From Blastocatellia bacterium (GTDB lineage Bacteria > Acidobacteriota > Blastocatellia > UBA7656), in the NCBI GenBank assembly GCA_035576605.1, contig DATLWF010000196.1, positions 9,430 to 73,429 of the forward strand: a DNA stretch of 64,000 nucleotides. Reading direction: 5' to 3'. Made by a program: the position numbers and the translations under genes. Below are positions 1-64,000 of the stretch, in pieces; positions within the stretch are counted from its first letter, which is position 1, and each line of letters starts with the position of its first letter. Below the pieces are notes generated by a model, which did not search any database, was not told the origin of the DNA, and saw only the letters and a list, made by a program, of their open reading frames with translations.

Positions 1-2386
1 CGGTTCCTCCGACAGTCACAGTAGCGCCGTCGACGAAATTCGTTCCCGTGATTGTCACCGATGTCCCGCCGGCGGTAGTCCCAGTATTCGGCGAGACCGA
101 TGTAACGGTGGGTGCGCCACTGCCGCCTCCACCTGATTTCGGCAAAATAGTCGTATCGTTCTTTAGCGCACCGGGCGCCGTGTTCAAGTAGGTCGATGGC
201 GATAGCACTATCTGATCAATAGACAGTCCGTCCTCTCTGACCTGTATTCTAATTGTGTGGGTTCCGCTCCCGGAGAAGTAGATGAGCGGCCCCATGACCC
301 CGACACCCCAACCATTGTCTTGCCACCCCCAACCCTGCAGACCGCATCCCGTGCAATCTTCCAGGTTGATGGCGGAACCTGATGTTGTTCCGATTCTAAA
401 GACAGGTGCTCCGCCGCTGCCATCAAGGCTGTCTGAAAACTGCGCAAATACCGAATCGTTCCCCCAGTAGTCGGCCTGAGCTTTGCCTCTTATCCACAGC
501 CGATAGCCTGTGGATGCGTCCGCCTGAAAGGTCATTTCAAAATAATCTGACGGGTTTGGAAGCGCGTCCGCCAATTTGGGGGCGCCGGCATCTGGATTGG
601 CCAGCCTGAATCCGCCGGCGGCTGACGCATCCGATACGACGTTCCAATTTCCCACTCTAACCGGGGCCTCCGAAGCATACATCACCACGTCGGCCGAAGT
701 CGGCGGAGGTGGAGGCGGAGGAGTTGTGTAGGTGAAGGAATTGGCTAGCGTTCCGTTTTGGCCATCAGTGTTAGTCACAATCACACTAACGGCGCCTGCC
801 GAGTGCGCCGGCGTAACCGCCGTAATTGTAGTGCTGCTGGTCACGTTGATACTGGTCGCCGCCGCGCCGCCAATACTCACGCTTGCGCCTGACAGAAAAT
901 TGGTTCCGGTGATGGTAACAGCCGTTCCACCAGCCGTGCTTCCGGTGTTCGGCGATATAGATGACACAGTAGGCGCAGGGCCGGGCGCCCCCCCTGCCGT
1001 GGTAAAGCTCCAGGTTGGGCCGCTCGCCGTCATGTTGGCCATCGTCTTGCTCACAATACGCCAGTAGTACTTCGTCGCCGCTTGTAGCGATTGCGGCGCA
1101 AACGTTTCCGGGATCGATCCGTTGTCCACCGATCCAATGAACTGATCAGCGGCCAGAAGAGGCGGGTTGGGGTTGGTGCCAAAGTAAATGTCGAATTTTT
1201 GAGCGTATGGTCCGCCTTCCCACGCCAGCGTTACGTTGGTAGCCACGCCAGTAGCATTGTTCGCGGGTGTTTGATAGGAGGGCGGATCGGGCGGAAGAGG
1301 AGTGAATGGTTGCGTCTCAGTCGTTGAATTCCATTTACGCTCGAATTGATTCACAAACCAATTGAAGAACCATGACTTGGTAGTGAAGTAGTTGTTCTCT
1401 GCCTGGCAGTTCGCCGACGGACCGGTCCAGTTTGATGAGCCGAATATTGTGAGCCCCTGCCCATACAGCATCGAAACCTTTTCGTGATTCAACCCCTGAT
1501 GCGCTCGAATCCTTATCTGAACTCCGGCATTGTAGAGTAAATCAACATTATAGGAATCCCACGGCCGGGTTGGATTCCTATATTCGTTTTGCTCGGTGAG
1601 CAGACGGACCGGTATTCCGCGATTCACCGCGGCTATGGTCATGTTGGTAAATCCCAAATTGGTGATGCGATACATAATCACATCGATCTTCCGTGTCTCA
1701 CCATTAAATGCACTGAGGCTGCGATTATAGAAACTCTCCGAACCGTCGGCGCTTGGCGGGAAGTTCAGTTCGGGATCTATCGGATACGTGGGATAGCGGC
1801 GGCTCAAAGCTCCGCTGATATTTGCGTAGTTCCCATAATTGGTTGTATCGGTCCACATATCGTCCATGATGGTCTTGAAACTGTTCAAGACCGACGAAAC
1901 GCTTGTGAAGTAGATTGCTTCATCTATGTAATCCACGTAGGGCTGATTCGGCACGAAGAAGAACGGGCCATAGTTCGCGCCGCTGAATTCGATCTGACCC
2001 TGTCCTACAAACAGCATGAACTTTCGGTGCAGAATACAGTCGGCTACCTTGTACCGCATCGGGATACCGGCAGCTCGAAACTGATCGAGTATCTGCTGAT
2101 TTCCAGCGTAGGTGTCGCTTGCCCTCGGGTCGCACAATATCCGGACCGGAACGCCCGCTTGAAACCGAGCGATTATCTTGTTCGATAGCGATGTGTCCTG
2201 TATGAACCAAAAAGAGACGTCTATACCCACCGTCTCATTGTCAATGAGAGTCCATAAGGGCTGACGGCAGTCCTCAAAGGAGGTGTCGCACAGTCGCTCC
2301 ACCTGAGCAGATGTTTGCCCGGCTGCAAACAGCACTAGTATTGCCGATAAGGGAAGACTAAAGGCGAATCGTTTAATGGACGTCAT
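1..2386 (-). CDS. Secreted multidomain protein, 3'-partial (C-terminus lies beyond the window start): signal peptide, PLD-like (HxK...GSxN x2) region, a conserved ~190-aa cysteine/tryptophan-rich domain shared with CDS 51831..55115, and IPT/TIG-like Ig domains
   Basis: Not in the ORF track because it runs off the window edge. Hand-translating the minus strand from ATG at 2386 (RBS GGAACGAGG upstream) gives MTSIKRFAFSLPLSAILVLFAAGQTSAQ... HRKFMLFVGQG...SGAN and HEKVSMLYGQG...GSSN are HKD-like motifs. The C-terminal stretch ...PNPSDYFEMTF...CTGCGLQGWGWQDNGWGVGVMGPLIYFS...TTILPKS is about 70% identical to part of CDS 51831..55115. Confidence 0.55.
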   Translation of the reverse strand, partial: MTSIKRFAFSLPLSAILVLFAAGQTSAQVERLCDTSFEDCRQPLWTLIDNETVGIDVSFWFIQDTSLSNKIIARFQAGVPVRILCDPRASDTYAGNQQILDQFRAAGIPMRYKVADCILHRKFMLFVGQGQIEFSGANYGPFFFVPNQPYVDYIDEAIYFTSVSSVLNSFKTIMDDMWTDTTNYGNYANISGALSRRYPTYPIDPELNFPPSADGSESFYNRSLSAFNGETRKIDVIMYRITNLGFTNMTIAAVNRGIPVRLLTEQNEYRNPTRPWDSYNVDLLYNAGVQIRIRAHQGLNHEKVSMLYGQGLTIFGSSNWTGPSANCQAENNYFTTKSWFFNWFVNQFERKWNSTTETQPFTPLPPDPPSYQTPANNATGVATNVTLAWEGGPYAQKFDIYFGTNPNPPLLAADQFIGSVDNGSIPETFAPQSLQAATKYYWRIVSKTMANMTASGPTWSFTTAGGAPGPAPTVSSISPNTGSTAGGTAVTITGTNFLSGASVSIGGAAATSINVTSSTTITAVTPAHSAGAVSVIVTNTDGQNGTLANSFTYTTPPPPPPPTSADVVMYASEAPVRVGNWNVVSDASAAGGFRLANPDAGAPKLADALPNPSDYFEMTFQADASTGYRLWIRGKAQADYWGNDSVFAQFSDSLDGSGGAPVFRIGTTSGSAINLEDCTGCGLQGWGWQDNGWGVGVMGPLIYFSGSGTHTIRIQVREDGLSIDQIVLSPSTYLNTAPGALKNDTTILPKSGGGGSGAPTVTSVSPNTGTTAGGTSVTITGTNFVDGATVTVGGT
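130..700. repeat. Protein-coding direct repeat, copy A (about 75% nt identity to 52660..53240)
   Basis: Antisense ORFs 282..470 and 52804..53013 give near-identical peptides (...TPTPQPLSCHPQPC...). Sense translations share ...PNPSDYFEMTF...GCGLQGWGWQDNGWGVGVMGPL...KNDTTILP. Confidence 0.6.
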
Positions 2387-2879
2387 CCTCGTTCCTATGC
2401 GATGTGGTTTCCCGCCAAAACATTTTTCCAGGCAGTCCGTTCTCGCGTTCAGAAAAGCCTCGTCCGCGGCCAAATCTGCGAATTGTATGCCAGAAGCCTA
2501 ATCAAGTTAGGGCTCCTGGGACTTTGAGGCGCTCGGCATGGGGACCTTTCGTTTTGCGAGGACTCCCGCGCTTTTTTGGTAGGAACTGCATCGGAGGTGG
2601 GAGAGCGCTCCGGCGCCTGCGGGTTTCGGATCGCGTTTGCTTTTCAATTCGAGTGTACGAAGATTGGTTCTGGCCGCGTACGCTCGAACGAGAATCGTAC
2701 GTCAAGCTCCGTTCTGCATTTCTTTTCAATGCTGTAACAAGCAGCCACAAGGTCCGTAACCTAAAGTCACCTCTACATGGATTTCTAATAGTTGAAATTG
2801 TGGCACGGATACAAAAACTCGAGTGCGAGAACAACAGTGTTCTTGATAGGAGTTATTAGACTGCAGATTTGCAGGCGGG

Positions 2880-3587
2880 CTAAACCGGTTCCAACCACTC
2901 ACGCTGTCTTACTTGTGAACAGTTCTTGTCGGCGACAAACGCCGCTATGTGCCCAGCCAAACCACGGATCCGGTGCAATGACCACCGGCAGCTTTCCTGC
3001 GGACCTGCTTCTGAGTCAATTAATTCTGGCTTTCCGGTGAACGAGACTTCGAACGAGTTCAATGGACGAGAGAGCCCTTCGCCGGTTGCTTTGACGTATG
3101 CCTCTTTGCAGACCCAGTACGTCAGAAACGCCGTACTCTTTTCACTGGGGTTGAGTCGGCGAATAGAAGCAGCCTCCGCAGGAGAGAAAAAGCGCTCGGC
3201 GAGCTGGTCCACTTCAAGATCCTGGCCTTCGCGCTCAACATCTATGCCAACCTCCACATCCGATGCAATTGCATACAGGACCAGCTCTCGTGACCGAGAC
3301 AGGTTGAACGTCAATGCATTCTCATATGGGTTGGCAAGGACAGGTTTCCCATTCGGCGTAGTCGAGAAACGGATCTCGCGCGGCTCAACGTCAAGATATC
3401 GACCAAGGATGGTTCTGAGTAACGCGCGTGACACGACGAAGCGTGCGAAGTGTTCTCGCACGCGAAGCCGTTCAGCCCTCTCGCGTTCATCGTTCGCAAG
3501 CTGGGTCAACAAGCGGGCGAGCATTGCCGGCCGTCCCAAAGCGGCGCTCCAAACGTGAACTTCACCTTGCTTTAACTGTAAATCCAT
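2880..3587 (-). CDS. 4'-phosphopantetheinyl transferase, Sfp/EntD type
   Basis: Motifs GEVHVW, GKPV, FNLSRS (FNxSHS-like), GIDVE and WVCKEAYVKATG. The ORF-track start at 3614 is TTG. ATG at 3587 (MDLQLKQGEVHVW) is preferred. Lies 26 nt downstream of the NRPS stop. Confidence 0.75.
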   Translation of the reverse strand: MDLQLKQGEVHVWSAALGRPAMLARLLTQLANDERERAERLRVREHFARFVVSRALLRTILGRYLDVEPREIRFSTTPNGKPVLANPYENALTFNLSRSRELVLYAIASDVEVGIDVEREGQDLEVDQLAERFFSPAEAASIRRLNPSEKSTAFLTYWVCKEAYVKATGEGLSRPLNSFEVSFTGKPELIDSEAGPQESCRWSLHRIRGLAGHIAAFVADKNCSQVRQREWLEPV

Positions 3588-3640
3588 CCGCGCCCGGCCC
3601 TCGAGGAAAACCAATACCGCGTCGTTGTTCCAGCGTGCGT

Positions 3641-6600
3641 CTAAGGCAGGTCAGTCAATTCGGACCGTGACTCTTCGAGACACCTCTTCAACGTCTCAGC
3701 CAGCTGGCGCACATGATTCGTCACGCACGTAATATGTCCGCCGGGAACCGTTTGAACGTCCACCGTCGTAGCTACTCTGCTCCATCCCGCAGTTGGATCG
3801 CCGTCTTCCAGCGCCAATTCTGAAGGCCACACGACAGTAACTCGGCCGCGATACGGTGCAGGGACGTATCCCTGGATCGCTCTAGAGTAGGCGGCAGTCG
3901 CACGCTTCCGCCCGTCGACTGGAATCGAGGCGTTGATGTCAGATCCCATCGGCGCGCCTTGCGAATTACCGTTTCTTTGAATGGAGGCAAACGCCACGGC
4001 CAGGTTTGCCGCCGCTGTCCAGCTTTTCTTCTTGATGAAAGCGATTCGCTCATCTGTCTGCAGTCGCAAGAATTCTGTAAGCCGGGCTCTGTAGTAATCC
4101 TTTATCTCCTGAACACGGGTAAGTCGCTCCCGGTATGCAAGGAAGCGATCCAGCCGTTGCTCGCTTCCCAGCTTGTCAAGATCGCTCAAGCGATTAACTA
4201 CCTTGTGGAGAAGCTTGAATCGAAGCGCGTTTCTCACAGAAGCGCAAAGAAGGACAAGCATATCGATCTTCTCACCCTGGGACTGCAATAGTCGCGCGAT
4301 CTCGAACGCCACTGCCGCGCCGTTACAATAACCGCCTAACAAGTACGGCCCTCGCGGCTGAAACTCCCGAAGCGCCGGCAGGTGGCTTTCGGCCATCGCC
4401 TCGATTGTCGAAGGAATCGGGCCCCCATCCAGTCCGTGGGGCTGAATTGCATAGAACGGCTGGTCATCTCCGAGTCCGTGCGCGAGATTTTGGCAATAAA
4501 ACCCGCCGCCGTTGAAATCGCCATGCAGGAAGAAAAACGGCCGCTTTGATCCTCCCTTGCCGATCTTAACAATGGCTGAGTGAGTCCGGGCCGTCTCTTG
4601 CTCGAGTATCGTAGCCGCTAGATGCTCGATGGTCGCCTCTTCGAATAGAGTCGCGAGTGGAAGCTGTCGCCCGGTTACTTGCTCGATCCGCCCCATCATT
4701 CGAACCGATAGGAGCGAATGCCCGCCCAGCTCAAAAAAGTCGTCTCGTATGCCGACCGGAGTTACCTTCAAGATTTCTTCCCAGATCTCGACGAGCTGTC
4801 GCTCAAGCGGATCTCGTGATCGAACATACTTATCGTTCGGAATAATCTGCGTTGAATCCGGCGCCGGCAATCTTGTGCGATCCACCTTTCCACTATTTGA
4901 GATCGGCAACTCATTCAGCGCTACGAACAAAGACGGAACCATGTATCCGGGAAGCTTCTTCTTCAAGAAGCTGCGCAATTGATCTCGGAGCTCGCTTTGC
5001 GCGAATGAATCGGCGCTTCCACGCGGCACAACGTAAGCCACAAGTCGTTTTTCACCGGGTTGGTCCTCTCTGGCGATGACCATGGCATCGTGGACGTCCG
5101 GGCTGGAGCACAGCGCTGTCTCAATCTCTCCCAACTCGATACGGAAGCCGTTTACCTTGACTTGATCGTCTATCCGACCAGCGATTTGAATATTGCCGTC
5201 GGGAAGATACAGTGCAAGATCACCTGTCTTGTATAACCGCGCGAAAGGCTCAGCACTGAACGGATCTGGTATGAATTTCTCTGCGGTGAGGTCAGGATGA
5301 TTCAGATATCCGCGGGCAAGGCCGGCTCCCCCGATGTGCAACTCGCCAATTACACCAACAGGAGCTGGTTGATGATGTCGGTCAAGGATATAAACTCGAG
5401 CATTGGGAATGGGTCGCCCCACCGGCGCATCCGAGACTCCAGCAGTTGATGGCTTCGGTTTCGATAAGTCCGCAATCGTAGCAACGATGGTCGCTTCGGT
5501 TGGCCCGTAGGTGTTCAGGAGCCGCACGCCTGAAGGAATGCGCTCGTGCCAGGCGGCCATTCGCTCGGGGAGGGCTCGCTCTCCTCCGATGATGACCAGC
5601 CGTGTCGTTTGAGGCAACGACAATCCTTCAGCAACAAGGCTGGTAGTCAGTTCGTGCCAAAAAGCCGTCGGCAAATCCAGCACAGTTATGCCCCAGTCTG
5701 TGCACTGCCGCAAGAATCCCGAGATAGACTTCAGCATAGCGTCAGTACGCAAGACAAGGGTTGCGCCTCGCGCGAGGGAGGAATAAATCTCTTCGGCGCT
5801 AGTGTCGAAGCTGCTGGAGGCGAATTGCAATACTCGATCGCCGGGGGTTATGCCGAATTCGTCGCTCGCGAAATCTATGTAGTTAGTTAAAGAGCGATGC
5901 TCTATCAGGACCCCTTTCGGTGTTCCCGTAGAGCCGGAGGTGTAGATCAGGTATGCGAGATTCTCGGGGGTCACACGGCGGGGCGGATTCTCGGTCGAAT
6001 GCCGACCGATCACCTCCCAGTCTGAATCAAGACAGATTACGCGCGCATCGGTTGCGGGTAGTTCCCTGGCGAGTTGCTCCAGGGTCAACAGCACCGGGGC
6101 GCTCGAATCTGCAAGCATCGCCGCCAATCGTTCTGTCGGATAAGCACTATCCAGCGGCACGTAGGCGCCACCGGCCTTCAAAATACCCAGCAAGCCCACG
6201 ATCATCTCAGTCGAACGACCTACCAACAGGCCAACCAGCTTCTCGGGCCCTACGCCGAGCGATGTCAGATAATGCGCCAGTTGATTAGCCCGCCTGTTTA
6301 GTTCGCCATAGGTCAATTGTGCGTTCGCGCAGATGACCGCAACCGCGTCCGGCGCCTTCGCCGCTTGCTCCTCAAACATCCGGTCAACCGAAGTCCGCGG
6401 TGAGTTGATTGAGTTATTGCTGTTCCATTCGACGACGATCTGATGTCGTTCGGCGGCCGTAAGCATCGGCAATGTCGAGACTGGTTCGTGGACGTAGGAC
6501 GACATGCCTTCAAGCATTGTCATCAAGTGTCCGAGCATTCGTCGGACCATTGCTTGGTCAAAACGTTGTCGGTCATATTCGATCTTCAGCAATAAGGTCT

Positions 6601-7825
6601 CGCCCGACCAGCCCGAGAGCGAGAGCGGGTAACTGGTCTCTTCGAAAAGCTGCAAGTCGCGAATCTCCCAGTTGGTCCAATGCGATTGAATCAGCGACTG
6701 AAGGTCGTAATTCTCGAACATCAGAATGCTGTCAAAGAGCGGCCTTCTGCTAATCACTTCAGACCATTCTTGAATTTTGGGCAGCGGAGTGTTTTCGTAT
6801 TCCCGCAGATTCAGATGTTGCGCCCGGAGTTCCTTGAGCCAGGAGCTAAGGGGTTGGTCTTCCGGAACGGTCACACGAATGGGCAGCGTGTTTATGAACA
6901 GACCAACAGATTCAGCGCCGTCGGATGAGCCCCGACACGCCCGTATCCCTCCAAACACAACATCCGCCTCGCCGCTATAGCGGCTGAGGAGCAGCGCCCA
7001 CGCAGCTTCCACCAGGGTGTAAAGCGTGACGCCGTTTTCCAAGGCAAGCGTTTTCAGCGTTGAAGTCAGAGCCGCCGTCAACCGAATCGCCTGCTCGTCG
7101 TGACCGGTCTGATCTCCCGAAATCGCACCGGGGTTCCGGGCCTCCGGAAGCGGAGTGGGACTGGTAAACCCGCTCAATGTGCTGCGCCAGAACCGCTCGG
7201 CTCTACTCATATCGATCTGTTGGAGACTCTCGATATGCTCACGAAACGGACGCGGCGGCTCTAAGCAGAGAGACGCGTCGTCACAAAGCGCCTCATAAAA
7301 CGCGTGAGTCTGACGCAGAACCTCGACAAGCGATCGGCCATCGAGCAACAGGTGATGAAACGTCAATACGAAATGAAAATCGCGCTCGCCGATATGAAAC
7401 AAGCCAATCCTCATCAACGGCGCCCGCGTTAGATCAAACCCCCTTGTACGATCGTTCTGAAGATAATCCTCGAGCCGCGCTTGCTGATCGACAGACCGCA
7501 CGGAACGCCAGTCCTCGTGGTGCAGTTTCAGGTGAGCAAGCGCGTGAACTTCCTGGTGAGGCTCATCGAGACCATCCCAGCGAAAGCTCGTTCTTAGAAT
7601 CGGATGCCGGTCCACAACCTGCCGCCATGCCCTCGCAAAGGCTTCTATGTCGAGATTGGCGTGAATAGTAAAAAGGAATTGCTCGATGTCAACGCCCGGC
7701 TCCCGAGCGTAAAGCGTATGAAAGAGCATCCCCTGTTGAAGCGGCGAGAGTGCATATGAGTCTTCAATTGCGCGGTGCCCCGGCATTCCGATTGGTTTTT
7801 CCGGTTCAACGGCGATGACGGTCAT
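3641..7825 (-). CDS. Single-module nonribosomal peptide synthetase, C-A-T-TE
   Basis: C domain HHLLLDGRS. A-domain core motifs LAYLIYTSGSTGTPKGV, YKTGDLA, GRIDDQVKVNGFRIELGEIE, NSGKVDR. Carrier motif LGGHSLL. C-terminal alpha/beta-hydrolase TE with GGYCNG in place of GxSxG (Cys codon TGT at 4325-4327, minus strand) and a distal GGH. Confidence 0.9.
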   Translation of the reverse strand: MTVIAVEPEKPIGMPGHRAIEDSYALSPLQQGMLFHTLYAREPGVDIEQFLFTIHANLDIEAFARAWRQVVDRHPILRTSFRWDGLDEPHQEVHALAHLKLHHEDWRSVRSVDQQARLEDYLQNDRTRGFDLTRAPLMRIGLFHIGERDFHFVLTFHHLLLDGRSLVEVLRQTHAFYEALCDDASLCLEPPRPFREHIESLQQIDMSRAERFWRSTLSGFTSPTPLPEARNPGAISGDQTGHDEQAIRLTAALTSTLKTLALENGVTLYTLVEAAWALLLSRYSGEADVVFGGIRACRGSSDGAESVGLFINTLPIRVTVPEDQPLSSWLKELRAQHLNLREYENTPLPKIQEWSEVISRRPLFDSILMFENYDLQSLIQSHWTNWEIRDLQLFEETSYPLSLSGWSGETLLLKIEYDRQRFDQAMVRRMLGHLMTMLEGMSSYVHEPVSTLPMLTAAERHQIVVEWNSNNSINSPRTSVDRMFEEQAAKAPDAVAVICANAQLTYGELNRRANQLAHYLTSLGVGPEKLVGLLVGRSTEMIVGLLGILKAGGAYVPLDSAYPTERLAAMLADSSAPVLLTLEQLARELPATDARVICLDSDWEVIGRHSTENPPRRVTPENLAYLIYTSGSTGTPKGVLIEHRSLTNYIDFASDEFGITPGDRVLQFASSSFDTSAEEIYSSLARGATLVLRTDAMLKSISGFLRQCTDWGITVLDLPTAFWHELTTSLVAEGLSLPQTTRLVIIGGERALPERMAAWHERIPSGVRLLNTYGPTEATIVATIADLSKPKPSTAGVSDAPVGRPIPNARVYILDRHHQPAPVGVIGELHIGGAGLARGYLNHPDLTAEKFIPDPFSAEPFARLYKTGDLALYLPDGNIQIAGRIDDQVKVNGFRIELGEIETALCSSPDVHDAMVIAREDQPGEKRLVAYVVPRGSADSFAQSELRDQLRSFLKKKLPGYMVPSLFVALNELPISNSGKVDRTRLPAPDSTQIIPNDKYVRSRDPLERQLVEIWEEILKVTPVGIRDDFFELGGHSLLSVRMMGRIEQVTGRQLPLATLFEEATIEHLAATILEQETARTHSAIVKIGKGGSKRPFFFLHGDFNGGGFYCQNLAHGLGDDQPFYAIQPHGLDGGPIPSTIEAMAESHLPALREFQPRGPYLLGGYCNGAAVAFEIARLLQSQGEKIDMLVLLCASVRNALRFKLLHKVVNRLSDLDKLGSEQRLDRFLAYRERLTRVQEIKDYYRARLTEFLRLQTDERIAFIKKKSWTAAANLAVAFASIQRNGNSQGAPMGSDINASIPVDGRKRATAAYSRAIQGYVPAPYRGRVTVVWPSELALEDGDPTAGWSRVATTVDVQTVPGGHITCVTNHVRQLAETLKRCLEESRSELTDLP

Positions 7826-7832
7826 GGCGTTA

Positions 7833-8996
7833 TCAAGTCAGTCGCGCGGGAGCTACTTCACTGGGTGGATCCAGCTCGATCACGTCGTACAGCTCGCGGA
7901 CCGCGCGCGCGGTCGCCATGCCCGGTTCATAGAAGAGCTCACTGGCCACCGCCCGCCGCGAAGCCGACTGGGAGTACGAATCGCCAAAGCATCTTTCGAC
8001 CGCGGCAATTGTTTCGCCAACATCTCGGACGGTTATCGATGCTTCGCGCAACAAATCTACATATTCAGGGTTGATGTCCGTTCTCGCGATGAGTTCCGGA
8101 ATGTCGATTCGAACAACCGGGCGATCAAGCAAAAGGTATTCGAACCCGACCGAACTGTGATCGGTGATCAATACGTCGGCCGCGGCGAGATAAGGACAGG
8201 CGTCGCTGCCATCAGCCAGCCATCCGCCACCGCGCCGAAGGATCGGTTCGAGGCGCGCCGCCCAGTCGATGCCGCCGGAATGTTTGTATTGCAGATCGCG
8301 GGACCGATCGTGCAGCTTGACGATCACCGCATAACCCGCGGCCACAAGCTTCTGCACCAGAGCTTCTCCCATCACGTTGAGCGATGAGTAAGGAGACCAT
8401 GTTGGCGCATAGAGAACCGTGCGCCTCGCAGGGTCGATGCCAAGCTCATCGAGCACGTCATCTCGACTAAGCGATCCATCGACCAGACAGTCAAGCTTTG
8501 GATAGCCGACCAGTCGCGCCGCCGGGCTATCGGCGTCAATGGCGCCCACACGGATGTAGTTTTCCATCCGTCGACGATTGATGAAAAACAGGCGGTCCCA
8601 GTCGCGCATCGAGCGGTCCGGGGTGTCATAAACGCGGCTGTACTTGCCAGCCACGCCGTGAAACATTTGAATGCGCCGCGTGCCCCTGGGGAGTGTCACC
8701 CATAGCATGTCGGCGACCAGGTACGCGCTGAATTTCATCAGCGCGGCGCGCGCCGGGCTTACGAGGTTGACATTGCCTCCGATCTCGCCATAAATCGTCT
8801 TCGCCGCGGACGGCTGTTCGCTCGCCGTGAAGAAGAACGTCACTCGCGAGTCTTGCATAGCGCGATAAATTGGAACAATGACCGCGGAGTTCATCGCCGT
8901 TCGCGCGTTGACCAGAACGCAGCGACCCGGGTGGATTCGCCGCTGCCATCGCGTATCCGTTTGCTGCACCCATTTCGTGATGTTGCTCAGAGGCAT
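7833..8996 (-). CDS. CDP-alcohol:polymer polyol-phosphate transferase, TagF/TagB/TarL family
   Basis: VLYAPTWSPY and VLITDHSSVGFEYLLLDRP match the TagF catalytic-domain signatures (LYAPTWR ... ITDYSS). ATG at 8996, 7 nt upstream of the NRPS start. Confidence 0.7.
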   Translation of the reverse strand: MPLSNITKWVQQTDTRWQRRIHPGRCVLVNARTAMNSAVIVPIYRAMQDSRVTFFFTASEQPSAAKTIYGEIGGNVNLVSPARAALMKFSAYLVADMLWVTLPRGTRRIQMFHGVAGKYSRVYDTPDRSMRDWDRLFFINRRRMENYIRVGAIDADSPAARLVGYPKLDCLVDGSLSRDDVLDELGIDPARRTVLYAPTWSPYSSLNVMGEALVQKLVAAGYAVIVKLHDRSRDLQYKHSGGIDWAARLEPILRRGGGWLADGSDACPYLAAADVLITDHSSVGFEYLLLDRPVVRIDIPELIARTDINPEYVDLLREASITVRDVGETIAAVERCFGDSYSQSASRRAVASELFYEPGMATARAVRELYDVIELDPPSEVAPARLT

Positions 8997-9008
8997 TCGA
9001 CGTCTCTT

Positions 9009-9791
9009 CTAAAAGCGTTCGCCGATAGCAGTTGTGGCAAAGGCAAGTGGGCGATCGAAAGTCAATTCCGCCTTTTCAATTTCAGGCAAGATCTCGCTAA
9101 TCGCTCGGTCGTAGTCCTCGGGAAAATCAATTTCGATCCAGGGCAATCCGCGCGTGCCGATGGCGTGCAGCGGCCGGACACGAGCAAATTCGCGGAATGC
9201 CCGCGGCGCCCATTCCCGGTCTGTTCCTTTCGCGATCAGCATCCCCATTTGTCTCGTGAGAATCGCGGCGCCGCGCGAACCGAATTTTACAATGCCGACA
9301 TTCTCACCATCTGCCTCATCGGGATTAATCGCTTTGCTTATGTCCACAACCCGTCCCGCTCTAACTTTGACCTTCATTTCTTCGTCTCCAAACCGAGCGG
9401 TTGTCTCGTCTTTATAGGCAATCAACAGCGCGTCCTCATAACGAGCGGTCAGCAGGTCAGTAATCAGTTGTGGGTGATAGAGCACGTCTGAGTTCAGAAC
9501 CACGAACCCATCGACAAGCCGATGTCTTGCAAGCCAGAGCGAGTAGAGGCTGCTTGTGCGGAAGAAGATAGGATTCTCGATATACTCGATATCAGGCCCG
9601 CACTCCCTTCGCACTGTGTCGGCGGAGAACCCGACCACTGCGCTTATGTGGTCGATGCCGGACTCACGAAGCGTCACAATCTGACGCTCGATGAGCGAGA
9701 GCGCTCCGACCCTTGCGAGGCACTTCGGCTTATCGCCGGCGACTCCTCTCAACCGTGATCCTTTGCCTGCTGCAAGAATGATCGCGTTCAT
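9009..9791 (-). CDS. Sugar/polyol-phosphate nucleotidyltransferase (LicC/TarI/IspD-like cytidylyltransferase fold)
   Basis: N-terminal MNAIILAAGKGSRL nucleotide-binding motif. C-terminal LPWIEIDFPEDYDRA. RBS AAGGAG upstream of ATG 9791. Confidence 0.7.
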   Translation of the reverse strand: MNAIILAAGKGSRLRGVAGDKPKCLARVGALSLIERQIVTLRESGIDHISAVVGFSADTVRRECGPDIEYIENPIFFRTSSLYSLWLARHRLVDGFVVLNSDVLYHPQLITDLLTARYEDALLIAYKDETTARFGDEEMKVKVRAGRVVDISKAINPDEADGENVGIVKFGSRGAAILTRQMGMLIAKGTDREWAPRAFREFARVRPLHAIGTRGLPWIEIDFPEDYDRAISEILPEIEKAELTFDRPLAFATTAIGERF

Positions 9792-9806
9792 CTGTGTTCC
9801 AGCTCC

Positions 9807-11384
9807 TTAAGCGGCCGCGGCCGCACTCGCTCGTTTCAAGAGCTCTCTTACCTTCGCGAAATACCACTGTCTCTCTTCGCGATCGATTGCCAGCATTAGA
9901 AATACCGCCAGGTAGATTAATCCAGCGGTTATTGCCTGAAGAGCGATCGCAGGGAGATTCACGCTGATGACGTTTCGGGTGATCGCGAGAAACGACGCCA
10001 TAACGACTAACGGCCAGAGCGGAGGGAAGATTGCGGTCTTCAGGGCCTCACGCGTACTCAACTGCACTCTCCGGCAAGCCGCCGGGAACAGCACGAAGAT
10101 AGATACGGAACCCACCGCGATCAGAGTGCCAAGCGCTACGCCAATCAACCCAAGATGGCGAACCAGAACAATGCTCATGGCCAGGTTTGCAAGGGCGATT
10201 AACAGGTTCGATGTCGCCAGCAGCCTGTGTTGACCGGCGCCTTTCAGCAATGTCGTCGCTGTTGAATTCCCCACGCGGATTGCAACCGCAATAGTCAGAA
10301 TGTGAATGATGGGCACGCTGCCTGCAAAGTCAGGTCCCACCCACGCCAATACCAGAGGCTCGGCAAGCAGGCTCAAACCGGTCGCAATGGGAACAACCAT
10401 CGCCAGCGATATGCGAGTGCCCTGTATGAACAATTGTCGCAGCCGGTCAGCTTGCCCAACGGTGGCGGTATCCACAATGATCGGAAACATGGCTCCGTTC
10501 AATTGGCCGGTGACGATCTGGACTGCCTCAATCAACCGCTGTGCGACTGCCCAAATCGCAATCGAGACGGTGCCCATAAAGGCGCCTATCACTATCGCAT
10601 CTGTTGAGTAGTTAACCTTGTTTGCAAGGTCAATCAATAATATGAAGGCGCTAAACCCGGTGACCTCGCGCAGTCGCGCCAGCCGCACGTTAGACAGGCG
10701 AATTCGCAAACCGGGATAGGCCCGGTAGGCGTTTAACGCATAGCCGATATGACTCAGCGCACGAATCGTTGTAGTTGCAGCGACCAGTTCCACGAGGCCG
10801 TATCCGCCCAGGAGCACCGCTACATTGACACACGCCACCACGATGCTGGTCGAGATGGATACGGAGCCGTTAAGATAGTGGCGCTGAAACCCGTTTACGA
10901 TTCCACCGAACACGCTGACGGGAAAGCCAAGCGCGACGTAGGCGCTGATTATTAGCAGAACCTGTCGGCCGATATCGGCTTGTGCCGGGGTTATGTTGAA
11001 AAACTTTTGCAGATTGAAAGCCAAGAAGGCGCCGATTGCAAAGGCAATCAGTCCTATGACGCAGAATCCCAGAAAGAGACTGCTCACAATTTGATTGAGG
11101 CCTTCACTGTCACGGCGAGCGCGGTACTCCGATGCGAATTTCACCTGAGCGACCCCATACCCGAGGTCTAGCATGGAAAAGTACGCTGTTACGGAGGCGA
11201 CGAGAACCCATAGCCCGTAGGTAGACGGTCCCAGGCGTCCCATATTGAAAGGGAGCATCACCGCGCCGATCAGGACGTCAACCCCAAGGGCAACATAGTC
11301 CATCGAGATGTTTCGGGCGAAGATGTCGAGCTGATTGAACTCGCGCCCCCATACCGGATCGCCTTCGGCTCTGGCCTTGCTCAC
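9807..11384 (-). CDS. Polysaccharide biosynthesis membrane protein, Wzx/PST (MOP superfamily) flippase-like
   Basis: 525 aa, about 12 hydrophobic segments throughout. GTG start at 11384 overlaps the stop of the upstream GT2 (GTGA); an alternative ATG lies 27 codons in. Confidence 0.65.
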   Translation of the reverse strand: MSKARAEGDPVWGREFNQLDIFARNISMDYVALGVDVLIGAVMLPFNMGRLGPSTYGLWVLVASVTAYFSMLDLGYGVAQVKFASEYRARRDSEGLNQIVSSLFLGFCVIGLIAFAIGAFLAFNLQKFFNITPAQADIGRQVLLIISAYVALGFPVSVFGGIVNGFQRHYLNGSVSISTSIVVACVNVAVLLGGYGLVELVAATTTIRALSHIGYALNAYRAYPGLRIRLSNVRLARLREVTGFSAFILLIDLANKVNYSTDAIVIGAFMGTVSIAIWAVAQRLIEAVQIVTGQLNGAMFPIIVDTATVGQADRLRQLFIQGTRISLAMVVPIATGLSLLAEPLVLAWVGPDFAGSVPIIHILTIAVAIRVGNSTATTLLKGAGQHRLLATSNLLIALANLAMSIVLVRHLGLIGVALGTLIAVGSVSIFVLFPAACRRVQLSTREALKTAIFPPLWPLVVMASFLAITRNVISVNLPAIALQAITAGLIYLAVFLMLAIDREERQWYFAKVRELLKRASAAAAA

Positions 11385-12487
11385 TTTGCCCCCGCCCTCT
11401 GCGCTGAAGCACTCGGCTCGATCGATTGTGCTGTTGAGGAGGAGTTTTGCCTGGTCACATATACATCTGGCGGAACCCGGTCACCGCCCGCGAGCGAAAC
11501 ATCGACTGCGTTGCCGGTCGCTCCGTCGCGTTTGCGATCCTTAAATCGCTGCCTGACAATGCCCGCGAAGAACCACAACCAAAGCTCATGCTCGAATGCA
11601 GCCACCCGATCACGATGCACCTCGGCGCTAATCATGCTCTTGAACGCTCGTAGAGAAGACCGATACATATAGCGCGGGACGCCACCTATATGCGGGACTC
11701 TCGAGTAATCGAGACTTGTTTCTTCCGGCGCCTCCATATCGACTCTTGATTGCGCATAAAGCATCGCACGACTTACGCCGTGCCAATAGAACCACCGACG
11801 AAAATACCGTTTAGTCAGTCGGTCTGCCGGGATGATGTGGTGGACTGTCATTTCGGGGGCATAGAAACCCGCGAGGCCGGCCGCCCGCGCTCTCAGTCCC
11901 CACTCGCGCACTTCTTGACCGAGCAAAGTGCCGGCCTTGCGACCTACACGGTTGTCCCACAATCCGGCGCGCTCGAACGCTTCTCGGCGAAAAGCTATGT
12001 TCACGCCGAGGGGCATCAGCCTGCTAAACTCGAATGGCTCGGCGCCATAGTCGAGCAAGGCGATAACCGCCCAGTGGCGTCCGCCGCGGTTAGGAAGCCA
12101 ACGCGGCCGGGGCGCGCCCCAGATCGGCAATACCTTGCCGCCTACATAATCGCAATCGAGGCGCTCCAGTGCTTCACCAGCACGATCAAGCCAGTCCTTT
12201 TCCACGCGAACGTCGTCATCCGTAGTAACGATGATCTCGCCACTTGAAGCGCGAATGCCCGCGTTCAAGGCAGCGCACCGTCCCTGCTCCGGCTCGAAGA
12301 CATACCGCAACGGAACCGGAAACCACTGCTGAGCTTCCCGAACAACCGCGTGGGTGTGGTCCGATGAGTTGTTATCCACGGTTATCACTTCCCACTTGTC
12401 TCGCGTCGACACCGCTGCAATGCTGCGGAGCGTCTGTTCCAGGTCGCTGGCGCGATTGTACGTAGCTATGACAACCGAGAATTTCAT
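11381..12487 (-). CDS. Glycosyltransferase family 2
   Basis: MKFSVVIATYNR...VITVDNNSSD...DDD motif arrangement typical of GT2. Confidence 0.8.
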   Translation of the reverse strand: MKFSVVIATYNRASDLEQTLRSIAAVSTRDKWEVITVDNNSSDHTHAVVREAQQWFPVPLRYVFEPEQGRCAALNAGIRASSGEIIVTTDDDVRVEKDWLDRAGEALERLDCDYVGGKVLPIWGAPRPRWLPNRGGRHWAVIALLDYGAEPFEFSRLMPLGVNIAFRREAFERAGLWDNRVGRKAGTLLGQEVREWGLRARAAGLAGFYAPEMTVHHIIPADRLTKRYFRRWFYWHGVSRAMLYAQSRVDMEAPEETSLDYSRVPHIGGVPRYMYRSSLRAFKSMISAEVHRDRVAAFEHELWLWFFAGIVRQRFKDRKRDGATGNAVDVSLAGGDRVPPDVYVTRQNSSSTAQSIEPSASAQRAGAK

Positions 12488-12554
12488 GATTTTACGCGTC
12501 TTACGAAATCCAATACGGAGGTCGCGCCAGTCTCTTCAAGCTGTGTCCAACCGG

Positions 12555-13742
12555 TTAGGTAAACTGCGTGGCAACGGCCGCCCGAGCTAGTGGATAGCGC
12601 GGGCTGGCGGTTGTTTCGGGCTCTCGTCTGATATTATCGCGGCTCCCCGCAGTCTCACTGATACTCATTTCCAGAGTCCTGCTGAACGCATGGAGAAATG
12701 GTATGTATTGACCGGCTCCGAGCTCTACATCGCGGATGACAGCGTCAAACAGCTGGCGATAGTGGGTCACCAGCGAATTGGAGATTCCAATCCTCCGAGC
12801 GATGGTCGTTTGTGACGGAGATGAGAGATCGAAGTAACAATACCAGGCGACTCGCGCCAGCCGGCTGTATCGACGCGGCTTGTGTCTAACCACTTCTCGC
12901 ATCTTATCCAACAGTTCCACGGCAATCGCCTCGGCCTGCTGGTTAGTTTCGTTTTCGAGAAGTCGCTGCTCAGGCGTTGGTCTCTGGTCAGGAAAATCCA
13001 CCTTGAGTGGTTCCGGGTCCGAGACGGCGTCAGGCGTTACCGCTGCATCAATGGAAACAAACCGCGAATCTTCCACCGGCAGCTTGGACAACGCCAGAGA
13101 TCTTACAATTCGAACATCCAGCGGCGAGTCCACCGCCCTGAATATCTCGACTAAGAGATCAGTCAGATCCCGATTCGAAATAATTATGTGCGAGCTGCCG
13201 CCCCTTCCCGCTCGCCTCCGGTCACGTCCTCTATAAGCAACGTCCTTTAGCAAATCCTCCATGTTTTGATGGGCCCTTGTCGGCTTGTCGTCAGGCCATT
13301 CTCTCAACCCGAAAACCCTCGTGCTTAACTTGCCCTCGGAGTGGTTGGCTCCAAGTGTGCGCCGATATCTGCGAAACTCAGCGCTGGTTTGGACCAGATT
13401 GCTGATGCGGCGCGCCATCCGGTACGCTTCCGGCTGTCGCTCGCGCAACAGCAGCGAAACCAGGTTGGGAACTTCAATATGGTAAAGTTCATGCTCAATA
13501 TTCGCATTCGAATAGCCGGCGTCTACGTAATGCCGCCAGCGATCCTTCCGGTGGAGCTTTAGGAATAGATCTTGAGTCACATCCGCGTTCAGATCCTGTA
13601 GCCGTGCGCGCGCGATTCTGTCTGAGTTGAACAGAGTCCTGATTGACGAATGTCTCGATACTAACTTGAACAGTTTGTCCCACAATGCTGCAGCGTCATT
13701 GTCGGTAAGAATTTCAATCCAGCCCCTTGCTTGCTCGTTCAT
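12555..13742 (-). CDS. Hypothetical regulator: N-terminal sigma-70 region-2-like segment and C-terminal HTH separated by a long insert
   Basis: N-terminus WIEILTDNDAAALWDKLFKLV...DVTQDLFLKL resembles ECF sigma region 2. C-terminus TTIARRIGISNSLVTHYRQ is HTH-like. About 200 aa of basic/low-complexity sequence lie between. Confidence 0.35.
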   Translation of the reverse strand: MNEQARGWIEILTDNDAAALWDKLFKLVSRHSSIRTLFNSDRIARARLQDLNADVTQDLFLKLHRKDRWRHYVDAGYSNANIEHELYHIEVPNLVSLLLRERQPEAYRMARRISNLVQTSAEFRRYRRTLGANHSEGKLSTRVFGLREWPDDKPTRAHQNMEDLLKDVAYRGRDRRRAGRGGSSHIIISNRDLTDLLVEIFRAVDSPLDVRIVRSLALSKLPVEDSRFVSIDAAVTPDAVSDPEPLKVDFPDQRPTPEQRLLENETNQQAEAIAVELLDKMREVVRHKPRRYSRLARVAWYCYFDLSSPSQTTIARRIGISNSLVTHYRQLFDAVIRDVELGAGQYIPFLHAFSRTLEMSISETAGSRDNIRREPETTASPRYPLARAAVATQFT

Positions 13743-14109
13743 TCCTGTTTCCCACTACTATGAGTTGATCTTGAACCGTCCACCATCGATTACTATCCGA
13801 TGTGCTTACGGGTAGGAAGCAAAAGTAGTGCCGTCAAGTTGGCTTACTCCCCCGGGGAAACCTACCGATGTGCCGGTTGAAGTCATCAATTTTTTCAATT
13901 ACAAATTTCTCGGGTGTTGTGCGAGATATGAACAGATACCCTTGCTCCTTACTAAGGAAAAGCTCTCGATCGCAGTTCGGCTCGGCGGAACGTCACGCTC
14001 GACGAAACTAGACTCCAGTGAGACTCCGATGAAGCACCTGCCAAAACAGGAGGCTCGCTCAGGTCCGACCGGCGAACTGTCTTAATTCACTTCGAGGCGG
14101 TGTACTGAA

Positions 14110-14979
14110 TTATGTAATGGAACCGGCCACCTGACCGTAGACAGGAAGGTCGGGGCGCGAGAGATCACTCGGCGTGATGTCCAGAGCTTCGATCACGTCG
14201 GCTATTATGTCGCGGAAAATCGTCGCCTGGCCCGCAGCGTAACCATACAACAGCGCGTTATCGCAGATGTTATTGATCACCCGCGGTATTCCGGCGGACG
14301 CCAGGCCGATCAATTCGATTGAGGACGGATCAAAGATATTGACCCGCCCAGCTCCGGCAATCCTCAGTCTGAAGCGAATGTAGTTATTGATCTCGTACAA
14401 ATATAGCGGCCTGATTGAACAGCGCAGCGATACCCGCTGCTTAAGCTGTCGCAGTCCGGGCTGATTCAGAATCTCCCGAAGCTCGGGCTGGCCGCAAAGA
14501 ACTATTTGCAAGAGCTTTTCGCTGTTTGTCTCAAAATTCGCCAGTAGCCGCACCTCTTCCAGCACGGCCGGCGAGAGCCCGTGCGCCTCATCTATGATCA
14601 GAACAGTGCGCAAACCGCGTGAGTGTCGTTGCGCCAGACAGGCGCCTATTGCATTCAAGAGGTCTGCCTTCGAAGCGGTTGAGCCGAGACCGAGATTGAG
14701 ACCGCCTGAGAGGAGTTGGAAAAACTCTGCGACCGTCACGAACGGATTGAATAAGTACACTGATAGAATGTCTGGACCGAATTGCTGCAGAACCGACCGC
14801 AAGGTGGTCGTCTTACCTGTGCCGACTTCGCCCGTGACGACCGCGAGCCCTTTGCTCTGTGATATACAATATTTCAGATTTGACACTACCTCCAGATGGC
14901 TGTCGGTTTTGTAGATGAACTTTGGATTTGGGGTTAATCCAAACGGTATCTCTTTGAGCCCATAAAACTCCGTGTACAT
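14110..14979 (-). CDS. ExeA/GspA-like AAA ATPase (PEP-CTERM locus secretion-ATPase type)
   Basis: MYTEFYGLKEIPFGLTPNPKFIY N-terminus, Walker A VTGEVGTGKTT, Walker B VLIIDEAH. ATG 14979 directly follows the upstream kinase-like gene's TAG (14980-14982). Confidence 0.8.
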   Translation of the reverse strand: MYTEFYGLKEIPFGLTPNPKFIYKTDSHLEVVSNLKYCISQSKGLAVVTGEVGTGKTTTLRSVLQQFGPDILSVYLFNPFVTVAEFFQLLSGGLNLGLGSTASKADLLNAIGACLAQRHSRGLRTVLIIDEAHGLSPAVLEEVRLLANFETNSEKLLQIVLCGQPELREILNQPGLRQLKQRVSLRCSIRPLYLYEINNYIRFRLRIAGAGRVNIFDPSSIELIGLASAGIPRVINNICDNALLYGYAAGQATIFRDIIADVIEALDITPSDLSRPDLPVYGQVAGSIT

Positions 14980-16653
14980 CTATCGTTCCCCCAGTCGAAA
15001 ATATCTACTGTCGGTATCCCCATACCGGCGCAAATACCGTGTAGGCCGCCGCCATTTGGCCTTGCCCTGGCGAAGGCGCTGCGACGTAGATGACGGTCTC
15101 GCGACAGGTTGCGGACGAACCGCGGCTCTTGCCTGAGTCGTGGCGCCCTGAGCGTTAGCCGGCTTGGCCTCCTGGTGTGTTTCGGCAGGCGGCTGATGGT
15201 CGCCGGCAGGCGGCGGACTGGTGACTACCGGCTTTTCTCCCGTTCCCTTGGAAGAGGGCAGGGCCGCCGTGCGATCGATGCCGGCATCGCTGCCCTCGGC
15301 CGTCGGTTCCGAAACTGTCCGATTTGGGAACCTGGAACGGTCAGCGCGTGCGAGTATTAATATCCCGATTAATGCCGCAATCGCCATCGCTAGGACCAGC
15401 ATCACCGGTCTCCATTGACTGCGTAATGCGAACGTCGAGCTTAGTTCATGGCTTAGCAGCACATCGCGTGGTGTTTCGAGGCGCTCATTCGAAGGCGGAT
15501 CTGGTTCTCTTTCCTCATCTACGGTCTCGGTCCCCAGATCCAGGGTATGAACCTGATCAACCGGCGACTCGATCACCCTGATCGACGGCGGCTCCCACGG
15601 TTCACGGCTCGCGCCATCCAAGAGGCTCTCCAGTTCGATAGGACTTTGGTCGTCTTCGTATCCAATGTCCAACGGTTGCGACTCACAACCATCGCTCCAG
15701 CCCGCCATGGTAGGAGGTTGACTTGTCGAGCGGTCCAGCGCCTCACGGAAGGAAGTCACATCTTGAAATCGTTTGTTGGGGTCTTTTTCAAGCATGCGCG
15801 TGATAATCGCCGACAACGAAAACGGGATATCCGAGCAATAAAGATGTGGTGCCCGGGGCGAATGGGTCACATGCCTTTGCCTGACAGTGTCAGGGTCTTC
15901 CGAATCTACCGGCAGCCGATCGGTGAGCATCTGGTAGAAGACGACTCCCAGGGAATACAGATCGCTGCGCGCATCGAGCGCTTCTCCACGTGCCTGTTCG
16001 GGACTGATATAGTGCAAGGGACAGGCGCTGGCGCGCTCTTTGTGCGCCCAGGCAAGATCGCCACGGGCCTCCACCCCGAAGTCGGATAGCAAGGCTGCGC
16101 CATCCGTGCCAATTAGAACGTTTTCGGGATGAACGCTGAGGTGGAGAACCCCGAGCGAATGGGCATAGTCGAGCGCATCGGCGATCTGTAGAACGATTCC
16201 TAGTGCGAGCCCAAGGTCAAGCCAGCCCCGGCGGTCCAGCAACATTTTTAATGTCTCGACGTCGGGCCGACGCTCCAAAATTGAGAAATGTGTGCCGTTG
16301 ATCTCCTGAGGTCCGCTTGATCTGACAATATTGCGGTGCGATAGCCTTGCGGCCGCTGATGCCTCCAGACGAAACAACTCTAGTCGCCTTAGATCGTCAC
16401 CGTGCGCATGCAGGACCTTTAAGGCTACCGGTCTATCATCGCGCCGATCGCGTCCATGGTAGACGGCAATACCGCCCCGATCGCTCACCAAACTGAGACA
16501 ATCGAATCTACTGGACAAAACCTCGGTAGTATCGCACTCGGTAGTATCGCAGACGCTTCCACCATTGGTAGGCGTTTTTGAGACAGGTGCCAGGGCGCTA
16601 GCCAAGTTCGGATCGTTGGTGCCGGCTGCTTTTTGGAGTTCAAACCCGCTCAT
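14980..16653 (-). CDS. Membrane-anchored Hanks-type Ser/Thr protein kinase-like protein, predicted pseudokinase
   Basis: Kinase subdomains present: ALKVL (beta3 Lys), LSDFG, SPEQ, DLYSLGVVFYQMLT. The catalytic loop reads GVLHLSVHPENVLI instead of HRDLKPEN; Ser codon AGC at 16135-16137 replaces the catalytic Asp. One TM segment PVMLVLAMAIAALIGILILA, then a Pro/Ala-rich C-terminal tail. Confidence 0.75.
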   Translation of the reverse strand: MSGFELQKAAGTNDPNLASALAPVSKTPTNGGSVCDTTECDTTEVLSSRFDCLSLVSDRGGIAVYHGRDRRDDRPVALKVLHAHGDDLRRLELFRLEASAAARLSHRNIVRSSGPQEINGTHFSILERRPDVETLKMLLDRRGWLDLGLALGIVLQIADALDYAHSLGVLHLSVHPENVLIGTDGAALLSDFGVEARGDLAWAHKERASACPLHYISPEQARGEALDARSDLYSLGVVFYQMLTDRLPVDSEDPDTVRQRHVTHSPRAPHLYCSDIPFSLSAIITRMLEKDPNKRFQDVTSFREALDRSTSQPPTMAGWSDGCESQPLDIGYEDDQSPIELESLLDGASREPWEPPSIRVIESPVDQVHTLDLGTETVDEEREPDPPSNERLETPRDVLLSHELSSTFALRSQWRPVMLVLAMAIAALIGILILARADRSRFPNRTVSEPTAEGSDAGIDRTAALPSSKGTGEKPVVTSPPPAGDHQPPAETHQEAKPANAQGATTQARAAVRPQPVARPSSTSQRLRQGKAKWRRPTRYLRRYGDTDSRYFRLGER

Positions 16654-17012
16654 TAGGCGTTCACCTATCGGTCGAACGTGACCGGTACGTGTCGATTGTG
16701 AGACAGCGATAGTTGCTTGAAAAGTCCTATACCTACTGGAATAGCTACCCGACGGTCCAGGACGAAAGATCCGTTTGCTGGTGGGATGTTGCCTTCATAA
16801 TCCCGGACTCGTAGGCTATCTAAACCCATCACCCTTTCTTATATCCGTAATCAACTGAAACCTACAAAAAGCGTACGCGCCGCGTGCACCGGGCGTCGCC
16901 GCACTCGCGGTTCAGCAAGCCGGTTTTTGCGAGCGCTCGCGCGTGCGCTATCGTGTTGACGGCACACATAAACCAGAGGATGTCCGATTATCTTGCACAA
17001 AGGGGCCGGGTT

Positions 17013-19019
17013 CTAGGGTAAGCCTTGAAGAGCCCGCATCGACGCCCTCTCAACCACTTCAAGATCCGCGCCGATATCGCGGCCATTCGTCCCCGCGTTC
17101 TTGTAGGGACTGGTGTTTGCGAGCCGATAGTTTCGACTCCCTTTATCGACGAAGCCTACGTCATCGAGCGTGGCTGGATAGTAGTTCTTCCTGGGATATT
17201 TGGAGCTTTGGCCGCCAACTATCACGTTTCTTTTTAACGATGATGCAGGAAAGTATTTATCAATCGACAAAACTCCGGCGCTCGAACCGTCTCCGATGAT
17301 CCCATAGTCATTGTGAGGAGCAATATTATTGGTGAATACAAATCCTTGATTCGGCACTCCGTAGGCAGTGATGATATTGCCCGTTTGAAGGATCGTATTG
17401 TGATCCACCCTCACATCAACGGTTTCTGTAATTTGCAGGAACCTGCCATTGCCTCCCCACTGGCTGCCCCCGACGTCGTCGAAGACATTGCCGGTGATCT
17501 CGACTCCCGTTACCTGTTCGCTAGGGTGGAGATTATCTCGTCCGAGAATATTGATCCCGGCAGCGGTGTGACGAAGGATGTTGTTGGTAAAGCTGACACC
17601 TTCGACTACCGACCATGGGGCGGCGCCATCCTGATTGCGAACCGTAAACAAGACGCCGAATCCGCTTTGAGCGTCCACCCAGTTATTCTCAAATACATTC
17701 CCGTCAATGCGGACTCGACGCGCATTCTTTAGCTCGAACAAATTCTTAACGGACCATCGTGTGCCTGAGTCGGGCGGAGCCGAATCCTGGCGCGCTGATG
17801 ATGAATCTCCAACATCATTAAATGAAGAAGCGCTGGTGGAATAGTAGACCCAACTCCTGGTCGGCGAACTCGGCGGATCGCTTGTTCTGTAAACGCGAAA
17901 CTCGGTTGCGAAGTCACCTTGCGACCAGGCCAGGTTAGACGCGGTCTGAGCTGGCGTGAGCGTTACCGATGTTTCGTCAGAACCGATAGAGTTGGCTATC
18001 GCAGAGTAACCCGCTCGGCCGCGGGCGCTTATTCGGTAGTAATATGTGCTTCCAGCCACAAGAGCGCCGGCGCTGTCACTTCCCGTGGCGACAACTCCCG
18101 TCGGTTTGGCGAAGATCCCTTCCTTCCACTTAAGTGGCTTAGCGCAGTGATTATTGCGAAACTCGATATCCGCCGGCACAAGGTACGGGATCTTAGGATC
18201 GGAGCCCCCGAAAAGAACGTTCTCTCCGGCAGCTTCGAGATAGTTGTTGATGATATTGAAAGGACCGGGCCCGTTCCACCCCGCAATAGCCTGAGTGTCG
18301 AAACCCAGACCGTGACAATCGGAAATGTAGGAGTTGACAATATCGGTTCTCGCGCTGTTGAGGGCTATGCCGCGCGATACGTCCGACGTCGGGTTCCCGT
18401 GAATGTAGCAGCGGTCAATAACCAGGTCGTGCGGCAACAACGTCGAGTCCGTTTCGGTACCTTCACCGAACCTGATGATTCCATAGTTAAGCATCACGTC
18501 GAGACCGATCGTGAACTCTATACCCTCGAAGCGATAGTGGTGGGCGCCGGACAGGGTCATTAAGACAGGTTGAGAATTAGGGCTCTCCAGCGTAGCCATC
18601 GCCGTCGCATCAGCAGGAGTCACCCGCACGCCTTCCGGTGGCAGCGTCTCGTCGAGAGCCGACGAGCGAATCGTGATCCAGTCCGACCCTGCGCCGGCTT
18701 TTGTCTTCTCGGGCAAAAAGAAATTACCGCGCAGGAGAGCGCCCGCTTGCAACGTAATGACATCCCCGGGATTGGCCAGGATGAGAGACGCTTGAAAGTC
18801 TTCGCTTGTCGCAACATCGTATTTTCGCAGGGACTCGCGTCGCAATGCCGGCTGCGATAATCGGCCTCCTGTACGAGCGAGCGCCGTAGAATAAGGCAGC
18901 GGTTCGAGAACGAAAACAGCTAATGTGACCGCCGCCAGTATGATTGATTTGCCGCGTTTGAGATATCGCCGGCGAACGGCTCTCCCAGGTAACACAAATG
19001 TCCACATTGAAACACCCAA
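17013..19019 (-). CDS. Right-handed parallel beta-helix repeat protein (paralog 1), signal-anchored
   Basis: IDRCYIHGNPTSDVSRGIALNS, AIAGWNGPGPFNIINNYLEAAGENVLFGG and repeated N-x-x-H/N beta-helix rungs. About 55-60% identity to CDS 31351..33132 and to the N-terminal 500 aa of CDS 51831..55115. The track start at 19019 is TTG; alternative ATG at 19007. Confidence 0.7.
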   Translation of the reverse strand: MGVSMWTFVLPGRAVRRRYLKRGKSIILAAVTLAVFVLEPLPYSTALARTGGRLSQPALRRESLRKYDVATSEDFQASLILANPGDVITLQAGALLRGNFFLPEKTKAGAGSDWITIRSSALDETLPPEGVRVTPADATAMATLESPNSQPVLMTLSGAHHYRFEGIEFTIGLDVMLNYGIIRFGEGTETDSTLLPHDLVIDRCYIHGNPTSDVSRGIALNSARTDIVNSYISDCHGLGFDTQAIAGWNGPGPFNIINNYLEAAGENVLFGGSDPKIPYLVPADIEFRNNHCAKPLKWKEGIFAKPTGVVATGSDSAGALVAGSTYYYRISARGRAGYSAIANSIGSDETSVTLTPAQTASNLAWSQGDFATEFRVYRTSDPPSSPTRSWVYYSTSASSFNDVGDSSSARQDSAPPDSGTRWSVKNLFELKNARRVRIDGNVFENNWVDAQSGFGVLFTVRNQDGAAPWSVVEGVSFTNNILRHTAAGINILGRDNLHPSEQVTGVEITGNVFDDVGGSQWGGNGRFLQITETVDVRVDHNTILQTGNIITAYGVPNQGFVFTNNIAPHNDYGIIGDGSSAGVLSIDKYFPASSLKRNVIVGGQSSKYPRKNYYPATLDDVGFVDKGSRNYRLANTSPYKNAGTNGRDIGADLEVVERASMRALQGLP

Positions 19020-19044
19020 CGTTTGAAGCTGACGCTGACGTCGA

Positions 19045-20244
19045 CTAGCTCGCTGCTACGGCAACTTCGTCTCGGAACTTTTCTTCCACTCCGGAGTGCA
19101 TGATCGAACGCAGCCAGTAATCTCTGTACAAACCGGGATCTCCACCATGCCCTTCGACTGCCGCCATAACCATGTTGAACGCCTCTCGGGCGGTCGCGAA
19201 ACGGATGCTGCATTGATCATTTAGTTCCGCCATTTCAAGAAGCTCTCCAAGGAAGCGACGTATCGGCTCGCCGAGAAGTGTTTCTTGATCCGATGGAAAA
19301 AACGCATGGCAGTAGAGCTTGATGAACACCCATTCGGGTCTTCCTTTTACGCCTATATCAGCTCCGCACCAGCGGTCGAACCGTTCAACATTCGGCATGT
19401 AATTCGACGCCAGAACGCCACCATCAACCCGAGGGATGGGTAGCCCACAAATGCGACGCCGCCAATCAAAGACAAGTGGTCCGGTAAATAATACCGGCAA
19501 GATCGGTTTTTCGCCAATACGCAAGGTTTTGCCACAGGAGTGTGGACTTCTTTCATTTAGCGGGCGACCGCATTGGTAGATGGCGTTGATGTGACCTACC
19601 TGGGATTCGTCCGGCCAGGACGGAAGCGTGAAGTCAGCATAACAACCCGTCTCTGCTAAGATCTTCATCTCTGAATCCACGCCGCAAAATCTCCCCCCGG
19701 CCGAGTTCGCCAATGCCAGATTGCCGTGCACGAATGCATACATTGGCGAGGTATCATTGTATCTGCGGGACAGCAATCTGTGCTCTTCCGCAAGGACGTC
19801 TCGAAGATCCTGAAGCGTCTTCCTGAGATTCTCCTCGTTATCCGGCTTTTCTACGCCATGATGCAGATGGATCTCAACGTCGCCGAAGTCATCCATTTGC
19901 AACTCCGCCAACGTATCCAGAAAGCCCGAGTGATACTGTTCGATCGGATAAAAATAAGTGTACCGAAATGACTTTCCGTCGCAGTCGCGAAACGCGTTAC
20001 CAAGCGAGCGAGCCCGTTTACACCAGTTCTCGACTCGAGATGCCACCGTCTTCCAGTCCAGCGTCAGAGCTCTCTCGTTCCATCCCGGTTCGAAGTGATT
20101 GGCTACTACAAAGATGAAGTGTTTCGGACCGGTTTTTTCAGTAATCCGACGCACGACTTCCCGAAGACGCCACATTGGATAGCGTGTAAGCCAGGGCAGC
20201 GACCACCTCAGCTTCAACATCAGTCCCGGGCGATCTGATCTCAT
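19045..20244 (-). CDS. Hypothetical protein (conserved-looking, unassigned)
   Basis: 399-aa ORF with ATG at 20244 and RBS GAAGGA. High coding GC bias. No recognised motif. Confidence 0.4.
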   Translation of the reverse strand: MRSDRPGLMLKLRWSLPWLTRYPMWRLREVVRRITEKTGPKHFIFVVANHFEPGWNERALTLDWKTVASRVENWCKRARSLGNAFRDCDGKSFRYTYFYPIEQYHSGFLDTLAELQMDDFGDVEIHLHHGVEKPDNEENLRKTLQDLRDVLAEEHRLLSRRYNDTSPMYAFVHGNLALANSAGGRFCGVDSEMKILAETGCYADFTLPSWPDESQVGHINAIYQCGRPLNERSPHSCGKTLRIGEKPILPVLFTGPLVFDWRRRICGLPIPRVDGGVLASNYMPNVERFDRWCGADIGVKGRPEWVFIKLYCHAFFPSDQETLLGEPIRRFLGELLEMAELNDQCSIRFATAREAFNMVMAAVEGHGGDPGLYRDYWLRSIMHSGVEEKFRDEVAVAAS

Positions 20245-20310
20245 ACTTGATAGTCCTTCGCTCGCCGAAAATGGGAAGCCGTTGATTAACGTTTTGCTGC
20301 AATGGCCGGG

Positions 20311-21519
20311 TTATTGGAATTCCGTCATCGGGGCTTCACGCCCTACTGCCGCACGATGTGGTGGTTGTCTAAGTTGCCGGCCTGTTTCGGAATAAAGCTT
20401 CAGCCACTCACTTTTGACCGCGTTCCATTGGTACTTCTTGCATTCCTGTCGTGCCTTGCCCGTTATCTTCCACGCCAGCGTTTTGTCCTCGAGCAATCGA
20501 AGGGCGCTCTCGGCCATAGCCTCATAGTCGCCACAGCGCACCATCAGTCCGCTGCGCTTATCGTCCACGATGTAAGGAATGCCGCCGGCGTCCGTCGTCA
20601 CCACCGGGAGACCCGAGGCAAACGCCTCGATTATGGACCCCGGCATATTGTCGATGTTGGGGCTGTTGAGGTAAACATCCGCCACAAGATAGAGCGCATG
20701 CATTTGTTCGGGAGCAACACGCCCGGTGAACTCGACATTACGAAGCTTCAGTTCATTCGCCAGAGCCTCCAACTCACCGCGCTGACTTCCATCGCCCGCA
20801 ACAATCAATTTCGCGTCGGGCCATCGCCGCTGAATGATGGCAAAGGCGCGCAGCGTACATCCTACGTTGTAGAGCGGCTCGAAATTGCGGTTTGACAAGA
20901 ATACCGGTCGCAACGGGTTGCGTTCCCGAAACGAGAAATGATCCGTATCGACAAAGTTGGAAATCGGGCGACTCACAAGCTCAAATTGCGCGAGCACATC
21001 GACCAGATAACCTGAAGGCACAGCGATTTCATCGACTAAACGAATCGTAGGGATCGCGGTTCGACCCCAACGCCGCAAGTGGTCTGCCGCCTCCCCACTT
21101 CGATAGTTGAGTACTATTCGCTTGTCATACAGTTTGGCCACGAGAATGGCCGGTGTTGGAGCAAGCACGAAAGAAAGATAAGACGCAGAAAAAATATGTA
21201 TGATATCGTACCGACGAACTCGCGCGAGCAGTAATCCCCAATAGAGCAAAGACGTCAGGACTGTTCGAAGGTATTTGATTTCCTGAAGCCTTCCGAGCAG
21301 ACCAGGCAATTTCGGATTGACCGGCAGGAAGGCCACGTCGATAGAGGGCTCTTCACGAAGTCTCGCGAGTAGCCGGGCGGCCTGTATAGCCTGACCACCC
21401 AGTATGTCGAGCGACGGAGCTACAATCAGAACCCGCAACGTCTCTGCGGCCTTCCGCGATTTATCAATCGTCGGGAATTCCGGTGCTTTGCTCGTGTTTC
21501 TCTGGAACAAATTAATCAC
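20311..21519 (-). CDS. Glycosyltransferase family 4
   Basis: EAFASGLPVVTTDAGGIPYIVDD (GT4 E-x7-E region). GTG start at 21519. Confidence 0.8.
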   Translation of the reverse strand: MINLFQRNTSKAPEFPTIDKSRKAAETLRVLIVAPSLDILGGQAIQAARLLARLREEPSIDVAFLPVNPKLPGLLGRLQEIKYLRTVLTSLLYWGLLLARVRRYDIIHIFSASYLSFVLAPTPAILVAKLYDKRIVLNYRSGEAADHLRRWGRTAIPTIRLVDEIAVPSGYLVDVLAQFELVSRPISNFVDTDHFSFRERNPLRPVFLSNRNFEPLYNVGCTLRAFAIIQRRWPDAKLIVAGDGSQRGELEALANELKLRNVEFTGRVAPEQMHALYLVADVYLNSPNIDNMPGSIIEAFASGLPVVTTDAGGIPYIVDDKRSGLMVRCGDYEAMAESALRLLEDKTLAWKITGKARQECKKYQWNAVKSEWLKLYSETGRQLRQPPHRAAVGREAPMTEFQ

Positions 21520-21542
21520 TAAGATTCAACCTCGTCCATGGG

Positions 21543-22730
21543 CTATTGGACGCCCTGGTCACCTGCTCCCGCCGTAGCGACCTTGGCGGGTACGGTAATC
21601 TGCTCCGGTTCAGTAATCAAAGAAGTTATCCCGGGAGTTGGTTCGAATTGGCCCTGCGCTAACGTGACCGGAAGACGTTTGCCCCCGAAGATCTTTCTAT
21701 CCAGTCTCTGCCGCAACTTCAATGATGGGCGCTCTATTAAGTAGTACGATGCGATGGACAACAGGATGACCAAAATGATGTTTACAGGGAACTGAGAGGC
21801 TGGAGACGCCGAGCCTCGATTGAGAAATATCTGCTGCCAGAGATAAATTGAATAACTCATCACGCCGACGAAAACCATTGGCGCGGAGTTAAGGAACCTT
21901 CCGAACCGGCCCGCATGATAGGTCACACACCAGTCGATGCACAAAGCCGTCCCGATGATCGTGACTGTGTAGCCCAGGAAAAAATAAATCCTGGGGCGCT
22001 CGTGCAGGGCATTGGCGAAGAGAACCGCCATCGGTATTAAGATGAAAAGCCTGGAGGCCAGCAATCTGTTATAACTCGACTGGCGTTTGAGCCAATCGCG
22101 AGTGCCCGCCAATATGCATCCAATTGCGATCGCGTCTGCAACAGTCTCAAACCTAACGCCGATGCCCGATCGAGTCTCCGGCAAAAACTGCCACATGCCC
22201 AGTCGAATCAATGGGCAAAGGACAATCAATAACGCTGCCCCATATAGTCCTCGACGTTTGCCAGTGATGAGCAGGGCCGCAGGCCACAATAAGTAGAACT
22301 GCTCCTCAACTGCCAACGACCAGGTGTGCCCCAAGTACCAGGATCGATCTGGATTATAGTTCGAAGTGTACGTCAACGCGTGTAATACGTCGCCGTCGTT
22401 TAGTACGATCAAGCCCGCCGATTGCAAAAAGATCAGCGCAAGTATTAGAACATAGTAAGGAGGGAAAATTCTGAAAGTACGCCTGAAATAAAATTTTGGC
22501 AGGTTTATGGTTCCTCCCGTTTCCAGTTCCTGAAGAAGGAGATTGGTAATTAGGAAACCTGAAATCACGAAAAACACTCTAACGCCAAGCTCCCCAAGCC
22601 CCAGAGCATTTGCGAAACTCGCCGGTACAAAAGAGTATTGGGTGCCGGCCAAATGGTGTATCAATACCAGCACTATTGAGATAGCGCGAAGCCCGTCAAG
22701 CGAGGGTACTCGATTGCTCTGAACTTTCAT
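21543..22730 (-). CDS. Acyltransferase family 3 (membrane O-acyltransferase)
   Basis: LDGLRAISIVLVLIHH N-terminal motif and about 10 TM segments. ATG at 22730 with RBS GGGAGG preferred over the track start 22781. Confidence 0.75.
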   Translation of the reverse strand: MKVQSNRVPSLDGLRAISIVLVLIHHLAGTQYSFVPASFANALGLGELGVRVFFVISGFLITNLLLQELETGGTINLPKFYFRRTFRIFPPYYVLILALIFLQSAGLIVLNDGDVLHALTYTSNYNPDRSWYLGHTWSLAVEEQFYLLWPAALLITGKRRGLYGAALLIVLCPLIRLGMWQFLPETRSGIGVRFETVADAIAIGCILAGTRDWLKRQSSYNRLLASRLFILIPMAVLFANALHERPRIYFFLGYTVTIIGTALCIDWCVTYHAGRFGRFLNSAPMVFVGVMSYSIYLWQQIFLNRGSASPASQFPVNIILVILLSIASYYLIERPSLKLRQRLDRKIFGGKRLPVTLAQGQFEPTPGITSLITEPEQITVPAKVATAGAGDQGVQ

Positions 22731-22793
22731 GTCGCCTCCCACGTCGTCAGTTAGTCTCTGCAGGCAGTAAGCAGGACACATAGGCCGAATAAT

Positions 22794-23993
22794 TCATCGC
22801 TGTGCCTCGAATGAAACATTGGAACTCTTCTTCAGGGTTTGCGACGCAATCGAGCGCGCGGTGGTAAGCAGCCAGTCGTACAGCTCTTGAGTTCTTTCAA
22901 GCTGCGCCTCACATGAAAACTTCTCTTCAATTACCTGCCGGCCTCGCTTACCCATCGCGCGTGCTAATGAGGGATCCCGCAGCAGAGCGACGATACGGTC
23001 TGCCATCGCCGCATCATCATCCGACCGCACCAGATAACCGGTCTGCCTATCGACAATCGCTTCGCGAGCCCCTCCAACATCCGTCGCTACGACCGGGCGT
23101 GCGGCAGCCATATATTCGAGAATCGAATTTGAAAATCCTTCAGCTGTCGAAGAGAGCACGCATACATCGGATAAACCGAGCAAATCACCTATGCGATCGC
23201 AGCGTCCGATGAAAAACACTTTGCCGCCTAGTCCAAGACCCTCAACCATCGCGCGCATTGATGTCATCAACTCACCCTCTCCGGCAACAACAAATCTAGT
23301 GCGCGGCAGGGCCTGACTTACAGTGCGTGCGGCTCGCAAGAACATCGAATGGTTCTTTACCGCATGCCTGAGGTTGGCCACAATTGTTACCAAAGGGGTG
23401 TTATCCCCGCAGGGCAGCTTGAAAGAAGCAAGAGCTTCCTCGCGCCTCAGGCACGAGCTTGAACTGACCCGACTGATGTCCAGGCTGTTGTAGATTACTG
23501 TTGTCTTTTCTTTGCGCACACCTTCGCTGATCAGTTGATTGCGCACAGCGTCGGCATTGGCAATCACTTTATGCGAAAGATCGTAGGCACGCCGTTCAAC
23601 AAACCTCTGTACATCAGTGCGCCAACCAGTAGTTTCGCGCCGCGATGCTACACGCGCGGACACGCGTGCGAGCATCGCGGCCGGCATTCCGAATACGTTT
23701 GTGTAGAAGTCGTGCGTATGGACGACGTCGATTTCGCGCTCCCGCAGGAATTGAGCGAAACGGCGAAGCTGCTTGAAAGCGTTGCGATCGTAAAAGCTCG
23801 TCAACCGGAACTCTGGAATTTCTGCAAAGCCGGCCCTCGCCGCCTCGGCTCGCAAAACGCCGCTCGCATCCAGACAAGCGATATGCACACCATAGCTCCC
23901 ATTTTCTTTGAGCAGACGCGCAAGTTGGACAGCCTGACGTTCCGAGCCACCTTCATGAAAGCTTCCGATTAGTTGCAGAACGTTTCGCTTCAT
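22794..23993 (-). CDS. Glycosyltransferase family 4
   Basis: TSTAEGFSNSILEYMAAARPVVATDVGGAREAIVD. ATG 23993 (MKRNVLQLIGSF), 20 nt after the AsnB-like stop, preferred over the upstream in-frame start at 24053. Confidence 0.8.
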   Translation of the reverse strand: MKRNVLQLIGSFHEGGSERQAVQLARLLKENGSYGVHIACLDASGVLRAEAARAGFAEIPEFRLTSFYDRNAFKQLRRFAQFLREREIDVVHTHDFYTNVFGMPAAMLARVSARVASRRETTGWRTDVQRFVERRAYDLSHKVIANADAVRNQLISEGVRKEKTTVIYNSLDISRVSSSSCLRREEALASFKLPCGDNTPLVTIVANLRHAVKNHSMFLRAARTVSQALPRTRFVVAGEGELMTSMRAMVEGLGLGGKVFFIGRCDRIGDLLGLSDVCVLSSTAEGFSNSILEYMAAARPVVATDVGGAREAIVDRQTGYLVRSDDDAAMADRIVALLRDPSLARAMGKRGRQVIEEKFSCEAQLERTQELYDWLLTTARSIASQTLKKSSNVSFEAQR

Positions 23994-24012
23994 TGAACCG
24001 CTTTCACCTCTC

Positions 24013-25950
24013 CTATGCCGCCGGCTGAGATTCACCTCTTTCGCCCGGACCATCCTTTAATGTGAGAACCATTCGCGCACCGCTTGTGGTCGGGTCAATC
24101 CCCTCTCGCTCGCACCTAAGCCATTTCTCAAGCACAAATAGATACCAAAGTTGTTTCGGCGCCGATCCTCGCCGCGCCGCCTCTTCCAACTCAGAGAGTG
24201 CGGCGGTCGAATTTATCCAGCCCTCCGTCGCTAACAACGAATCGGTGAAGCTTTGCTTCACGCGATCGTGCCACCGTCCGACAATCCATCGATGGACGGG
24301 AATGCCAAATCCGCGCTTGCGGCCCTGCGCAACCTGATCGCCGATCCTTCTCCGCGCCAGCTCGCGCAATATCGCCTTCGAGAGGCCGCCACGAAGGCGC
24401 ACATCAAACGGGAGCGACGCTGCAAACTCCCAGAGTCGGTGATCGAGAAAAGGTGACCGCGCCTCCACGGAATGATGCATCGTCGCGCCGTCGACCTTTG
24501 TCAGGTACTCGCCGACAAACCGCATTCGGCGGTCATAGCGCAGGAATTCCGTCAGCAGGTTTCGGGCCGATAGCGGGGACCAGTCGATGCCGCGCTGATC
24601 TATGCTCCTCTCGCGAAGTCTGTCGCCGAGCACTCCACTTCTTTCATAAAAGGGTAGCCCATCATGAATCGTCGTCACTCCACCGAGTCCGCCCGTGGCG
24701 ACGTCCATGAAAGTCGCCGCCCGGCGCAAAGGTCCGATCCTGGGAAAGCTATCTCGAAGGCCCTGCCACAAACCGCTTGCACAATCCGGTAGAGCCCGGG
24801 CTAGTCGCTGGGCCATAAGGAAATGCCGGTGCTCCGGATAACCAAGAAAGACATCGTCACCTCCATCGCCGGTCAGAAGAACCTTGGCGGAGGCTCGGAC
24901 GGCGCGCGAAACGCTGAGCATGCCGAGCGCAGAGGCGCACGCGAATGGTTCGCCGAACGCAGAAGTAAGCTCGCTGACATCAGGTGCAGCCGTCGCGGAC
25001 ACAGGCAGTACGCGATGGCTTAAGTTGAGTGTTTTCGCCGTCGCGCGAGCGTCCTCACTCTCATCCCACGGATCGCCGGGCGTGCCCACGGTAAAGGCCG
25101 TTACATCACCGCCAAGCTTGGCCACGGCCCAACAGACAAGACTTGAATCAACACCGCCGCTAAGGAGCGCCCCGATTGGCACATCAGAACGGAGTCGAAT
25201 CTCTACCGCCTTCAGGAAGATCCTCTCCGTCTCTTCGACCGCTTCATCGAAAGTTAGAGCGCATTGCTGATCAACATCGGGCGGCGCCCAGTACTCTCGC
25301 GTTCGCAAAACGCCGTCGCACCACTCGACGATTGATGCGGCTGGTACTTTGATTGCCCCACGATAGATGGAGCGATCATCCGTCACAAATCCAAACTCGA
25401 GGTATTCTGCAACCGCCTTCTCATCAATGTCGTGGACGAACCCTCCAACACGCAATGCGCGCGCGGTCGAAGCGAAGACTAAACAGCCCTCCTGCACGGC
25501 ATAAAAGAGCGGCTTCACCCCGAGCCGGTCCCGAACAAGGAAAAGCCGACGCTTGTGGTCGTCCCACAACCCAAATGCGAACATCCCCCTCAGCTTCGAC
25601 ACCAAACCGTCGATACCCCATTCCTGATATCCTTGAATCAGCACTTCGGTGTCAGAACTGCTGGTAAAGCGGCAGCCAAGCGCAATCAACTCCTCTCGCA
25701 ACTCAAGATAGTTGTAGATCTCGCCGTTGAACGTGACCCCCACCCATCTATCCGTAGACAGCATCGGCTGCCGGCCCGTGTAGCCCAGATCGATGATTGC
25801 CAATCGCCGGTGACCTAACACCGCTTCGCTCCATACTTCGATTCCCTCGCCATCAGGCCCACGTCCTTCAAGCGAGCGCGTCATCTCAGTAACCGAGCGT
25901 GTCGCACTCTCGCGATCCTCGATTCCTACGTGTCCTGCGATTCCGCACAT
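24013..25950 (-). CDS. Asparagine synthetase-family amidotransferase 1 (glutamine-hydrolysing, AsnB-like)
   Basis: MCGIAGHVG N-terminal nucleophile at ATG 25950 (RBS GAAGG). PP-loop SGGVDSS. Confidence 0.85.
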   Translation of the reverse strand: MCGIAGHVGIEDRESATRSVTEMTRSLEGRGPDGEGIEVWSEAVLGHRRLAIIDLGYTGRQPMLSTDRWVGVTFNGEIYNYLELREELIALGCRFTSSSDTEVLIQGYQEWGIDGLVSKLRGMFAFGLWDDHKRRLFLVRDRLGVKPLFYAVQEGCLVFASTARALRVGGFVHDIDEKAVAEYLEFGFVTDDRSIYRGAIKVPAASIVEWCDGVLRTREYWAPPDVDQQCALTFDEAVEETERIFLKAVEIRLRSDVPIGALLSGGVDSSLVCWAVAKLGGDVTAFTVGTPGDPWDESEDARATAKTLNLSHRVLPVSATAAPDVSELTSAFGEPFACASALGMLSVSRAVRASAKVLLTGDGGDDVFLGYPEHRHFLMAQRLARALPDCASGLWQGLRDSFPRIGPLRRAATFMDVATGGLGGVTTIHDGLPFYERSGVLGDRLRERSIDQRGIDWSPLSARNLLTEFLRYDRRMRFVGEYLTKVDGATMHHSVEARSPFLDHRLWEFAASLPFDVRLRGGLSKAILRELARRRIGDQVAQGRKRGFGIPVHRWIVGRWHDRVKQSFTDSLLATEGWINSTAALSELEEAARRGSAPKQLWYLFVLEKWLRCEREGIDPTTSGARMVLTLKDGPGERGESQPAA

Positions 25951-25955
25951 AGCGA

Positions 25956-27386
25956 CTAACCTTCGGCCTGCTTCACCTTTGATTTCCGCGCGGCGCCCAG
26001 CCATCCGGCCGGATAGTTCCTATCGGTCGAGACTTCCAGCGACTCCAGCACCTGATTGGCCTTACCTTGCCCGAGATCTCCTGTGACTGTTACGTCGTTG
26101 GGGTTAGACAGAGTTATCGGCCAGCGAAACTGGGTGAACGACTCACGCGCGATCGGAATTCGATGAGGGTCGTAGCCGAGCAGGTGCGCTCCAACCCAAT
26201 CCACGGCGGCCGCGTTGTTGCCGCCAAAAATCAATCCCATTGGCAACGGCTTCGGGCAAAGCGGTCCGTCTCCCTGCCCGGCTATTACCGCATCTACGAG
26301 ATGAATAACCCGGCGCTGCAGCGCGTCGTCCAAACTTCCATCCGAACGTCCGTACAGGAGAACCCGATTGAGGTCCAATCCGGTTCGCCAGACGGTGTCG
26401 TTTCCCGACCAGGAGCCTTCAACTCCCAGACGATCTCCGCCGAGCGACGAAATGCGATTGAGATTCGTGGCAAATTCGCCCCACAGGCGAGCGGTAGCGA
26501 ATGACGACGCCATGTTCTGTCGGTCAAGTGTGTACTCGAGCGCGCGCTTGATCGGGTTTACGCCGGGATAACAATCACCACCTGTTTTAGAGCCTCCGAT
26601 GCGGTGATGCGGGAGGTATTCCTTGTTTCCGTTGATGCCGATCAGATTCTTGAGCGCGCAAGTGATGCCGGCTTTCTTATGCGTCTTTAGTTTCGGAAGG
26701 TTGATAATTACGTCTGCGTCTATCACCTCTCTCGCGACCAGATATTGGTGTCGGCGAGGTGAATGTGTCTTTGCCAACAGCCGAGGGTCGTAGCAGGTGA
26801 CCCGGAAGGAGTGCTCTTCATCGGTGACAGGTTCGAGCAAGCTCTCGCTTCCGAGATCGAATAGAAGGAATCGATCTTCCGCGACGAGGTTCTCCGACGC
26901 TAACCTCACGCCATTCACGAATTCGCACGTAGTCCTTCGGAAGTCGCGAACCCCTCGAAACCGCGCCTCCGTACTCATCAACTTGACAGCCCACTCGTCG
27001 AGACCGGTCACCCGTAAGAGTTCATCGAAATGACAACCCTGAACAGGGGCATCACCAACCAGGACTTCTGAGGCGGTTGATTGAAGGACGGCCGCAACTG
27101 TGGCCTGAATAAGAGAGGCGTGGGTAATCAGCGGCTCAATTCCCCACGGTCCTTCATTCTGATGCATTACCAGGTTTGGTTTGACAACCACACGGGCGCC
27201 ATTCGGGATGACCTTGCCGAAAGGGCCGTGCTGTTGATCTGACCAGCCAAGCGATTCTGCCGTCTGAGTAATCGCCCTTTCGGCGTCGGCCTGGGCGTCA
27301 ACCGATGAGTTCCGGTACCCGAGCGTCGAGGTTTTCGCGATCGCCACCCGTAAATCACGCAGAGTTTGCAGGGAAGTAGCGGTCAT
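25956..27386 (-). CDS. DUF362 domain protein
   Basis: VVKPNLV...INLPKLKTHKKAGITCALKNLIG signatures. ATG 27386 overlaps the TGA of the upstream CapK-like gene (ATGA). Confidence 0.6.
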   Translation of the reverse strand: MTATSLQTLRDLRVAIAKTSTLGYRNSSVDAQADAERAITQTAESLGWSDQQHGPFGKVIPNGARVVVKPNLVMHQNEGPWGIEPLITHASLIQATVAAVLQSTASEVLVGDAPVQGCHFDELLRVTGLDEWAVKLMSTEARFRGVRDFRRTTCEFVNGVRLASENLVAEDRFLLFDLGSESLLEPVTDEEHSFRVTCYDPRLLAKTHSPRRHQYLVAREVIDADVIINLPKLKTHKKAGITCALKNLIGINGNKEYLPHHRIGGSKTGGDCYPGVNPIKRALEYTLDRQNMASSFATARLWGEFATNLNRISSLGGDRLGVEGSWSGNDTVWRTGLDLNRVLLYGRSDGSLDDALQRRVIHLVDAVIAGQGDGPLCPKPLPMGLIFGGNNAAAVDWVGAHLLGYDPHRIPIARESFTQFRWPITLSNPNDVTVTGDLGQGKANQVLESLEVSTDRNYPAGWLGAARKSKVKQAEG

Positions 27387-28777
27387 GCTGCGCGCCCTCC
27401 GGATATATCGACCTCGCTCACGACCGGACGCCACTTATTGGCAACCGTTCGTGGAACCTCGTCAACCAGCAGCGTGCTTATACTCAGGCCCGGCAGGTTT
27501 GCGCGTACTATCGCAAGAATCTTTTCGTTCGCATCATCGCTGAAGCCGCTCCTTGGAGCGATCTTGATCTCTACCGAATAGTCCGAGCGTTGAAGGAACA
27601 TATACTCCCGCACTGGATAGTCCTTCATCATATGCGGGATCTGTAGCCCGGTTATCCATCGGCCATCAGGCAGCCAGATTCGGTCAACATCGCGGCCGAC
27701 CACCTCATCGAGGAAGAGAGCGGGATGGCCCGGTTTGCTGCCAGGCAGAAAGCGCCCTACATCGCCTACGCGATAGCGGATCATCGGCATTGCGTCGGCA
27801 TGGAGTTTGGTGATGAGAATGCCTGCTTCCGGCCCGCCGGCTTCGGGTTCGACCATGATGTTGGCCCAGTCGATCTCGTAGGAAAAGGTTCGCTCCGGTT
27901 CCATCTGAAACGCTACGTAACCAACATCACGGCCTCCATAACGCTCGTGAACCGGCCGCCCGAATGCGGCGTGAATTGCTTCGCGATGATGCGGCAGGAG
28001 TTTCTCTGCTCCAGTGATGAAACAGCGCGAAGGATATGTTGGGCGGTGGCCACACTCGAGGACGTGTTCGGCGAGATGGCCAAGCGCGCTCGCATAGGCA
28101 ATTATGCAGTCGGGCTGCCATTGCTGAAATTGATGGTGATATTGTTCGAGCAGGTCGGGTGACAGACGCAGACAATCGAAATAACGGGAGTTCGTTTCAA
28201 ATGCGTGAAACCTTTCCCGCAAACTGTCGTGGGCCCTCGGGTCAAGGTGATGCCCCCAAAGCAACCCGGTGCGCACTCCGGACGGCGCTCCAATTCGCCG
28301 CATGAAATACTCGCCGGCGCTCTCTTTCCACCCTCTCTCTTCGGGCCCGAGCCAGATGTGCGTAGGCGCGCCAGTTGAGCCGCCTGTTGAATCCATAAGC
28401 ATCTCGTTGGCCGGTACGGTTTGCGATAACATTTTGAGAGCGGATTCGCGTATGTCTTCTCGTTCGAGGATTGGAACGCGGGCGAATTCATCGAAACCGA
28501 AATCCGATCCGGGGTTGAATCCGATCCGGTCGAACAGCTCGCGATAGTACTCCGTCTCCCCGTACGCGCGCCGGACCGCAAACCTCAGTCGTTGAAGTAT
28601 CCAATCGAGCTTCCGATCAGAGCTCCAGTTGTTAGCCCGGCGGCGCAGCCGCATACCCTCGTAGTAAGCCCGGATGACTGGGCGACGAGACGGTCGAGCC
28701 AGTCTTTGCAGGCGCGATAGCGGCAGCAAGACGCCGCGTGACAGCGACCGGTGAGCGTTCGCAGCCAACCTGCTCAT
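27383..28777 (-). CDS. Phenylacetate-CoA ligase family (CapK/F390-synthetase-like adenylate-forming enzyme)
   Basis: MDSTGGSTGAPTHI AMP-binding P-loop variant; PaaK-like length. Start uncertain: ATG 28777 chosen because track start 28951 overlaps the upstream gene by about 150 nt. Confidence 0.65.
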   Translation of the reverse strand: MSRLAANAHRSLSRGVLLPLSRLQRLARPSRRPVIRAYYEGMRLRRRANNWSSDRKLDWILQRLRFAVRRAYGETEYYRELFDRIGFNPGSDFGFDEFARVPILEREDIRESALKMLSQTVPANEMLMDSTGGSTGAPTHIWLGPEERGWKESAGEYFMRRIGAPSGVRTGLLWGHHLDPRAHDSLRERFHAFETNSRYFDCLRLSPDLLEQYHHQFQQWQPDCIIAYASALGHLAEHVLECGHRPTYPSRCFITGAEKLLPHHREAIHAAFGRPVHERYGGRDVGYVAFQMEPERTFSYEIDWANIMVEPEAGGPEAGILITKLHADAMPMIRYRVGDVGRFLPGSKPGHPALFLDEVVGRDVDRIWLPDGRWITGLQIPHMMKDYPVREYMFLQRSDYSVEIKIAPRSGFSDDANEKILAIVRANLPGLSISTLLVDEVPRTVANKWRPVVSEVDISGGRAA

Positions 28778-28794
28778 TCTCCTTTCAATGGCGT

Positions 28795-31329
28795 TCAATA
28801 GTCTGCCTCCACCGGCTCCGCAGCCGTTTGCTTCCAATGTTTTCGGCGCATCTGCAGCATCTGCTCCCGAATTGAATTCCTCTCTCTCTGAGTAGGAAAG
28901 CTCAGCATGAGAAGCCCGGCAACGTACAGCAGCGAGAAAACCGCTCCACAAACACTAAGCACAACGAAAGGTTTTGTATCCGACAGGTACAGGCGAGTCA
29001 TTTCTGCTGCCGCTCCCGCAATCGCGGTAGCAAACACCACTTTGCCTACATCTTTGAGCAACAAAATATCTTTCCGGGTCAACCCGAGGATGTGTCCGAC
29101 CTTTATCGAAGTAACCACTCGCTCGATCAGGTTCACGGCTATCACTATCGATATTGTTCCAACCATCCCAAGGTGGTTTGTGCCTAACCATAGAGTAGCC
29201 ACAAGCACTACAAGCACTGCCACCCGAGTCTTGAGCGGAAAGTAGCGATGCTCTGCGTACGCTCGCATTATCGGATCGCAACCGCTTGTGAGAATGGCGA
29301 GCGGCACCAAAATCAGATTGATGGCGAAAATCGGATAGCTCGCAAGGTAGCGCGATGTGAACAACACCGTTATGAACTCACGCCCCAGTAACAGCAGAAA
29401 CAGGAAGAGAGGAAAGTAGATTGCCGACAGCTTGCGCACCATCTTTGCCGTGAGTTCAATGATCTCGCGGGTTCTGCCAAACTTTTGCAGATAGCTGATG
29501 CGCGGAATCATTACCGAGCCAACGGTATCGCTGAGAATAGTCACCAGCGGCAGTTGAAAGCACCCGATGGCGTAGATGGCGTAAGCCGTGGCGCCGAAGC
29601 GATTCGAAACGAAATAATTGTCCAGGTCCGATTGCACTCCTATTATGGCGGCTACGCCGAGCGGCAGCGAATAAGCCAGTTGTCTGCGCATGAGCGACCA
29701 TTTGAAGCTCCTCCAGAAAGCGCCAAAGCGGGAACGCAAATAGAGCATCAAGATGATGGTTTGAAGCAATCCGTGAATGATTGCGGCATAGATCAGCGCC
29801 CAGACTGAAGAAAACCACAGTGCTCCAGCCAACAACAGCCCGGTCTTGGTGAACTGTGAGGCTATGACAAACACCGTGGCCAGCCGGTATTCCTGATGAG
29901 CAACTGCGGCAACCTCCAAAAACGATGAGACTATCCAGAGTAAAATGACAACGCCGATTAGCGGCGCATACTGGACCAGATCTGTGCTATTAAAGATCGC
30001 AATCCAAATCTGGGGCCACAGACACAATGTAAGCGCAGCCGCCCCGCCCATGATCGAATAAAACAGTATGATGTTGAAAACGACCTGGCCTTGCCGCTCC
30101 CGCTCGCGGGGTAGGAAATAAAAAGCGCTCATTCCAACCCCCAGCGGCACTACGCTTAGGGCGGTGCCTACAACCAGAAACACCTGTTTGTAGAGGCCGA
30201 ACTCATTCTGGCTCAAACGGCGCACCAGCAGCAGTGGTAAAGCAAAGCTGAGGAGAAACGCTATAGTCTTTGCAAACAAGTACCAGGCGGCGCGCAATGT
30301 CAGAGAGTCGCCTTTCTCGTAGGAATCGCCTGAACTCTTGGACTGAAACGAGAATGGGGTCGCAAAGTTATAAAGCCGCAGCAAAAGGCGCGGAGAGAAA
30401 CGTAAAAGGTGAAGCGCCAATTGCAACTTCCAACTGTGATAAAAATCGTTCGCGATTCTGACTGCTTTCTCCGCGCCTTTAAAATCACCGCCAGACAACT
30501 TTCGCTTCCCCTGCTCCAACTCCAGAGTAGCTCTCAATTTCTCCGTCTGGTGCATGAGCGACAGGCGTTCGTCTTCGGTTAGGCGGGCGTTCCGTTCATT
30601 TCTCTTTAGAACCTTCAGAGAGTGCTCAAATAGTCTCACCTGGTCGGCGGTCAGACTTTTTGCGTGGATTCTCTTGCAGAGGAGAACCTTGCGCTGGTAC
30701 TCAATCCGTGCTCCAACCCTCGCTAAGCGCAGCCACAAATCGTAGTCCTCTGCGTAACGCAGTTCTTCATCAAATAATCCAACATCCTCTACCGCCAGCC
30801 GTCGGGCGACCGTTGCCGACAGGATGACCGTGCACCGTCCCCCCAGTAAGCTCTCAAATGTGACATCGCCATTTGAGGGCGTTGTTTCCATGAAAGTGCG
30901 GCCGGCAAGCGCCGAATCTCCTACCAGCAATGCATCTGTGTAGACCAAATCGACGGTCGGGTTTTTTTTAAAGAAGGCGATTTGCTCAGCCAGATAGTCT
31001 GCCTCCCAGTAGTCGTCAGCGTCTAGAAATGCAATGTACTCACCGCGCGCCGCTCTTATCGCGGTATTGCGCGCTGCGGAGCAGCCGCGATTGTCCTGCT
31101 TGATGTAAACGATGCGCTCGCGGTAGGGCTCAAGCGCTCGCTCGAGGTCGACCGTATCCGGGGAACCGTCGTTTACGACAATTATTTCGTAATCGGAGAA
31201 TGTCTGCTTGAGGACCGAACTAATAGCTGTGCCGATATATTCAGCGACATGATAAGCCGGCATTACGACGCTGACCGACGGGCCATCGACTGGATTAGAA
31301 GCTTTGCCGGGCGAGTTCTCTACTTGCAT
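28795..31329 (-). CDS. Fusion protein: N-terminal GT2 glycosyltransferase plus C-terminal multi-TM Wzx/PST-like polysaccharide biosynthesis domain
   Basis: VSVVMPAYHVAEYIGTAISSVLKQTFSDYEIIVVNDGSPD...LDADD (GT2) in residues about 20-280. Residues about 340-845 are continuously hydrophobic (at least 12 TM). ATG 31329 with RBS GAGGAA. Confidence 0.7.
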   Translation of the reverse strand: MQVENSPGKASNPVDGPSVSVVMPAYHVAEYIGTAISSVLKQTFSDYEIIVVNDGSPDTVDLERALEPYRERIVYIKQDNRGCSAARNTAIRAARGEYIAFLDADDYWEADYLAEQIAFFKKNPTVDLVYTDALLVGDSALAGRTFMETTPSNGDVTFESLLGGRCTVILSATVARRLAVEDVGLFDEELRYAEDYDLWLRLARVGARIEYQRKVLLCKRIHAKSLTADQVRLFEHSLKVLKRNERNARLTEDERLSLMHQTEKLRATLELEQGKRKLSGGDFKGAEKAVRIANDFYHSWKLQLALHLLRFSPRLLLRLYNFATPFSFQSKSSGDSYEKGDSLTLRAAWYLFAKTIAFLLSFALPLLLVRRLSQNEFGLYKQVFLVVGTALSVVPLGVGMSAFYFLPRERERQGQVVFNIILFYSIMGGAAALTLCLWPQIWIAIFNSTDLVQYAPLIGVVILLWIVSSFLEVAAVAHQEYRLATVFVIASQFTKTGLLLAGALWFSSVWALIYAAIIHGLLQTIILMLYLRSRFGAFWRSFKWSLMRRQLAYSLPLGVAAIIGVQSDLDNYFVSNRFGATAYAIYAIGCFQLPLVTILSDTVGSVMIPRISYLQKFGRTREIIELTAKMVRKLSAIYFPLFLFLLLLGREFITVLFTSRYLASYPIFAINLILVPLAILTSGCDPIMRAYAEHRYFPLKTRVAVLVVLVATLWLGTNHLGMVGTISIVIAVNLIERVVTSIKVGHILGLTRKDILLLKDVGKVVFATAIAGAAAEMTRLYLSDTKPFVVLSVCGAVFSLLYVAGLLMLSFPTQRERNSIREQMLQMRRKHWKQTAAEPVEADY

Positions 31330-31350
31330 CAACAGATTCCTCAGCGAGTC

Positions 31351-33132
31351 TCATCTTCTTTTATCGGCGCGATCTGAAGACCTCGTCGGCCTCGAATCCA
31401 GTGCCGCTTTCAGTGCTTCCATATCACAGCCGATGTTGTGGCCATCAGTAGCCGCGTTTCTGTATGGACTTGATGACTGCAGCGCGTAATTGCCTCCGGC
31501 CCGATCGGCAAACGAGGCTTCATCCAGCACGGCCGGGAAGAAGTTATCGGCCGGATAATTCGAGCTTCGCCCGCCTGCGATTACGTTCTTTCGAAAAACG
31601 CGGCCCGGAAAATATTTATCGAGCGTCGGATTACCGACACTTGCGCCGTCGCCCATCACCCCGTACTCGTTGTGAGGCACAATATTGTTTGTGAAGACGA
31701 ATCCGTTGTTTGCGGCTCCGTAAGCGGTGATCACATTACCGGTATGGAAAATGGTATTGTGATCAATCACGACGTTGTCGGTCTCGGCAATCTGCAAGAA
31801 TCTACCGTTGCCGCCCCACTTTTTGCCTCCGACATCTTCAAACAGATTGTTCCCTATCAACACCCGTTTTACTTGCTCGCTTCGATAGTTGTCGTCTCTA
31901 CCCAGAAAGTTGACCCCCGCCGCGGTATGACGGACGATGTTGTTGGTGAATGCCACATCTTCGACAACTGACCACGGCGCAGAGCCTTCCTGATTTCGGA
32001 CGGTAAAGAGGATCGCAAAGCCACTCTGTCCATCTACCCAGTTGTTTTCGAAAAGATTCCCGTCGATGAGAACGCGCCGCGCATTCTTCAACTCGAACAG
32101 GTTTTTGACGGACCAATGCTTGCCCGCATACGACGGGTTCTGACTCATCCAGGAGAGAGGCTTCGAACAATGATTAGCGCGAAGCTCGATGTCTGAGGGA
32201 ACCAGGCTTGGGATGCGAGGATCGGCGCCTCCGAACATTACGTTCTCGCCTGCCGCTTCGAGATAGTTGTTGACAATCTTGAACGGTCCCGGGCCGTTCC
32301 ATCCACAGATTGCCTGCGAATCAGCGCCTACTTCGTGCACATCCGAGATGTAAGAATCGACGATGGCTGTTGACGCGCTATTGAGCGCAACCGCCCGACG
32401 CAGATTCACATCCGCGTTACCGTGAATATAACAGCGGTCAAGAATCAAATTGTGAGGGATTGTGGCCAGTGAGTTTTGCGCGCTCCCGCCATCGCCGAAC
32501 AATATGAGACCGTGATTCTGAGCCCATCCCGGTTGGATCGTGAATTCTATGCCGACGAATCGATAATGGTGCGCGCCGGGCGCGGTCCTGATCACCGGAT
32601 CCGCGTTAGGCGTGGCAAGTTTCGGCATCATTGAAGCATCAGCCGGTTTTGCGCGCGTGCCGGCTGGCGGCAGCTTGTCGTCTCCGGCAGACGAACGAAT
32701 GACGGTCCAACTGTCGCCTTGCCTGTCAGGCAGCACGAAATTGCCTTTAACGATTGAGCCCGGCTCTATTGCGATAACGTCGCCCGACCGCGCCGAATCG
32801 AGCGCCGACTGAAATGCGCGCGCCGCCTCCTCGCCGGTTCCGTTCACTGAAATCGTGCGACCAGTCGGGCGCACGTAGTTCGTGTCAAGAATAGTCGCCG
32901 GCGGCGACGGCTTTCTCGTTCCGGCGTTTGATGCAGCCGATTGACTTTCGGGAGTCGGTCTCGCGGCGTCACTCGCTTCACGCGCGCAAGCCGTTATGCA
33001 GACCACGGCGCATGACGACAGCAAAATCGTCAGAACCGAGATCAAAACACCGGAAGGCACCGCAAAGAACCCTCCGCGCGTCTGGCCATTCCTGTCGGAA
33101 GTCTTGAAGTGGATTGTTCTGTTCACCAGCAC
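31351..33132 (-). CDS. Right-handed parallel beta-helix repeat protein (paralog 2), signal-anchored
   Basis: LDRCYIHGNADVNLRRAVALNS, ICGWNGPGPFKIVNNYLEAAGENVMFGGADP. N-terminal TM LISVLTILLSSCAVVCITA. GTG start at 33132. Confidence 0.7.
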   Translation of the reverse strand: MLVNRTIHFKTSDRNGQTRGGFFAVPSGVLISVLTILLSSCAVVCITACAREASDAARPTPESQSAASNAGTRKPSPPATILDTNYVRPTGRTISVNGTGEEAARAFQSALDSARSGDVIAIEPGSIVKGNFVLPDRQGDSWTVIRSSAGDDKLPPAGTRAKPADASMMPKLATPNADPVIRTAPGAHHYRFVGIEFTIQPGWAQNHGLILFGDGGSAQNSLATIPHNLILDRCYIHGNADVNLRRAVALNSASTAIVDSYISDVHEVGADSQAICGWNGPGPFKIVNNYLEAAGENVMFGGADPRIPSLVPSDIELRANHCSKPLSWMSQNPSYAGKHWSVKNLFELKNARRVLIDGNLFENNWVDGQSGFAILFTVRNQEGSAPWSVVEDVAFTNNIVRHTAAGVNFLGRDDNYRSEQVKRVLIGNNLFEDVGGKKWGGNGRFLQIAETDNVVIDHNTIFHTGNVITAYGAANNGFVFTNNIVPHNEYGVMGDGASVGNPTLDKYFPGRVFRKNVIAGGRSSNYPADNFFPAVLDEASFADRAGGNYALQSSSPYRNAATDGHNIGCDMEALKAALDSRPTRSSDRADKRR

Positions 33133-34436
33133 ACCCCTTGATAGCTCTTTTCGTTATTCGAGACATCCAGCAGCCTGACCAGGTCGATGATCACACGGCC
33201 GTTGCTCAACTTGTCGGACAACACACGGAATTCATCCTGATGTTTCCCGATGATCACGACCTCCGAGGAATCAATCACCTCGTTCAGATCCGATTTCATC
33301 AGCGATGAAATGTGGGGAATCTCTTGCTCGATGTACTGTTTATTCGCGCCGAACAGCTGAGCAAGTTCAACATCACGGTCATAGATCGCCAGCTTAAGAC
33401 CCTTTCCGATCAGCGTCTCGATCAGCGTCACCATCGGACTCTCGCGCAGATCATCCGTCCCCGCCTTAAAGCTCATCCCGAGGACGCCTACCTTCTTGCG
33501 CTGCGTCCGAAGCACCATATCGACCGCGCGATCCACCTGCTGCCGGTTGCTGAGCATGATTGAACTCAGCAGCGGCGTTTCCACATCAACCTCTCTGGCT
33601 CTGTAGGTGATCGCTCGGAGGTCTTTTGGTAGGCACGAGCCTCCGAACGCAAATCCCGGTTTGAGGTAATAAGGGGACAAGTTCAACTTCGTGTCTTTAC
33701 AGAAGGCCTTCATAACCTCGTGGCTATCTACGCCGAGCGCCTTGCAGATATTGCCCATCTCATTCGCAAAGGTGATCTTCAACGCATGAAAACAATTCGA
33801 TGCGTACTTGACCATCTCGGCTTCCTTAATGCCGAGCTTGATAATCGGCGCTTCGAGACCCGCGTAGAGGCGGGCTACCGGGCCGGCCGCGTCTTCGTCA
33901 TTCGCCCCGATAATTGTGAACGGCGGGTTGTTGAAGTCATTGATCGAGGAGCCTTCTCGCAGGAATTCAGGGTTGATCACAACACCGAAGTCGCGCCCGG
34001 CGCGCTTGCCGGAATAGACTTCAAGCGTGGGAATGAGGAACGTTTCAACAGTGCCCGGAAGCATAGTAGACCGCACCACGACTATGTGATAGCTGCGCTT
34101 TGCGGCGAGAGCCTCGCCAATTTGCTGGCAGGCTCTTTTGACGTGGGAGATATCCAGGCTGCCGTTGTGGTTGCTCGGCGTGCCGACACACACAAGCGAT
34201 ATGTCTGAACCTTGAACAGCGTCGCTTGCGTCGTCGGTCGCGCGAAGCCTTCTCGCGGTAACTGAAGCGCGGATCAATTGCTCGATTCCCGGCTCGACTA
34301 TTGGACTGCGGGAGTCATTTATGATCCCGACTTTTGTCTTGTTAACGTCTACGCCTATCACTTCGTGACCTGCTTCCCCGAAGCAAGCGGCGGAAACGCA
34401 GCCAACATATCCCAATCCGAAAATGCTCAATCTCAT
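33123..34436 (-). CDS. NDP-sugar 6-dehydrogenase (UDP-glucose/GDP-mannose dehydrogenase family)
   Basis: MRLSIFGLGYVGCVSAACF Rossmann N-terminus at ATG 34436. Catalytic GGSCLPKD. Confidence 0.8.
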   Translation of the reverse strand: MRLSIFGLGYVGCVSAACFGEAGHEVIGVDVNKTKVGIINDSRSPIVEPGIEQLIRASVTARRLRATDDASDAVQGSDISLVCVGTPSNHNGSLDISHVKRACQQIGEALAAKRSYHIVVVRSTMLPGTVETFLIPTLEVYSGKRAGRDFGVVINPEFLREGSSINDFNNPPFTIIGANDEDAAGPVARLYAGLEAPIIKLGIKEAEMVKYASNCFHALKITFANEMGNICKALGVDSHEVMKAFCKDTKLNLSPYYLKPGFAFGGSCLPKDLRAITYRAREVDVETPLLSSIMLSNRQQVDRAVDMVLRTQRKKVGVLGMSFKAGTDDLRESPMVTLIETLIGKGLKLAIYDRDVELAQLFGANKQYIEQEIPHISSLMKSDLNEVIDSSEVVIIGKHQDEFRVLSDKLSNGRVIIDLVRLLDVSNNEKSYQGVCW

Positions 34437-34479
34437 AATTTCGGCTCGCTCATTCAAATTTCTGTTCGCTCGACACTCA

Positions 34480-35706
34480 TCATGCGACAAGACGACGTGC
34501 TCGTTGTCCTGCTGCCCGCTCGCAGATCTCGGCAAAGCTACGTGCGGCGCGCTCCCAACCGAACTTCTCGCAGACGACCGCGCGCGCTCGCTCCCCAAGG
34601 CTTTTCGCAAGCGCCGGCTCACAAAGAAGGCGGATCACCGTTTGAGCAAACTCCTCCGGCTGGTCAGCAATCATCAGCTCTTCTCCGTCGCGGACCGGCA
34701 GGCCTTCGGCGCCGACGCTGGTAGAGACGACCGGTTTCCCCATCGCCATTGCTTCGTAGATCTTTAGCCGCGTCCCCCCGCCGATTCTTATCGGGACAAC
34801 GTACGCCGCCGCCCGGCTGACATATTCCCGGATGTCATCGACGCGACCCATAATGTTGATTCGCGGATTGGACCGACCGAGCTGCAACAGTGCCGGGCTG
34901 GGATTGCGGCCCACAACCCTGAGAGTGCATTCGGGAATCTTCCGCGAGATGGCCGGAAGAATCTTGTCCGCGAAAAACAGGATGGCATCTTCGTTGGGAA
35001 TCCAGTCCATCGAACCCGTGAACACCAGCTCGAAGGGATTCGCGGTAGCCCCGCGGGGGCTAAAGTACGCGGTGTCTACTCCGGTCGGCACATCGTAGAC
35101 CTGCCCGATGCCAAACTCCGTTCGCATTCGCTCACGATCCACCTCGGACACTGCAACCACCGCGTCGAATCCACGGCAAGTCTCACGTTCGTACGGGAGC
35201 ATCTTTCGCCACTGAGTCTTGAGGAACGCTCGCTTCAAGCCGTTCTTTTGAGTTTCGAAATGACGCCGCCAGATCATGTGCTCGACGTTGTGTTGAAACA
35301 GGACGGCTGCACAGCCAGGGGAGGGCGGTAGATTAATGCTGGCGACCAGGAAGTCGCAGACCACTACATCGTAATCTCGCTCGCGCATCTCACTCTCGAT
35401 GGCGCTTCGCATTGCTCTCGAGCCATACTTTCGAATGGCATACGGGAGGGGAGAGACGAGACTTGAAGTAAGGTCATAGTAAAAACGCGCGCCGAACTTT
35501 CGAGGCTCGCGCCAGGGGATGGTGACCAGCCGATGGCAATACTCCGCAGAAAGCTCGAACGCCGCGCGTGGATCATCCGGCCTCGCAAAAGAAAGATATG
35601 TGACCTCGTGCTCGCGCTTGAGGTGCCTGAGCATCTGGTATGTCCGTATCTTTCCACCCTTGTCCAACGGGTGTAACAATTCGCTTTTTAGCCAGAGTAT
35701 TCGCAT
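34480..35706 (-). CDS. Glycosyltransferase family 4 (PEP-CTERM locus-associated sugar transferase type)
   Basis: MRILWLKSELLHPLDKGGKIRTYQMLRHL N-terminus. C-terminal YEAMAMGKPVVSTSVGAEGL. Confidence 0.75.
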   Translation of the reverse strand: MRILWLKSELLHPLDKGGKIRTYQMLRHLKREHEVTYLSFARPDDPRAAFELSAEYCHRLVTIPWREPRKFGARFYYDLTSSLVSPLPYAIRKYGSRAMRSAIESEMRERDYDVVVCDFLVASINLPPSPGCAAVLFQHNVEHMIWRRHFETQKNGLKRAFLKTQWRKMLPYERETCRGFDAVVAVSEVDRERMRTEFGIGQVYDVPTGVDTAYFSPRGATANPFELVFTGSMDWIPNEDAILFFADKILPAISRKIPECTLRVVGRNPSPALLQLGRSNPRINIMGRVDDIREYVSRAAAYVVPIRIGGGTRLKIYEAMAMGKPVVSTSVGAEGLPVRDGEELMIADQPEEFAQTVIRLLCEPALAKSLGERARAVVCEKFGWERAARSFAEICERAAGQRARRLVA

Positions 35707-35721
35707 CTTATCTTCGGCTGC

Positions 35722-36507
35722 TCACGATGCCGCCTCCGTACAAGCATGAACGCGATTTCGTGGCACCAATCGACAACGCACGATCGAGGTGAAGAACTCT
35801 TTCGTAAGCGCATTTGCAAGCACTCTGGCGCGTTTGATTGGCGCTGTCTCGAAGGTCTCAAATGCAAACTCGCTTTCCGAGACAAGCTTCTTGAAGCGGC
35901 GAATAGTCATTCGGTTTAACCCGCCTTCGATTTCTGAAAAACGAGTAGCTCCGTCCGATTTGAAATCGGAACGCCATCGGATAAGACAGCCCTCCGTAAA
36001 CAGAAGATGAGCCCAGGGAAACACCGAAAACAAATGACCGCCGAGTGGGTGATACCACGGTGGACCAAACGCTATGATTAGCACTCCGTCATCTTTCACA
36101 AGCGTGCGCATCACGCGCAGAATGCCAACCGGATCATCAAAGTGCTCGAACGCGTCTATTGACAGTATTACGTCGGCCTTCTCGGAGGTTTCAGCAGCAA
36201 AGACGCAGCGATCTGAAACACCCGCTTGCTGAGCTCGATGTCGTGCATTGCACAAAATGTGTGCCCGCTTGTCGAGCCCAATGATTTTTCGAGCGCCGTG
36301 CTGAGCTATCTCAGAGACTTCGACGCCTGATCCACAACCAAAGTCGATCACTACTTTCCCTTCAAACTCATTCCAGATCTGCGGTCCGAACAGGACCTCA
36401 ATCTTGCTGCGGCCCTTGTACGCGCTCCCGTCGCAATAGCCAGTCTCACCCTGTGCGCTCAAAGATTTGAGCAGCTTGTATCCGATTGTTCCGCCTATTA
36501 ATCCCAT
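35722..36507 (-). CDS. Class I SAM-dependent methyltransferase
   Basis: VIDFGCGSGVEVSEIA motif I. ATG 36507 sits 2 nt after the AsnB-like-2 TAG. The track's longer GTG start at 36549 would overlap that gene. Confidence 0.65.
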   Translation of the reverse strand: MGLIGGTIGYKLLKSLSAQGETGYCDGSAYKGRSKIEVLFGPQIWNEFEGKVVIDFGCGSGVEVSEIAQHGARKIIGLDKRAHILCNARHRAQQAGVSDRCVFAAETSEKADVILSIDAFEHFDDPVGILRVMRTLVKDDGVLIIAFGPPWYHPLGGHLFSVFPWAHLLFTEGCLIRWRSDFKSDGATRFSEIEGGLNRMTIRRFKKLVSESEFAFETFETAPIKRARVLANALTKEFFTSIVRCRLVPRNRVHACTEAAS

Positions 36508-36509
36508 CC

Positions 36510-38468
36510 CTATACCGCAACTCCGCTTGTGCTGATCGCATATGAGCACGTTTCAGCGCCAAAACTATGCTCTTCGCGATCGAAAAAGCGCCGCTGCCAG
36601 ATTTCAAAGTTGATCAGCGCCCAGACACGCTCCGAATGGTCTTCGCCAGCCCTGTGCCGGCCCACCAGCTCCCTGACAAACTCCTCATCGAAAATCCTTC
36701 GCCTTCTCGCTCGTTCTCCTAAGACGTACTCGTCTACGATGTAACTGAATTCACCTCGCAGCCATCGGCCTATGGGAACTGGAAATCCCATCTTTTTCCG
36801 TGTGACTATTTCCTTAGGTAGAACTCCATTGGTAATGCGGCGCAGGATGTACTTCGTCGTAATCCCCCGAAGCTTCATTGCGACCGGAAGACGCGCCGCA
36901 AACTCGACTAGCTTGTGATCCAGGAAGGGGACGCGGCTCTCAATAGAAGCCGCCATGCTCATTTGGTCCTGCTTCATCAATAGCTCGTGCAGATAGGTCT
37001 TCAAATCAACTGCGAGCAACTGATCAAGCAAGGATTTTGAGTCGCACTCGCCCATGCGATCGAGCCCAACGCGATAGGGATCGCTCGGGCCCATTTTCTC
37101 TCTTGCTTGTGGTGTAAATAATCGCTGCTGCATCGACCGCGAAAAAACGGAGAAATTATCAAAATAGATATCTTCAATGTCGGGATTCAGGCATAGAAAT
37201 GTTCGGCTGAGCTTTCCTCTGACATGCGATGTGGCGCTCATGTTTTCGATTGCATTTTTGACATGATCGCGAAGGCTCTCAGGCGCCGCTCGGTTGTAAG
37301 CCCGGCCGAGCGCGACGTTAAAGATGGTCCGCCGGTACTTCTCGTACCCGCCAAGCAACTCGTCGCTCCCCTCGCCGGTCAGCACCACCTTTACGTGTTC
37401 CGCGGCAAGCTTGGAAACGAAATAGAGCGGCACGCTTGAAGGATGAGCAATCGGCTCATCCTCTTGATAGACGAGGCCCGGGAGCGCTTCGAAGAACTGA
37501 GCCGGACTCACGATGATTTCATAATGTTGGGTTGCAAACGCACGGGAGACTGCGCGCGCATAAACCAGCTCGTTTGCTTCTCGCTCAGCAAAAGCTACAG
37601 AAAAAGTTTTTATCGGCTCCAGCACCATCCTGCTCATCGCCGCCGCGATGGCGCTCGAATCGATGCCGCCCGACAGGAACATTCCAAGCGGCACGTCAGC
37701 CATCAGTCTAAGATTTACTGACTCGTAAAACAGTTCTCTGAATCGCTCAATGTATTCAGATTCACTTAAAGGCGCGGCATCCTTGGCGAAGCTCACCTCC
37801 CAGTACGGGTTAATTTCGACCTGTCCATCTTGCCAGGTCAAAGTGTGGCCCGGCGGCAATCGCTTCACGTGCCGAAACAATGTGTCTTCACCGGAGGTCG
37901 AACGATTCGCCGCGTAATCTGCCAGTGCGTCGTATTGGAGTTCAGGCTTAACTGCGCCGGATTCGATGATCGACTTAATTTCAGACGCGAAGTAGATCGC
38001 GCCGTCCGCGGTGATCGTGTAATACAGCGGCTTGATTCCCAGGCGGTCACGTGCCAGGAGAAGCCGGCTGCGAGCGGAATCCCAAATAGCAAATGCAAAC
38101 ATTCCGCGCAGGTGTTCGACTGCGCGAGCGCCGTGCTCTTCGTAGAGATGAATGATCGTCTCCGTGTCGCACGTGGTTCGATACGTGTGCCCGCGCTGCT
38201 TCAAACCGGGCCGAAGATCTCGATGGTTATAGACTTCACCGTTGTAACTGATCCAAATAGTCTGATCTTCATTGGGCATTGGTTGATGCCCGGCGGCTAT
38301 ATCGACGATCGAAAGGCGACGATGGCCAAGTCCCGCCTGAGAATCCATGAATAGCCCGGCGTCGTCCGGCCCGCGATGTGCCAGAGCGTCCCGCATACGA
38401 ATGAGCAACGATTCACCGATGCGGCGGTCTGAATTCTTTGGTACGGCGACGCCGCAGATTCCGCACAT
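36510..38468 (-). CDS. Asparagine synthetase-family amidotransferase 2 (AsnB-like)
   Basis: MCGICGVAV N-terminus, SGGIDSS PP-loop. ATG 38468 overlaps the TGA of the upstream gene (ATGA). Confidence 0.85.
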   Translation of the reverse strand: MCGICGVAVPKNSDRRIGESLLIRMRDALAHRGPDDAGLFMDSQAGLGHRRLSIVDIAAGHQPMPNEDQTIWISYNGEVYNHRDLRPGLKQRGHTYRTTCDTETIIHLYEEHGARAVEHLRGMFAFAIWDSARSRLLLARDRLGIKPLYYTITADGAIYFASEIKSIIESGAVKPELQYDALADYAANRSTSGEDTLFRHVKRLPPGHTLTWQDGQVEINPYWEVSFAKDAAPLSESEYIERFRELFYESVNLRLMADVPLGMFLSGGIDSSAIAAAMSRMVLEPIKTFSVAFAEREANELVYARAVSRAFATQHYEIIVSPAQFFEALPGLVYQEDEPIAHPSSVPLYFVSKLAAEHVKVVLTGEGSDELLGGYEKYRRTIFNVALGRAYNRAAPESLRDHVKNAIENMSATSHVRGKLSRTFLCLNPDIEDIYFDNFSVFSRSMQQRLFTPQAREKMGPSDPYRVGLDRMGECDSKSLLDQLLAVDLKTYLHELLMKQDQMSMAASIESRVPFLDHKLVEFAARLPVAMKLRGITTKYILRRITNGVLPKEIVTRKKMGFPVPIGRWLRGEFSYIVDEYVLGERARRRRIFDEEFVRELVGRHRAGEDHSERVWALINFEIWQRRFFDREEHSFGAETCSYAISTSGVAV

Positions 38469-41038
38469 CAGTTGATCGCCTCGTTCGCGTTATTGACCAA
38501 ATTCCAACTTGACTCAGCGCCGGCTAATAGAGAAGCGGGCTGGGATACTTCGAAGGCCGCGCCGTTGATTAGTCCCTTTCGGACGTGCTCGCCAACCCCT
38601 ATGTCAAAAGCTCCCCCGTTAATTGAGCCCACAAGTCGATCCGGCGTGCGACGTAGTGAGCAATGATCGACGGGAGCTGCAGCGCGAAATGCGAATCCAT
38701 CGCTTGTTTCGAATCTGTGCCCGCGTATTATGAATCCGCGTGCGAAGGCGTCATTCTCGAATCGCCCCCAGGCGAACTCACACGCAGCAGCGATCGGCCC
38801 GCATTTGACTTGTCTTCCATCGGTATTAATCAGCACAACATCACCCGTAGCACCGGAGACAACTTGAAAACCGCGAGCCGCTGCGAAATCAACCGGCTGG
38901 CGGCCTATGGTGATTGATTGGGCGGCGTCGTAAGCGGGAACGATGAAAGTCGTAAATTCCTGGGGGCCCTTCTCCCGGGCTTCGAAGGCGACGACCAGCG
39001 ACGGCTCGCGCTGACCGTACGCGCGTGACGACCAGCACCTGGTTATCTGCGCCCTTATCATCGAGGGTCCGAAGACAGCGATGTTCAATCTAGCCCCTCC
39101 TGGCTGGGTCACTGTCACCTGGTTCTCGATCGCAAACGCCGAACAACCGGGCGTTAGGTGATACCTGATAACGTACTCATGCAGTCCCGATGCGATGAAT
39201 GTATCGCGCACGATCAAATATGACGGCAGCAAATCAGACGAGTCGCGGCGTGCACCCGTTTTTGGATTTATGACTACGCGAGTGTGCGTGACCGGATCAG
39301 GCAGTCGCTTGTAACCGTCGTGTGAAGCCTCGAGGTAGTCGAAGCCCTCTCCGATGATGAAATCACTCAGGTATGTGTTGGCGATATGCTTCCACGAAAA
39401 AGGCCCGGCGGTAACTGATTGAGACTTGCCGTCAACTGTCGCCGTGTTGTGTGCTTGAGTTGAACGAAACCAGTCCCGTAAATCGGGGTCCGCGGTGTAG
39501 GTGAACGTTCCTGGATCTTTGATCCAGGTCTTACCGAGCGCGCTAAACTCGATCGACAGAGCGTCTGCGTGAGCATGAGCGCATGCGAGCGAGCCGTGAG
39601 GTCCGCAATCAATTAACGCATAGCTTGAATCGTCCGACCATCCGTCGCGCATGACTGCGTAGCCGCTCTCTCGAAAAATGCGTGATGACGTGCGCGGCTC
39701 TGCGATTTGAATCTCATCATAGCGAGTCAATCCATCAGGGCCGAGAAGCCAAAGCATTTCGACCGCCGCAGGCCCGGCGACTCGCTTCCAATCGCTCCGG
39801 CCGTATACAGCGGCTGCGGTCGCCAGGGTATCGCGGAAATCGTCCGGCTCGCGCACCCCCAGAATCAGCAGCCGCCCCCCGTCGTCGTCGCCCACCAGCG
39901 GCGATGAACCATCCGGCCGCGTGATCCACATCAGGTGCGTAATCACTTTCGCGAGGTTCTCTTCTATTTCCGCAGGAAGATCAATGTTGCTGGCGCGAGC
40001 GAGGATCAGCAAATGGGTGTAAAAATCCGCCGTGTAGCGGTGATAGTAAGTCGCTTGCTCGAAGTAGACACCATCGCTGCGGATCTGACGCGAGAATTCG
40101 TCCAGCATTATCCCGAGGCCAACATTTCTCCAGATCTCGGCGCATTGCAGGTCCTGCAGCACGATCCCAAGATAAAACAACCCCAGCGCCTCGCCCGTGA
40201 GGTGGGTGTTTGGGCTGAAGTAGTGCGATAGGTAGGCCTGAAGATGAAGCCCGTGCGCAAGAAGATTCTTGAGCAACCGCAATTCGAATTGCGCCGTTAG
40301 ACGCGATGACCCTGCAAAAAGGTGAAGTGCCCACAGCCACGCGATCGATCGAAACGCCAATTCGAGACTGCTCACCCAATTGATGCCGCGTTTCGGAGGG
40401 TTGGCGTCCATCCACGATGTGGCCTGAGCGATAAACGATTCGGCGTACCTCTCGTCATTAGTCAGCCAATACGCCTGGCCGAGCGTCACGAAATGCTGAT
40501 GCCGGTTCAACTCCCAGGTTATCTTCTTGTCGCCAGCCACCGCCGGATCGAGATAATTGATTTTGCTCCAATGAACGAGCGGGCCACGCTTGCTTGAAAT
40601 CGGCTCCAGAAGCCAATCTGGAGGGTCCCCGAAGCTGAGGTCCTTGAATCCCAGGAGGTCGAAGCGCCCCTGGATTGCGCTTTCGGCCCGATCGATTATG
40701 TCTTGTCGCTCCTGTTGGAATCGCCGCTGCATTATGGCGACCGTCTCCTCCCGGCGACGGAGCGACCGGAAGAAAGACTGGGAAATCGAATCGGCATCAG
40801 AATCAATGGGGGTATAAGCTCGATCTACGATCGAAGCGGCGGTCGCTTCAACAGAGCCCAGGACCTTGTCCGGTTTGATGTGACCAAGAAATGTCCGGTC
40901 GCTCATCTCGCCTTCCGACAACCCGAAGAGACGCTCGCCGAGCTTCGAGAGTTCTTGCCGGCCGCGAACCCGCAGCTCCCTCATGCTCTTTCCGCGTAGC
41001 CTCTTCAGTTGTGCAAGTCCTGATGGCATGTGCTGCAT
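38468..41038 (-). CDS. Heparinase II/III-like (alginate-lyase-fold) protein with about 250-aa C-terminal extension
   Basis: WELNRHQHFVTLGQAYWLTNDERY and surrounding alpha/alpha-toroid region, then a beta-rich region. 856 aa is longer than typical family members. Confidence 0.55.
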   Translation of the reverse strand: MQHMPSGLAQLKRLRGKSMRELRVRGRQELSKLGERLFGLSEGEMSDRTFLGHIKPDKVLGSVEATAASIVDRAYTPIDSDADSISQSFFRSLRRREETVAIMQRRFQQERQDIIDRAESAIQGRFDLLGFKDLSFGDPPDWLLEPISSKRGPLVHWSKINYLDPAVAGDKKITWELNRHQHFVTLGQAYWLTNDERYAESFIAQATSWMDANPPKRGINWVSSLELAFRSIAWLWALHLFAGSSRLTAQFELRLLKNLLAHGLHLQAYLSHYFSPNTHLTGEALGLFYLGIVLQDLQCAEIWRNVGLGIMLDEFSRQIRSDGVYFEQATYYHRYTADFYTHLLILARASNIDLPAEIEENLAKVITHLMWITRPDGSSPLVGDDDGGRLLILGVREPDDFRDTLATAAAVYGRSDWKRVAGPAAVEMLWLLGPDGLTRYDEIQIAEPRTSSRIFRESGYAVMRDGWSDDSSYALIDCGPHGSLACAHAHADALSIEFSALGKTWIKDPGTFTYTADPDLRDWFRSTQAHNTATVDGKSQSVTAGPFSWKHIANTYLSDFIIGEGFDYLEASHDGYKRLPDPVTHTRVVINPKTGARRDSSDLLPSYLIVRDTFIASGLHEYVIRYHLTPGCSAFAIENQVTVTQPGGARLNIAVFGPSMIRAQITRCWSSRAYGQREPSLVVAFEAREKGPQEFTTFIVPAYDAAQSITIGRQPVDFAAARGFQVVSGATGDVVLINTDGRQVKCGPIAAACEFAWGRFENDAFARGFIIRGHRFETSDGFAFRAAAPVDHCSLRRTPDRLVGSINGGAFDIGVGEHVRKGLINGAAFEVSQPASLLAGAESSWNLVNNANEAIN

Positions 41039-41053
41039 CGCTCCCGCGAAACG

Positions 41054-42256
41054 TCAGTTGATATCTCCACTTCCCGCTCTGGCCGCCGCCATTTGATCGT
41101 TGGATTGATTTTCACGTAAGGGCTCCCAGACGACGTGGGACTCGCCGCGGATGCGCTTCAAGAAAGCTACGATGATCGCGGCGTTAGCCAGCACGAAGTA
41201 ATACGGGAGCCCCAACGGCCCGACCTTTGCGCCAACGCTCTCGAGCATCCAACCGGCCACCGCCGAAGCGTAGAACGCGGCCTGCAACGCCATCGTGATT
41301 TGATAAAGCCCTGATTGATTCACGATCACCAGATTTGCAATCAACGCCACGAGCAGAAGCGCGGAGACCGAATATCGCAGAACCTTGTGCGAGAGCATTT
41401 GAAACGCAAACATCCCGTGGCGGCGAATGTTGAGCACTTCGCGATATCGACTCAGAGCGCTCATCGTCTGTTCCATTATTCTCACCCGCATCCGAAATTC
41501 GTCGCGGCTCCGATTGTTTGTGTCCTCAATGGCGACTGCCTCACGCTCATCGACCGTTCTGAGCCCCTTGATATGAATCTCCGACGCAATCACGAAGTCG
41601 CTGCACATATCTTGTTCGAGCGGCGTGTAGCTGGTTCGGCGGACTGCGTACAGACAACCAGTGACGCCTATTAGCGAGCCGAGCCGGCTCTCCGATTCGC
41701 GAAGGAATTCTTCATAACTCCAGTAGGAACGGCAGCCGCCCCCAACCGATGTCTTCGAGCGATCAACGTAGACGAGTTGACTGCTGACGCAGCCGACCTC
41801 CGGGTCTGCGAAGGAGCGAACGATCTTGAGCAGCGCGTCGCGACGATAACGGGTCGTTGCATCGGTGAAGACCAGAACATCCCCTGATGAGGCCTCCACC
41901 GCGCTGTTTTGAGCCATCGTCTTGCCTAGCCGCTCGTGCTGGCGATGCAGTATTACGCCGCGGTGCGCGTATCCGCGGACGATGTCATCCGTGCCGTCAG
42001 TGGACCCATCGCTCGCAACGATGATCTCCAGGTTCTCTGCGGGATAATCCAGCGCGAGGGTGTCTTCGATCTTCATCGCGATATCGCGTGCCTCGTTATA
42101 GGCGGCGATGATGATCGATACCCTGGGGGTAATATCACGCTTGCAAACAGGCCGCGCGCGCAGATGGCTCAGAAGGAAGATGGCTGCAGGATACCCGACG
42201 CAAGCGTAAGCGATCAGCCCCAGCGACAAAATGAAGATTATCTCGACCTGAGTCAC
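41054..42256 (-). CDS. Membrane-bound glycosyltransferase family 2
   Basis: IIIAAYNEARDIAMKIEDTLALDYP...ASDGSTDGT...DAT. N- and C-terminal TM helices. GTG start. Confidence 0.75.
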   Translation of the reverse strand: MTQVEIIFILSLGLIAYACVGYPAAIFLLSHLRARPVCKRDITPRVSIIIAAYNEARDIAMKIEDTLALDYPAENLEIIVASDGSTDGTDDIVRGYAHRGVILHRQHERLGKTMAQNSAVEASSGDVLVFTDATTRYRRDALLKIVRSFADPEVGCVSSQLVYVDRSKTSVGGGCRSYWSYEEFLRESESRLGSLIGVTGCLYAVRRTSYTPLEQDMCSDFVIASEIHIKGLRTVDEREAVAIEDTNNRSRDEFRMRVRIMEQTMSALSRYREVLNIRRHGMFAFQMLSHKVLRYSVSALLLVALIANLVIVNQSGLYQITMALQAAFYASAVAGWMLESVGAKVGPLGLPYYFVLANAAIIVAFLKRIRGESHVVWEPLRENQSNDQMAAARAGSGDIN

Positions 42257-42276
42257 TTACTCACCCAACCTCTCGG

Positions 42277-43794
42277 TTACGATCTCGCCCGGGCCGGCAT
42301 GGTCTTCGCGGAAACCCGTGGTTTATCTCTCCAAATAATGCCGCGCGGCCGGGCCGGTTTGTTCGGCGACGCGGTTATGCGCTCGGCTGCGGTAACGGAA
42401 TTCACCTGCTCCGCGGCGTATATCCGACGGAGCACAATCGCGTAGGCGACAGGATAGTAAAGAAACCATTGATACTGAATTGACCCAAAGAAACTGCAAA
42501 CGATGTAGGCGAAAAGCACCCCTTGCATCGCGATGCACAGGAAATAAGTCTCGCGTGAGCGGTTCCGACGGGGATCGTTAGCCCCGACGCTCGAGCCTTG
42601 ATCTGCTATTTCGCGCTCAATCTTTCGCAAGGACCGCAACGGCGCAAAGATGAGCAGCAGATAGGCCGCCAGGCCAGCCAGCCCCAGCTCCGCAGCTATC
42701 TCGAGGTAAGAGTTATGAGCCACTTGTTCGTGAATCGAATAGATGTGAAAATTGCCCATTCCGATTCCGATTAACGGGTGATGAATTGCGACATCCACTG
42801 CTCGATCAAGCAAATCGCGACGCGCCTGACTTGAACCGGTGGGGTCTTCTCCGATGTTGAACATCGAAGTTATCCGGCCGGCATACCCGCCCGGCATTGC
42901 TAGAACAAATACGCCGAAGATCACGGCGAACGCCAAAGCGGCTACCGCCCGATTCTGACGGCCGGCTTTCCATAACAGCACGCCGCCCATCGCAGCGAGC
43001 CCCAGAAAGCCGCCGCGCGAAAACGTAACAATCACGCCCGCCACCAGGATTGCGCCGCATCCGAAATAGAGCGCGCGCTTGAGTCCTTTGCTCGTCAAGG
43101 CCAGCGCGACCGCGAGCGGCAGCAGCAAATCGAGGCTCGTCGCCAGATCATTCGGATTACCAAAGAAGCCCCCGACCGCTCCAGCTATCCTCAACCCGAC
43201 GACGCCCACATCCTTCTTCTCGACTACCGTGAAATCTCCTACCAGGTAACTCTTAATCGCCAGAGCAGCGAATATAGTCCCGCATACGACCACGAGATTC
43301 ATCATCGAACGCAACCGCTCTCGGGTTGTTACTACATTCACCATAAGCACGAAGATAATCACCACCTTGATGAACATATCGAGGAGCAAGTCAACGCTAT
43401 CCATCGGCGCGGCCGCCACCGGCGCGAACAACACCCCCAGCAATGTAATGACTCCCAGCAGCTTTAGCTCAGTCGGCAGAATCGTCAGGCGTTCGCCGCT
43501 TCCGAGTTGCGACACCAGATAAGCGAGCACTGCTACGACAGCGACGATTCTCGAAAGCGGAAACGTTCCCAGCACCTCAGGAAACATCTCATTTGGCCGA
43601 ACGTAGAGCAGCAGCGTGAACAGAAACAAACCGGCGAACGCAATCCGATGCGCACTGCGCGATTTGTTAATCGGGCCCGCCATCAGACCGGTTCTCAAAC
43701 GCCGCGCTCCAATTGAGCGTGCGTCCGCATCGTCAGCGATTTGCTGCCTGCTAACTGAGGGGATCGGGTTAATGGGCTTGCTCATGTCGCTCAT
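42277..43794 (-). CDS. O-antigen ligase/Wzy-like polymerase family membrane protein
   Basis: TFSRGGFLGL and HNSYLEIAAELGLAGL (Wzy_C signatures), multiple TM. ATG 43794 preferred over the TTG at 43848, which overlaps the deacetylase gene. Confidence 0.7.
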   Translation of the reverse strand: MSDMSKPINPIPSVSRQQIADDADARSIGARRLRTGLMAGPINKSRSAHRIAFAGLFLFTLLLYVRPNEMFPEVLGTFPLSRIVAVVAVLAYLVSQLGSGERLTILPTELKLLGVITLLGVLFAPVAAAPMDSVDLLLDMFIKVVIIFVLMVNVVTTRERLRSMMNLVVVCGTIFAALAIKSYLVGDFTVVEKKDVGVVGLRIAGAVGGFFGNPNDLATSLDLLLPLAVALALTSKGLKRALYFGCGAILVAGVIVTFSRGGFLGLAAMGGVLLWKAGRQNRAVAALAFAVIFGVFVLAMPGGYAGRITSMFNIGEDPTGSSQARRDLLDRAVDVAIHHPLIGIGMGNFHIYSIHEQVAHNSYLEIAAELGLAGLAAYLLLIFAPLRSLRKIEREIADQGSSVGANDPRRNRSRETYFLCIAMQGVLFAYIVCSFFGSIQYQWFLYYPVAYAIVLRRIYAAEQVNSVTAAERITASPNKPARPRGIIWRDKPRVSAKTMPARARS

Positions 43795-43804
43795 GACTGC
43801 ATTC

Positions 43805-44821
43805 TCAATTAGAGGCTCCGGCCGCCACTCTTCTACCAGCAATGACAAGGCGATTCTTTACTTGCTCGAATCCGCTGGTGGATTGAAGAAAGCGGGCGAA
43901 ATTGTTGTCTGTGTGCACTCGGCGCAGCCTTAACAGATCGCTGTCAATTCCGTTAAGACCAGCTTCGACCGTTACCGCGCATCTGTAACCGGCGGCGCGG
44001 ACCGCGCGCGCGACGCGCTCGTCGTAATCGCCGTTTGGATAGCAGAAAAGATCGACTTCGCGGTTAAGCATCGCTTCCAGCCGCGAGCGTGAATCACAAA
44101 CTTCCATTCGCAGGCGCCCATCGCTCACTCTGGTCAGTATGGGATGAGTGGCGGTGTGCGAGCCGATTTGCACTCCGGCGGCATCCATCTCGCGCGCCTG
44201 CGCCCAGGAAATCGGCCCAAACTCGGCGGGCGGCGTGCCCGGCAGACGAACGCCGAGCAACGTCGCAATTTCGAAGATGACGTGATCCTTCAGGTCATCG
44301 GGCGCCAGTTTCAGCGCGGAGTTGATCCGTGCCGCAGCTTCCAGACGCAAGGCGGGCCCGTCCAGCTTCAAGCTCAACACGCGATTGTTTATCGTTATGT
44401 CAAGGTTCTCAGTCTTCGAGTGAGTTACCAGAAAGCGCACTTTGTCAGTCCACAGCCATACCTTTCGATCGACAAAATCGGTCACGACAAAAAGCGTGGC
44501 CGGCGCGTTGAACTTGCGAAGAATGGGAAAAGCAATCTCATAAGCATCCCGGTAGCCGTCATCGATCGCGATCGCAGCGATGCCTGCCGGCAGAGCCTGG
44601 CCACGCGACAAATGCTCAGCGACCGTGGCGAGAGGAACAATCCTGTAGCGGGTCGTCAGGTAACGCAGTTGCTCGTCGAATGCGCGGGCGGAAGTTGTCT
44701 CTCCCTCGCCGGAGCGACTGAACCGATGGTAGGTCAGTATCAGCGCCTTGTCCCGATTGGCTATCCGAAAGGGAGTAAAAGCACCCGCAACTCGCATCAG
44801 ATGTAGCATTGTTTTCTTCAT
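43805..44821 (-). CDS. Polysaccharide deacetylase (CE4 family)
   Basis: AIDDGYRDAY...LFVVTD...GSHTATHP motifs. ATG 44821 shares its A with the TGA of the upstream formyltransferase gene (TGATG). Confidence 0.8.
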   Translation of the reverse strand: MKKTMLHLMRVAGAFTPFRIANRDKALILTYHRFSRSGEGETTSARAFDEQLRYLTTRYRIVPLATVAEHLSRGQALPAGIAAIAIDDGYRDAYEIAFPILRKFNAPATLFVVTDFVDRKVWLWTDKVRFLVTHSKTENLDITINNRVLSLKLDGPALRLEAAARINSALKLAPDDLKDHVIFEIATLLGVRLPGTPPAEFGPISWAQAREMDAAGVQIGSHTATHPILTRVSDGRLRMEVCDSRSRLEAMLNREVDLFCYPNGDYDERVARAVRAAGYRCAVTVEAGLNGIDSDLLRLRRVHTDNNFARFLQSTSGFEQVKNRLVIAGRRVAAGASN

Positions 44822-45681
44822 CAATCTCCGCTGTTCGCCCTGTGGGGAAGAGCGTATCCAGCCTGAACTCGACGCCGCTCGCGCAGGCGGCGTCGCAGTT
44901 CATCTTTCTCTCTTTTTGTTGGCAACTTGTATCGCTTGCCGAGGGTGGTGTCTTGCGGGCGCGGTGAGGCCGTACCTTCGGCTATCATTCGCACCGCCTC
45001 GGCCACGAGGTCGGCGCTCGGCGCAGTCAGCTTCTGACGATATTCGTCGATGAATGCTTCGTAATCGAGTTGATGCGAATAGTCATATTCAAGCGGCACT
45101 GTCCGCTGCACGATGATGTCGCCGGTATCAACTTTCGACGCGACGAAGTGCACCGTTAATCCAACTTCGCGCTCTCCGTTGGTTAATTCCCAGAAGACGG
45201 ACGGGCCGCCGCGATAATAAGGCGCAAGACCCTGGTGTAAGTTGATTGAACCGAGCCGCGGAATTTTGAACACCGATTCCCTGAGGATGTTTGTTCCAAG
45301 GACTATTCCCAGATCAGAATTGGCGGCCCGCATCAGGGCTATCGAGTGTTCGTCATGATAATTGGCGACGAAATGCACCGGTATGCCATTCTCATTTGCC
45401 ATTTCTCGCAGTTGATTGCGGCCGTGTGTAAGCGCCCTGATGCCCTCATCATACAGGCCGCTCATTCCGAGCATCTTGCGCGCGAACTTTCCGGCGGTGG
45501 CGGCATAACCGTCGTAGCGGATTGATCGAGCGATTTTTTGACGCAGGCTTCGGTGGCGGAGAATATCGGTTTCGATGAATATGGATGAAAGTTCCGCGCA
45601 ATCAAGGTCCAGCAGCCTTCTGATTGCGAGCTCGCATCCCCCCTGAGTCAACACGATCAAGCGCAGCCTTTCCCGGTTCAT
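44821..45681 (-). CDS. Formyltransferase-family protein (Fmt/PurN-like N-terminal domain)
   Basis: SINLHQGLAPYYRGGPSVFWELTNGE...TVHFVASKVDTGDII. ATG 45681 with RBS GGAGG, overlapping the TGA of the upstream HTH gene (ATGA). Confidence 0.7.
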   Translation of the reverse strand: MNRERLRLIVLTQGGCELAIRRLLDLDCAELSSIFIETDILRHRSLRQKIARSIRYDGYAATAGKFARKMLGMSGLYDEGIRALTHGRNQLREMANENGIPVHFVANYHDEHSIALMRAANSDLGIVLGTNILRESVFKIPRLGSINLHQGLAPYYRGGPSVFWELTNGEREVGLTVHFVASKVDTGDIIVQRTVPLEYDYSHQLDYEAFIDEYRQKLTAPSADLVAEAVRMIAEGTASPRPQDTTLGKRYKLPTKREKDELRRRLRERRRVQAGYALPHRANSGD

Positions 45682-46157
45682 AACCCGTAAGCCTCCGCTA
45701 TTTGCGCGCTCGATTCTTGTCTCTCTTTCGACCCGCGCCGAACCGCGGTCAAGTGGCACAAAATGGCGTAAGCAGGGGCAAGGCTTCGGCCCATCGAGTA
45801 AGCACAGAACGCCAGGCTCGCTATTTCGAACACGGGTCCGGGAATATCGCCGCCGTCCATCTTGCTCAGTTCTGGAAAGAACTCAAACGCATAAGCCCTC
45901 ATCACCAGATCCTGCAGGTCGAATCGATCCATCAGGCCGAACAAGACCTTTGGTGCGACACTCAGTCCGAGCGCAAGTCTAAGCGTGCTTTCAAGGCTCA
46001 AACTGGTGATGATGGAGTTCTGTATCTTCGACAGCAGGCCCTGGTCGAACCCGGTCAACCTGCAAAAGTCCGACTGCTTGAGTTCCAGTTCTTCGAGCCG
46101 GCGGCGTACGAAAATCGCAAGCGGCGTCGGCTTGCTCGCATTTCTCTCATTTCTCAT
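45678..46157 (-). CDS. Small helix-turn-helix protein (XRE-like)
   Basis: LKQSDFCRLTGFDQGLLSKIQN resembles an XRE HTH. ATG 46157. Confidence 0.45.
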   Translation of the reverse strand: MRNERNASKPTPLAIFVRRRLEELELKQSDFCRLTGFDQGLLSKIQNSIITSLSLESTLRLALGLSVAPKVLFGLMDRFDLQDLVMRAYAFEFFPELSKMDGGDIPGPVFEIASLAFCAYSMGRSLAPAYAILCHLTAVRRGSKERQESSAQIAEAYGL

Positions 46158-46262
46158 GGGCCCTCCCACACTGAGCGCTGCATCGAGTTGCGCCGCCAGC
46201 GGCGAGAAATGCGGTTCGCCCACGGCTCCGCTGGTTTGACGATTGCTTCTAATAAACATAGA

Positions 46263-47054
46263 TCAAAGTCCTCGAACGAATCCCAGGAAACTGCCGAAGC
46301 CCAGCAATGAGGTGACATTGGCAATCTTCTTCCGAGTGTTGCCGTGCACGATGATCGTGTCTCCGGCTTGAATCGCAAGGTTCTCTTCCGGTTCGCCCTT
46401 GCCCTCGAGGATCCGCTTGAGGTTGACCTTTCTTATTAGCGATCGCCCCCCGCCAATCTGGCGCAGCACAGTTACATCGGACTTACTGCCGGTATCGGAG
46501 ACCCCGCCCGACGCTGCTATTGCGTCCAGTACGGTCATCGGCCTGGCCATCACGATAACGCCGGGATGAGTGACATCGCCGAGCACGCCTATCTTGGCGC
46601 TATTGGCGGCAATGAGCGACAGGCTTACCTTCGGATCGATGACGTACTGGCTAAGTTCAATCGTCAGTCTTTCTGTCAGCTTGGGTACGGTCATACCCGC
46701 TACGTCGAGGTCGCCAAGCAGCGGGTGATATATTCGGCCTACCGGAGAAATCGTCACCAGCTCGATCGAATAATCCGGCTGCCCCTGAACCCGCAACGCC
46801 AGCTGATCCTCAGGACCGAGCTTGTAGTTGTTATAAAAATCGCGATAGATTGCAGCGAAATAGGCGTCGCCTGGATCGGAAGGCAACAGGGATCCGGTAT
46901 GCGACGCTGCCCCAAACTGTGAAGCCTTGATCGGTGAAGCTGTCTGAGATTGGCTCTGAGATTGGCCCGCTGTCAGCGAAGGGCTTGCCGCGAGCACACA
47001 TATGGCGACCATCGCGGAACTGATCGCGCGCACTATAAGAGAGTTGGTTCTCAT
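46263..47054 (-). CDS. Polysaccharide export protein, Wza/SLBB family (short PEP-CTERM-locus type)
   Basis: Signal peptide; YKLGPEDQLALRVQGQPDYS and GDTIIV motifs. RBS GGAGGAA upstream of ATG 47054. Confidence 0.7.
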   Translation of the reverse strand: MRTNSLIVRAISSAMVAICVLAASPSLTAGQSQSQSQTASPIKASQFGAASHTGSLLPSDPGDAYFAAIYRDFYNNYKLGPEDQLALRVQGQPDYSIELVTISPVGRIYHPLLGDLDVAGMTVPKLTERLTIELSQYVIDPKVSLSLIAANSAKIGVLGDVTHPGVIVMARPMTVLDAIAASGGVSDTGSKSDVTVLRQIGGGRSLIRKVNLKRILEGKGEPEENLAIQAGDTIIVHGNTRKKIANVTSLLGFGSFLGFVRGL

Positions 47055-47160
47055 GATTCCTCCGGTTCAAACGGTTCAGACTGAACGATGAAAACGATGC
47101 CGTCTATGCGTAACGGAACGATCGAGCTTTCGTCCTTCAGCCGTGATTCTTTCACCTGCG

Positions 47161-48543
47161 TTACCGTGCTCCTCTGCCGAAAAGAACTATCCGCACGGTC
47201 TCAAAAAGAGTAATCACGTCCAGCAGCAGCGACTGATTCTTGATGTAGTAGAGATCGTATTGGAGCTTCTGAATAGCGTCCTCGACCGATGCGCAATAGG
47301 GATAGCGAACCTGCGCCCAACCGGTAAGACCGGGTTTCACCAAATGCCGCTGCGAATAGTACGGGATCTCACGCTCGAGCCGGGAAACGAACTCAGGACG
47401 CTCGGGCCTGGGACCGACGAAGGTCATCTCGCCGCGAATGATGTTGATGAACTGTGGCAGTTCATCGATTCGCAGTTTACGAATGACGCGGCCTACCCGC
47501 GTGACGCGCGGGTCGTCCTCCTCAGCCCACACGGGACCTCCGGGCTCTGCATCGATACGCATGGAGCGAAACTTCATGATAGTGAAGGTTCGATTGCGCT
47601 GGCCGACGCGCGTCTGTCGATAGAGGATTGGCCCGCGCGAATCGAGCCTGATTGCGACGGCAGTGAACATCATTATGGGCAATGATAGAACAAGCCCTAC
47701 GACTGACAGCAAAACGTCCAGCAGTCTTCGAAGCTGGCGATAAAAGATCATTCTCCGCGAAGGCCCCGAGAAGATAAGCCAGCTGGGCCGTAGCGTTCCC
47801 GTGCTGACTTTTCCGGTTAGCCGTTCGTAAAACGAATCCGATTCTTCGATCGCCAGGCCATCACGCAGCTTCATCTCAATCAACGAACCGAGCGGCATGC
47901 GCCCGCGTCGCTCATTGATGGCGAGCACGATACGGTTGATGTGATAGCGATTCACTATTTGCTGAAGATCGTCGGTCAATCCGAGGACCCGTGGATTGAT
48001 CAAGCTCTGACCAACCAACTGCGGGTCATCGCCCACAAATCCGACTATCTTGTATCCCTGTTCGGGCCGATCAAGCGCTTCACGGGCCAGGTCGATGGCA
48101 TTCCTCTCGGTTCCCAGTATCAGCACTCGTTCGGCAAGTCTGGGATGGCCAAGCAGCCACATAACAAAAACTCGCCACAGAATCATCGTGCTCAGCATGA
48201 ACAGCAAGCTGATCAGGAACACGCCTCGCCCAAAGAGCATCTGCGGATACGTGTAGAAGATTACCGCCATGACAATCGAGGCGAGTCCGAGCGCCTGAAG
48301 CGTGCGTACGTAAAGGACGCCCGGTTTTCGTATCTCACTGAAATCGTAGAGATCCAACAGATAAAAGGAAGCTTGCGTAACGACGATCATCAGTAAGATC
48401 TTCAACAAGCCCCGCCCGGCGACCAGCACCTCTGGCGCTTCCGAACCGAAACGCACATAGACCGCCACGATGCCGCAACAGCACGTGAGTATGCTTTCAA
48501 GGATCAAAAGCGAAAGCGTGCGGGAATGATTCCTGGACAACAT
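47161..48543 (-). CDS. Polyprenyl-phosphate sugar phosphotransferase (bacterial sugar transferase, WbaP/EpsB-like initiating enzyme)
   Basis: KFRSMRIDAEPGGPVWAEEDDPRVTRVGRVIRKLRIDELPQFINIIRGEMTFVGPRPERPEF. N-terminal TM bundle. Confidence 0.85.
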   Translation of the reverse strand: MLSRNHSRTLSLLILESILTCCCGIVAVYVRFGSEAPEVLVAGRGLLKILLMIVVTQASFYLLDLYDFSEIRKPGVLYVRTLQALGLASIVMAVIFYTYPQMLFGRGVFLISLLFMLSTMILWRVFVMWLLGHPRLAERVLILGTERNAIDLAREALDRPEQGYKIVGFVGDDPQLVGQSLINPRVLGLTDDLQQIVNRYHINRIVLAINERRGRMPLGSLIEMKLRDGLAIEESDSFYERLTGKVSTGTLRPSWLIFSGPSRRMIFYRQLRRLLDVLLSVVGLVLSLPIMMFTAVAIRLDSRGPILYRQTRVGQRNRTFTIMKFRSMRIDAEPGGPVWAEEDDPRVTRVGRVIRKLRIDELPQFINIIRGEMTFVGPRPERPEFVSRLEREIPYYSQRHLVKPGLTGWAQVRYPYCASVEDAIQKLQYDLYYIKNQSLLLDVITLFETVRIVLFGRGAR

Positions 48544-48630
48544 CGTGCAACCTTTTCGCTGACGGCGTTTTCTATCGGTGAACTGATCAACACATTTGCC
48601 CTCGACTTGCGCGACCGTTGGAACGAAACC

Positions 48631-49497
48631 TTAAGCCGCTCGATTGAGCACTACTCCCAGGATTTTTTCCTGCGCCAGTGGCGCAACGGCCCTTCCTATT
48701 TGCCCTGAGGTAGTTTTGCCGGAGCGGATGACCAACAAAGTCGCGTCAGTGTGGCGAATCAGCAGGCTGGAATCGGCTACGGTCAGAAGCGGGGGAGAGT
48801 CGAACAATATGAAGTCATAGTTTGGTTCTAACAGCTCCAGCATCTCTCCAAAGGAGACTGACGATAATAGCTCTGCCGGGTTCTTAACCTGTTCGCGAGT
48901 AGGCAGCAGGTCAAACCCAAACGGCTGGATGCGAATGACCGCCGAGCCAGCGGGTAGCCCATTCTTGAGCGCATCGGCCAATCCGACGTCCGCGCTCAAT
49001 CCCAAAAATCGGAGAAGCGAGGGCCGGTGCAGATCCGTGTCGATCACAAGGATTCGACGTTGCGCGCGCGCAAGCGAGCACGCCAGGTTTAACGTGATCG
49101 AGGTACGACCTTCGCCGTGCTGCGCCGACGCCACCAACACGCGTTTGAGGGGTCTCTCCCCTGCCGTCGCAATCAGCGTGACTGCGAGCCGATTGTATTC
49201 CTCGCCTGCATCAGTGTGGAACGCGGTTAAGGGCGGCGCGATGAGCGCCGTATCGACCGTTACTTCTCGCGACGGTTTTGTGAGTGACTTGCGCTCAGCT
49301 TGCGCAGCGGCAATCTCACGATTGCGCTCCTCGATCTCGACTGCGTCGAGCGCGTTAAGCGAATAATCGATGAACTCATCTTTGTGTCCGTTGCCATTCG
49401 ACGCCGACGTTAGCGTATGTTCAACGGCAAAGGACGACCATCCTGCCGAGTGACCCTCTGCTTCTGCCTTCCTCAGAGCTTCGTATACTTTCCCCAT
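48631..49497 (-). CDS. BY-kinase-like ParA/MinD-fold ATPase with Lys-to-Arg Walker A and no C-terminal Tyr cluster
   Basis: ASAQHGEGRTSITLNLA (Arg codon CGT at 49105-49107 where GEGKS/T is expected). Walker A' ILVIDTDLHRP. Walker B FILFDSPP. C-terminus ...GVVLNRAA has no tyrosines. Confidence 0.7.
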   Translation of the reverse strand: MGKVYEALRKAEAEGHSAGWSSFAVEHTLTSASNGNGHKDEFIDYSLNALDAVEIEERNREIAAAQAERKSLTKPSREVTVDTALIAPPLTAFHTDAGEEYNRLAVTLIATAGERPLKRVLVASAQHGEGRTSITLNLACSLARAQRRILVIDTDLHRPSLLRFLGLSADVGLADALKNGLPAGSAVIRIQPFGFDLLPTREQVKNPAELLSSVSFGEMLELLEPNYDFILFDSPPLLTVADSSLLIRHTDATLLVIRSGKTTSGQIGRAVAPLAQEKILGVVLNRAA

Positions 49498-49558
49498 ATG
49501 TTCCTCTATCTTTTTCGTCAGTACATCGCTTTTAGAGACTCAATCCGCATGAAACTCC

Positions 49559-51133
49559 TCAGCGCAACAACGCGGCAATATGCGCAAAAAGGTTCAGGCT
49601 GGTCATTAGAAAGATCGCAACAGACGCCAGCACCGCGATAAGCAATGCCCCGAGGGCGCGACCAAGCAGTAGCCGACGTGATCGGCCTTCGGCCGGATTG
49701 GCGGTCTCGGGAATCAAAGCGATTACAGGCACGCCGAGGTAATACTCGACGTCACGATCGTCGGTGACGGCGTATAGCTTTGGTATCTCCAGCGCGAACG
49801 CCACAAGCAACGCCACCCCAAGAGCCAGGGCCAGACTGAACATTCTGTACTTGAATCGGTTCGGTCCGACTGGCATTCGAGGTTGCGCGGGCATATCTAC
49901 GAGCTGAAATACACCGGGGTCGAGACCTGCCGTGGCCATCTGTGCCCTTCCCAACTGGTCCTGCTTTGTCAACAGCGCATCGTAGCGCTTGCGCAGACTT
50001 TCGTAGTCTGTCTGCATTTCACCGTCGGCTTCGCCGCCCGTGTTGGCGGCTACAGTCGGAATGAATGCGGAGATCGCCTTCTCGCCTGTCGAGTTTGGGG
50101 CGCCTTGTTTCTTACGGTCGAGTTCACGCTGAGTGATGGACAGCTCAGTCTGCATTCGAGCCAGTTCTCGCTGCATCGAGCGGAGTTCACGGCCTTCGGC
50201 TGAATTCAAGGACGCTGAATCCTGATTGCCGCCGCCGGCGTTGAGTTGGGCGATCTGATGATTGATCTCGCCGAGTTGATTGCGCGCTTGAATGACCTTT
50301 GGATTCTTGTCGGTGTACTGGACGCCGTAGTCTTTAAGCTGCGCCTCGAGTTCAGCTTTTCGGACGAGCAGCACGCCATAGGAGCTACTGGCCTTTGCGT
50401 CACTCGGAGCCAGTTTGGCGATTTTCTGCTGCTCCTCGATCTGTCGCTTCTGCTCGCCAATTTGCTGCTCGAGGGCGAACTGTTTATCGGTGAGCGTCTC
50501 GATCGAAGACGCCGACGCAATCCGCTGCGCGCGTTCGGCGCCCATAGCGCCCGCAGCGCGTCCAGCCGCTTTCTGTCGCGCCGCCGTGGCAGCACGAAGC
50601 TTACCCATCTCGCGCAACCGGTTCTCGACATCGCCTATTTGCGACGCTAGATTACTTAAGTCCTCAGCGGTCTGTTTCTCCACAGCCTCATTCATTTTGC
50701 CGAACACAGAAACCAGGTCCGTGGCCACGTCTTTTGCTAATGCGGGATCGGTGTGGCGGTAAGCGATCGTAAGTCGTTCCGGAAAGTCGGAGCGATAGGT
50801 GGTCTCGACTTTCAAGTCCTGGCGCATTTCAGCTACGGCGGCGTCAATGTTCCCGCCACTGTCATAGGGATCGTATCGGTTGATAATCGGCTCCAGGAAA
50901 GCTCGGCTTGTGAGTCGTTCCGTAGCAGCGGCGACGCGGGCATTAACTGCCTGCCTATCACTTGACGCCCCGGAAGTGACGACGGTCGCGCGTGACTCGT
51001 AGATGTTCGGCAGCCGATCAATTACAAGAAATGTTGAGATCAACATTCCCGTCGCTAATAAAAAAATGAGCAGTTTCCTGCGCCAAATGATTTGAAAGTA
51101 TTCTGTAAGGGTTCGCGATCTGAAGCTTGTCAT
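49559..51133 (-). CDS. Polysaccharide chain-length determinant (Wzz/GumC/ExoP N-terminal-type) protein
   Basis: YFQIIWRRK N-terminal motif. Two TM segments flank a long coiled-coil periplasmic region. RBS GAGGAGGTGA. Confidence 0.75.
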   Translation of the reverse strand: MTSFRSRTLTEYFQIIWRRKLLIFLLATGMLISTFLVIDRLPNIYESRATVVTSGASSDRQAVNARVAAATERLTSRAFLEPIINRYDPYDSGGNIDAAVAEMRQDLKVETTYRSDFPERLTIAYRHTDPALAKDVATDLVSVFGKMNEAVEKQTAEDLSNLASQIGDVENRLREMGKLRAATAARQKAAGRAAGAMGAERAQRIASASSIETLTDKQFALEQQIGEQKRQIEEQQKIAKLAPSDAKASSSYGVLLVRKAELEAQLKDYGVQYTDKNPKVIQARNQLGEINHQIAQLNAGGGNQDSASLNSAEGRELRSMQRELARMQTELSITQRELDRKKQGAPNSTGEKAISAFIPTVAANTGGEADGEMQTDYESLRKRYDALLTKQDQLGRAQMATAGLDPGVFQLVDMPAQPRMPVGPNRFKYRMFSLALALGVALLVAFALEIPKLYAVTDDRDVEYYLGVPVIALIPETANPAEGRSRRLLLGRALGALLIAVLASVAIFLMTSLNLFAHIAALLR

Positions 51134-51159
51134 CGATCACCTCCTCGAACGACCCAGTC

Positions 51160-51498
51160 TTAGTATTTGCTGGTATTGTGGGCCTGGCGGTTTCCGTGTC
51201 GCATCCCTAAGGACTTCGGGTTGAGTTTTCGCGAGAGTACCAGTTTCATTGCAGTACCTATGGAAATTAGCGTTGATCCCAGCAGCAATAACAACAGCGG
51301 CTCAAAACGCAGCGAGGTGTTAGAATGGTTTTCTTGCGACGGCGTAAGACTGGTTGGACTTTGCGTATTTGCCGCGCTTGCCCGCTCGACGACCCCCTCA
51401 GATTTGTCGCTTGCATGTATTCTCGCTTTTCGCACTTCATTGAACGAAGTACAGACGGACACAAACGCGATCAGAATTATGGCAGCTCTGATTTTCAT
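51160..51498 (-). CDS. Small secreted/bitopic protein with PEP-CTERM-like C-terminal architecture
   Basis: Signal peptide MKIRAAIILIAFVSVCTSF. Ser/Thr-rich middle. ...RFEPLLLLLLGSTLISIGTAMKLVLSRK then a 20-aa basic tail. Strong RBS AGAGGAGA 9 nt upstream of ATG 51498. Confidence 0.4.
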   Translation of the reverse strand: MKIRAAIILIAFVSVCTSFNEVRKARIHASDKSEGVVERASAANTQSPTSLTPSQENHSNTSLRFEPLLLLLLGSTLISIGTAMKLVLSRKLNPKSLGMRHGNRQAHNTSKY

Positions 51499-51830
51499 TA
51501 GGGCGCGTCTCCTCTTTCCTGCTAAAAGTACAGCGCCAGCTTAGCTCTCTCATTTTTATTACAATCGGAACCGAGTATCGCTTGCAAAAAGAAGCGATGA
51601 TGCTTAGCCGCAAAACACTTCCGGAACGTCATAGCGTTATCGCTATCAATTGAAAATGGGCGAAAATGGCCAGGAAAAATGGCCATCCGGCGCGGGTTCG
51701 AGCAGTTATTCCTTAAGTCAGCTGAAGATGGTTGGATTCGAACAGACAGTTGCCGATCCCAGAAACAACTATTCTGGAATCGGCGCAACGGTTCGGCCGC
51801 CAGGAATCATTCGCCTGGAGAGAACTGTCG

Positions 51831-54800
51831 CTATCTCAGTTTCTTTTGAATCGCAAAGTCATGGTCGCTTATGTCGTCAACAAACGCTCCGCTGACGTTC
51901 CAAACCCGAACTCGAATTCGCGCCGAGGCGGTTGCAGACCTTGGCACGCGCCAGCTAAAGCTGTTGGCCGCAGGAGGTAACCCCGACACCAGGACTGTCC
52001 AGGTCGAGCCGCCATTGAGCGACAAAAAAATGTCCTGCCGCGTGGGAATGCCGCCAGTCACAGACCATCTGACATTGCACGTCGAGTCAAATAGAAGTGT
52101 TTCGCCACCGTTTGGGGAGAGCACTCTCACCACCAGCGGCGGAGCGGAAATCGTGATTGTGACTGAGGCGTTAGCAGTAGCTCCCAGGTTATCCGTCACC
52201 GTCACCTGAGCCGTGAACGCACCCGGCGTCTGGTAGATATGAGACGTAACGGCTAGCGTCGATGTCTGTCCGTCACCAAAGTCCCACTGGTATGCGACGA
52301 TCGACCCGTCGGGATCCGACGCATTTGCGGTTAGTCCAACGGTCACCGGAGCGATACCTGATGTTGTAGATGCGGTGATGTTCACCTGCGGCGGCTGGTT
52401 ACGCGCAACATAGGTATAGCCATTCAAGAGGCTGCCGCTTCCGCCGTCGGCGTTGGTGACTACGACGTCGAATGTTCCCGCCGCGTGAGATGGGGTTACT
52501 GCGGTAATCGAAGTAGCGCTCTGGACCTGGACTGACGTTGGCGCGACGCCGCCTATGGTCACCGTTGCTCCTGACGCGAATCCACCACCACTAATTACAA
52601 TGCTGCTTCCCCCAACCGTCGGTCCAGGGCTCGGCGCAACCGCCGAGACGGTGATCGCCGGTAAGCCACTCGACTCAGGAAGAATCGTGACGTCGTTCTT
52701 CAACGCCCCTGGTGAGGCGTTCAGGTAGGCCTGCGGAGATAGCGATATCTGATCAATCTGGAGTCCATCTTCACGCACTTGAACTCGAAGAGTCTGCGTT
52801 CCGGTGCTTGAGAAATACACCAGCGGACCCATCACTCCAACTCCCCAGCCGTTATCCTGCCATCCCCATCCTTGCAGTCCACATCCAGCGCAATCCTCCA
52901 GATTAAAGGTGGTTGCATCGGTAGTGCCGATTCGAAAAACCGGCGCTCCGGCGCCGTCAACGCTCCCTGAGAATTGGACGAAAACGGAGTCATTGTATGG
53001 AGAGTCGTTCTGAGCTTTCCCGCGCATCCATAATCGATAGGCGCGGCCCGCGACCGCATAAAAGGTCATCTCGAAGTAATCCGAAGGGTTGGCAAGCGGC
53101 AGCGTAAGCTTCGGGGCGCCGGCATCGGGATTCCACAAGCAGGCGCCTCCAGCTGCCGTAAGATCGGACAACAGACTCCAGCGTCCCACTCGCAACGGCG
53201 CTCCTGAAGGGTACAACACTATTTCACTTCCCGGCGGTAACGGCGGATTGGTAGCCGAGATCACGACCGAGGCCGTCGCGCTGGCGCCCAGGTTATCAGT
53301 GACAGTGACGCGAGCAGTGAAAGTTCCAACAGTCTGATAGGAATGCGACACCGAAGGCAGATTAGATCCCTGCCCGTCTCCGAAGTCCCAGCTGTAAGAG
53401 GCGATTGTGCCGTCGGGATCAGACGCGTTCGCAGTGAAGAAGACGCTAAGCGGCGCGGCTCCAGCTGTAGCGGACGCCGTGATGTTGACCTGGGGGGGTT
53501 GATTAGCCGGCGGCGGTGATTGTCCGTCTCCAATTGCAGCGAGAATGGCGTCCTGGTCGGCGCCGATATCCCGACCATCTGTCCCGGCGTTCTTGTACGG
53601 GCTAGCGACTGCGAGACGATAGTTGTCATTTAGAAGATCTACAAAACCCACATCATTGATGAAAGCAGGAAAAAAGTTGCCGGAAGGGTACACACTGCCT
53701 GGGCCCGAAATGATGACGTTTTTGCTGAAGTAGCATCCTGGAAAGTAATAATTGAGCGAATCGTTTCCGATGCTGTGTCCTGAACCCATAACGCCATAGT
53801 CGTTGTGTGGCGTGATGTTGTTGGTATAAACGAACCCCGTGTGCGCGGTTCCATCTGCGGTCACTATGTTCGACGTTTGTATTCCGGTGTTGTGGTCGAT
53901 GTGAACGTCTGCGGTCCCGTCTACCAGTTGAAATAGTCTCCCATTACCACCCCAAACCGTTCCGCCTATATCGTGGAAGAGATTATTCCTTACCTTGATG
54001 CGTTGTTCTTGCTGGCTCGGAAAGTTGTTGTCGTGCCCAAGAAACTGTATGCCCGCGGCCGCGTGTCTGCAGATATTGTTTGTAAACGTCACGTCCTGGA
54101 CCACCGACCATGGAGCAGTCCCGTCCTGATTGCGCGGCGTGAAGACGATGATGAACCCCGTTTGCCCATCCACCCAACAGTGCTCGAACACATTGCCATC
54201 AATGAGCACGCGTTGAGCGTTCTTTAACTCGAAGAGGTTCTTAACCGACCAATGAACACCAGCATAGCCTGGGTCTGCTGGATTCCATGAAATAGGCTTG
54301 AAGCAATTGTTGCGGCGAAACTCAATGTCCGATGGTACGAGATTAGGGACGTGAGGGTCGGCCCCACCGAACATTACGTTTTCGCCTGCCGCCTCCAGAT
54401 AGTTATTGACGATCTTGAAAGGGCCAGGGCCGTTCCACCCGGCTATGGCCTGCGTATCGAAGCCGAGGCCGTGACAGCCGGATATGTTGGAGTCGATTAC
54501 CGCCGAATAAGCGCTGTTAAGCGCGACGCCGCGCGATACGTCTCCTGTCGAATTGCCATGAATATAACATCGGTCGATAACGAGATCGTGCGGGGTCAGA
54601 GACAGGCTGGTCTGACTGCCATCACCGAAAGCTACAATGCCGTAGTTGGTTCCGACCGTTGCGGCGATTCCAATTTCAAGCCCGACGAGCCGGTAATTGT
54701 GGGCGCCGGGTGCAGTGGCAAGCGCCGGCGCTGCGTTCGCCGTAACGATCCTGGGCATCGCACCCGCCTGGCCCGGAGCCACCCGTGTGCCTTCGATCGG

Positions 54801-55115
54801 AACGCCCGCCAGGTTTGAAGTGCGGATAATTATCCACTCGCTTCCGGTCTTACCTGGGAGGACAAAGTTGCCTGTAAAGACAGCTCCGGCTTGAAGGACT
54901 ATTGTGTCGCCCGGCTGTGCAGTGTCAAGTGCGGCTTGAAAGTTTCCGCCCGCGGGAACATTGATTACCGCTCCGGCGGTTGCCGGGTATGAAGTCGATA
55001 GGAGGATTCTTGGCAACTCGGGCTCGCCGGAGATCTGAGCTCGGGCGATGTAAGGATTAGGTCCACCAACAAATAGAAGGATAATCGTTGCATAGAATAT
55101 AAGGAATCTATTCAC
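51831..55115 (-). CDS. Large secreted multidomain protein: beta-helix (paralog 3), PKD domains, the conserved shared domain, IPT/TIG domain, further PKD and a C-terminal Ig-like domain
   Basis: Signal peptide MNRFLIFYATIILLFVGG. IDRCYIHGNSTGDVSRGVALNS. PKD signatures WDFGDGQ x2. Shared domain ...CAGCGLQGWGWQDNGWGVGVMGPLVYFS.... GTG start 55115 with RBS AAAGAGAGG; an in-frame TAA lies 12 codons upstream. Confidence 0.8.
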   Translation of the reverse strand: MNRFLIFYATIILLFVGGPNPYIARAQISGEPELPRILLSTSYPATAGAVINVPAGGNFQAALDTAQPGDTIVLQAGAVFTGNFVLPGKTGSEWIIIRTSNLAGVPIEGTRVAPGQAGAMPRIVTANAAPALATAPGAHNYRLVGLEIGIAATVGTNYGIVAFGDGSQTSLSLTPHDLVIDRCYIHGNSTGDVSRGVALNSAYSAVIDSNISGCHGLGFDTQAIAGWNGPGPFKIVNNYLEAAGENVMFGGADPHVPNLVPSDIEFRRNNCFKPISWNPADPGYAGVHWSVKNLFELKNAQRVLIDGNVFEHCWVDGQTGFIIVFTPRNQDGTAPWSVVQDVTFTNNICRHAAAGIQFLGHDNNFPSQQEQRIKVRNNLFHDIGGTVWGGNGRLFQLVDGTADVHIDHNTGIQTSNIVTADGTAHTGFVYTNNITPHNDYGVMGSGHSIGNDSLNYYFPGCYFSKNVIISGPGSVYPSGNFFPAFINDVGFVDLLNDNYRLAVASPYKNAGTDGRDIGADQDAILAAIGDGQSPPPANQPPQVNITASATAGAAPLSVFFTANASDPDGTIASYSWDFGDGQGSNLPSVSHSYQTVGTFTARVTVTDNLGASATASVVISATNPPLPPGSEIVLYPSGAPLRVGRWSLLSDLTAAGGACLWNPDAGAPKLTLPLANPSDYFEMTFYAVAGRAYRLWMRGKAQNDSPYNDSVFVQFSGSVDGAGAPVFRIGTTDATTFNLEDCAGCGLQGWGWQDNGWGVGVMGPLVYFSSTGTQTLRVQVREDGLQIDQISLSPQAYLNASPGALKNDVTILPESSGLPAITVSAVAPSPGPTVGGSSIVISGGGFASGATVTIGGVAPTSVQVQSATSITAVTPSHAAGTFDVVVTNADGGSGSLLNGYTYVARNQPPQVNITASTTSGIAPVTVGLTANASDPDGSIVAYQWDFGDGQTSTLAVTSHIYQTPGAFTAQVTVTDNLGATANASVTITISAPPLVVRVLSPNGGETLLFDSTCNVRWSVTGGIPTRQDIFLSLNGGSTWTVLVSGLPPAANSFSWRVPRSATASARIRVRVWNVSGAFVDDISDHDFAIQKKLR
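52660..53240. repeat. Protein-coding direct repeat, copy B (same orientation as copy A, about 52 kb away)
   Basis: As for copy A. Lies inside CDS 51831..55115 between the PKD and IPT/TIG domains. Confidence 0.6.
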
Positions 55116-56071
55116 AGCCGCCTCTCTTTCAGAGCCGTCTTGACTGGGCGTTTAGGACGCACCGGTTACGTCAAATGGGCGGAGGCATACCTGATCGGTG
55201 AACCAAGGGCAGTTAGATTTCGGAACGACGCCGCGAGGGAGATTCCGTGCGGTCTCGGTCTTGGTAGGGCTGGAGCGCTAGGGGCCTAGAGCGAAGCCCA
55301 CAAAGAATTGATAGTAAACACAGCAAAACTACAGCGATTTCCAGCTATAAGGGGCCAGGAGGTGATTAGATTTCGTCGATTGCCAGGGGGCCACCTAACA
55401 ACCGCCAAGGTATCACGGGCCGATATCAGTGTCAATAATCTTTTCCGTGCATAATCTCTTCCGTGCAAGATTTTGTCCCCGCTCTTCTTGCCTGATCTTT
55501 CCTTCAAGCGCGGTTCTAACACGAGAGCAAAGCTGTTTAGTCGGCACCACCTGTCCAACTGAGTGCTTGTCAGTCAGCAACGGACGAATCTCAAGTTCCG
55601 GCCGACACACTATCGGCCGAGATTGACGGCGACATTGATGTTAATTACACTCGACGATCATCAACTTCCCGGAGATGGCTTGATGTATCTGGGAGAGGTT
55701 GATGCGCTTGCCGCTTCATATGAAAAGCGCGGACGAAAAGCTTAAGAAGATAGCTAGATTGGTCGAATCGCTGGACGATGAATTGAATATCCTGGAGTCT
55801 GCACACCACGTGCAGTTTGAGACGAAGGCTAGCCTGCAAGACAAGCTTTCCGCAGCAACCCGGACAAGATCCGCATTAACTAGAGCACGCCGTCTCAGAG
55901 ACCTTATAGCGCAAACTCTGATCGAGCCCAAGGAGTAAAGCTTACGGTTAGCATCGAGAGTCCATTTTCGGCGCCGCTGGCGAAAATTGGACAAAACTTG
56001 CAAAGCGAGGCTGATTCGGACTTTCTGAAGTCAAGAAAGTTTCTAGCATTATGCTTGAAGGCGGTACCGCG

Positions 56072-56413
56072 ATGTCCGATGGCATGGGATCCTCGAACCG
56101 TCCCATCGACCGTAGGAGAGCGCGCAGATACTCACTAAGCTGGGTCGCCAAAGTCATACTCGAAGACTCCGCCGACGAGGGTGAGCAAGTCGCAACTCTA
56201 CGGAATCTGAGCTCCACAGGGGCGCTTGCCTGTCTGAAGACAAGTCCTCGACTCGGGCAAAGGATGCTTGTCTCTTTCAAGCTCCCATTTGAAATTGAAA
56301 CCTGGATGCGTTATTCGGCGATTGTCGTCCGAGTAAAAGAAGCGACTGCAGGAGCGGACGTCGCCGTCAAGTTCGATCAATCGCGACCTGAGTTTGTAAA
56401 ACCCCAGTTTTAG
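56072..56413 (+). CDS. PilZ domain protein (c-di-GMP receptor type)
   Basis: RRRARRY...(about 25 aa)...NLSSTGAL matches the RxxxR / (D/N)xSxxG PilZ signature. ATG 56072 with RBS GAAGGCGG. Confidence 0.65.
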   Translation: MSDGMGSSNRPIDRRRARRYSLSWVAKVILEDSADEGEQVATLRNLSSTGALACLKTSPRLGQRMLVSFKLPFEIETWMRYSAIVVRVKEATAGADVAVKFDQSRPEFVKPQF

Positions 56414-56812
56414 TTCTTATCGGACTGCAACGTTCGCAATCCATCACAATGAACCAATCTCTAGCTCAACGGGTTTCAGGTCGAGGCGTTCTCGCTAATC
56501 AAACTTCTTTGAGAACTGAGTGATGATGCCCTCGCTGAGCATGTCCGCCATGTGAAGTATCCGCCCGTGGACTCTTTCGCTCGCGGGTTCGCTACGGCAC
56601 ACCGAATGCAATCCTACAAGGAGCAAGTTCCGCATTAATGCGGAAGGGCTAGAACCTGTCGAGGTTCGCAGTACGATGTGTTCGCGCACGTTACACTTTC
56701 GGCGAGCGCAGTACGGTTGCATCGTGCAGGATCTTTGCATCAATAGGGAATCCGCGGGATTGCGGAACTTGACCAGGGTTCAAAAGAAAATGGATAGATG
56801 GAGGTTTCCGTT

Positions 56813-57304
56813 ATGGCAAGTCCAGCAAGCATCGCTAAACATCCGATCCATCCGATGCTCGCAGCGCTTCCGATTGGACTGTGGATCTTCTCGCTGGTCA
56901 GCGACGTGATCTATGTTATGAAATGGGGCAGCTCGATCTGGAACGATGTCGCTTTCTACACGATGGCAGGCGGTATCGTCGGCGCGCTGCTCGCAGCAGT
57001 ACCGGGATTTGTAGATTTACTTTCCATGTCAAAGGGAAAAATCAAGACGATCGCGCTCTGGCATATGAGCATCAATCTCACCATAGTTGTGCTGTATGGG
57101 GCGAATCTCTGGCTGAGAACTACGAACATTCCCGGCGCCCGTCTGCCGACCGCGCTCTCATTAGTTGGGGTCATAATGCTAGGCATCTCCGGCTGGCTAG
57201 GCGGCGAAATGGTATACGTTCACGGCATGGCGGTAGAACCACAGCAACACATTTTACCGGATGCAGCGCCCCAGGGTCGGGCGACTCCGAGGCGCGTAGC
57301 TTGA
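56813..57304 (+). CDS. DUF2231-family membrane protein
   Basis: HPIHPMLAALPIGLW N-terminal signature, four TM helices. RBS GGAGG 9 nt upstream of ATG 56813. Confidence 0.6.
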   Translation: MASPASIAKHPIHPMLAALPIGLWIFSLVSDVIYVMKWGSSIWNDVAFYTMAGGIVGALLAAVPGFVDLLSMSKGKIKTIALWHMSINLTIVVLYGANLWLRTTNIPGARLPTALSLVGVIMLGISGWLGGEMVYVHGMAVEPQQHILPDAAPQGRATPRRVA

Positions 57305-57581
57305 ACCATTTTTAGGCTGCTACGCTGTAAAGAAAGGCGGAAAGACAGACAAAAGAAACCCGCACATATTGCGCAGGCTACTCTAGAAAAGCCCTTGGCT
57401 CGAAGGAAGAGAGCCAGAGAATTGGAGACCTTGATTTATTGCGAACCAGATCCTGAATAAGGCTAACAAGCGGTCCACATGCTGGCTAGTGATGCTGGCT
57501 CGCGATGCAAAACCTGCTGTCCTCTTATCTGCATACCCCTTATCTGCGTAGATGTTCGGTCTGCGAGCCGCCCACCTATTC

Positions 57582-57610
57582 TTGACTGTTCGTTCCAGAA
57601 TGGGTATACT
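57582..57610 (+). promoter_or_regulatory. Sigma-70-type promoter for the TetR gene (TTGACT, 17-nt spacer, TATACT)
   Basis: TTGACT at 57582-57587 and TATACT at 57605-57610 with exactly 17 nt between. The spacer contains CGTTCCAGAA, identical to one half of the palindrome at 58229-58250. Confidence 0.5.
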
Positions 57611-57633
57611 ATGTCTTGAGGTAAGACTCTCGA

Positions 57634-58215
57634 ATGGCGCGGCACAAAGAGTTTGATTCGGCTGAGGCCCTCCATCAGGCGATGGAGGTCTTCTGGTCGC
57701 GCGGCTATGAGGCGGCATCCATCCAGGAATTAGTCAAGCACATGGGAATCAATCGCCAGAGTCTCTATGACACCTTCGGAGATAAGCATGCGCTTTATCT
57801 ACAGACGCTCGACTGTTACCGCGAAGTCGAGGGCCGCAGGATGTTTGAGCTCCTTGGGCGGGCGGGCCCGGTAAAGAAAACCCTGCGGCTGTTGTTCGAG
57901 GGCGTCATTGAAAGAGCGCTCTGCGACCCGCAACGGCGCGGCTGCTTCATGGGTAACGCGGTGTCGGAGTTAGCTGGGCGCTGCAAGGAGACGGCGGCCA
58001 GGACCGGCAGCAACATGACAACGACAGAGGAGGCTTTCTACCGCGCGCTGCTGCGGGGCAAGAAGGATGGGGAACTCAAGCACGTCCGCGACCTCCGCGC
58101 AGTCGCACGATTTCTTTGCAGCAGCATGCACGGTCTGGTGCTGACCGCAAAGGCCATACAGGATCGCAAAACGCTGGAAGACGTTGTAAAGGTCACTCTT
58201 TCGGTGTTGGACTAA
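57634..58215 (+). CDS. TetR/AcrR-family transcriptional regulator
   Basis: ASIQELVKHMGINRQSLYDTFGDKHALY HTH. Confidence 0.85.
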   Translation: MARHKEFDSAEALHQAMEVFWSRGYEAASIQELVKHMGINRQSLYDTFGDKHALYLQTLDCYREVEGRRMFELLGRAGPVKKTLRLLFEGVIERALCDPQRRGCFMGNAVSELAGRCKETAARTGSNMTTTEEAFYRALLRGKKDGELKHVRDLRAVARFLCSSMHGLVLTAKAIQDRKTLEDVVKVTLSVLD

Positions 58216-58228
58216 ATTTTTTGTGTTG

Positions 58229-58250
58229 TTCTGGAACGTACGTTCCAGAA
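58229..58250. promoter_or_regulatory. Perfect 22-bp palindrome TTCTGGAACGTACGTTCCAGAA, candidate TetR operator
   Basis: Read directly from the sequence. Sits between the tetR stop (58215) and the downstream small ORF/htrA-like/trx genes. A half-site copy lies inside the tetR promoter spacer. Confidence 0.5.
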
Positions 58251-58289
58251 CAGGCGCCGTCGCCCAGCTCTTAACTACAACGGAGAAGA

Positions 58290-58514
58290 ATGCTGATGCG
58301 TACTGAAAAACAGATCAAGATCATCAAGCGTGCGAAGCACAACGACTACAAAGCAGTTGGCTCAGATAAGAGACGAACCAGCGACCGGAATCATCCTGCA
58401 GAGACCAAGCGCGATGCGGTCGCAATCATCACGGAATGGGTAAGCGAATTGCGCCGGAAGAAGACTCAGGAAGCGGTACAAGGATTCCAGAGCCTGTTCG
58501 GCAATTCAGGCTGA
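58290..58514 (+). CDS. Small basic hypothetical protein
   Basis: 74-aa ORF with RBS GGAGAAGA 5 nt upstream. Confidence 0.3.
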   Translation: MLMRTEKQIKIIKRAKHNDYKAVGSDKRRTSDRNHPAETKRDAVAIITEWVSELRRKKTQEAVQGFQSLFGNSG

Positions 58515-58533
58515 CAACTAGAGAAAGGACTCT

Positions 58534-59598
58534 ATGAGACCGGAAATTGAATTACTCAGCGACGAACGGTTTGGGTCTGCCGACGCACGAACGACCAGAG
58601 ACGATTTGCCGCACTCGGAGCCGCCAGAAGACCTAATGGATGCCTATTCGCGGGCTGTCATCACGGCGGCGGAAAAGGTCAGCCCGTCTGTTGTCTATAT
58701 AGAAGTTCAGCAACCGGTGAGGAGCGGAAGAAGGAACGCTCCACGAATGCCGCAGGAAGCTCGGGGCAGCGGCTCGGGTTTCATCTTCACGCCAGACGGT
58801 TTCATTCTGACGAACAGTCACGTGGTGCACGGCGCTAAGCGAATCGAAGTGACTGTCTCAGATGGGCACAAGCATCAGGCGGATTTGATCGGAGACGATC
58901 CTGACACTGACCTCGCGGTGATCAGAATCAATGCGCCCAATCTGGTTCCCGCACATCTGGGCGAGGCGCAAAAGATTCGGGTCGGGCAATTAGCGGTGGC
59001 CATCGGCAATCCGTACGGCTTTCAATACAGTGTTACAGCGGGAGTCGTCAGCGCGCTTGGGCGCTCGCTGCGCGCCCAATCAGGCCGATTGATGGACGAT
59101 GTGATTCAAACGGACGCCGCGCTCAACCCCGGCAATTCCGGTGGACCGCTGGTTAACTCTCGCGGAGAAGTCATTGGCGTTAACACGGCGATGATTCTGC
59201 CGGCCCAGGGAATCTCCTTTGCTACTTCGATTGACACTGCCAAGTTTGTCGCGAGCCGTCTAATTCGCGACGGTAAAGTCAGTCGCAGTTATATAGGCCT
59301 GGCCGGTCAGAACGTCCCGCTTCCACGCCGAATCGTGCGCTACTATGACCTGGCCGTCGAGAGCGGAATCCTGGTTGTGTCTTTCGAGGCCAACAGCCCG
59401 GCAAGGAATGCTGGGCTGCGCGAAGGGGACATCATCGTTGGCTTTGACGATCACACGACCGCCGGCATCGATGATCTTCATAAGCTGCTGTCGGAGGATC
59501 GCATCGGACACAAATCATCTCTGGTGGTCATTAGAGGCACGGAGAAATTGACCCTCGAGGTTATACCTCAGGAGTCTCAGAAAGGAACGAGCAATTAA
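58534..59598 (+). CDS. HtrA/DegP-family trypsin-like serine protease with PDZ domain
   Basis: Catalytic triad contexts TNSHVV, DLAVIRI, NPGNSGGPLVN. C-terminal PDZ (GILVVSFEANSPARNAGLREGDIIV). Confidence 0.85.
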   Translation: MRPEIELLSDERFGSADARTTRDDLPHSEPPEDLMDAYSRAVITAAEKVSPSVVYIEVQQPVRSGRRNAPRMPQEARGSGSGFIFTPDGFILTNSHVVHGAKRIEVTVSDGHKHQADLIGDDPDTDLAVIRINAPNLVPAHLGEAQKIRVGQLAVAIGNPYGFQYSVTAGVVSALGRSLRAQSGRLMDDVIQTDAALNPGNSGGPLVNSRGEVIGVNTAMILPAQGISFATSIDTAKFVASRLIRDGKVSRSYIGLAGQNVPLPRRIVRYYDLAVESGILVVSFEANSPARNAGLREGDIIVGFDDHTTAGIDDLHKLLSEDRIGHKSSLVVIRGTEKLTLEVIPQESQKGTSN

Positions 59599-59721
59599 GC
59601 TCTCGGTCCTGGAAAAAGAGAAGCCGGAAGGCAGAAGGCAGAAGGCAGACGGCCTGGTTTAAGAGACTTCCGATTTTTCGCCAAACATGAATTAGAATGC
59701 AGTAAAAAGGAGCTACAAGAA

Positions 59722-60078
59722 ATGAATGAGAGCATTAAAGAAGTAAGCGACGGTTCTTTCAAGCACGAAGTTCTGGAATCCGAAAAACCAGTGTTGGTTG
59801 ATTTTTGGGCTTCATGGTGTGGGCCTTGCCGAATGCTGGCTCCGACGCTCGAGGCGATCGCCGAACAGTACTCGGACAGCGCGGCAGTAGTAAAGCTGAA
59901 TGTGGATGATAATTCGTCTACAGCGCAAGCGTATGGAATCAGAGGCATTCCCACCTTGATTCTCTTCAGCGCGGGAAAGGAGGTTGAACGGGTGATTGGC
60001 GCAACCAGCAAAGAGTCGATTTCACAAATGATTGAGAAGTACAGCGGCTTGCCGAGCAGCCAGTCCCAGCCTGCGTAG
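59722..60078 (+). CDS. trxA: Thioredoxin
   Basis: WASWCGPCRMLAP active site, 118 aa. RBS AAGGAG. Confidence 0.9.
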   Translation: MNESIKEVSDGSFKHEVLESEKPVLVDFWASWCGPCRMLAPTLEAIAEQYSDSAAVVKLNVDDNSSTAQAYGIRGIPTLILFSAGKEVERVIGATSKESISQMIEKYSGLPSSQSQPA

Positions 60079-60145
60079 CTGGTCTGAGCTGAACCAACAC
60101 CGGTATACCTCGGGCAAAAGAGAATACGTTGGAAATGGGGGTGAG

Positions 60146-61096
60146 TCACTTCCTTGTTACGTCCAGGTTAAAATCACTTATGACTTCGTACTCTCTTTTG
60201 TCGTTGGTACCGCTAAGAGTTAGTTTGTACTCGCCGGTAACAAACAGCCGGGAAGGCAATCTCACGACGACTGCTTTGCCTCTTTCAGCCTTTGTGGCTT
60301 GCAACAAGCCTCTCCAAATATCGTGCTGCTGTGCGTTTTCCACTACTACCAAATAGTTTTCGTATTGATCTTTTAACAGGTCCAGCCGGAGCTTGATGAC
60401 CTCGGCGCCGTGCGGCACGGTGAGCTTCATCGCCTGCGGCGGGCCGCCTTTACTTCTCTCAATCTCGCCAAACCCGAGCGCGAATGTGGGAGGAGGGGCC
60501 TGCTGTTCTCTCAGCCTCGCTACCTCTTGCTGCAATTCCCCGCGCTCAGCTCGCTCGCGGTTGATAGCCTGATTCAACTCATCGTTCTGTTGCTTCTGCT
60601 GAGCGACCAATTTGTCCAACTCTTTCTCTCTTTGGTTCTGGGCCAGTTGTTCCGATTGCAGCCCTTTCAGATCCGAGCGCAGCTTGCTCATCTGAATTAC
60701 CACCAGCGGAACGCCGACGATTAACATCATGAATCCCGTTGCCAAAACAAAACCCATCGCCGGCGACTCGAGCTTGAACGCTGACCGAACGCGCCGCAAC
60801 CACGAGACACGGGGGCTTGCGGCGTGCATATCGGCAAACTCCATCAATGCCCGCGAGGACTTCACCCTCTCACGGCGCGCCGTCGAGGTGAGGAAGTTTT
60901 GCTCGAATAACTCGCGATCCTTGCGCGAAAGTTTTCCCCGAACACAATCGTCAATCAACTCGTCTTCGGCAACCACAAGCTCGTCAAAAAACTCTCCGTT
61001 CGATAGATACCTATCTTCAATTTCAATCCGCTCCTGTTCGGCCAAATCTCCCAGAAGGTATCGCGTGAGCTTTTTGTCTAGTTCAATTGTTGGCAT
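60146..61096 (-). CDS. Anti-sigma factor-like membrane protein
   Basis: Immediately downstream of the ECF sigma gene. N-terminal acidic domain, single TM (FVLATGFMMLIVGVPLVVI), coiled-coil periplasmic part. ATG 61096 with RBS GGAGG. Confidence 0.55.
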   Translation of the reverse strand: MPTIELDKKLTRYLLGDLAEQERIEIEDRYLSNGEFFDELVVAEDELIDDCVRGKLSRKDRELFEQNFLTSTARRERVKSSRALMEFADMHAASPRVSWLRRVRSAFKLESPAMGFVLATGFMMLIVGVPLVVIQMSKLRSDLKGLQSEQLAQNQREKELDKLVAQQKQQNDELNQAINRERAERGELQQEVARLREQQAPPPTFALGFGEIERSKGGPPQAMKLTVPHGAEVIKLRLDLLKDQYENYLVVVENAQQHDIWRGLLQATKAERGKAVVVRLPSRLFVTGEYKLTLSGTNDKREYEVISDFNLDVTRK

Positions 61097-61136
61097 CACG
61101 CCTCCGGCAGCCGTCTCATGACTTAGTGGCGCAACC

Positions 61137-61757
61137 TCAAATCCGTTTCTTGTTACTCAGGCAATCCAGGATGCACTCTTCCAATCGCTCCCTTGTGCGG
61201 TGCATTCTAACTCTGAGATTGCCTAAGGTTATCCTCAGTTCGGCTGCCATTCGTTTCCTCTTATCAATCTTTGCCCGCCCCTGTTCATAATAATAGTCGA
61301 TCACCCGCTGGCGTTCGACGGGCACAAGCTTGCCGGAGCACTTCTCGAGACATTCAAGACGCGCCTCCTGTTCCTCTTTCTCGTCCGGGGCGTCGTCCAC
61401 CATTGGCGCCACCAGAAGGCTACCGGATCCCTCGTCTTCAATCTCGTCCATTTTAGTTTGAGGCGATGCCCAGTGCTCCTTCAGGACAAACCGAGCTATC
61501 TGAGTGAGATAGCTGGGAAGTTCGCGCACCTGCACTCCTTCATCAATTCTCCGCGCTCCCCGGTCTATGGTCATATCGACAAGCTCGTCCGGGTCAGGAC
61601 AACGATTGCACTCGAAGAACTTCTGCAGCTTCCTGCGTATGTCTAACAGCTTACGCCCGGCCTCATTCAAGTCTGAGTCCAGACAGGCGAGCAGCTTGTC
61701 AAACGCCGGTCCGGTTAGCACCCAGTCTTTCTTGTACACCGGCTGATCTCCCATCAT
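61137..61757 (-). CDS. ECF-type RNA polymerase sigma-70 family factor
   Basis: Region-2-like AGRKLLDIRRKLQKFFE...DPDELVDMTI and region-4 HTH AAELRITLGNLRVRMHRTRERL. Confidence 0.75.
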   Translation of the reverse strand: MMGDQPVYKKDWVLTGPAFDKLLACLDSDLNEAGRKLLDIRRKLQKFFECNRCPDPDELVDMTIDRGARRIDEGVQVRELPSYLTQIARFVLKEHWASPQTKMDEIEDEGSGSLLVAPMVDDAPDEKEEQEARLECLEKCSGKLVPVERQRVIDYYYEQGRAKIDKRKRMAAELRITLGNLRVRMHRTRERLEECILDCLSNKKRI

Positions 61758-64000
61758 CTATCTTGAGTTACCAATCAATATGAAAGGGGACCAGTAGTAG
61801 GGATGAGCGAACGGTTTCTTGTCATCTCGCTTGAAAGCCGGCGCGTTCTTCTCGGACACGCGCACAACCGCACCGCGCGTATCTGCGCTAGCGCCTTTCC
61901 CGTCATCCGGCGCGATCACGATCTTGACCGATGAAGAAGAAGCGCGTTTCTGCTCCTCCGGCAAGGGCTTCGTCTGCGCAGTGCCGTTAAGTAACGCGAG
62001 CTGCGCCCGCCGAAACGCTTCAGCTTTGCTCAGACCATTGCCGTTCTGGCGCGTTTGATAGAACTCACGCATCAGCCAGGGGGTGCTATTGTCGGCTACC
62101 GGCCAGAGCGTAGCCATTACCGACCCGGCGCCGAGTCGCTGCGCCAGTTCGGCAAAGCCATCGATCTCGCGTCCATTTGCGCCCGGTCGTTGTGCTGCCG
62201 TGTTGCATGCCGAAAGCGTCAGAAGTTCCACGCCTGCGAACAGGTCTGTGTGTTGCTTCATCTCCTCCAGCGTCATCGCAGTCCCGTCGCCCAGCAGCAA
62301 GAACGAACGCGCTTCATCGCCCGGACGAAAGTTGAAATGGCTCGAGATATGAACGAGCGGTCGCTTCCGCTTCAACGCAGCTAGCATTGTTGTTTTCGTG
62401 AACCTGGCGTCGGGCAGAACTTCACCATCAAGTACTCCGCCTGGCGATCCCTCTTGACGGAAGAGGGTGCGCAATTCTTCGGTGACGCCAGGCAATGAAT
62501 CAAAAGCGAGTTTCTCACCCATTAGTTCGACCGTGTGAGCCTGCGAGCTACCAAGGCCCAGTCCCGTCCATCGAGGGCTGACTGGTCGAAGCAACCGCTC
62601 GCTATCGGCGCGGGTAAATGCTATGGAATTGTAGCGTTCAACCAGGTATTGGTTCCCGTCATACAACGCCGCCATCGGAACGTAGCGTAGATTGCCATCC
62701 AGCGACCACAGAATAGTGGCTGTGTCCTTGGGGAGCTGGGATTCGATGGGCTTGAAGACAATGGAATACAATTCTTGTGCGAGCGGCCTCGGATCATATC
62801 TGTCGCTCTGCAGCAGTCCCCAAAGTTGCAGGGCTTTCTGGTTGAGAGCATCGCCTCGGATTGGTTGTGAGGCAACAGTGATGTTGTCTGCTGTGATCAC
62901 CAGAGCGCAGAATCTCTCGTCGCCTACAAACGTGTAAACAGCAACCGCCTTCTGACCGGTCGCCTGGCTCAGTTGGCGTAGCGCACTCTGCAGTTCGCGC
63001 GTGTCGGCAATCTCGCTAACCTTGTCTCTTTCCCGATTTGCCTGGGTAAACTCTAATTCAGCCTGTTTGAGAAGCACGACGAACTCGTCCAAGGCGGTTT
63101 TCATTTTGGCTTGAAGGTCCTGCAGTTGCGTCGCTTCCTCCGTGCTCGGTTGACGCCCTCCGACTTTGCGTGTCACTTCAGACAACTGCCGATCGACGAC
63201 TTCGACGCGCCTGGTTGTCAGTTCGTAGCGTTCAGCAATCTGCGCTTCGCGCGCGGAGAGTGTGAGCACCGACGCTGTTTTGTGCAGATTCCTGTTGAAG
63301 TCAAAGTATTGCTGGTCCTTGAAAAGATTGAGAACCTGCTGCGCCTCCTGGAGGCGACCCAGGGCCATTAACAGGTAGGCGAGTTCGCGATAAGTAATTC
63401 CCTTTGTTCTCACAAAGGTTTTCTGTACCTCTTTATCGAGCTCAGCGATGTTCGCCCGGAGTTGCTGCAAGACGTTGACTGCTTGCTTGCCGTAGTAGAC
63501 CGCCAGCGAGGAGTTGTTAACCTCCCATAGCCGCATCAGGTTGCGAAGCGTGTCCGCCTCTCCGCTGCGATCACCGGCGGCCCTTCGCATTGGCAGTGCT
63601 CGGTTGTAATACTCCAGGGCCTTCTGCTTCTCTCCTAGTGAGTAGTAGACAGAACCGATGTTATTGAGCACCGCGGCCTGGCCGGCGCGATCACCCACCG
63701 CCTTGTGAACTGGCAGCGCCTGGCCGTAGTACTCGAGCGCCTTCTGCAACTCGCCAACCGAGTAGTAGACAGCCCCGATATTGTTGAGCGTGGTCGCTTC
63801 ACCTCGGCGGTCACCCGTAGCCCTGCGAATTGCCAGTGCAAGCTGGTGATACTCCACCGCCTTCTGCATCGCTCCGAGAGATCTGTAGACGCTCCCGATG
63901 CTGCTAAACAATTCGCCTGCGAGGCGTGTGCGATCGCCGAGCGCGCTTAGAATTCGCGCAGCCTGGCTGTAATAGTCCAGCGCCTTCTGATTGTCGCCGA
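61758..64000 (-). CDS. TPR-repeat plus CHAT (caspase-like) domain protein, 5'-partial (N-terminus beyond window end)
   Basis: Repeated LNNIG.VYYS.GE.QKALEYY TPR units continue in frame upstream of the track's TTG at 63911. C-terminal CHAT signatures HISSHFNF and LLTLSACNTA. Confidence 0.75.
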   Translation of the reverse strand, partial: GDNQKALDYYSQAARILSALGDRTRLAGELFSSIGSVYRSLGAMQKAVEYHQLALAIRRATGDRRGEATTLNNIGAVYYSVGELQKALEYYGQALPVHKAVGDRAGQAAVLNNIGSVYYSLGEKQKALEYYNRALPMRRAAGDRSGEADTLRNLMRLWEVNNSSLAVYYGKQAVNVLQQLRANIAELDKEVQKTFVRTKGITYRELAYLLMALGRLQEAQQVLNLFKDQQYFDFNRNLHKTASVLTLSAREAQIAERYELTTRRVEVVDRQLSEVTRKVGGRQPSTEEATQLQDLQAKMKTALDEFVVLLKQAELEFTQANRERDKVSEIADTRELQSALRQLSQATGQKAVAVYTFVGDERFCALVITADNITVASQPIRGDALNQKALQLWGLLQSDRYDPRPLAQELYSIVFKPIESQLPKDTATILWSLDGNLRYVPMAALYDGNQYLVERYNSIAFTRADSERLLRPVSPRWTGLGLGSSQAHTVELMGEKLAFDSLPGVTEELRTLFRQEGSPGGVLDGEVLPDARFTKTTMLAALKRKRPLVHISSHFNFRPGDEARSFLLLGDGTAMTLEEMKQHTDLFAGVELLTLSACNTAAQRPGANGREIDGFAELAQRLGAGSVMATLWPVADNSTPWLMREFYQTRQNGNGLSKAEAFRRAQLALLNGTAQTKPLPEEQKRASSSSVKIVIAPDDGKGASADTRGAVVRVSEKNAPAFKRDDKKPFAHPYYWSPFILIGNSR

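What the first reader, a model, noticed from the sequence alone, without database searches (positions are those of the whole stretch)
14110..16653. Membrane Hanks-type pseudokinase placed immediately upstream of an ExeA-like ATPase
The kinase-like protein keeps the beta3 lysine, DFG and SPE motifs but has HLSVHPEN where HRDLKPEN is expected, so it lacks both the catalytic Asp and the catalytic-loop Lys. It has one TM helix and a Pro-rich extracytoplasmic tail. Its TAG stop abuts the ATG of the ExeA/GspA-like AAA ATPase typical of PEP-CTERM EPS loci. In type II secretion, GspA partners with a bitopic GspB. Here that partner position is occupied by a pseudokinase, suggesting a scaffold or sensor recruited to the ATPase.
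Basis: partly seen in the sequence, partly recalled or inferred. Interest (0 to 1): 0.7.

Follow-up and report, generated by a model that had tools for sequence, protein, structure and literature searches.

The report
Dead kinase paired with export-type ATPase
A membrane protein that folds like a protein kinase but has lost its catalytic residues is encoded directly in front of a small, intact ATPase in the exopolysaccharide gene clusters of Blastocatellia (Acidobacteriota), which points to a conserved, non-catalytic kinase-ATPase partnership that I found no description of.

Summary
On the minus strand, a 557-aa PknB-like protein (14980-16653) ends in a TAG that abuts the ATG of a 289-aa AAA_22 ATPase (14110-14979). 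The kinase-like protein has HLSVHPEN where HRDxKPxN is expected, and no HRD or GxGxxG anywhere. It has one TM helix and a disordered, basic tail with 12% Pro.

This is a clade, not a one-off. About 45 homologues encoded next to such ATPases all carry H-L in place of H-R-D, and the catalytic Asp, Lys and Asn positions are variable. Of 80 related ATPase loci in Blastocatellia genomes, 40 have the pseudokinase immediately upstream (gaps of 0-77 nt in the 22 trio loci measured).

Paralogues are either soluble or carry a genuine TonB C-terminal domain. In 18 loci and in this window, a third conserved gene follows.

The ATPase scores below the TIGR03015 cutoff. It lacks GspA's TM and peptidoglycan-binding domains. 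No exosortase or PEP-CTERM signal is in the window.

Best reading: the dead kinase is a non-catalytic adaptor and membrane anchor for the ATPase in EPS export or assembly, loosely analogous to ExeAB. A sigma-control role is the main rival. I rate it a new variant of a known kind, interest about 0.6.

The parts
14980..16653 (-). Gene for the 557-aa bitopic Hanks-type pseudokinase ('VLHL' clade)
   Evidence: ORF. Pkinase 102 bits. PknB alignment. Clade alignments. AF2 model with mean pLDDT 71.7 and kinase domain about 96. Foldseek top hits are Stk1/PknB, TM 0.80-0.90 on the target.
15721..16545 (-). Kinase-like domain (aa 37-311), predicted cytoplasmic
   Evidence: AF2 pLDDT 93-98 over this range. 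Pfam match covers residues 63-297.
16120..16143 (-). Degenerate catalytic loop HLSVHPEN (aa 171-178), replacing HRDxKPxN
   Evidence: Among about 45 aligned ATPase-linked homologues none has Arg at the HRD position, 2 have Asp, none has Lys at the catalytic-loop Lys position (the commonest residue there is Gln, 22), and 16 keep the Asn.
15334..15414 (-). Single transmembrane helix (aa about 414-440)
   Evidence: Kyte-Doolittle maximum 3.04 at residue 417. AF2 helix 414-439 at high pLDDT.
14983..15333 (-). Disordered Pro-rich, very basic C-terminal tail (aa 441-557) ending in the conserved KWRRPxRY...RYxR motif. Predicted periplasmic.
   Evidence: 12% Pro, pI 11.1; last 45 aa have pI 11.9. pLDDT below 50. 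The motif is conserved in alignment A1. Paralogues carry TonB_C at this position.
14110..14979 (-). Gene for the 289-aa soluble AAA_22 (ExeA/TIGR03015-like) ATPase, with start codon abutting the pseudokinase stop
   Evidence: No hydrophobic segment. 63-81% identity among the family representatives aligned in A3, with 105 invariant columns including Walker A and B.
14806..14832 (-). Walker A GEVGTGKTT (aa 50-58) of the ATPase
   Evidence: Invariant columns G50 E51 V52 G53 G55 K56 T57 T58.
12555..13742 (-). Third conserved gene: a 395-aa divergent sigma-70/ECF-like protein (sigma2-like N-terminus, about 140-aa insert, sigma4-like HTH C-terminus)
16786..16800 (-). Conserved 15-nt motif TTATGAAGGCAACAT, 147 nt upstream of the pseudokinase start. 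Candidate promoter or operator.
   Evidence: TTATGAnnnCA(A/T)CAT lies on the coding strand 73-325 nt upstream of the pseudokinase gene in 11 of 17 non-redundant trio loci, and near-matches in two more loci bring it to 13. It is the only exact copy in the window. There are 20 hits in 1.07 Mb of loci against about 0.5 expected.
16654..17012 (-). 359-nt intergenic region upstream of the pseudokinase-ATPase pair (contains the motif)

Best explanation
The 557-aa protein is a catalytically dead, PknB-derived kinase domain re-used as a protein-protein module. It is the dedicated partner of the intact, soluble ExeA/TIGR03015-like AAA+ ATPase encoded directly after it.

In this version, the cytoplasmic pseudokinase domain docks the ATPase at the inner membrane. 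Its single TM helix and its long Pro-rich, basic, TonB/ExeB-like tail reach into the periplasm towards the peptidoglycan or the outer-membrane polysaccharide export parts. ATP turnover by the ATPase would thereby be coupled to assembly or operation of the Wzx/Wzy-type exopolysaccharide export apparatus of this locus.

Shown:
- loss of catalytic residues across the clade;
- retention of the kinase fold;
- an intact and highly conserved ATPase;
- conserved, tight gene pairing and co-inheritance;
- EPS-locus context;
- TonB_C-bearing paralogues.

Inferred:
- physical binding of the two proteins;
- periplasmic location of the tail;
- the link to export or assembly rather than to regulation.
For: (1) Pseudokinase status is clade-wide. 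Every aligned ATPase-linked homologue has H-L instead of H-R-D. The Asp position holds R/Q/N/K/G/S/A and other residues. The Lys position holds Q/H/N/S and other residues. The Asn is kept in 16 of 46, the DFG Asp in 25 of 44 and the beta3 Lys in 28 of 43. The structural residues are nearly invariant: alphaC Glu, HRD-His, DFG Phe-Gly, SPE and the alphaF Asp. The clade is sharply separated from canonical HRDxKPxN/GxGGM kinases in the top 120 hits.

(2) The fold is retained. AF2 pLDDT is about 96 over aa 37-311, and the model superposes on Stk1/PknB with TM 0.80-0.90.

(3) The pairing is conserved. 40 of 80 ATPase loci from Blastocatellia genomes have the pseudokinase immediately upstream on the same strand. 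Intergenic gaps are 0-77 nt in the 22 trio loci measured. Pairwise-identity matrices of the two proteins correlate (Pearson 0.76, Mantel 0 of 2000).

(4) The ATPase evolves slowly (mean 66% identity) and the pseudokinase fast (44%). This fits a conserved enzyme with an adaptable adaptor.

(5) The ATPase belongs with export machinery. In kinase-less paralogous loci it sits between the Wzz-like chain-length determinant and the BY-kinase, followed by the priming transferase and the OPX export protein. In this window and in L008, Wzz and the BY-kinase are adjacent with no ATPase between them. This suggests the paired ATPase fills that role.

(6) The kinase-less ATPases carry instead a C-terminal extension of about 70 aa ending in KFFSRVRVTR.

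(7) Paralogous pseudokinases next to the ATPase have TM + spacer + TonB_C at 63.8 bits. ExeB, partner of the ExeA ATPase, is a basic, bitopic, proline-enriched TonB-like protein. ExeA's ATPase domain is needed for ExeAB complex formation (PMC4098917).

(8) There are precedents for membrane pseudokinases as scaffolds in envelope machines, such as YukC/EssB in the T7SSb (titles and abstracts).
Against: - There is no direct evidence that the two proteins touch. Complex prediction could not be run.
- Most of the 22 pairs without the sigma-like gene (19 of 22) use short pseudokinase ORFs of about 305-425 aa, whose length leaves no room for a TM segment and tail. A periplasm-spanning function therefore cannot be the general role of the pair.
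- The tail of this particular protein has no folded domain and no detectable similarity to E. coli GspB or to the TonB_C paralogue.
- Charged residues flanking the TM helix are slightly more positive on the C-terminal side, which is unusual for an 'out' segment.
- The ATPase is only distantly related to a bona fide GspA (BLASTP E 0.063).
- The function of TIGR03015-type ATPases is itself unknown. No paper in the library mentions the family.
- A sigma-like gene follows in the trio loci, which is equally compatible with a regulatory role.
Confidence: 0.45

Rival explanations
1. Regulatory module. The bitopic pseudokinase, the ATPase and the downstream sigma-70/ECF-like protein form a trans-envelope signalling unit. 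The pseudokinase acts like an anti-sigma or sigma-regulator (FecR-like, or a dead version of the PknT/PknS kinases that activate ECF43 sigma factors). It holds or releases the sigma-like protein, with the ATPase as remodeller or switch, to control transcription of the EPS locus.
Against: The sigma-like gene is separated from the ATPase by 113-485 nt, whereas the pseudokinase-ATPase gap is 0-77 nt. 22 of the 40 pairs have no sigma-like gene nearby. Ten kinase-less ATPase loci have a sigma-like gene on the opposite strand. The sigma-like gene therefore tracks the EPS locus or the ATPase rather than the pseudokinase. Sigma homology rests on a predicted structure only: the Pfam and PDB sequence searches and hhalign against RpoE are not significant. 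A dead kinase cannot phosphorylate the sigma.
Confidence: 0.25
2. Phospho-acceptor or decoy. The dead kinase domain is a substrate or docking site for active Hanks kinases or for the locus's BY-kinase. It recruits other regulators, as the M. tuberculosis MviN pseudokinase domain recruits FhaA after PknB phosphorylation (my own knowledge). The ATPase is a co-regulated but not physically bound neighbour.
For: Blastocatellia encode many active Ser/Thr kinases closely related to this clade. The locus has a BY-type tyrosine autokinase. The conserved N-terminal MSGFELKK and juxtamembrane RExWExPSIxVI motifs could be docking or phosphorylation sites.
Against: This does not explain the strict upstream adjacency and co-inheritance with the ATPase. 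The activation segment has lost the Thr residues and carries a conserved W-A-H helix instead. No FHA-domain gene was seen in the window.
Confidence: 0.1
3. Atypical but active enzyme. The domain still binds nucleotide and catalyses phosphotransfer or another reaction (for example AMPylation or glutamylation, as in SelO or SidJ) using non-canonical residues.
For: This particular member keeps the beta3 Lys, the alphaC Glu, the DFG Asp and the catalytic-loop Asn. Some sequence-defined pseudokinases have turned out to be active (reviews listed).
Against: Across the clade, each of these residues is dispensable: beta3 Lys 28 of 43, DFG Asp 25 of 44, Asn 16 of 46. The Gly-rich loop is degenerate. No alternative acidic residue is conserved in or near the catalytic loop.
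Confidence: 0.07
4. Decaying kinase gene or accidental neighbour with no specific function.
For: The tail and linker are poorly conserved and disordered.
Against: Full-length ORFs are maintained in more than 40 loci at 31-89% identity. 25 columns are invariant and the fold prediction is very confident. Order, strand and spacing relative to the ATPase are conserved.
Confidence: 0.02

Closest known systems
ExeA/ExeB (GspA/GspB) secretin-assembly complex of type II secretion
   Same: An AAA_22-type ATPase is genetically coupled to a bitopic, basic, proline-enriched, TonB-like membrane protein. In ExeAB the ATPase domain is required for complex formation (PMC4098917). Paralogues of the pseudokinase carry a genuine TonB_C domain.
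   Different: The ATPase here is soluble (289 aa) and lacks GspA's TM, C39-like and PG_binding_1 domains. Similarity to E. coli GspA is only at P-loop level. The partner has a 275-aa dead kinase domain that GspB lacks, and shows no similarity to E. coli GspB. Gene order is reversed. The context is an EPS locus, not a T2SS.
TIGR03015 XrtA/PEP-CTERM system-associated ATPase
   Same: Best family match, full length (residues 1-267 against profile positions 1-267 of 269), in an EPS locus whose parts resemble XrtA-associated families.
   Different: The score of 245.9 is below the cutoff of 324.5. No exosortase or PEP-CTERM proteins are in the window. No kinase-like partner has been described for TIGR03015, and no paper in the library mentions the family.
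PknB/Stk1-type Hanks Ser/Thr kinases
   Same: Closest sequence and structural relatives: PknB E 1e-36 and TM 0.80-0.90. The architecture is the same: cytoplasmic kinase domain, one TM helix, extracytoplasmic C-terminus.
   Different: The HRD Arg and Asp, the catalytic Lys, the Gly-rich loop and the activation-loop Thr residues are lost. There are no PASTA domains.
Described bacterial Ser/Thr pseudokinase families (ActPs1-3, GLW, CP1, DYD, DLHK; Kannan lab atlas and review)
   Same: A conserved bacterial clade with degraded catalytic motifs. CP1 members are physically linked to a predicted ATPase, COG3899 (PMC12599244).
   Different: According to the atlas, all seven families show substitution of the VAIK Lys, partial in CP1 (34%) and DYD (60%). 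This clade mostly keeps the Lys and is defined by H-L for H-R-D. CP1 and DLHK lack TM regions. Neither paper mentions Acidobacteria or TonB, and the atlas preprint does not mention ExeA. Here the ATPase is a separate AAA_22 gene, not a fused COG3899 domain.
YukC/EssB membrane pseudokinase of the type VIIb secretion system
   Same: A bitopic membrane protein with a cytoplasmic pseudokinase domain that serves as a central scaffold of an envelope secretion machine (titles and abstracts).
   Different: Different lineage and fold subtype (Firmicutes, not PknB-like in sequence), different machine, and no ExeA-like partner. The comparison rests on abstracts and my own knowledge, not on a test here.
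ECF sigma factors controlled by adjacent transmembrane Hanks kinases (ECF43: PknT/EcfP, PknS/EcfK)
   Same: A transmembrane kinase-fold protein is encoded near a sigma2+sigma4-type protein that lacks a full DAED motif.
   Different: The kinase here is dead. An ATPase is interposed. The sigma-like protein has an insert of about 140 aa and is not recognised by sigma-70 sequence models.
TonB
   Same: TM anchor plus a Pro-rich periplasmic spacer. Paralogues end in a TonB_C domain.
   Different: This protein has no TonB_C domain. Its N-terminus is a kinase-like domain instead of TonB's short cytoplasmic stub. No ExbB or ExbD genes are adjacent.

Membership tests
Hanks-type (eukaryotic-like) protein kinase, Pfam PF00069 | Bilobal kinase fold recognised by the family model | tested here: met
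   Pkinase 102.1 bits against a cutoff of 31.7. AF2 model superposes on PknB/Stk1 with TM 0.80-0.90.
Hanks-type (eukaryotic-like) protein kinase, Pfam PF00069 | Catalytic loop HRDxKxxN with catalytic Asp and Lys | tested here: not met
   HLSVHPEN aligns to PknB HRDVKPAN. There is no HRD or D.K..N elsewhere. The loss is clade-wide.
Hanks-type (eukaryotic-like) protein kinase, Pfam PF00069 | Gly-rich loop GxGxxG and beta3 Lys / alphaC Glu pair | tested here: inconclusive
   The Gly-rich loop is degenerate (SDRGGIAVY; no GxGxxG). The Lys and Glu are present in this member, but the Lys is kept in only 28 of 43 clade members.
Pseudokinase (sequence definition: lacks at least one of VAIK-Lys, HRD-Asp, DFG-Asp) | Absence of at least one catalytic-triad residue | tested here: met
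   The HRD Asp is replaced by Ser here and by varied residues in the clade.
Pseudokinase (functional definition) | No phosphotransfer activity | not testable with these tools
   Needs an autophosphorylation or substrate assay on purified protein.
Published bacterial pseudokinase families (ActPs1-3, GLW, CP1, DYD, DLHK) | Family-specific motif patterns, including substitution of the VAIK Lys (partial in CP1 and DYD) | tested here: inconclusive
   The family models were not available. By the motifs as described this clade differs: Lys mostly kept, H-L signature, TM present. No mention of Acidobacteria in either paper.
GspA/ExeA | N-terminal AAA_22-type ATPase domain with Walker A and B | tested here: met
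   AAA_22 103.3 bits. E. coli GspA also matches AAA_22.
GspA/ExeA | TM segment plus periplasmic C39-like and peptidoglycan-binding domains | tested here: not met
   289 aa, no hydrophobic segment, no such Pfam domains. E. coli GspA has GspA_C39-like and PG_binding_1.
GspA/ExeA | Direct sequence relatedness to a bona fide GspA, and T2SS gene context | tested here: not met
   BLASTP E 0.063; hhalign probability 15%, P-loop only. No T2SS genes found in the window. Only E. coli GspA was compared; Aeromonas ExeA was not available.
TIGR03015 XrtA/PEP-CTERM system-associated ATPase | Score at or above the curated cutoff of the family model | tested here: not met
   245.9 bits against a cutoff of 324.5, although the match is full length.
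TIGR03015 XrtA/PEP-CTERM system-associated ATPase | Co-occurrence with exosortase XrtA and PEP-CTERM proteins | tested here: not met
   No exosortase hit among the ORFs of 200 aa or more that were scanned. No PEP-CTERM-like C-termini in the window. The rest of the genome was not examined.
GspB/ExeB | Bitopic, basic protein with a proline-enriched periplasmic region | tested here: met
   One TM helix; tail pI 11.1 and 12% Pro. Features of ExeB as described in PMC4098917. This is a resemblance only.
GspB/ExeB | Sequence homology to GspB | tested here: not met
   No alignment with E. coli GspB at E of 100 or below.
TonB | C-terminal TonB_C domain (PF03544) | tested here: not met
   Absent in this protein. 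Present in paralogues such as L024 at 63.8 bits and P0035.
Sigma-70 family / ECF sigma (third gene, 12555-13742) | sigma2 and sigma4 domains | tested here: inconclusive
   [not shown]
ECF43-type kinase-activated sigma systems | Active transmembrane Ser/Thr kinase that phosphorylates the sigma | tested here: not met
   The neighbouring kinase-fold protein lacks the catalytic residues.
Anti-phage defence kinases (PADLOC PD-T4-6, MADS) | Specific match beyond the generic kinase domain, and defence-island context | tested here: not met
   Only kinase-domain-level hits. NCBIfam MAD6 scores 104 bits against a cutoff of 460. The context is an EPS locus.

The most novel reading that the evidence does not exclude
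The pseudokinase, the ATPase and the sigma-like protein together form a previously unknown kind of trans-envelope signalling and energising device. In it, a dead kinase domain has replaced the usual cytoplasmic modules of TonB/ExeB-like or FecR-like proteins. The periplasmic TonB-like tail (a full TonB_C domain in paralogues) would report the state of the outer-membrane polysaccharide export machinery or of the peptidoglycan. The pseudokinase would transmit this across the membrane by conformational change. The AAA+ ATPase would then convert it into assembly work and/or release of a dedicated, highly divergent sigma factor that drives the EPS locus through the TTATGAnnnCAACAT element.
Probability: 0.15. 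Interest if true: 0.8.

Novelty: new variant of a known kind. Interest (0 to 1): 0.6.

Why it matters
Bacterial Hanks-type pseudokinases are barely explored. The seven families catalogued so far have no assigned functions and, apart from CP1 (fused to a COG3899 ATPase domain) and DLHK (an ATPase gene in its operon), no obvious partner (PMC12599244).

This clade comes with an obligate genomic partner: an intact ExeA/TIGR03015-like ATPase whose own role in exopolysaccharide loci has never been established. It also comes with natural architectural variants (soluble, TM + basic tail, TM + TonB_C). Together these form a ready-made experimental series for asking what a dead kinase does to an AAA+ ATPase.

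The finding also suggests how soluble 'PEP-CTERM-type' ATPases are tethered to the envelope. It provides a concrete handle on EPS production in Blastocatellia, which are abundant soil Acidobacteriota and for which EPS genetics has hardly been studied.

Practically, these genes are annotated in public records as 'serine/threonine-protein kinase'. That is probably misleading.

Tried and rejected
- An exhaustive HMMER search with that family's profile found 244 representatives and did not reach the canonical sigma-70 family. It gave no bridge to canonical sigma factors. Longer relatives showed no informative fusions.
- Comparisons with E. coli GspA and GspB showed no real similarity beyond the P-loop. 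Comparison of the tail with the TonB_C paralogue showed none either.
- The sigma-70 promoter and terminator scan of 12.4-17.2 kb gave fewer hits than shuffles and nothing usable.
- PADLOC gave only generic kinase hits, so I rejected an anti-phage reading.
- A search for PEP-CTERM sorting signals in all window ORFs found none.
- I considered the conserved TTATGA... motif as the start of a leader peptide and rejected it. The downstream frames differ in length and sequence, and the pattern of conservation does not follow codon positions.
- Literature searches for pseudokinase + ExeA, for TIGR03015, and for TonB C-terminal domain + kinase + Acidobacteria found nothing. The Blastocatellia EPS search returned nine papers, none relevant.
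- Complex prediction (pseudokinase + ATPase) was not possible with the single-chain tool.

Full report
**1. What is at the coordinates**

The finding spans two minus-strand genes. One is a 557-aa ORF at 14980-16653. The other is a 289-aa ORF at 14110-14979. The DNA reads ...GGGGGAACGA-TAG-ATG-TAC..., so the TAG stop of the first gene directly abuts the ATG of the second.

The window has about 55% G+C. From about 2.9 kb to about 55 kb it is an almost unbroken run of minus-strand genes. An identical protein is annotated in a Blastocatellia (Acidobacteriota) MAG as 'serine/threonine-protein kinase'.

**2. The kinase-like protein is a predicted pseudokinase**

- It matches Pfam Pkinase at 102 bits, and M. 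tuberculosis PknB at E 1e-36.
- In that alignment, PknB's HRDVKPAN lines up with HLSVHPEN. The HRD Arg and Asp and the catalytic-loop Lys are replaced, and the Asn is kept.
- The Gly-rich loop is degenerate (SDRGGIAVY).
- No HRD, D.K..N or GxGxxG string occurs anywhere in the protein.
- An AlphaFold2 model built on 45 family sequences gives pLDDT of about 96 over residues 37-311. It also shows a helix in the activation segment (198-209), a confident TM helix at 414-439, and disorder elsewhere.
- The model superposes on Stk1/PknB structures with TM 0.80-0.90.
- Hydropathy agrees on a single TM segment. The tail (441-557) is 12% Pro with pI 11.1.

**3. The loss is a property of a clade**

Full-length homologues (31-89% identity) come from Blastocatellia and other Acidobacteriota MAGs and from unlabelled metagenome contigs. 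All have V-L-H-L-x-hydrophobic-x-P in place of the HRD loop.

I extracted every kinase-like ORF next to a related ATPase and aligned them to the family HMM:

| Position | Result |
|---|---|
| HRD Arg | Arg never present; Leu in 45, Val in 1 |
| HRD Asp | R 11, Q 10, N 6, K 5, others; Asp in only 2 |
| Catalytic-loop Lys | Q 22, H 7, N 6, S 5, others |
| Catalytic-loop Asn | kept in 16 |
| DFG Asp | kept in 25 of 44 |
| beta3 Lys | kept in 28 of 43 |

By contrast, the alphaC Glu, the HRD His, the DFG Phe-Gly, SPE, the alphaF Asp and a W-A-H motif in the activation segment are nearly invariant.

Among the 120 best database hits, the 'HL' clade is sharply separated from canonical GxGGM / HRDxKPxN kinases. 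This is the signature of a fold kept for structure, not for catalysis.

**4. The ATPase**

- It matches AAA_22 at 103 bits. Walker A (GEVGTGKTT) and Walker B (VLIIDEAH) are invariant in the family.
- Its best curated match is TIGR03015, the XrtA/PEP-CTERM-associated ATPase. The match is end to end but scores 245.9 bits, below the cutoff of 324.5.
- It has no hydrophobic segment.
- It has none of the C39-like and PG-binding domains that E. coli GspA carries.
- Similarity to E. coli GspA is confined to the P-loop region.
- It is therefore 'ExeA-like' only at superfamily level. It is not a GspA orthologue.

**5. The locus**

The window is a large Wzx/Wzy-type exopolysaccharide locus. It contains:

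- a chain-length determinant, a BY-type tyrosine autokinase, a priming transferase (TIGR03013, above cutoff) and an OPX export protein;
- an O-antigen-ligase-like protein and a flippase;
- many glycosyltransferases, two AsnB-type amidotransferases, a deacetylase and a formyltransferase;
- a heparinase-like protein and beta-helix proteins;
- a glycerophosphotransferase, a nucleotidyltransferase, and an NRPS-like module with its PPTase.

Several parts resemble XrtA-associated families, but mostly below cutoff. I found no exosortase and no PEP-CTERM sorting signal in the 64 kb. 'PEP-CTERM locus' is thus only partly right.

**6. The pairing is conserved**

Contigs carrying homologues at 36-42% (kinase) identity show the same order: beta-helix protein, pseudokinase, 289-aa AAA_22 ATPase, a protein of about 400 aa with no Pfam hit, GT2, flippase, nucleotidyltransferase, glycerophosphotransferase. 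Three further contigs, found through the ATPase, again show pseudokinase, ATPase and the 400-aa protein, even where the surrounding genes differ.

A scan of 185,579 species genomes with the ATPase alignment returned 80 loci. All are from Blastocatellia or other Acidobacteriota MAGs, apart from nine MAGs labelled Clostridia, Heliobacteriaceae or Heliomicrobium. There are several paralogues per genome. HMM searches of all ORFs in these loci gave the following:

| Loci | Kinase-like gene immediately upstream, same strand | 400-aa protein |
|---|---|---|
| 18 | yes | directly downstream, same strand |
| 22 | yes | absent from the flank |
| 10 | no | present, a few kb (1-5 kb) away on the opposite strand |
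| 30 | no | absent from the flank |

Gaps between pseudokinase and ATPase are 0-77 nt in the 22 trio loci measured. Gaps between ATPase and the third gene are 113-485 nt.

Pairwise-identity matrices of the kinase domains and the ATPases correlate (Pearson 0.76; Mantel 0 of 2000). The ATPase is much better conserved, at mean 66% against 44%. This shows co-inheritance. It does not by itself prove binding.

**7. Three architectures of the partner**

- Pseudokinases in trio loci are of the type seen here: TM helix, Pro-rich spacer and a very basic C-terminal motif.
- The pairs without the third gene mostly use short, apparently soluble pseudokinases, with ORFs of about 305-425 aa.
- In at least three loci the pseudokinase is about 700 aa: pseudokinase, TM, Pro/Ala-rich spacer and a genuine TonB C-terminal domain. 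An example is L024, with TonB_C at 63.8 bits. One TonB_C-bearing member (P0035) is not next to an ATPase.

All these loci are polysaccharide loci.

**8. Where the ATPase sits when there is no pseudokinase**

In the one kinase-less locus I annotated (L055), the ATPase lies between the Wzz-like chain-length determinant and the BY-kinase, followed by the priming transferase and the OPX protein. In the window and in L008, Wzz and the BY-kinase are adjacent with nothing between them. The two kinase-less ATPases I translated have an extra C-terminal extension of about 70 aa ending in a conserved KFFSRVRVTR. The 289-aa paired ATPases lack it.

This places the ATPase functionally with the export and polymerisation core. 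It also suggests that the pseudokinase may supply a tethering or adaptor function that is provided in another way in the unpaired paralogues. That last step is inference.

**9. The third gene**

The 395-aa protein (12555-13742, minus strand) has no Pfam hit. It belongs to a small family: 113 close relatives and 244 representatives in an exhaustive search of 1.84 billion proteins.

- SigH, WhiG, SigK, AlgU, BldN and SigW;

The sequence has a sigma2.2-like D-L-T-Q-D-L-F-L-K-L motif and a C-terminal HTH. The two are separated by an insert of about 140 aa.

Sequence-based tests are not significant. I therefore call it sigma-70/ECF-like with moderate confidence. ECF sigma factors encoded next to transmembrane Hanks kinases, rather than anti-sigma factors, are known (ECF43: PknT/EcfP, PknS/EcfK; PMC8999054). 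Here, however, the kinase is dead and an ATPase is interposed.

**10. How it most likely works**

The common denominator of all variants is the pseudokinase domain plus the ATPase. The variable parts are the C-terminal output of the pseudokinase and the presence of the sigma-like gene.

The best-supported model (confidence about 0.45) is that the dead kinase domain is a non-catalytic adaptor that binds the ATPase. In the present architecture it would also anchor the ATPase to the inner membrane and extend a TonB/ExeB-like tail into the periplasm, linking ATP turnover to assembly or operation of the EPS export apparatus.

The analogy with ExeAB is functional, not homologous. ExeA is an AAA ATPase with a TM segment and a PG-binding domain. 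ExeB is a basic, bitopic, proline-enriched, TonB-like protein that contacts the secretin (PMC4098917).

The main rival (about 0.25) is that the trio is a regulatory unit controlling the sigma-like protein. The two are not exclusive. Minor rivals are a phospho-acceptor or decoy role, residual atypical catalysis, and decay. See the rival list for the evidence on each.

**11. Comparison with what is known, and novelty**

The bacterial Ser/Thr-kinase atlas and the accompanying review describe seven pseudokinase families: ActPs1-3, GLW, CP1, DYD and DLHK. All show substitution of the VAIK Lys, partial in CP1 and DYD. CP1 is fused to a COG3899 ATPase domain. Neither paper mentions Acidobacteria or TonB, and the atlas preprint does not mention ExeA.

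No paper in the searchable library combines pseudokinase with ExeA, or mentions TIGR03015, or describes kinase-TonB_C proteins in Acidobacteria. The search of Blastocatellia EPS literature returned nothing relevant.

Membrane pseudokinases as scaffolds of envelope machines do have precedents, such as YukC/EssB. I therefore rate this as a new variant of a known kind. It is a previously undescribed 'VLHL' pseudokinase clade with an obligate ExeA/TIGR03015-like ATPase partner, TonB_C-bearing paralogues and an associated divergent sigma-like protein.

Interest is about 0.6. The finding is real, conserved and testable, and it touches two poorly understood protein classes. It is confined to a hard-to-culture lineage, and the mechanism remains inferred.

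**12. Limits**

- All functional statements rest on sequence, predicted structure and gene neighbourhood.
- The survey of 80 loci is capped at the best matches (54% identity or more to the ATPase). The distribution outside Blastocatellia is therefore unknown.
- Only E. coli GspA and GspB were available as T2SS comparators.
- Complex prediction could not be run.

Noticed in passing
[not shown]
   Followed up: yes
window 16786-16800 (-); also L001:9914, L003:9676, L006:6067, L007:6152, L008:6185 and 14461, L009:4194, L011:1306, L016:4216, L018:4158, L019:4207, L020:4213, L081:5912: A 15-nt motif, TTATGAnnnCA(A/T)CAT, is conserved on the coding strand 73-325 nt upstream of the pseudokinase gene across orthologues that share only 35-50% protein identity. 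There are occasional extra copies upstream of other genes in EPS loci. It gives 20 hits in 1.07 Mb against about 0.5 expected. It is a candidate promoter or operator, possibly the target of the sigma-like protein.
   Followed up: partly
L024:3871-5964, L026:934-3063, L028:3874-5943; P0035, P0037, P0047, P0053, P0054, P0057, P0059, P0062: Proteins of about 600-760 aa combine the same dead kinase domain, one TM helix, a Pro/Ala-rich spacer and a genuine TonB C-terminal domain. Several are annotated 'TonB family protein'. Three sit directly upstream of the ATPase. P0035 does not.
   Followed up: partly
L055:5986-7020, L078:6001-7083 (kinase-less ATPase paralogues): ATPase paralogues without a pseudokinase partner sit between the Wzz-like and BY-kinase genes. 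They carry a C-terminal extension of about 70 aa, apparently disordered, ending in a conserved KFFSRVRVTR motif that the 289-aa paired ATPases lack.
   Followed up: partly
window 2880-3614 (-), 3641-7825 (-), 7833-8996 (-), 9009-9791 (-): Inside the EPS locus are a 4'-phosphopantetheinyl transferase, a single-module NRPS-like protein (C-A-T-TE, 1394 aa), a CDP-glycerol glycerophosphotransferase and a nucleotidyltransferase. The arrangement is conserved in L001. It suggests a teichoic-acid-like glycerophosphate-containing polymer decorated with an amino or acyl group.
   Followed up: no
window 56051-56413 (+): A small ORF encodes a stand-alone PilZ domain (35.8 bits against a cutoff of 22.5). 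It lies in the otherwise gene-poor region 55.1-58.5 kb just beyond the EPS locus and is a possible c-di-GMP receptor.
   Followed up: partly
window 17013-19019 (-), 31351-33132 (-), 51831-55115 (-): There are three paralogous right-handed beta-helix proteins. The third is fused to PKD/TIG domains. The first lies immediately upstream of the pseudokinase and is syntenic in L001 and L003. They are possibly polysaccharide lyases, hydrolases or epimerases.
   Followed up: no
window 25956-27434 (-), 27383-28951 (-): A DUF362 protein and a PaaK/CapK-like adenylating ligase form an overlapping gene pair. The pair is conserved in related loci (L001, L003, L007).
   Followed up: no
window 61758-63911 (-), 61137-61757 (-), 60146-61099 (-): A TPR-CHAT (caspase-like) protein is followed by two proteins with no significant Pfam domain. 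One of these is a coiled-coil membrane protein. They are unrelated to the EPS locus.
   Followed up: no
L026, L027, L049, L052, L054, L056, L076, L085, L086: MAGs labelled 'uncultured Clostridia', 'Heliobacteriaceae' or 'Heliomicrobium' carry ATPase loci 56-69% identical to the Blastocatellia ones, with the same pseudokinase partners. Their taxonomic labels look wrong.
   Followed up: no
L030:4210-5892, L031:4393-5916, L032:4118-5908: In three trio loci the kinase-like partner is even more degenerate. The N-lobe columns do not align, the HRD His is also lost, and HMM scores are 169-218. This suggests continuing erosion of kinase features while the pairing is kept.
   Followed up: no

Follow-up and report, generated by a model that had tools for sequence, protein, structure and literature searches.

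Within the 64,000-nucleotide stretch of Blastocatellia DNA analysed here (hereafter the window), a single open reading frame on the minus strand joins a family 2 glycosyltransferase (GT2) to a flippase-like membrane domain. This raises the questions whether the two halves form one genuine protein and which step of polysaccharide synthesis such a protein would carry out. An earlier note on this DNA had placed the gene at 28795-31329 and had offered two readings, a transferase coupled to a flippase and a synthase that both polymerises and translocates its chain. Those coordinates agree with a start at the ATG at 31329, which is likely the true start and is also the one called in ENA/JGI records. 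With an alternative TTG start at 31332, one codon 5' of the ATG, the frame spans 28795..31332 and 845 codons. The gene upstream of the fusion stops at 31351 (Table 1). The encoded protein starts with a GT2 (GT-A) domain whose helical tail is cationic, and continues with a variable linker of about 20 aa and a 14-TM MOP/PST domain; both halves exceeded the curated Pfam cut-offs, so that the description of one frame uniting a GT2 with a membrane domain was confirmed.

Table 1. Coordinates of the fusion, its parts and the surrounding gene cluster in the window.
Feature	Position	Strand	Remarks
Fused GT2-flippase gene	28795..31329	minus	844 aa from ATG plus stop
GAGGA Shine-Dalgarno / ribosome-binding site	31338..31342	minus	8 nt upstream of ATG 31329
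GT2 / GT-A catalytic domain	30649..31281	minus	aa 18-228, numbered from TTG
Four-helix tail of GT2 module	30361..30642	minus	aa 231-324
Inter-domain linker	30304..30360	minus	aa 325-343
14-TM MOP-superfamily / PST (Wzx-like) domain	28825..30303	minus	aa 344-836
Export and chain-length genes	46263..51133	minus	span also encloses the priming transferase
PCP	49559-51133	minus	
BY-kinase ATPase	48631-49497	minus	
Priming polyprenyl-phosphate glycosylphosphotransferase (PGT)	47161..48543	minus	passes TIGR03013 (XrtA/PEP-CTERM system) cut-off
Wza/Poly_export	46263-47054	minus	
Wzy_C-type polymerase/ligase-like membrane protein	42277..43848	minus	best NCBIfam match PEP_O_lig_1, under cut-off
Upstream syntenic genes	31351..42256	minus	also heparinase II/III-like, AsnB amidotransferase, GT4
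Upstream membrane GT2	41054-42256	minus	
Upstream methyltransferase	35722-36549	minus	
Upstream nucleotide-sugar dehydrogenase	33123-34622	minus	
Upstream beta-helix protein	31351-33132	minus	
Downstream syntenic genes	14110..28768	minus	also DUF362, AsnB, GT4, acyltransferase-3, GT4, unknown protein, beta-helix protein, Ser/Thr kinase
Downstream CapK/PaaK-like ligase	27383-28768	minus	
Downstream XrtA-type ATPase	14110-14979	minus	

The N-terminal half matched Glycos_transf_2 (PF00535) at aa 21-127 with 111.9 bits against a Pfam cut-off of 23.3. It contained the GT2 motifs NDGSPD, DADD (104-107) and ED195-196/D198, and the acidic residues D104, D106, D107, E195, D196 and D198 were invariant or nearly so across 20 homologues. 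The GT-A fold of the GT2 model matched 6p61 with a TMt of 0.90, and further matches were K4CP, SpsA, TarP/TarS and a PglI-like enzyme. The Pfam match, the modelled fold, the DxD motif and the acidic region together identify the module as a predicted inverting, non-processive GT-A/GT2 glycosyltransferase of the cytoplasm. Its best family HMM matches were non-processive repeat-unit GT2s (TuaG, EpsD, EpsE, WcaA). The NCBIfam equivalog scores reached at most 106 bits against cut-offs of 370-500 bits, indicating that none of the named enzymes (TuaG, EpsE, WcaA, PglI) is its orthologue. The last helix of the tail (aa 301-324) is cationic and amphipathic, with four K/R and no D/E, and probably acts as an in-plane membrane anchor. 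In split relatives this helical tail is part of the GT2 gene.

In the C-terminal half, Polysacc_synt_3 (PF13440) was matched at aa 368-666 with 70.4 bits (cut-off 23) and Polysacc_synt (PF01943) at aa 349-615 with 50.6 bits (cut-off 28.2). Hydropathy and AF2 both predicted 14 TM helices, in keeping with the at least 12 counted previously. When the full-length model was compared with the PDB by Foldseek, all of the best 50 matches were to GT2s, and the membrane domain was therefore modelled alone (aa 335-845; pLDDT 80.7, pTM 0.79). The best 50 PDB hits of this second model were exclusively MOP-superfamily proteins, and its fold was closest to MurJ (TM 0.68-0.77) and WzxE (TMt 0.71). Two pseudo-symmetric bundles of six helices that surround a central cavity, with or without TM13-14, define the MOP fold. 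Pfam and fold thus place the domain in the MOP/PST group, and the earlier concern that it might belong to an unrelated transporter family did not hold. Scanned on its own against NCBIfam, the flippase half had no hits and hence matched none of the curated Wzx families, and the fused protein did not match the MurJ Pfam family above threshold. In an N-in/C-in model with 14 helices, 27 K/R fell into cytoplasmic loops versus one in periplasmic loops. This distribution predicts a cytoplasmic location of the GT2 module, and in the model both termini of the flippase domain are cytoplasmic, as in the Wzx/PST family. A cytoplasmic C-terminus is also consistent with the placement of a SAM-methyltransferase after TM14 in relatives of 1,150-1,213 aa.

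Where the two domains meet (30304..30360), neither a stop codon nor a change of frame was found. The fused relatives have no conserved Met in this region, and this speaks against translation of a separate flippase from a conserved internal start. The linker was modelled with low confidence (pLDDT below 50), varied in sequence and from about 9 to 60 aa in length among the fused relatives, and lies where a split pair has its stop codon and a short gap between the genes. The full-length AF2 model (pTM 0.56) provided no confident geometry between the GT2 and flippase domains. Comparison with a 90%-identical homologue revealed 140 synonymous and 85 non-synonymous codon changes, a dN/dS of roughly 0.2, indicating that the frame is under purifying selection.

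The first of the two readings offered earlier, a transferase-flippase, is supported and is the one we prefer. We give a probability of roughly 0.7 to the view that the fusion acts both as a repeat-unit glycosyltransferase and as a flippase and that it would hand over its own lipid-linked product. With these two functions it would be an inner-membrane protein of an exopolysaccharide (EPS) pathway that is Wzx/Wzy-dependent and putatively of the XrtA/PEP-CTERM type, in a soil acidobacterium of the Blastocatellia. The GT2 would add one sugar to a repeat unit carried on undecaprenyl diphosphate at the inner leaflet, and its position beside the flippase suggests a late or the last sugar. UDP-GlcA is one candidate donor in view of the neighbouring nucleotide-sugar dehydrogenase. 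Through 1:1 tethering, the finished lipid-linked unit could pass straight into the flippase cavity, and completion of the unit would in this way be coupled to its translocation for polymerisation by Wzy. The missing NCBIfam match of the flippase half and the presence of a second, unrelated Wzx in the window weigh against this view.

Relatives of the protein bear on whether the join itself matters. The fused architecture was common to about 50 clusters from JGI, ENA, NCBI and Logan with 39-90% identity, so that the check for a conserved fusion proposed in the earlier note gave a positive answer down to 39%. In syntenic relatives, GT2 and flippase are encoded by adjacent genes, in one case with a single in-frame stop between them. 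At one such locus (L003), a 319-aa GT2 is followed in the same frame, after a gap of 6 nt, by a 525-aa flippase gene, and this GT2 is 57% identical to aa 20-323 of the fusion, tail included. The adjacency of the halves in syntenic relatives indicates that the fusion arose when a conserved GT2-wzx pair was joined end to end, and judging from these sequences the loss of one stop codon would be enough to fuse a split relative. We counted the distribution over 80 species-representative genomes. The fused form occurred in 11 of the 80 and an orthologous GT2 as a separate upstream gene in 32, either directly adjacent to the flippase gene (24) or separated from it by a single further GT gene (8); GT2-wzx adjacency was kept in at least 35 of the 80 species. 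At 37 of the 80 loci the 6 kb around the flippase orthologue (48-58% identical) yielded no GT2 hit, indicating that partnership with a GT2 is not obligate for this flippase family. Two more loci (L024, L066) gave only a weak match, with 30-32% identity, to a different GT2. In a neighbour-joining tree, which carries no support values, fused forms fell into at least four clades, and fusion is apparently recurrent among the relatives. The frequent split forms and the variable linker also fit a nearly neutral fusion.

The flippase has other fusion partners as well. A C-terminal methyltransferase was added to it in 20 clusters, in one protein (P0061) it is fused to a membrane GT2 orthologous to that at 41054-42256 of the window, and in another (P0176) to Wzy_C. 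A 404-aa GT2 upstream of a stand-alone flippase (L001) was considered as a counterpart of the fusion partner and rejected, as it is of the orthologue type of window 41054..42256. The methyltransferase at 35722..36549 was likewise rejected as the split counterpart of the C-terminal methyltransferase of the relatives (E 0.055), and the window holds no copy of the methyltransferase module of these tri-domain proteins.

According to an alternative that we regard as unlikely, the protein is bifunctional and its join has no mechanistic meaning: two translationally coupled neighbours merged through the loss of a stop codon, and the GT2 could work at any step of repeat-unit synthesis without handing its product to the flippase. 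That one stop-codon change fuses a split relative, that fused forms are fewer than split ones and that both are interleaved in the tree, pointing to easy gain and loss, all agree with this, as do the variable linker with its predicted disorder and the many flippase orthologues that have no GT2 nearby. It is harder to reconcile with purifying selection that kept the fusion over the 39-90% identity range and in several clades, and with an adjacency of GT2 and wzx that is itself conserved in so many species. Moreover, the same flippase repeatedly captured pathway enzymes, namely a methyltransferase, a second GT2 and Wzy, which points to a benefit of physical proximity.

In the gene cluster around the fusion, Wzy, PCP/OPX and priming PGT are encoded together with it, in an arrangement that is syntenic in relatives. 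An EPS locus of the XrtA/PEP-CTERM type is characterised by a TIGR03013 priming transferase, a pepcterm chain-length determinant, a tyrosine kinase, an amidotransferase, an ATPase and an exosortase. The priming transferase scored 500.5 against the TIGR03013 cut-off of 393; TIGR03007, TIGR03018, TIGR03108, TIGR03015 and TIGR03097 were also best hits in the cluster, each under its own cut-off, and no exosortase gene was found within the window. The separate Wzx-like gene at 9807..11384 listed in the earlier note is present and shares about 22% identity over 160 aa with the flippase of the fusion; the conserved core of the EPS cluster has no PST gene besides the fusion. A GT2 gene at 11381..12487 forms a second GT2/Wzx pair with this separate gene. 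We rejected the pair as a paralogue of the fusion, since the identities of 22-30% were confined to short stretches and the relationship is remote.

In a second and quite improbable alternative, the GT2 makes a polyprenyl-monophosphate sugar, like GtrB, ArnC or DPMS, and the MOP domain flips this sugar carrier, after which a periplasmic enzyme decorates the polymer. The GT2 did give weak HMM matches (E 1e-2 to 7e-4) to ArnC, PpgS and dolichyl-phosphate hexose transferases, but those to the repeat-unit enzymes TuaG, EpsD, EpsE and WcaA were at least 25 orders of magnitude stronger. Similarly, GtrB/DPMS structures matched the N-terminal ~120 aa (PDB E 6e-8 to 1e-3), whereas matches to soluble GT-A structures were stronger. 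The amphipathic tail helices could serve as juxtamembrane helices; however, no TM hairpin lies between GT2 and MOP domain, so that the C-terminal hairpin of the GtrB/ArnC/DPMS type is missing. The conserved core of the cluster would, in addition, be left without a repeat-unit flippase. The known flippases for undecaprenyl-phosphate sugars belong to the GtrA or SMR-like families and not to MOP.

The synthase reading of the earlier note, in which the GT2 would build the chain in a processive manner for export by the MOP domain, fared worse and appears very improbable. It would liken the protein to membrane-embedded GT2 synthases or to PelF/PelG, where a PST-family protein is the presumed exporter. 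A glycosyltransferase and a polytopic membrane domain do share one polypeptide, and among PDB sequences the GT2 matched a polymerase best, the chondroitin polymerase K4CP (E 1e-43). Nevertheless, the Q(Q/R)xRW / [QR]xxRW motif is absent across the whole fused protein, matches to BcsA, PgaC and NodC were weak, and the membrane domain adopts a MOP fold rather than forming a synthase channel around the transferase. The halves are separate proteins in many relatives, and the priming PGT, Wzy, PCP and Wza genes of the cluster define a Wzx/Wzy route. Finally, the window derives from a short-read metagenome contig (ERZ27256713 k141_244214), but a sequencing or assembly error merging two genes, such as the frameshift considered earlier, has a negligible probability, as the exact 844-aa protein recurs on contigs of three separate assemblies from different samples with three synonymous substitutions each, about 50 homologous clusters share the architecture and some fused homologues come from long contigs (2.9 Mb, 4.4 Mb and 7.9 Mb).

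Beyond the preferred reading of a transferase-flippase with product hand-over, we tentatively propose a further step, which we consider doubtful at present. The fusion may be the fossil of an obligate physical complex in which the last-acting cytoplasmic repeat-unit enzymes dock on Wzx in these Acidobacteriota. The docking enzymes would be this GT2 and, in relatives, also the methyltransferase or the second GT2, and only a completed unit would enter the flippase cavity, which would amount to a covalently wired completion checkpoint. If this is true, the checkpoint and the Wzx-Wzy fusion of one relative would point to an assembly-line organisation of the Wzx/Wzy pathway, and in other bacteria, where GT2 and Wzx are split, the two should assemble into such a complex without a covalent link.

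These findings bear on how Wzx flippases attain fidelity for complete repeat units and on whether Wzx works in complexes with cytoplasmic glycosyltransferases, for which the evidence so far is indirect (PMC7589315, PMC13385700). Since the fusion is genuine and is found again in relatives, it provides a natural handle on the coupling of sugar-unit assembly to export. It ties a specific transferase to the flippase, with the split orthologues as built-in controls, and offers a 1:1 single-chain target for cryo-EM and for genetics that compares fused with split forms. In the large, putatively PEP-CTERM-type EPS clusters of soil Blastocatellia, the gene would also indicate the flippase step. In our literature search, which reached little of the subscription journals and is weak evidence in this respect, no described natural GT-Wzx fusion was found.

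Compared with known systems, the fusion resembles BcsA, hyaluronan synthase, PgaC and NodC in combining a cytoplasmic GT2 and a product-moving membrane domain in a single polypeptide. These synthases insert the GT domain between their own channel-forming TM helices, whereas here a soluble N-terminal GT2 devoid of QxxRW is connected by a flexible linker to an independent MOP fold. With TuaG, EpsD/EpsE, WcaA and PglI (6P61, SpsA 1QG8, 9JMA) it shares the GT-A fold and the DxD and ED motifs, and it differs from them by the helical tail of about 95 aa and, in this genome, by the fused flippase. The best structural match of the membrane domain is the lipid II flippase MurJ (5T77, 6NC6, 7WAX), a 14-TM MOP protein aligned over about 500 columns at a sequence identity of 13-15%. 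Mycobacterial MurJ/MviN has a fused cytoplasmic pseudokinase domain and is a precedent for MOP flippases with soluble domains. Unlike MurJ, the fusion resides in an EPS cluster and not in cell-wall synthesis, and its partner domain belongs to the pathway that assembles the substrate. Polysacc_synt and Polysacc_synt_3, the MOP fold, the predicted cytoplasmic termini and the Wzy, PCP, Wza and priming PGT neighbours are shared with Wzx proteins such as WzxE. E. coli WzxE (PDB 9G97/9G9P) has 12 helices (PMC11706664), in contrast to the 14 helices and covalent N-terminal GT2 of the fusion. The pneumococcal teichoic acid MOP flippase TacF acts as a gatekeeper that exports only the fully decorated lipid-linked precursor and does so through head-group recognition in its cavity (PMC13385700), while the coupling proposed here would depend on a covalently tethered modifying enzyme. 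In Rhizobium, the last-sugar glycosyltransferase PssJ was proposed to contact the Wzx flippase PssL, with ambiguous two-hybrid results (PMC7589315); there the two are separate proteins, whereas here glycosyltransferase and flippase are one polypeptide.

The analysis shows a cytoplasmic, non-processive GT2 glycosyltransferase tethered 1:1 to a Wzx-like flippase of the MOP superfamily within a Wzx/Wzy-type cluster. The earlier note had placed both domains in one ORF at 28795..31329, and this was borne out by an uninterrupted ORF with Pfam matches in both halves. Residues are counted here from a TTG. It is directly followed by an ATG at 31329, which yields 844 aa, is the start used by public gene calls and has a GAGGA Shine-Dalgarno sequence 8 nt upstream, the stop of the upstream gene lying 18 nt before it. 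For two other ORFs of the window the listed starts run too far upstream. The start of the ligase gene is most likely 28768 (public gene call), and there is therefore no overlap with the 3' end of the fusion.

Features of the window and segments of the fused protein (aa, residues of the fused protein)
Feature	Position	Strand	Remark
Fused ORF	28795..31332	-	unbroken reading frame, 845 codons from TTG
Glycos_transf_2 (Pfam)	aa 21-127		111.9 bits, cut-off 23.3
Glyco_tranf_2_3 (Pfam)	aa 18-228
Polysacc_synt_3 (Pfam)	aa 368-666		70.4 bits, cut-off 23
Polysacc_synt (Pfam)	aa 349-615		50.6 bits, cut-off 28.2
GT-A domain	aa 20-222		alpha/beta, confident in AF2 model
Four helices (GT2 tail)	aa 231-324		AF2 model
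Low-confidence segment	aa 323-342		pLDDT <50, AF2 model
All-helical membrane domain	aa 344-836		AF2 model
Listed ORF, ligase	27383..28951	-	listed start too far upstream
Listed ORF, dehydrogenase	33123..34622	-	listed start too far upstream; domain starts only at aa 63
NTP-transferase, TagF-like glycerophosphotransferase, NRPS module, PPTase	2880..8996		near second Wzx
Single NRPS module	3641..7825		C-A-T-TE
Second Wzx	9807..11384	-
Second GT2	11381..12487
Ser/Thr protein kinase, XrtA/PEP-CTERM-type AAA ATPase	14110..16653	-	adjoining; end of conserved cluster
AsnB-type amidotransferase	24013..26004	-
PaaK/CapK-like adenylate-forming ligase, then DUF362	25956..28768	-	directly downstream of flippase
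Methyltransferase	35722..36549
AsnB-type amidotransferase	36510..38468	-
Heparinase II/III-like (polysaccharide lyase fold)	38468..41038	-	within biosynthetic cluster
Gene matching membrane GT2 of P0061	41054..42256		47% identical
PKD/TIG-repeat protein	51831..55115	-	1,094 aa; flanks cluster
TPR-CHAT protein	61758..63911	-	close to window end

An AF2 model of the full-length protein, built on a 20-sequence alignment, had a mean pLDDT of 81 and a pTM of only 0.56; the relative placement of the GT2 and membrane halves is therefore left unpredicted. In a structure search the GT2 half superposed on soluble GT-A enzymes, with Leptospira 6P61 at a TMt of 0.90 and further matches to the chondroitin polymerase K4CP, SpsA, TarP/TarS, WrtF and a PglI-like enzyme. 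A sequence-profile search of the PDB returned the same set (K4CP at E 1e-43). The NDGSPD, D104-A-D106-D107 and E195-D196/D198 motifs are invariant or nearly so in the homologue alignment. The top NCBIfam matches, all far under their equivalog cut-offs, are the non-processive repeat-unit transferases TuaG, EpsD, EpsE, WcaA and PglI. The final tail helix, aa 301-324 (WKLQLALHLLRFSPRLLLRLYNFA), carries four K/R and no acidic residues with a hydrophobic moment of 0.42, and is probably an in-plane membrane anchor. In fused relatives the linker varies from about 9 to 60 residues, has no conserved sequence and is flanked by conserved PRLLLRxY and SLTxRAAW. Modelled by itself, the membrane half reached a pLDDT of 80.7 and a pTM of 0.79, and its top 50 PDB matches were all MOP-superfamily proteins. 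The best was 14-TM MurJ (7WAX, 6NC6, 5T77; TM 0.68-0.77 over about 500 columns), ahead of WzxE (9G9P, TMt 0.71) and then MATE transporters. Hydropathy gave 14 membrane segments. With an N-in/C-in topology, inside loops hold 27 K/R against one in outside loops, which puts the GT2 in the cytoplasm, where nucleotide sugars are.

The window is a single long polysaccharide cluster on the minus strand. It opens with PCP, a BY-kinase ATPase, the priming phosphoglycosyltransferase and Wza, followed by a formyltransferase-like protein, a deacetylase and Wzy_C. A third block (membrane GT2, heparinase II/III-like, AsnB, methyltransferase, GT4, nucleotide-sugar dehydrogenase, beta-helix protein) precedes the fusion. 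After it come a PaaK/CapK-like ligase, DUF362, AsnB, GT4, acyltransferase-3, GT4, a beta-helix protein, a Ser/Thr kinase and an AAA_22 ATPase. The fused protein is the sole PST of the conserved core, here and in relatives. The priming transferase scores above the TIGR03013 (XrtA/PEP-CTERM system) cut-off; the best matches of the PCP, kinase, amidotransferase, ATPase and Wzy-like protein are XrtA-associated families, under cut-offs, and no exosortase was seen within the 64-kb window. The adjacent dehydrogenase scores above the cut-off of the TIGR03026 nucleotide-sugar dehydrogenase model, and its closest named matches are UDP-glucose 6-dehydrogenases, under their cut-offs. Together with the TuaG and K4CP similarities, this hints that the repeat unit may contain a uronic acid. 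The heparinase-like gene is kept in loci L001 and L003 of other genomes, and a PKD protein likewise flanks the cluster in L005. The ligase-DUF362 pair, for which no part in the EPS pathway is known, is conserved directly downstream of the flippase in L003, L005 and L092, and the kinase-ATPase pair is syntenic in L003.

The fused protein was shown to derive from an adjacent GT2-flippase gene pair. Locus L003/L004, from Blastocatellia MAGs, is syntenic with the window, in the order heparinase II/III-like, AsnB, methyltransferase, GT4, nucleotide-sugar dehydrogenase, 561-aa protein, GT2, PST, then CapK-like, DUF362, GT4 and others, ending in the Ser/Thr kinase and AAA_22. At this locus a gap of 6 nt divides the gene of a 319-aa GT2 from that of a 525-aa flippase; the GT2 matches aa 20-323 of the fused protein at 57% identity, the helical tail being part of the match. 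The GT2 TGA stop and the flippase ATG share a frame two codons apart (…HARV*FQMIKM…), so that a single substitution would yield the fusion.

When one genome was scanned for each GTDB species, 80 loci were recovered and then classed by ORF continuity; all come from MAGs (Blastocatellia, Pyrinomonadaceae, Solibacteraceae, Bryobacteraceae and one Binatia), and the best match is only 64% identical. Eleven loci are fused, 24 have a separate orthologous GT2 directly upstream and eight have one upstream with one extra GT gene between (GT2 41-58% identical, tail included), 37 are without a GT2 match within 6 kb, and two (L024, L066) match only another GT2, and weakly (30-32%); these counts sum to 82 against 80 loci, L024 and L066 being counted differently between tallies. 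The raw tally was 34 split and 39 flippase-only, with both as split. Because their weak matches are not orthologues, they were taken out of that class, leaving 32 loci with a separate orthologous GT2. A neighbor-joining tree built on the flippase domain spreads the fused forms over at least four clades, among split forms; any number of fusion events is tentative, the tree having a short backbone and no support values. The fusion is restricted to a lineage. Among 1.84 billion representatives, an exhaustive profile search recovered just five clusters (50% identity) with the family's full-length architecture, and more than 100 of stand-alone flippases.

Within this cluster the GT2 would work at the inner leaflet, glycosylating a repeat unit carried on Und-PP, and its product would reach the flippase by way of the tether, so that completion of the repeat unit would be linked to its translocation. 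Against strict coupling, the orthologous GT2 is missing from the neighbourhood in about half of the species that have this flippase, the two parts are often encoded separately, and the AF2 model shows no fixed GT2-flippase interface. A stop codon lost without selective effect is an unlikely, though serious, account of the same join. Same-pathway enzymes are, however, joined repeatedly to this flippase, always at its cytoplasmic termini. Twenty clusters (1,150-1,213 aa; P0003, P0006 and similar; L005, L011, L013, L014) carry a SAM-methyltransferase beyond TM14 (order GT2-PST-MT); L075 and L080 have this module as a gene of its own. The putative single ORF P0061 (1,274 aa) joins a membrane GT2, at its N-terminus, to a fusion-type GT2 and the flippase, and another, P0176 (917 aa), has a flippase of the same family followed by a Wzy_C polymerase-like domain. 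These joins point to repeated capture of same-pathway enzymes by the flippase. The C-terminal methyltransferase module was not found in the window, and the methyltransferase encoded there is unrelated to it in sequence. That the GT2 makes an Und-P-sugar which the MOP domain flips is improbable beside the repeat-unit transferases it resembles. Still less credible is a synthase or Pel-like machine that polymerises and exports, because the QxxRW motif is absent (a motif scan of the fused protein found no [QR]xxRW) and the cluster encodes both Wzy and a priming PGT.

As the source of the fused ORF, an assembly artefact or a frameshift (the latter one of the refuting cases of the earlier note) is effectively excluded. 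Gene calls give the identical 844-aa protein on three contigs, each of another assembly: ENA ERZ27256713 (an 80,401-bp contig, the window's own source), ENA ERZ27256712 and JGI 3300024279. Relative to the window, the latter two copies each carry three synonymous substitutions and no others. A 90% identical homologue, P0001, has the same ORF length; its codon differences, 140 synonymous and 85 non-synonymous, occur in all regions (rough dN/dS near 0.2). A word-indexed search found about 50 clusters (90% identity level) with both domain types, 39-90% identical to the query, and several fused-type relatives sit on contigs of 2.9, 4.4 and 7.9 Mb.

The separate Wzx-like gene at 9807..11384, likewise claimed before, is present. 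It overlaps the second GT2 gene by 4 nt in a split GT2-wzx pair (9807..12487) that is at most remotely related to the fusion. The genes around it probably make a different polymer, a second glycopolymer that may be teichoic-acid-like or aminoacylated.

The fusion is a clean Rosetta-stone link between GT2 and flippase, and a practical single-chain target for how repeat-unit assembly couples to flipping. Both halves are ordinary members of the GT2 and PST/MOP families, and it is their join that is unusual, though in principle no surprise. Public annotation pipelines already give such proteins automatic labels, and full-text literature searches turned up no account of a natural GT-Wzx fusion. The nearest published concepts are the fidelity for the cognate lipid-linked oligosaccharide stated with the first Wzx structure (PMC11706664), gatekeeping by the MOP flippase TacF (PMC13385700) and, in Rhizobium, ambiguous two-hybrid contacts of a terminal GT with the flippase (PMC7589315).
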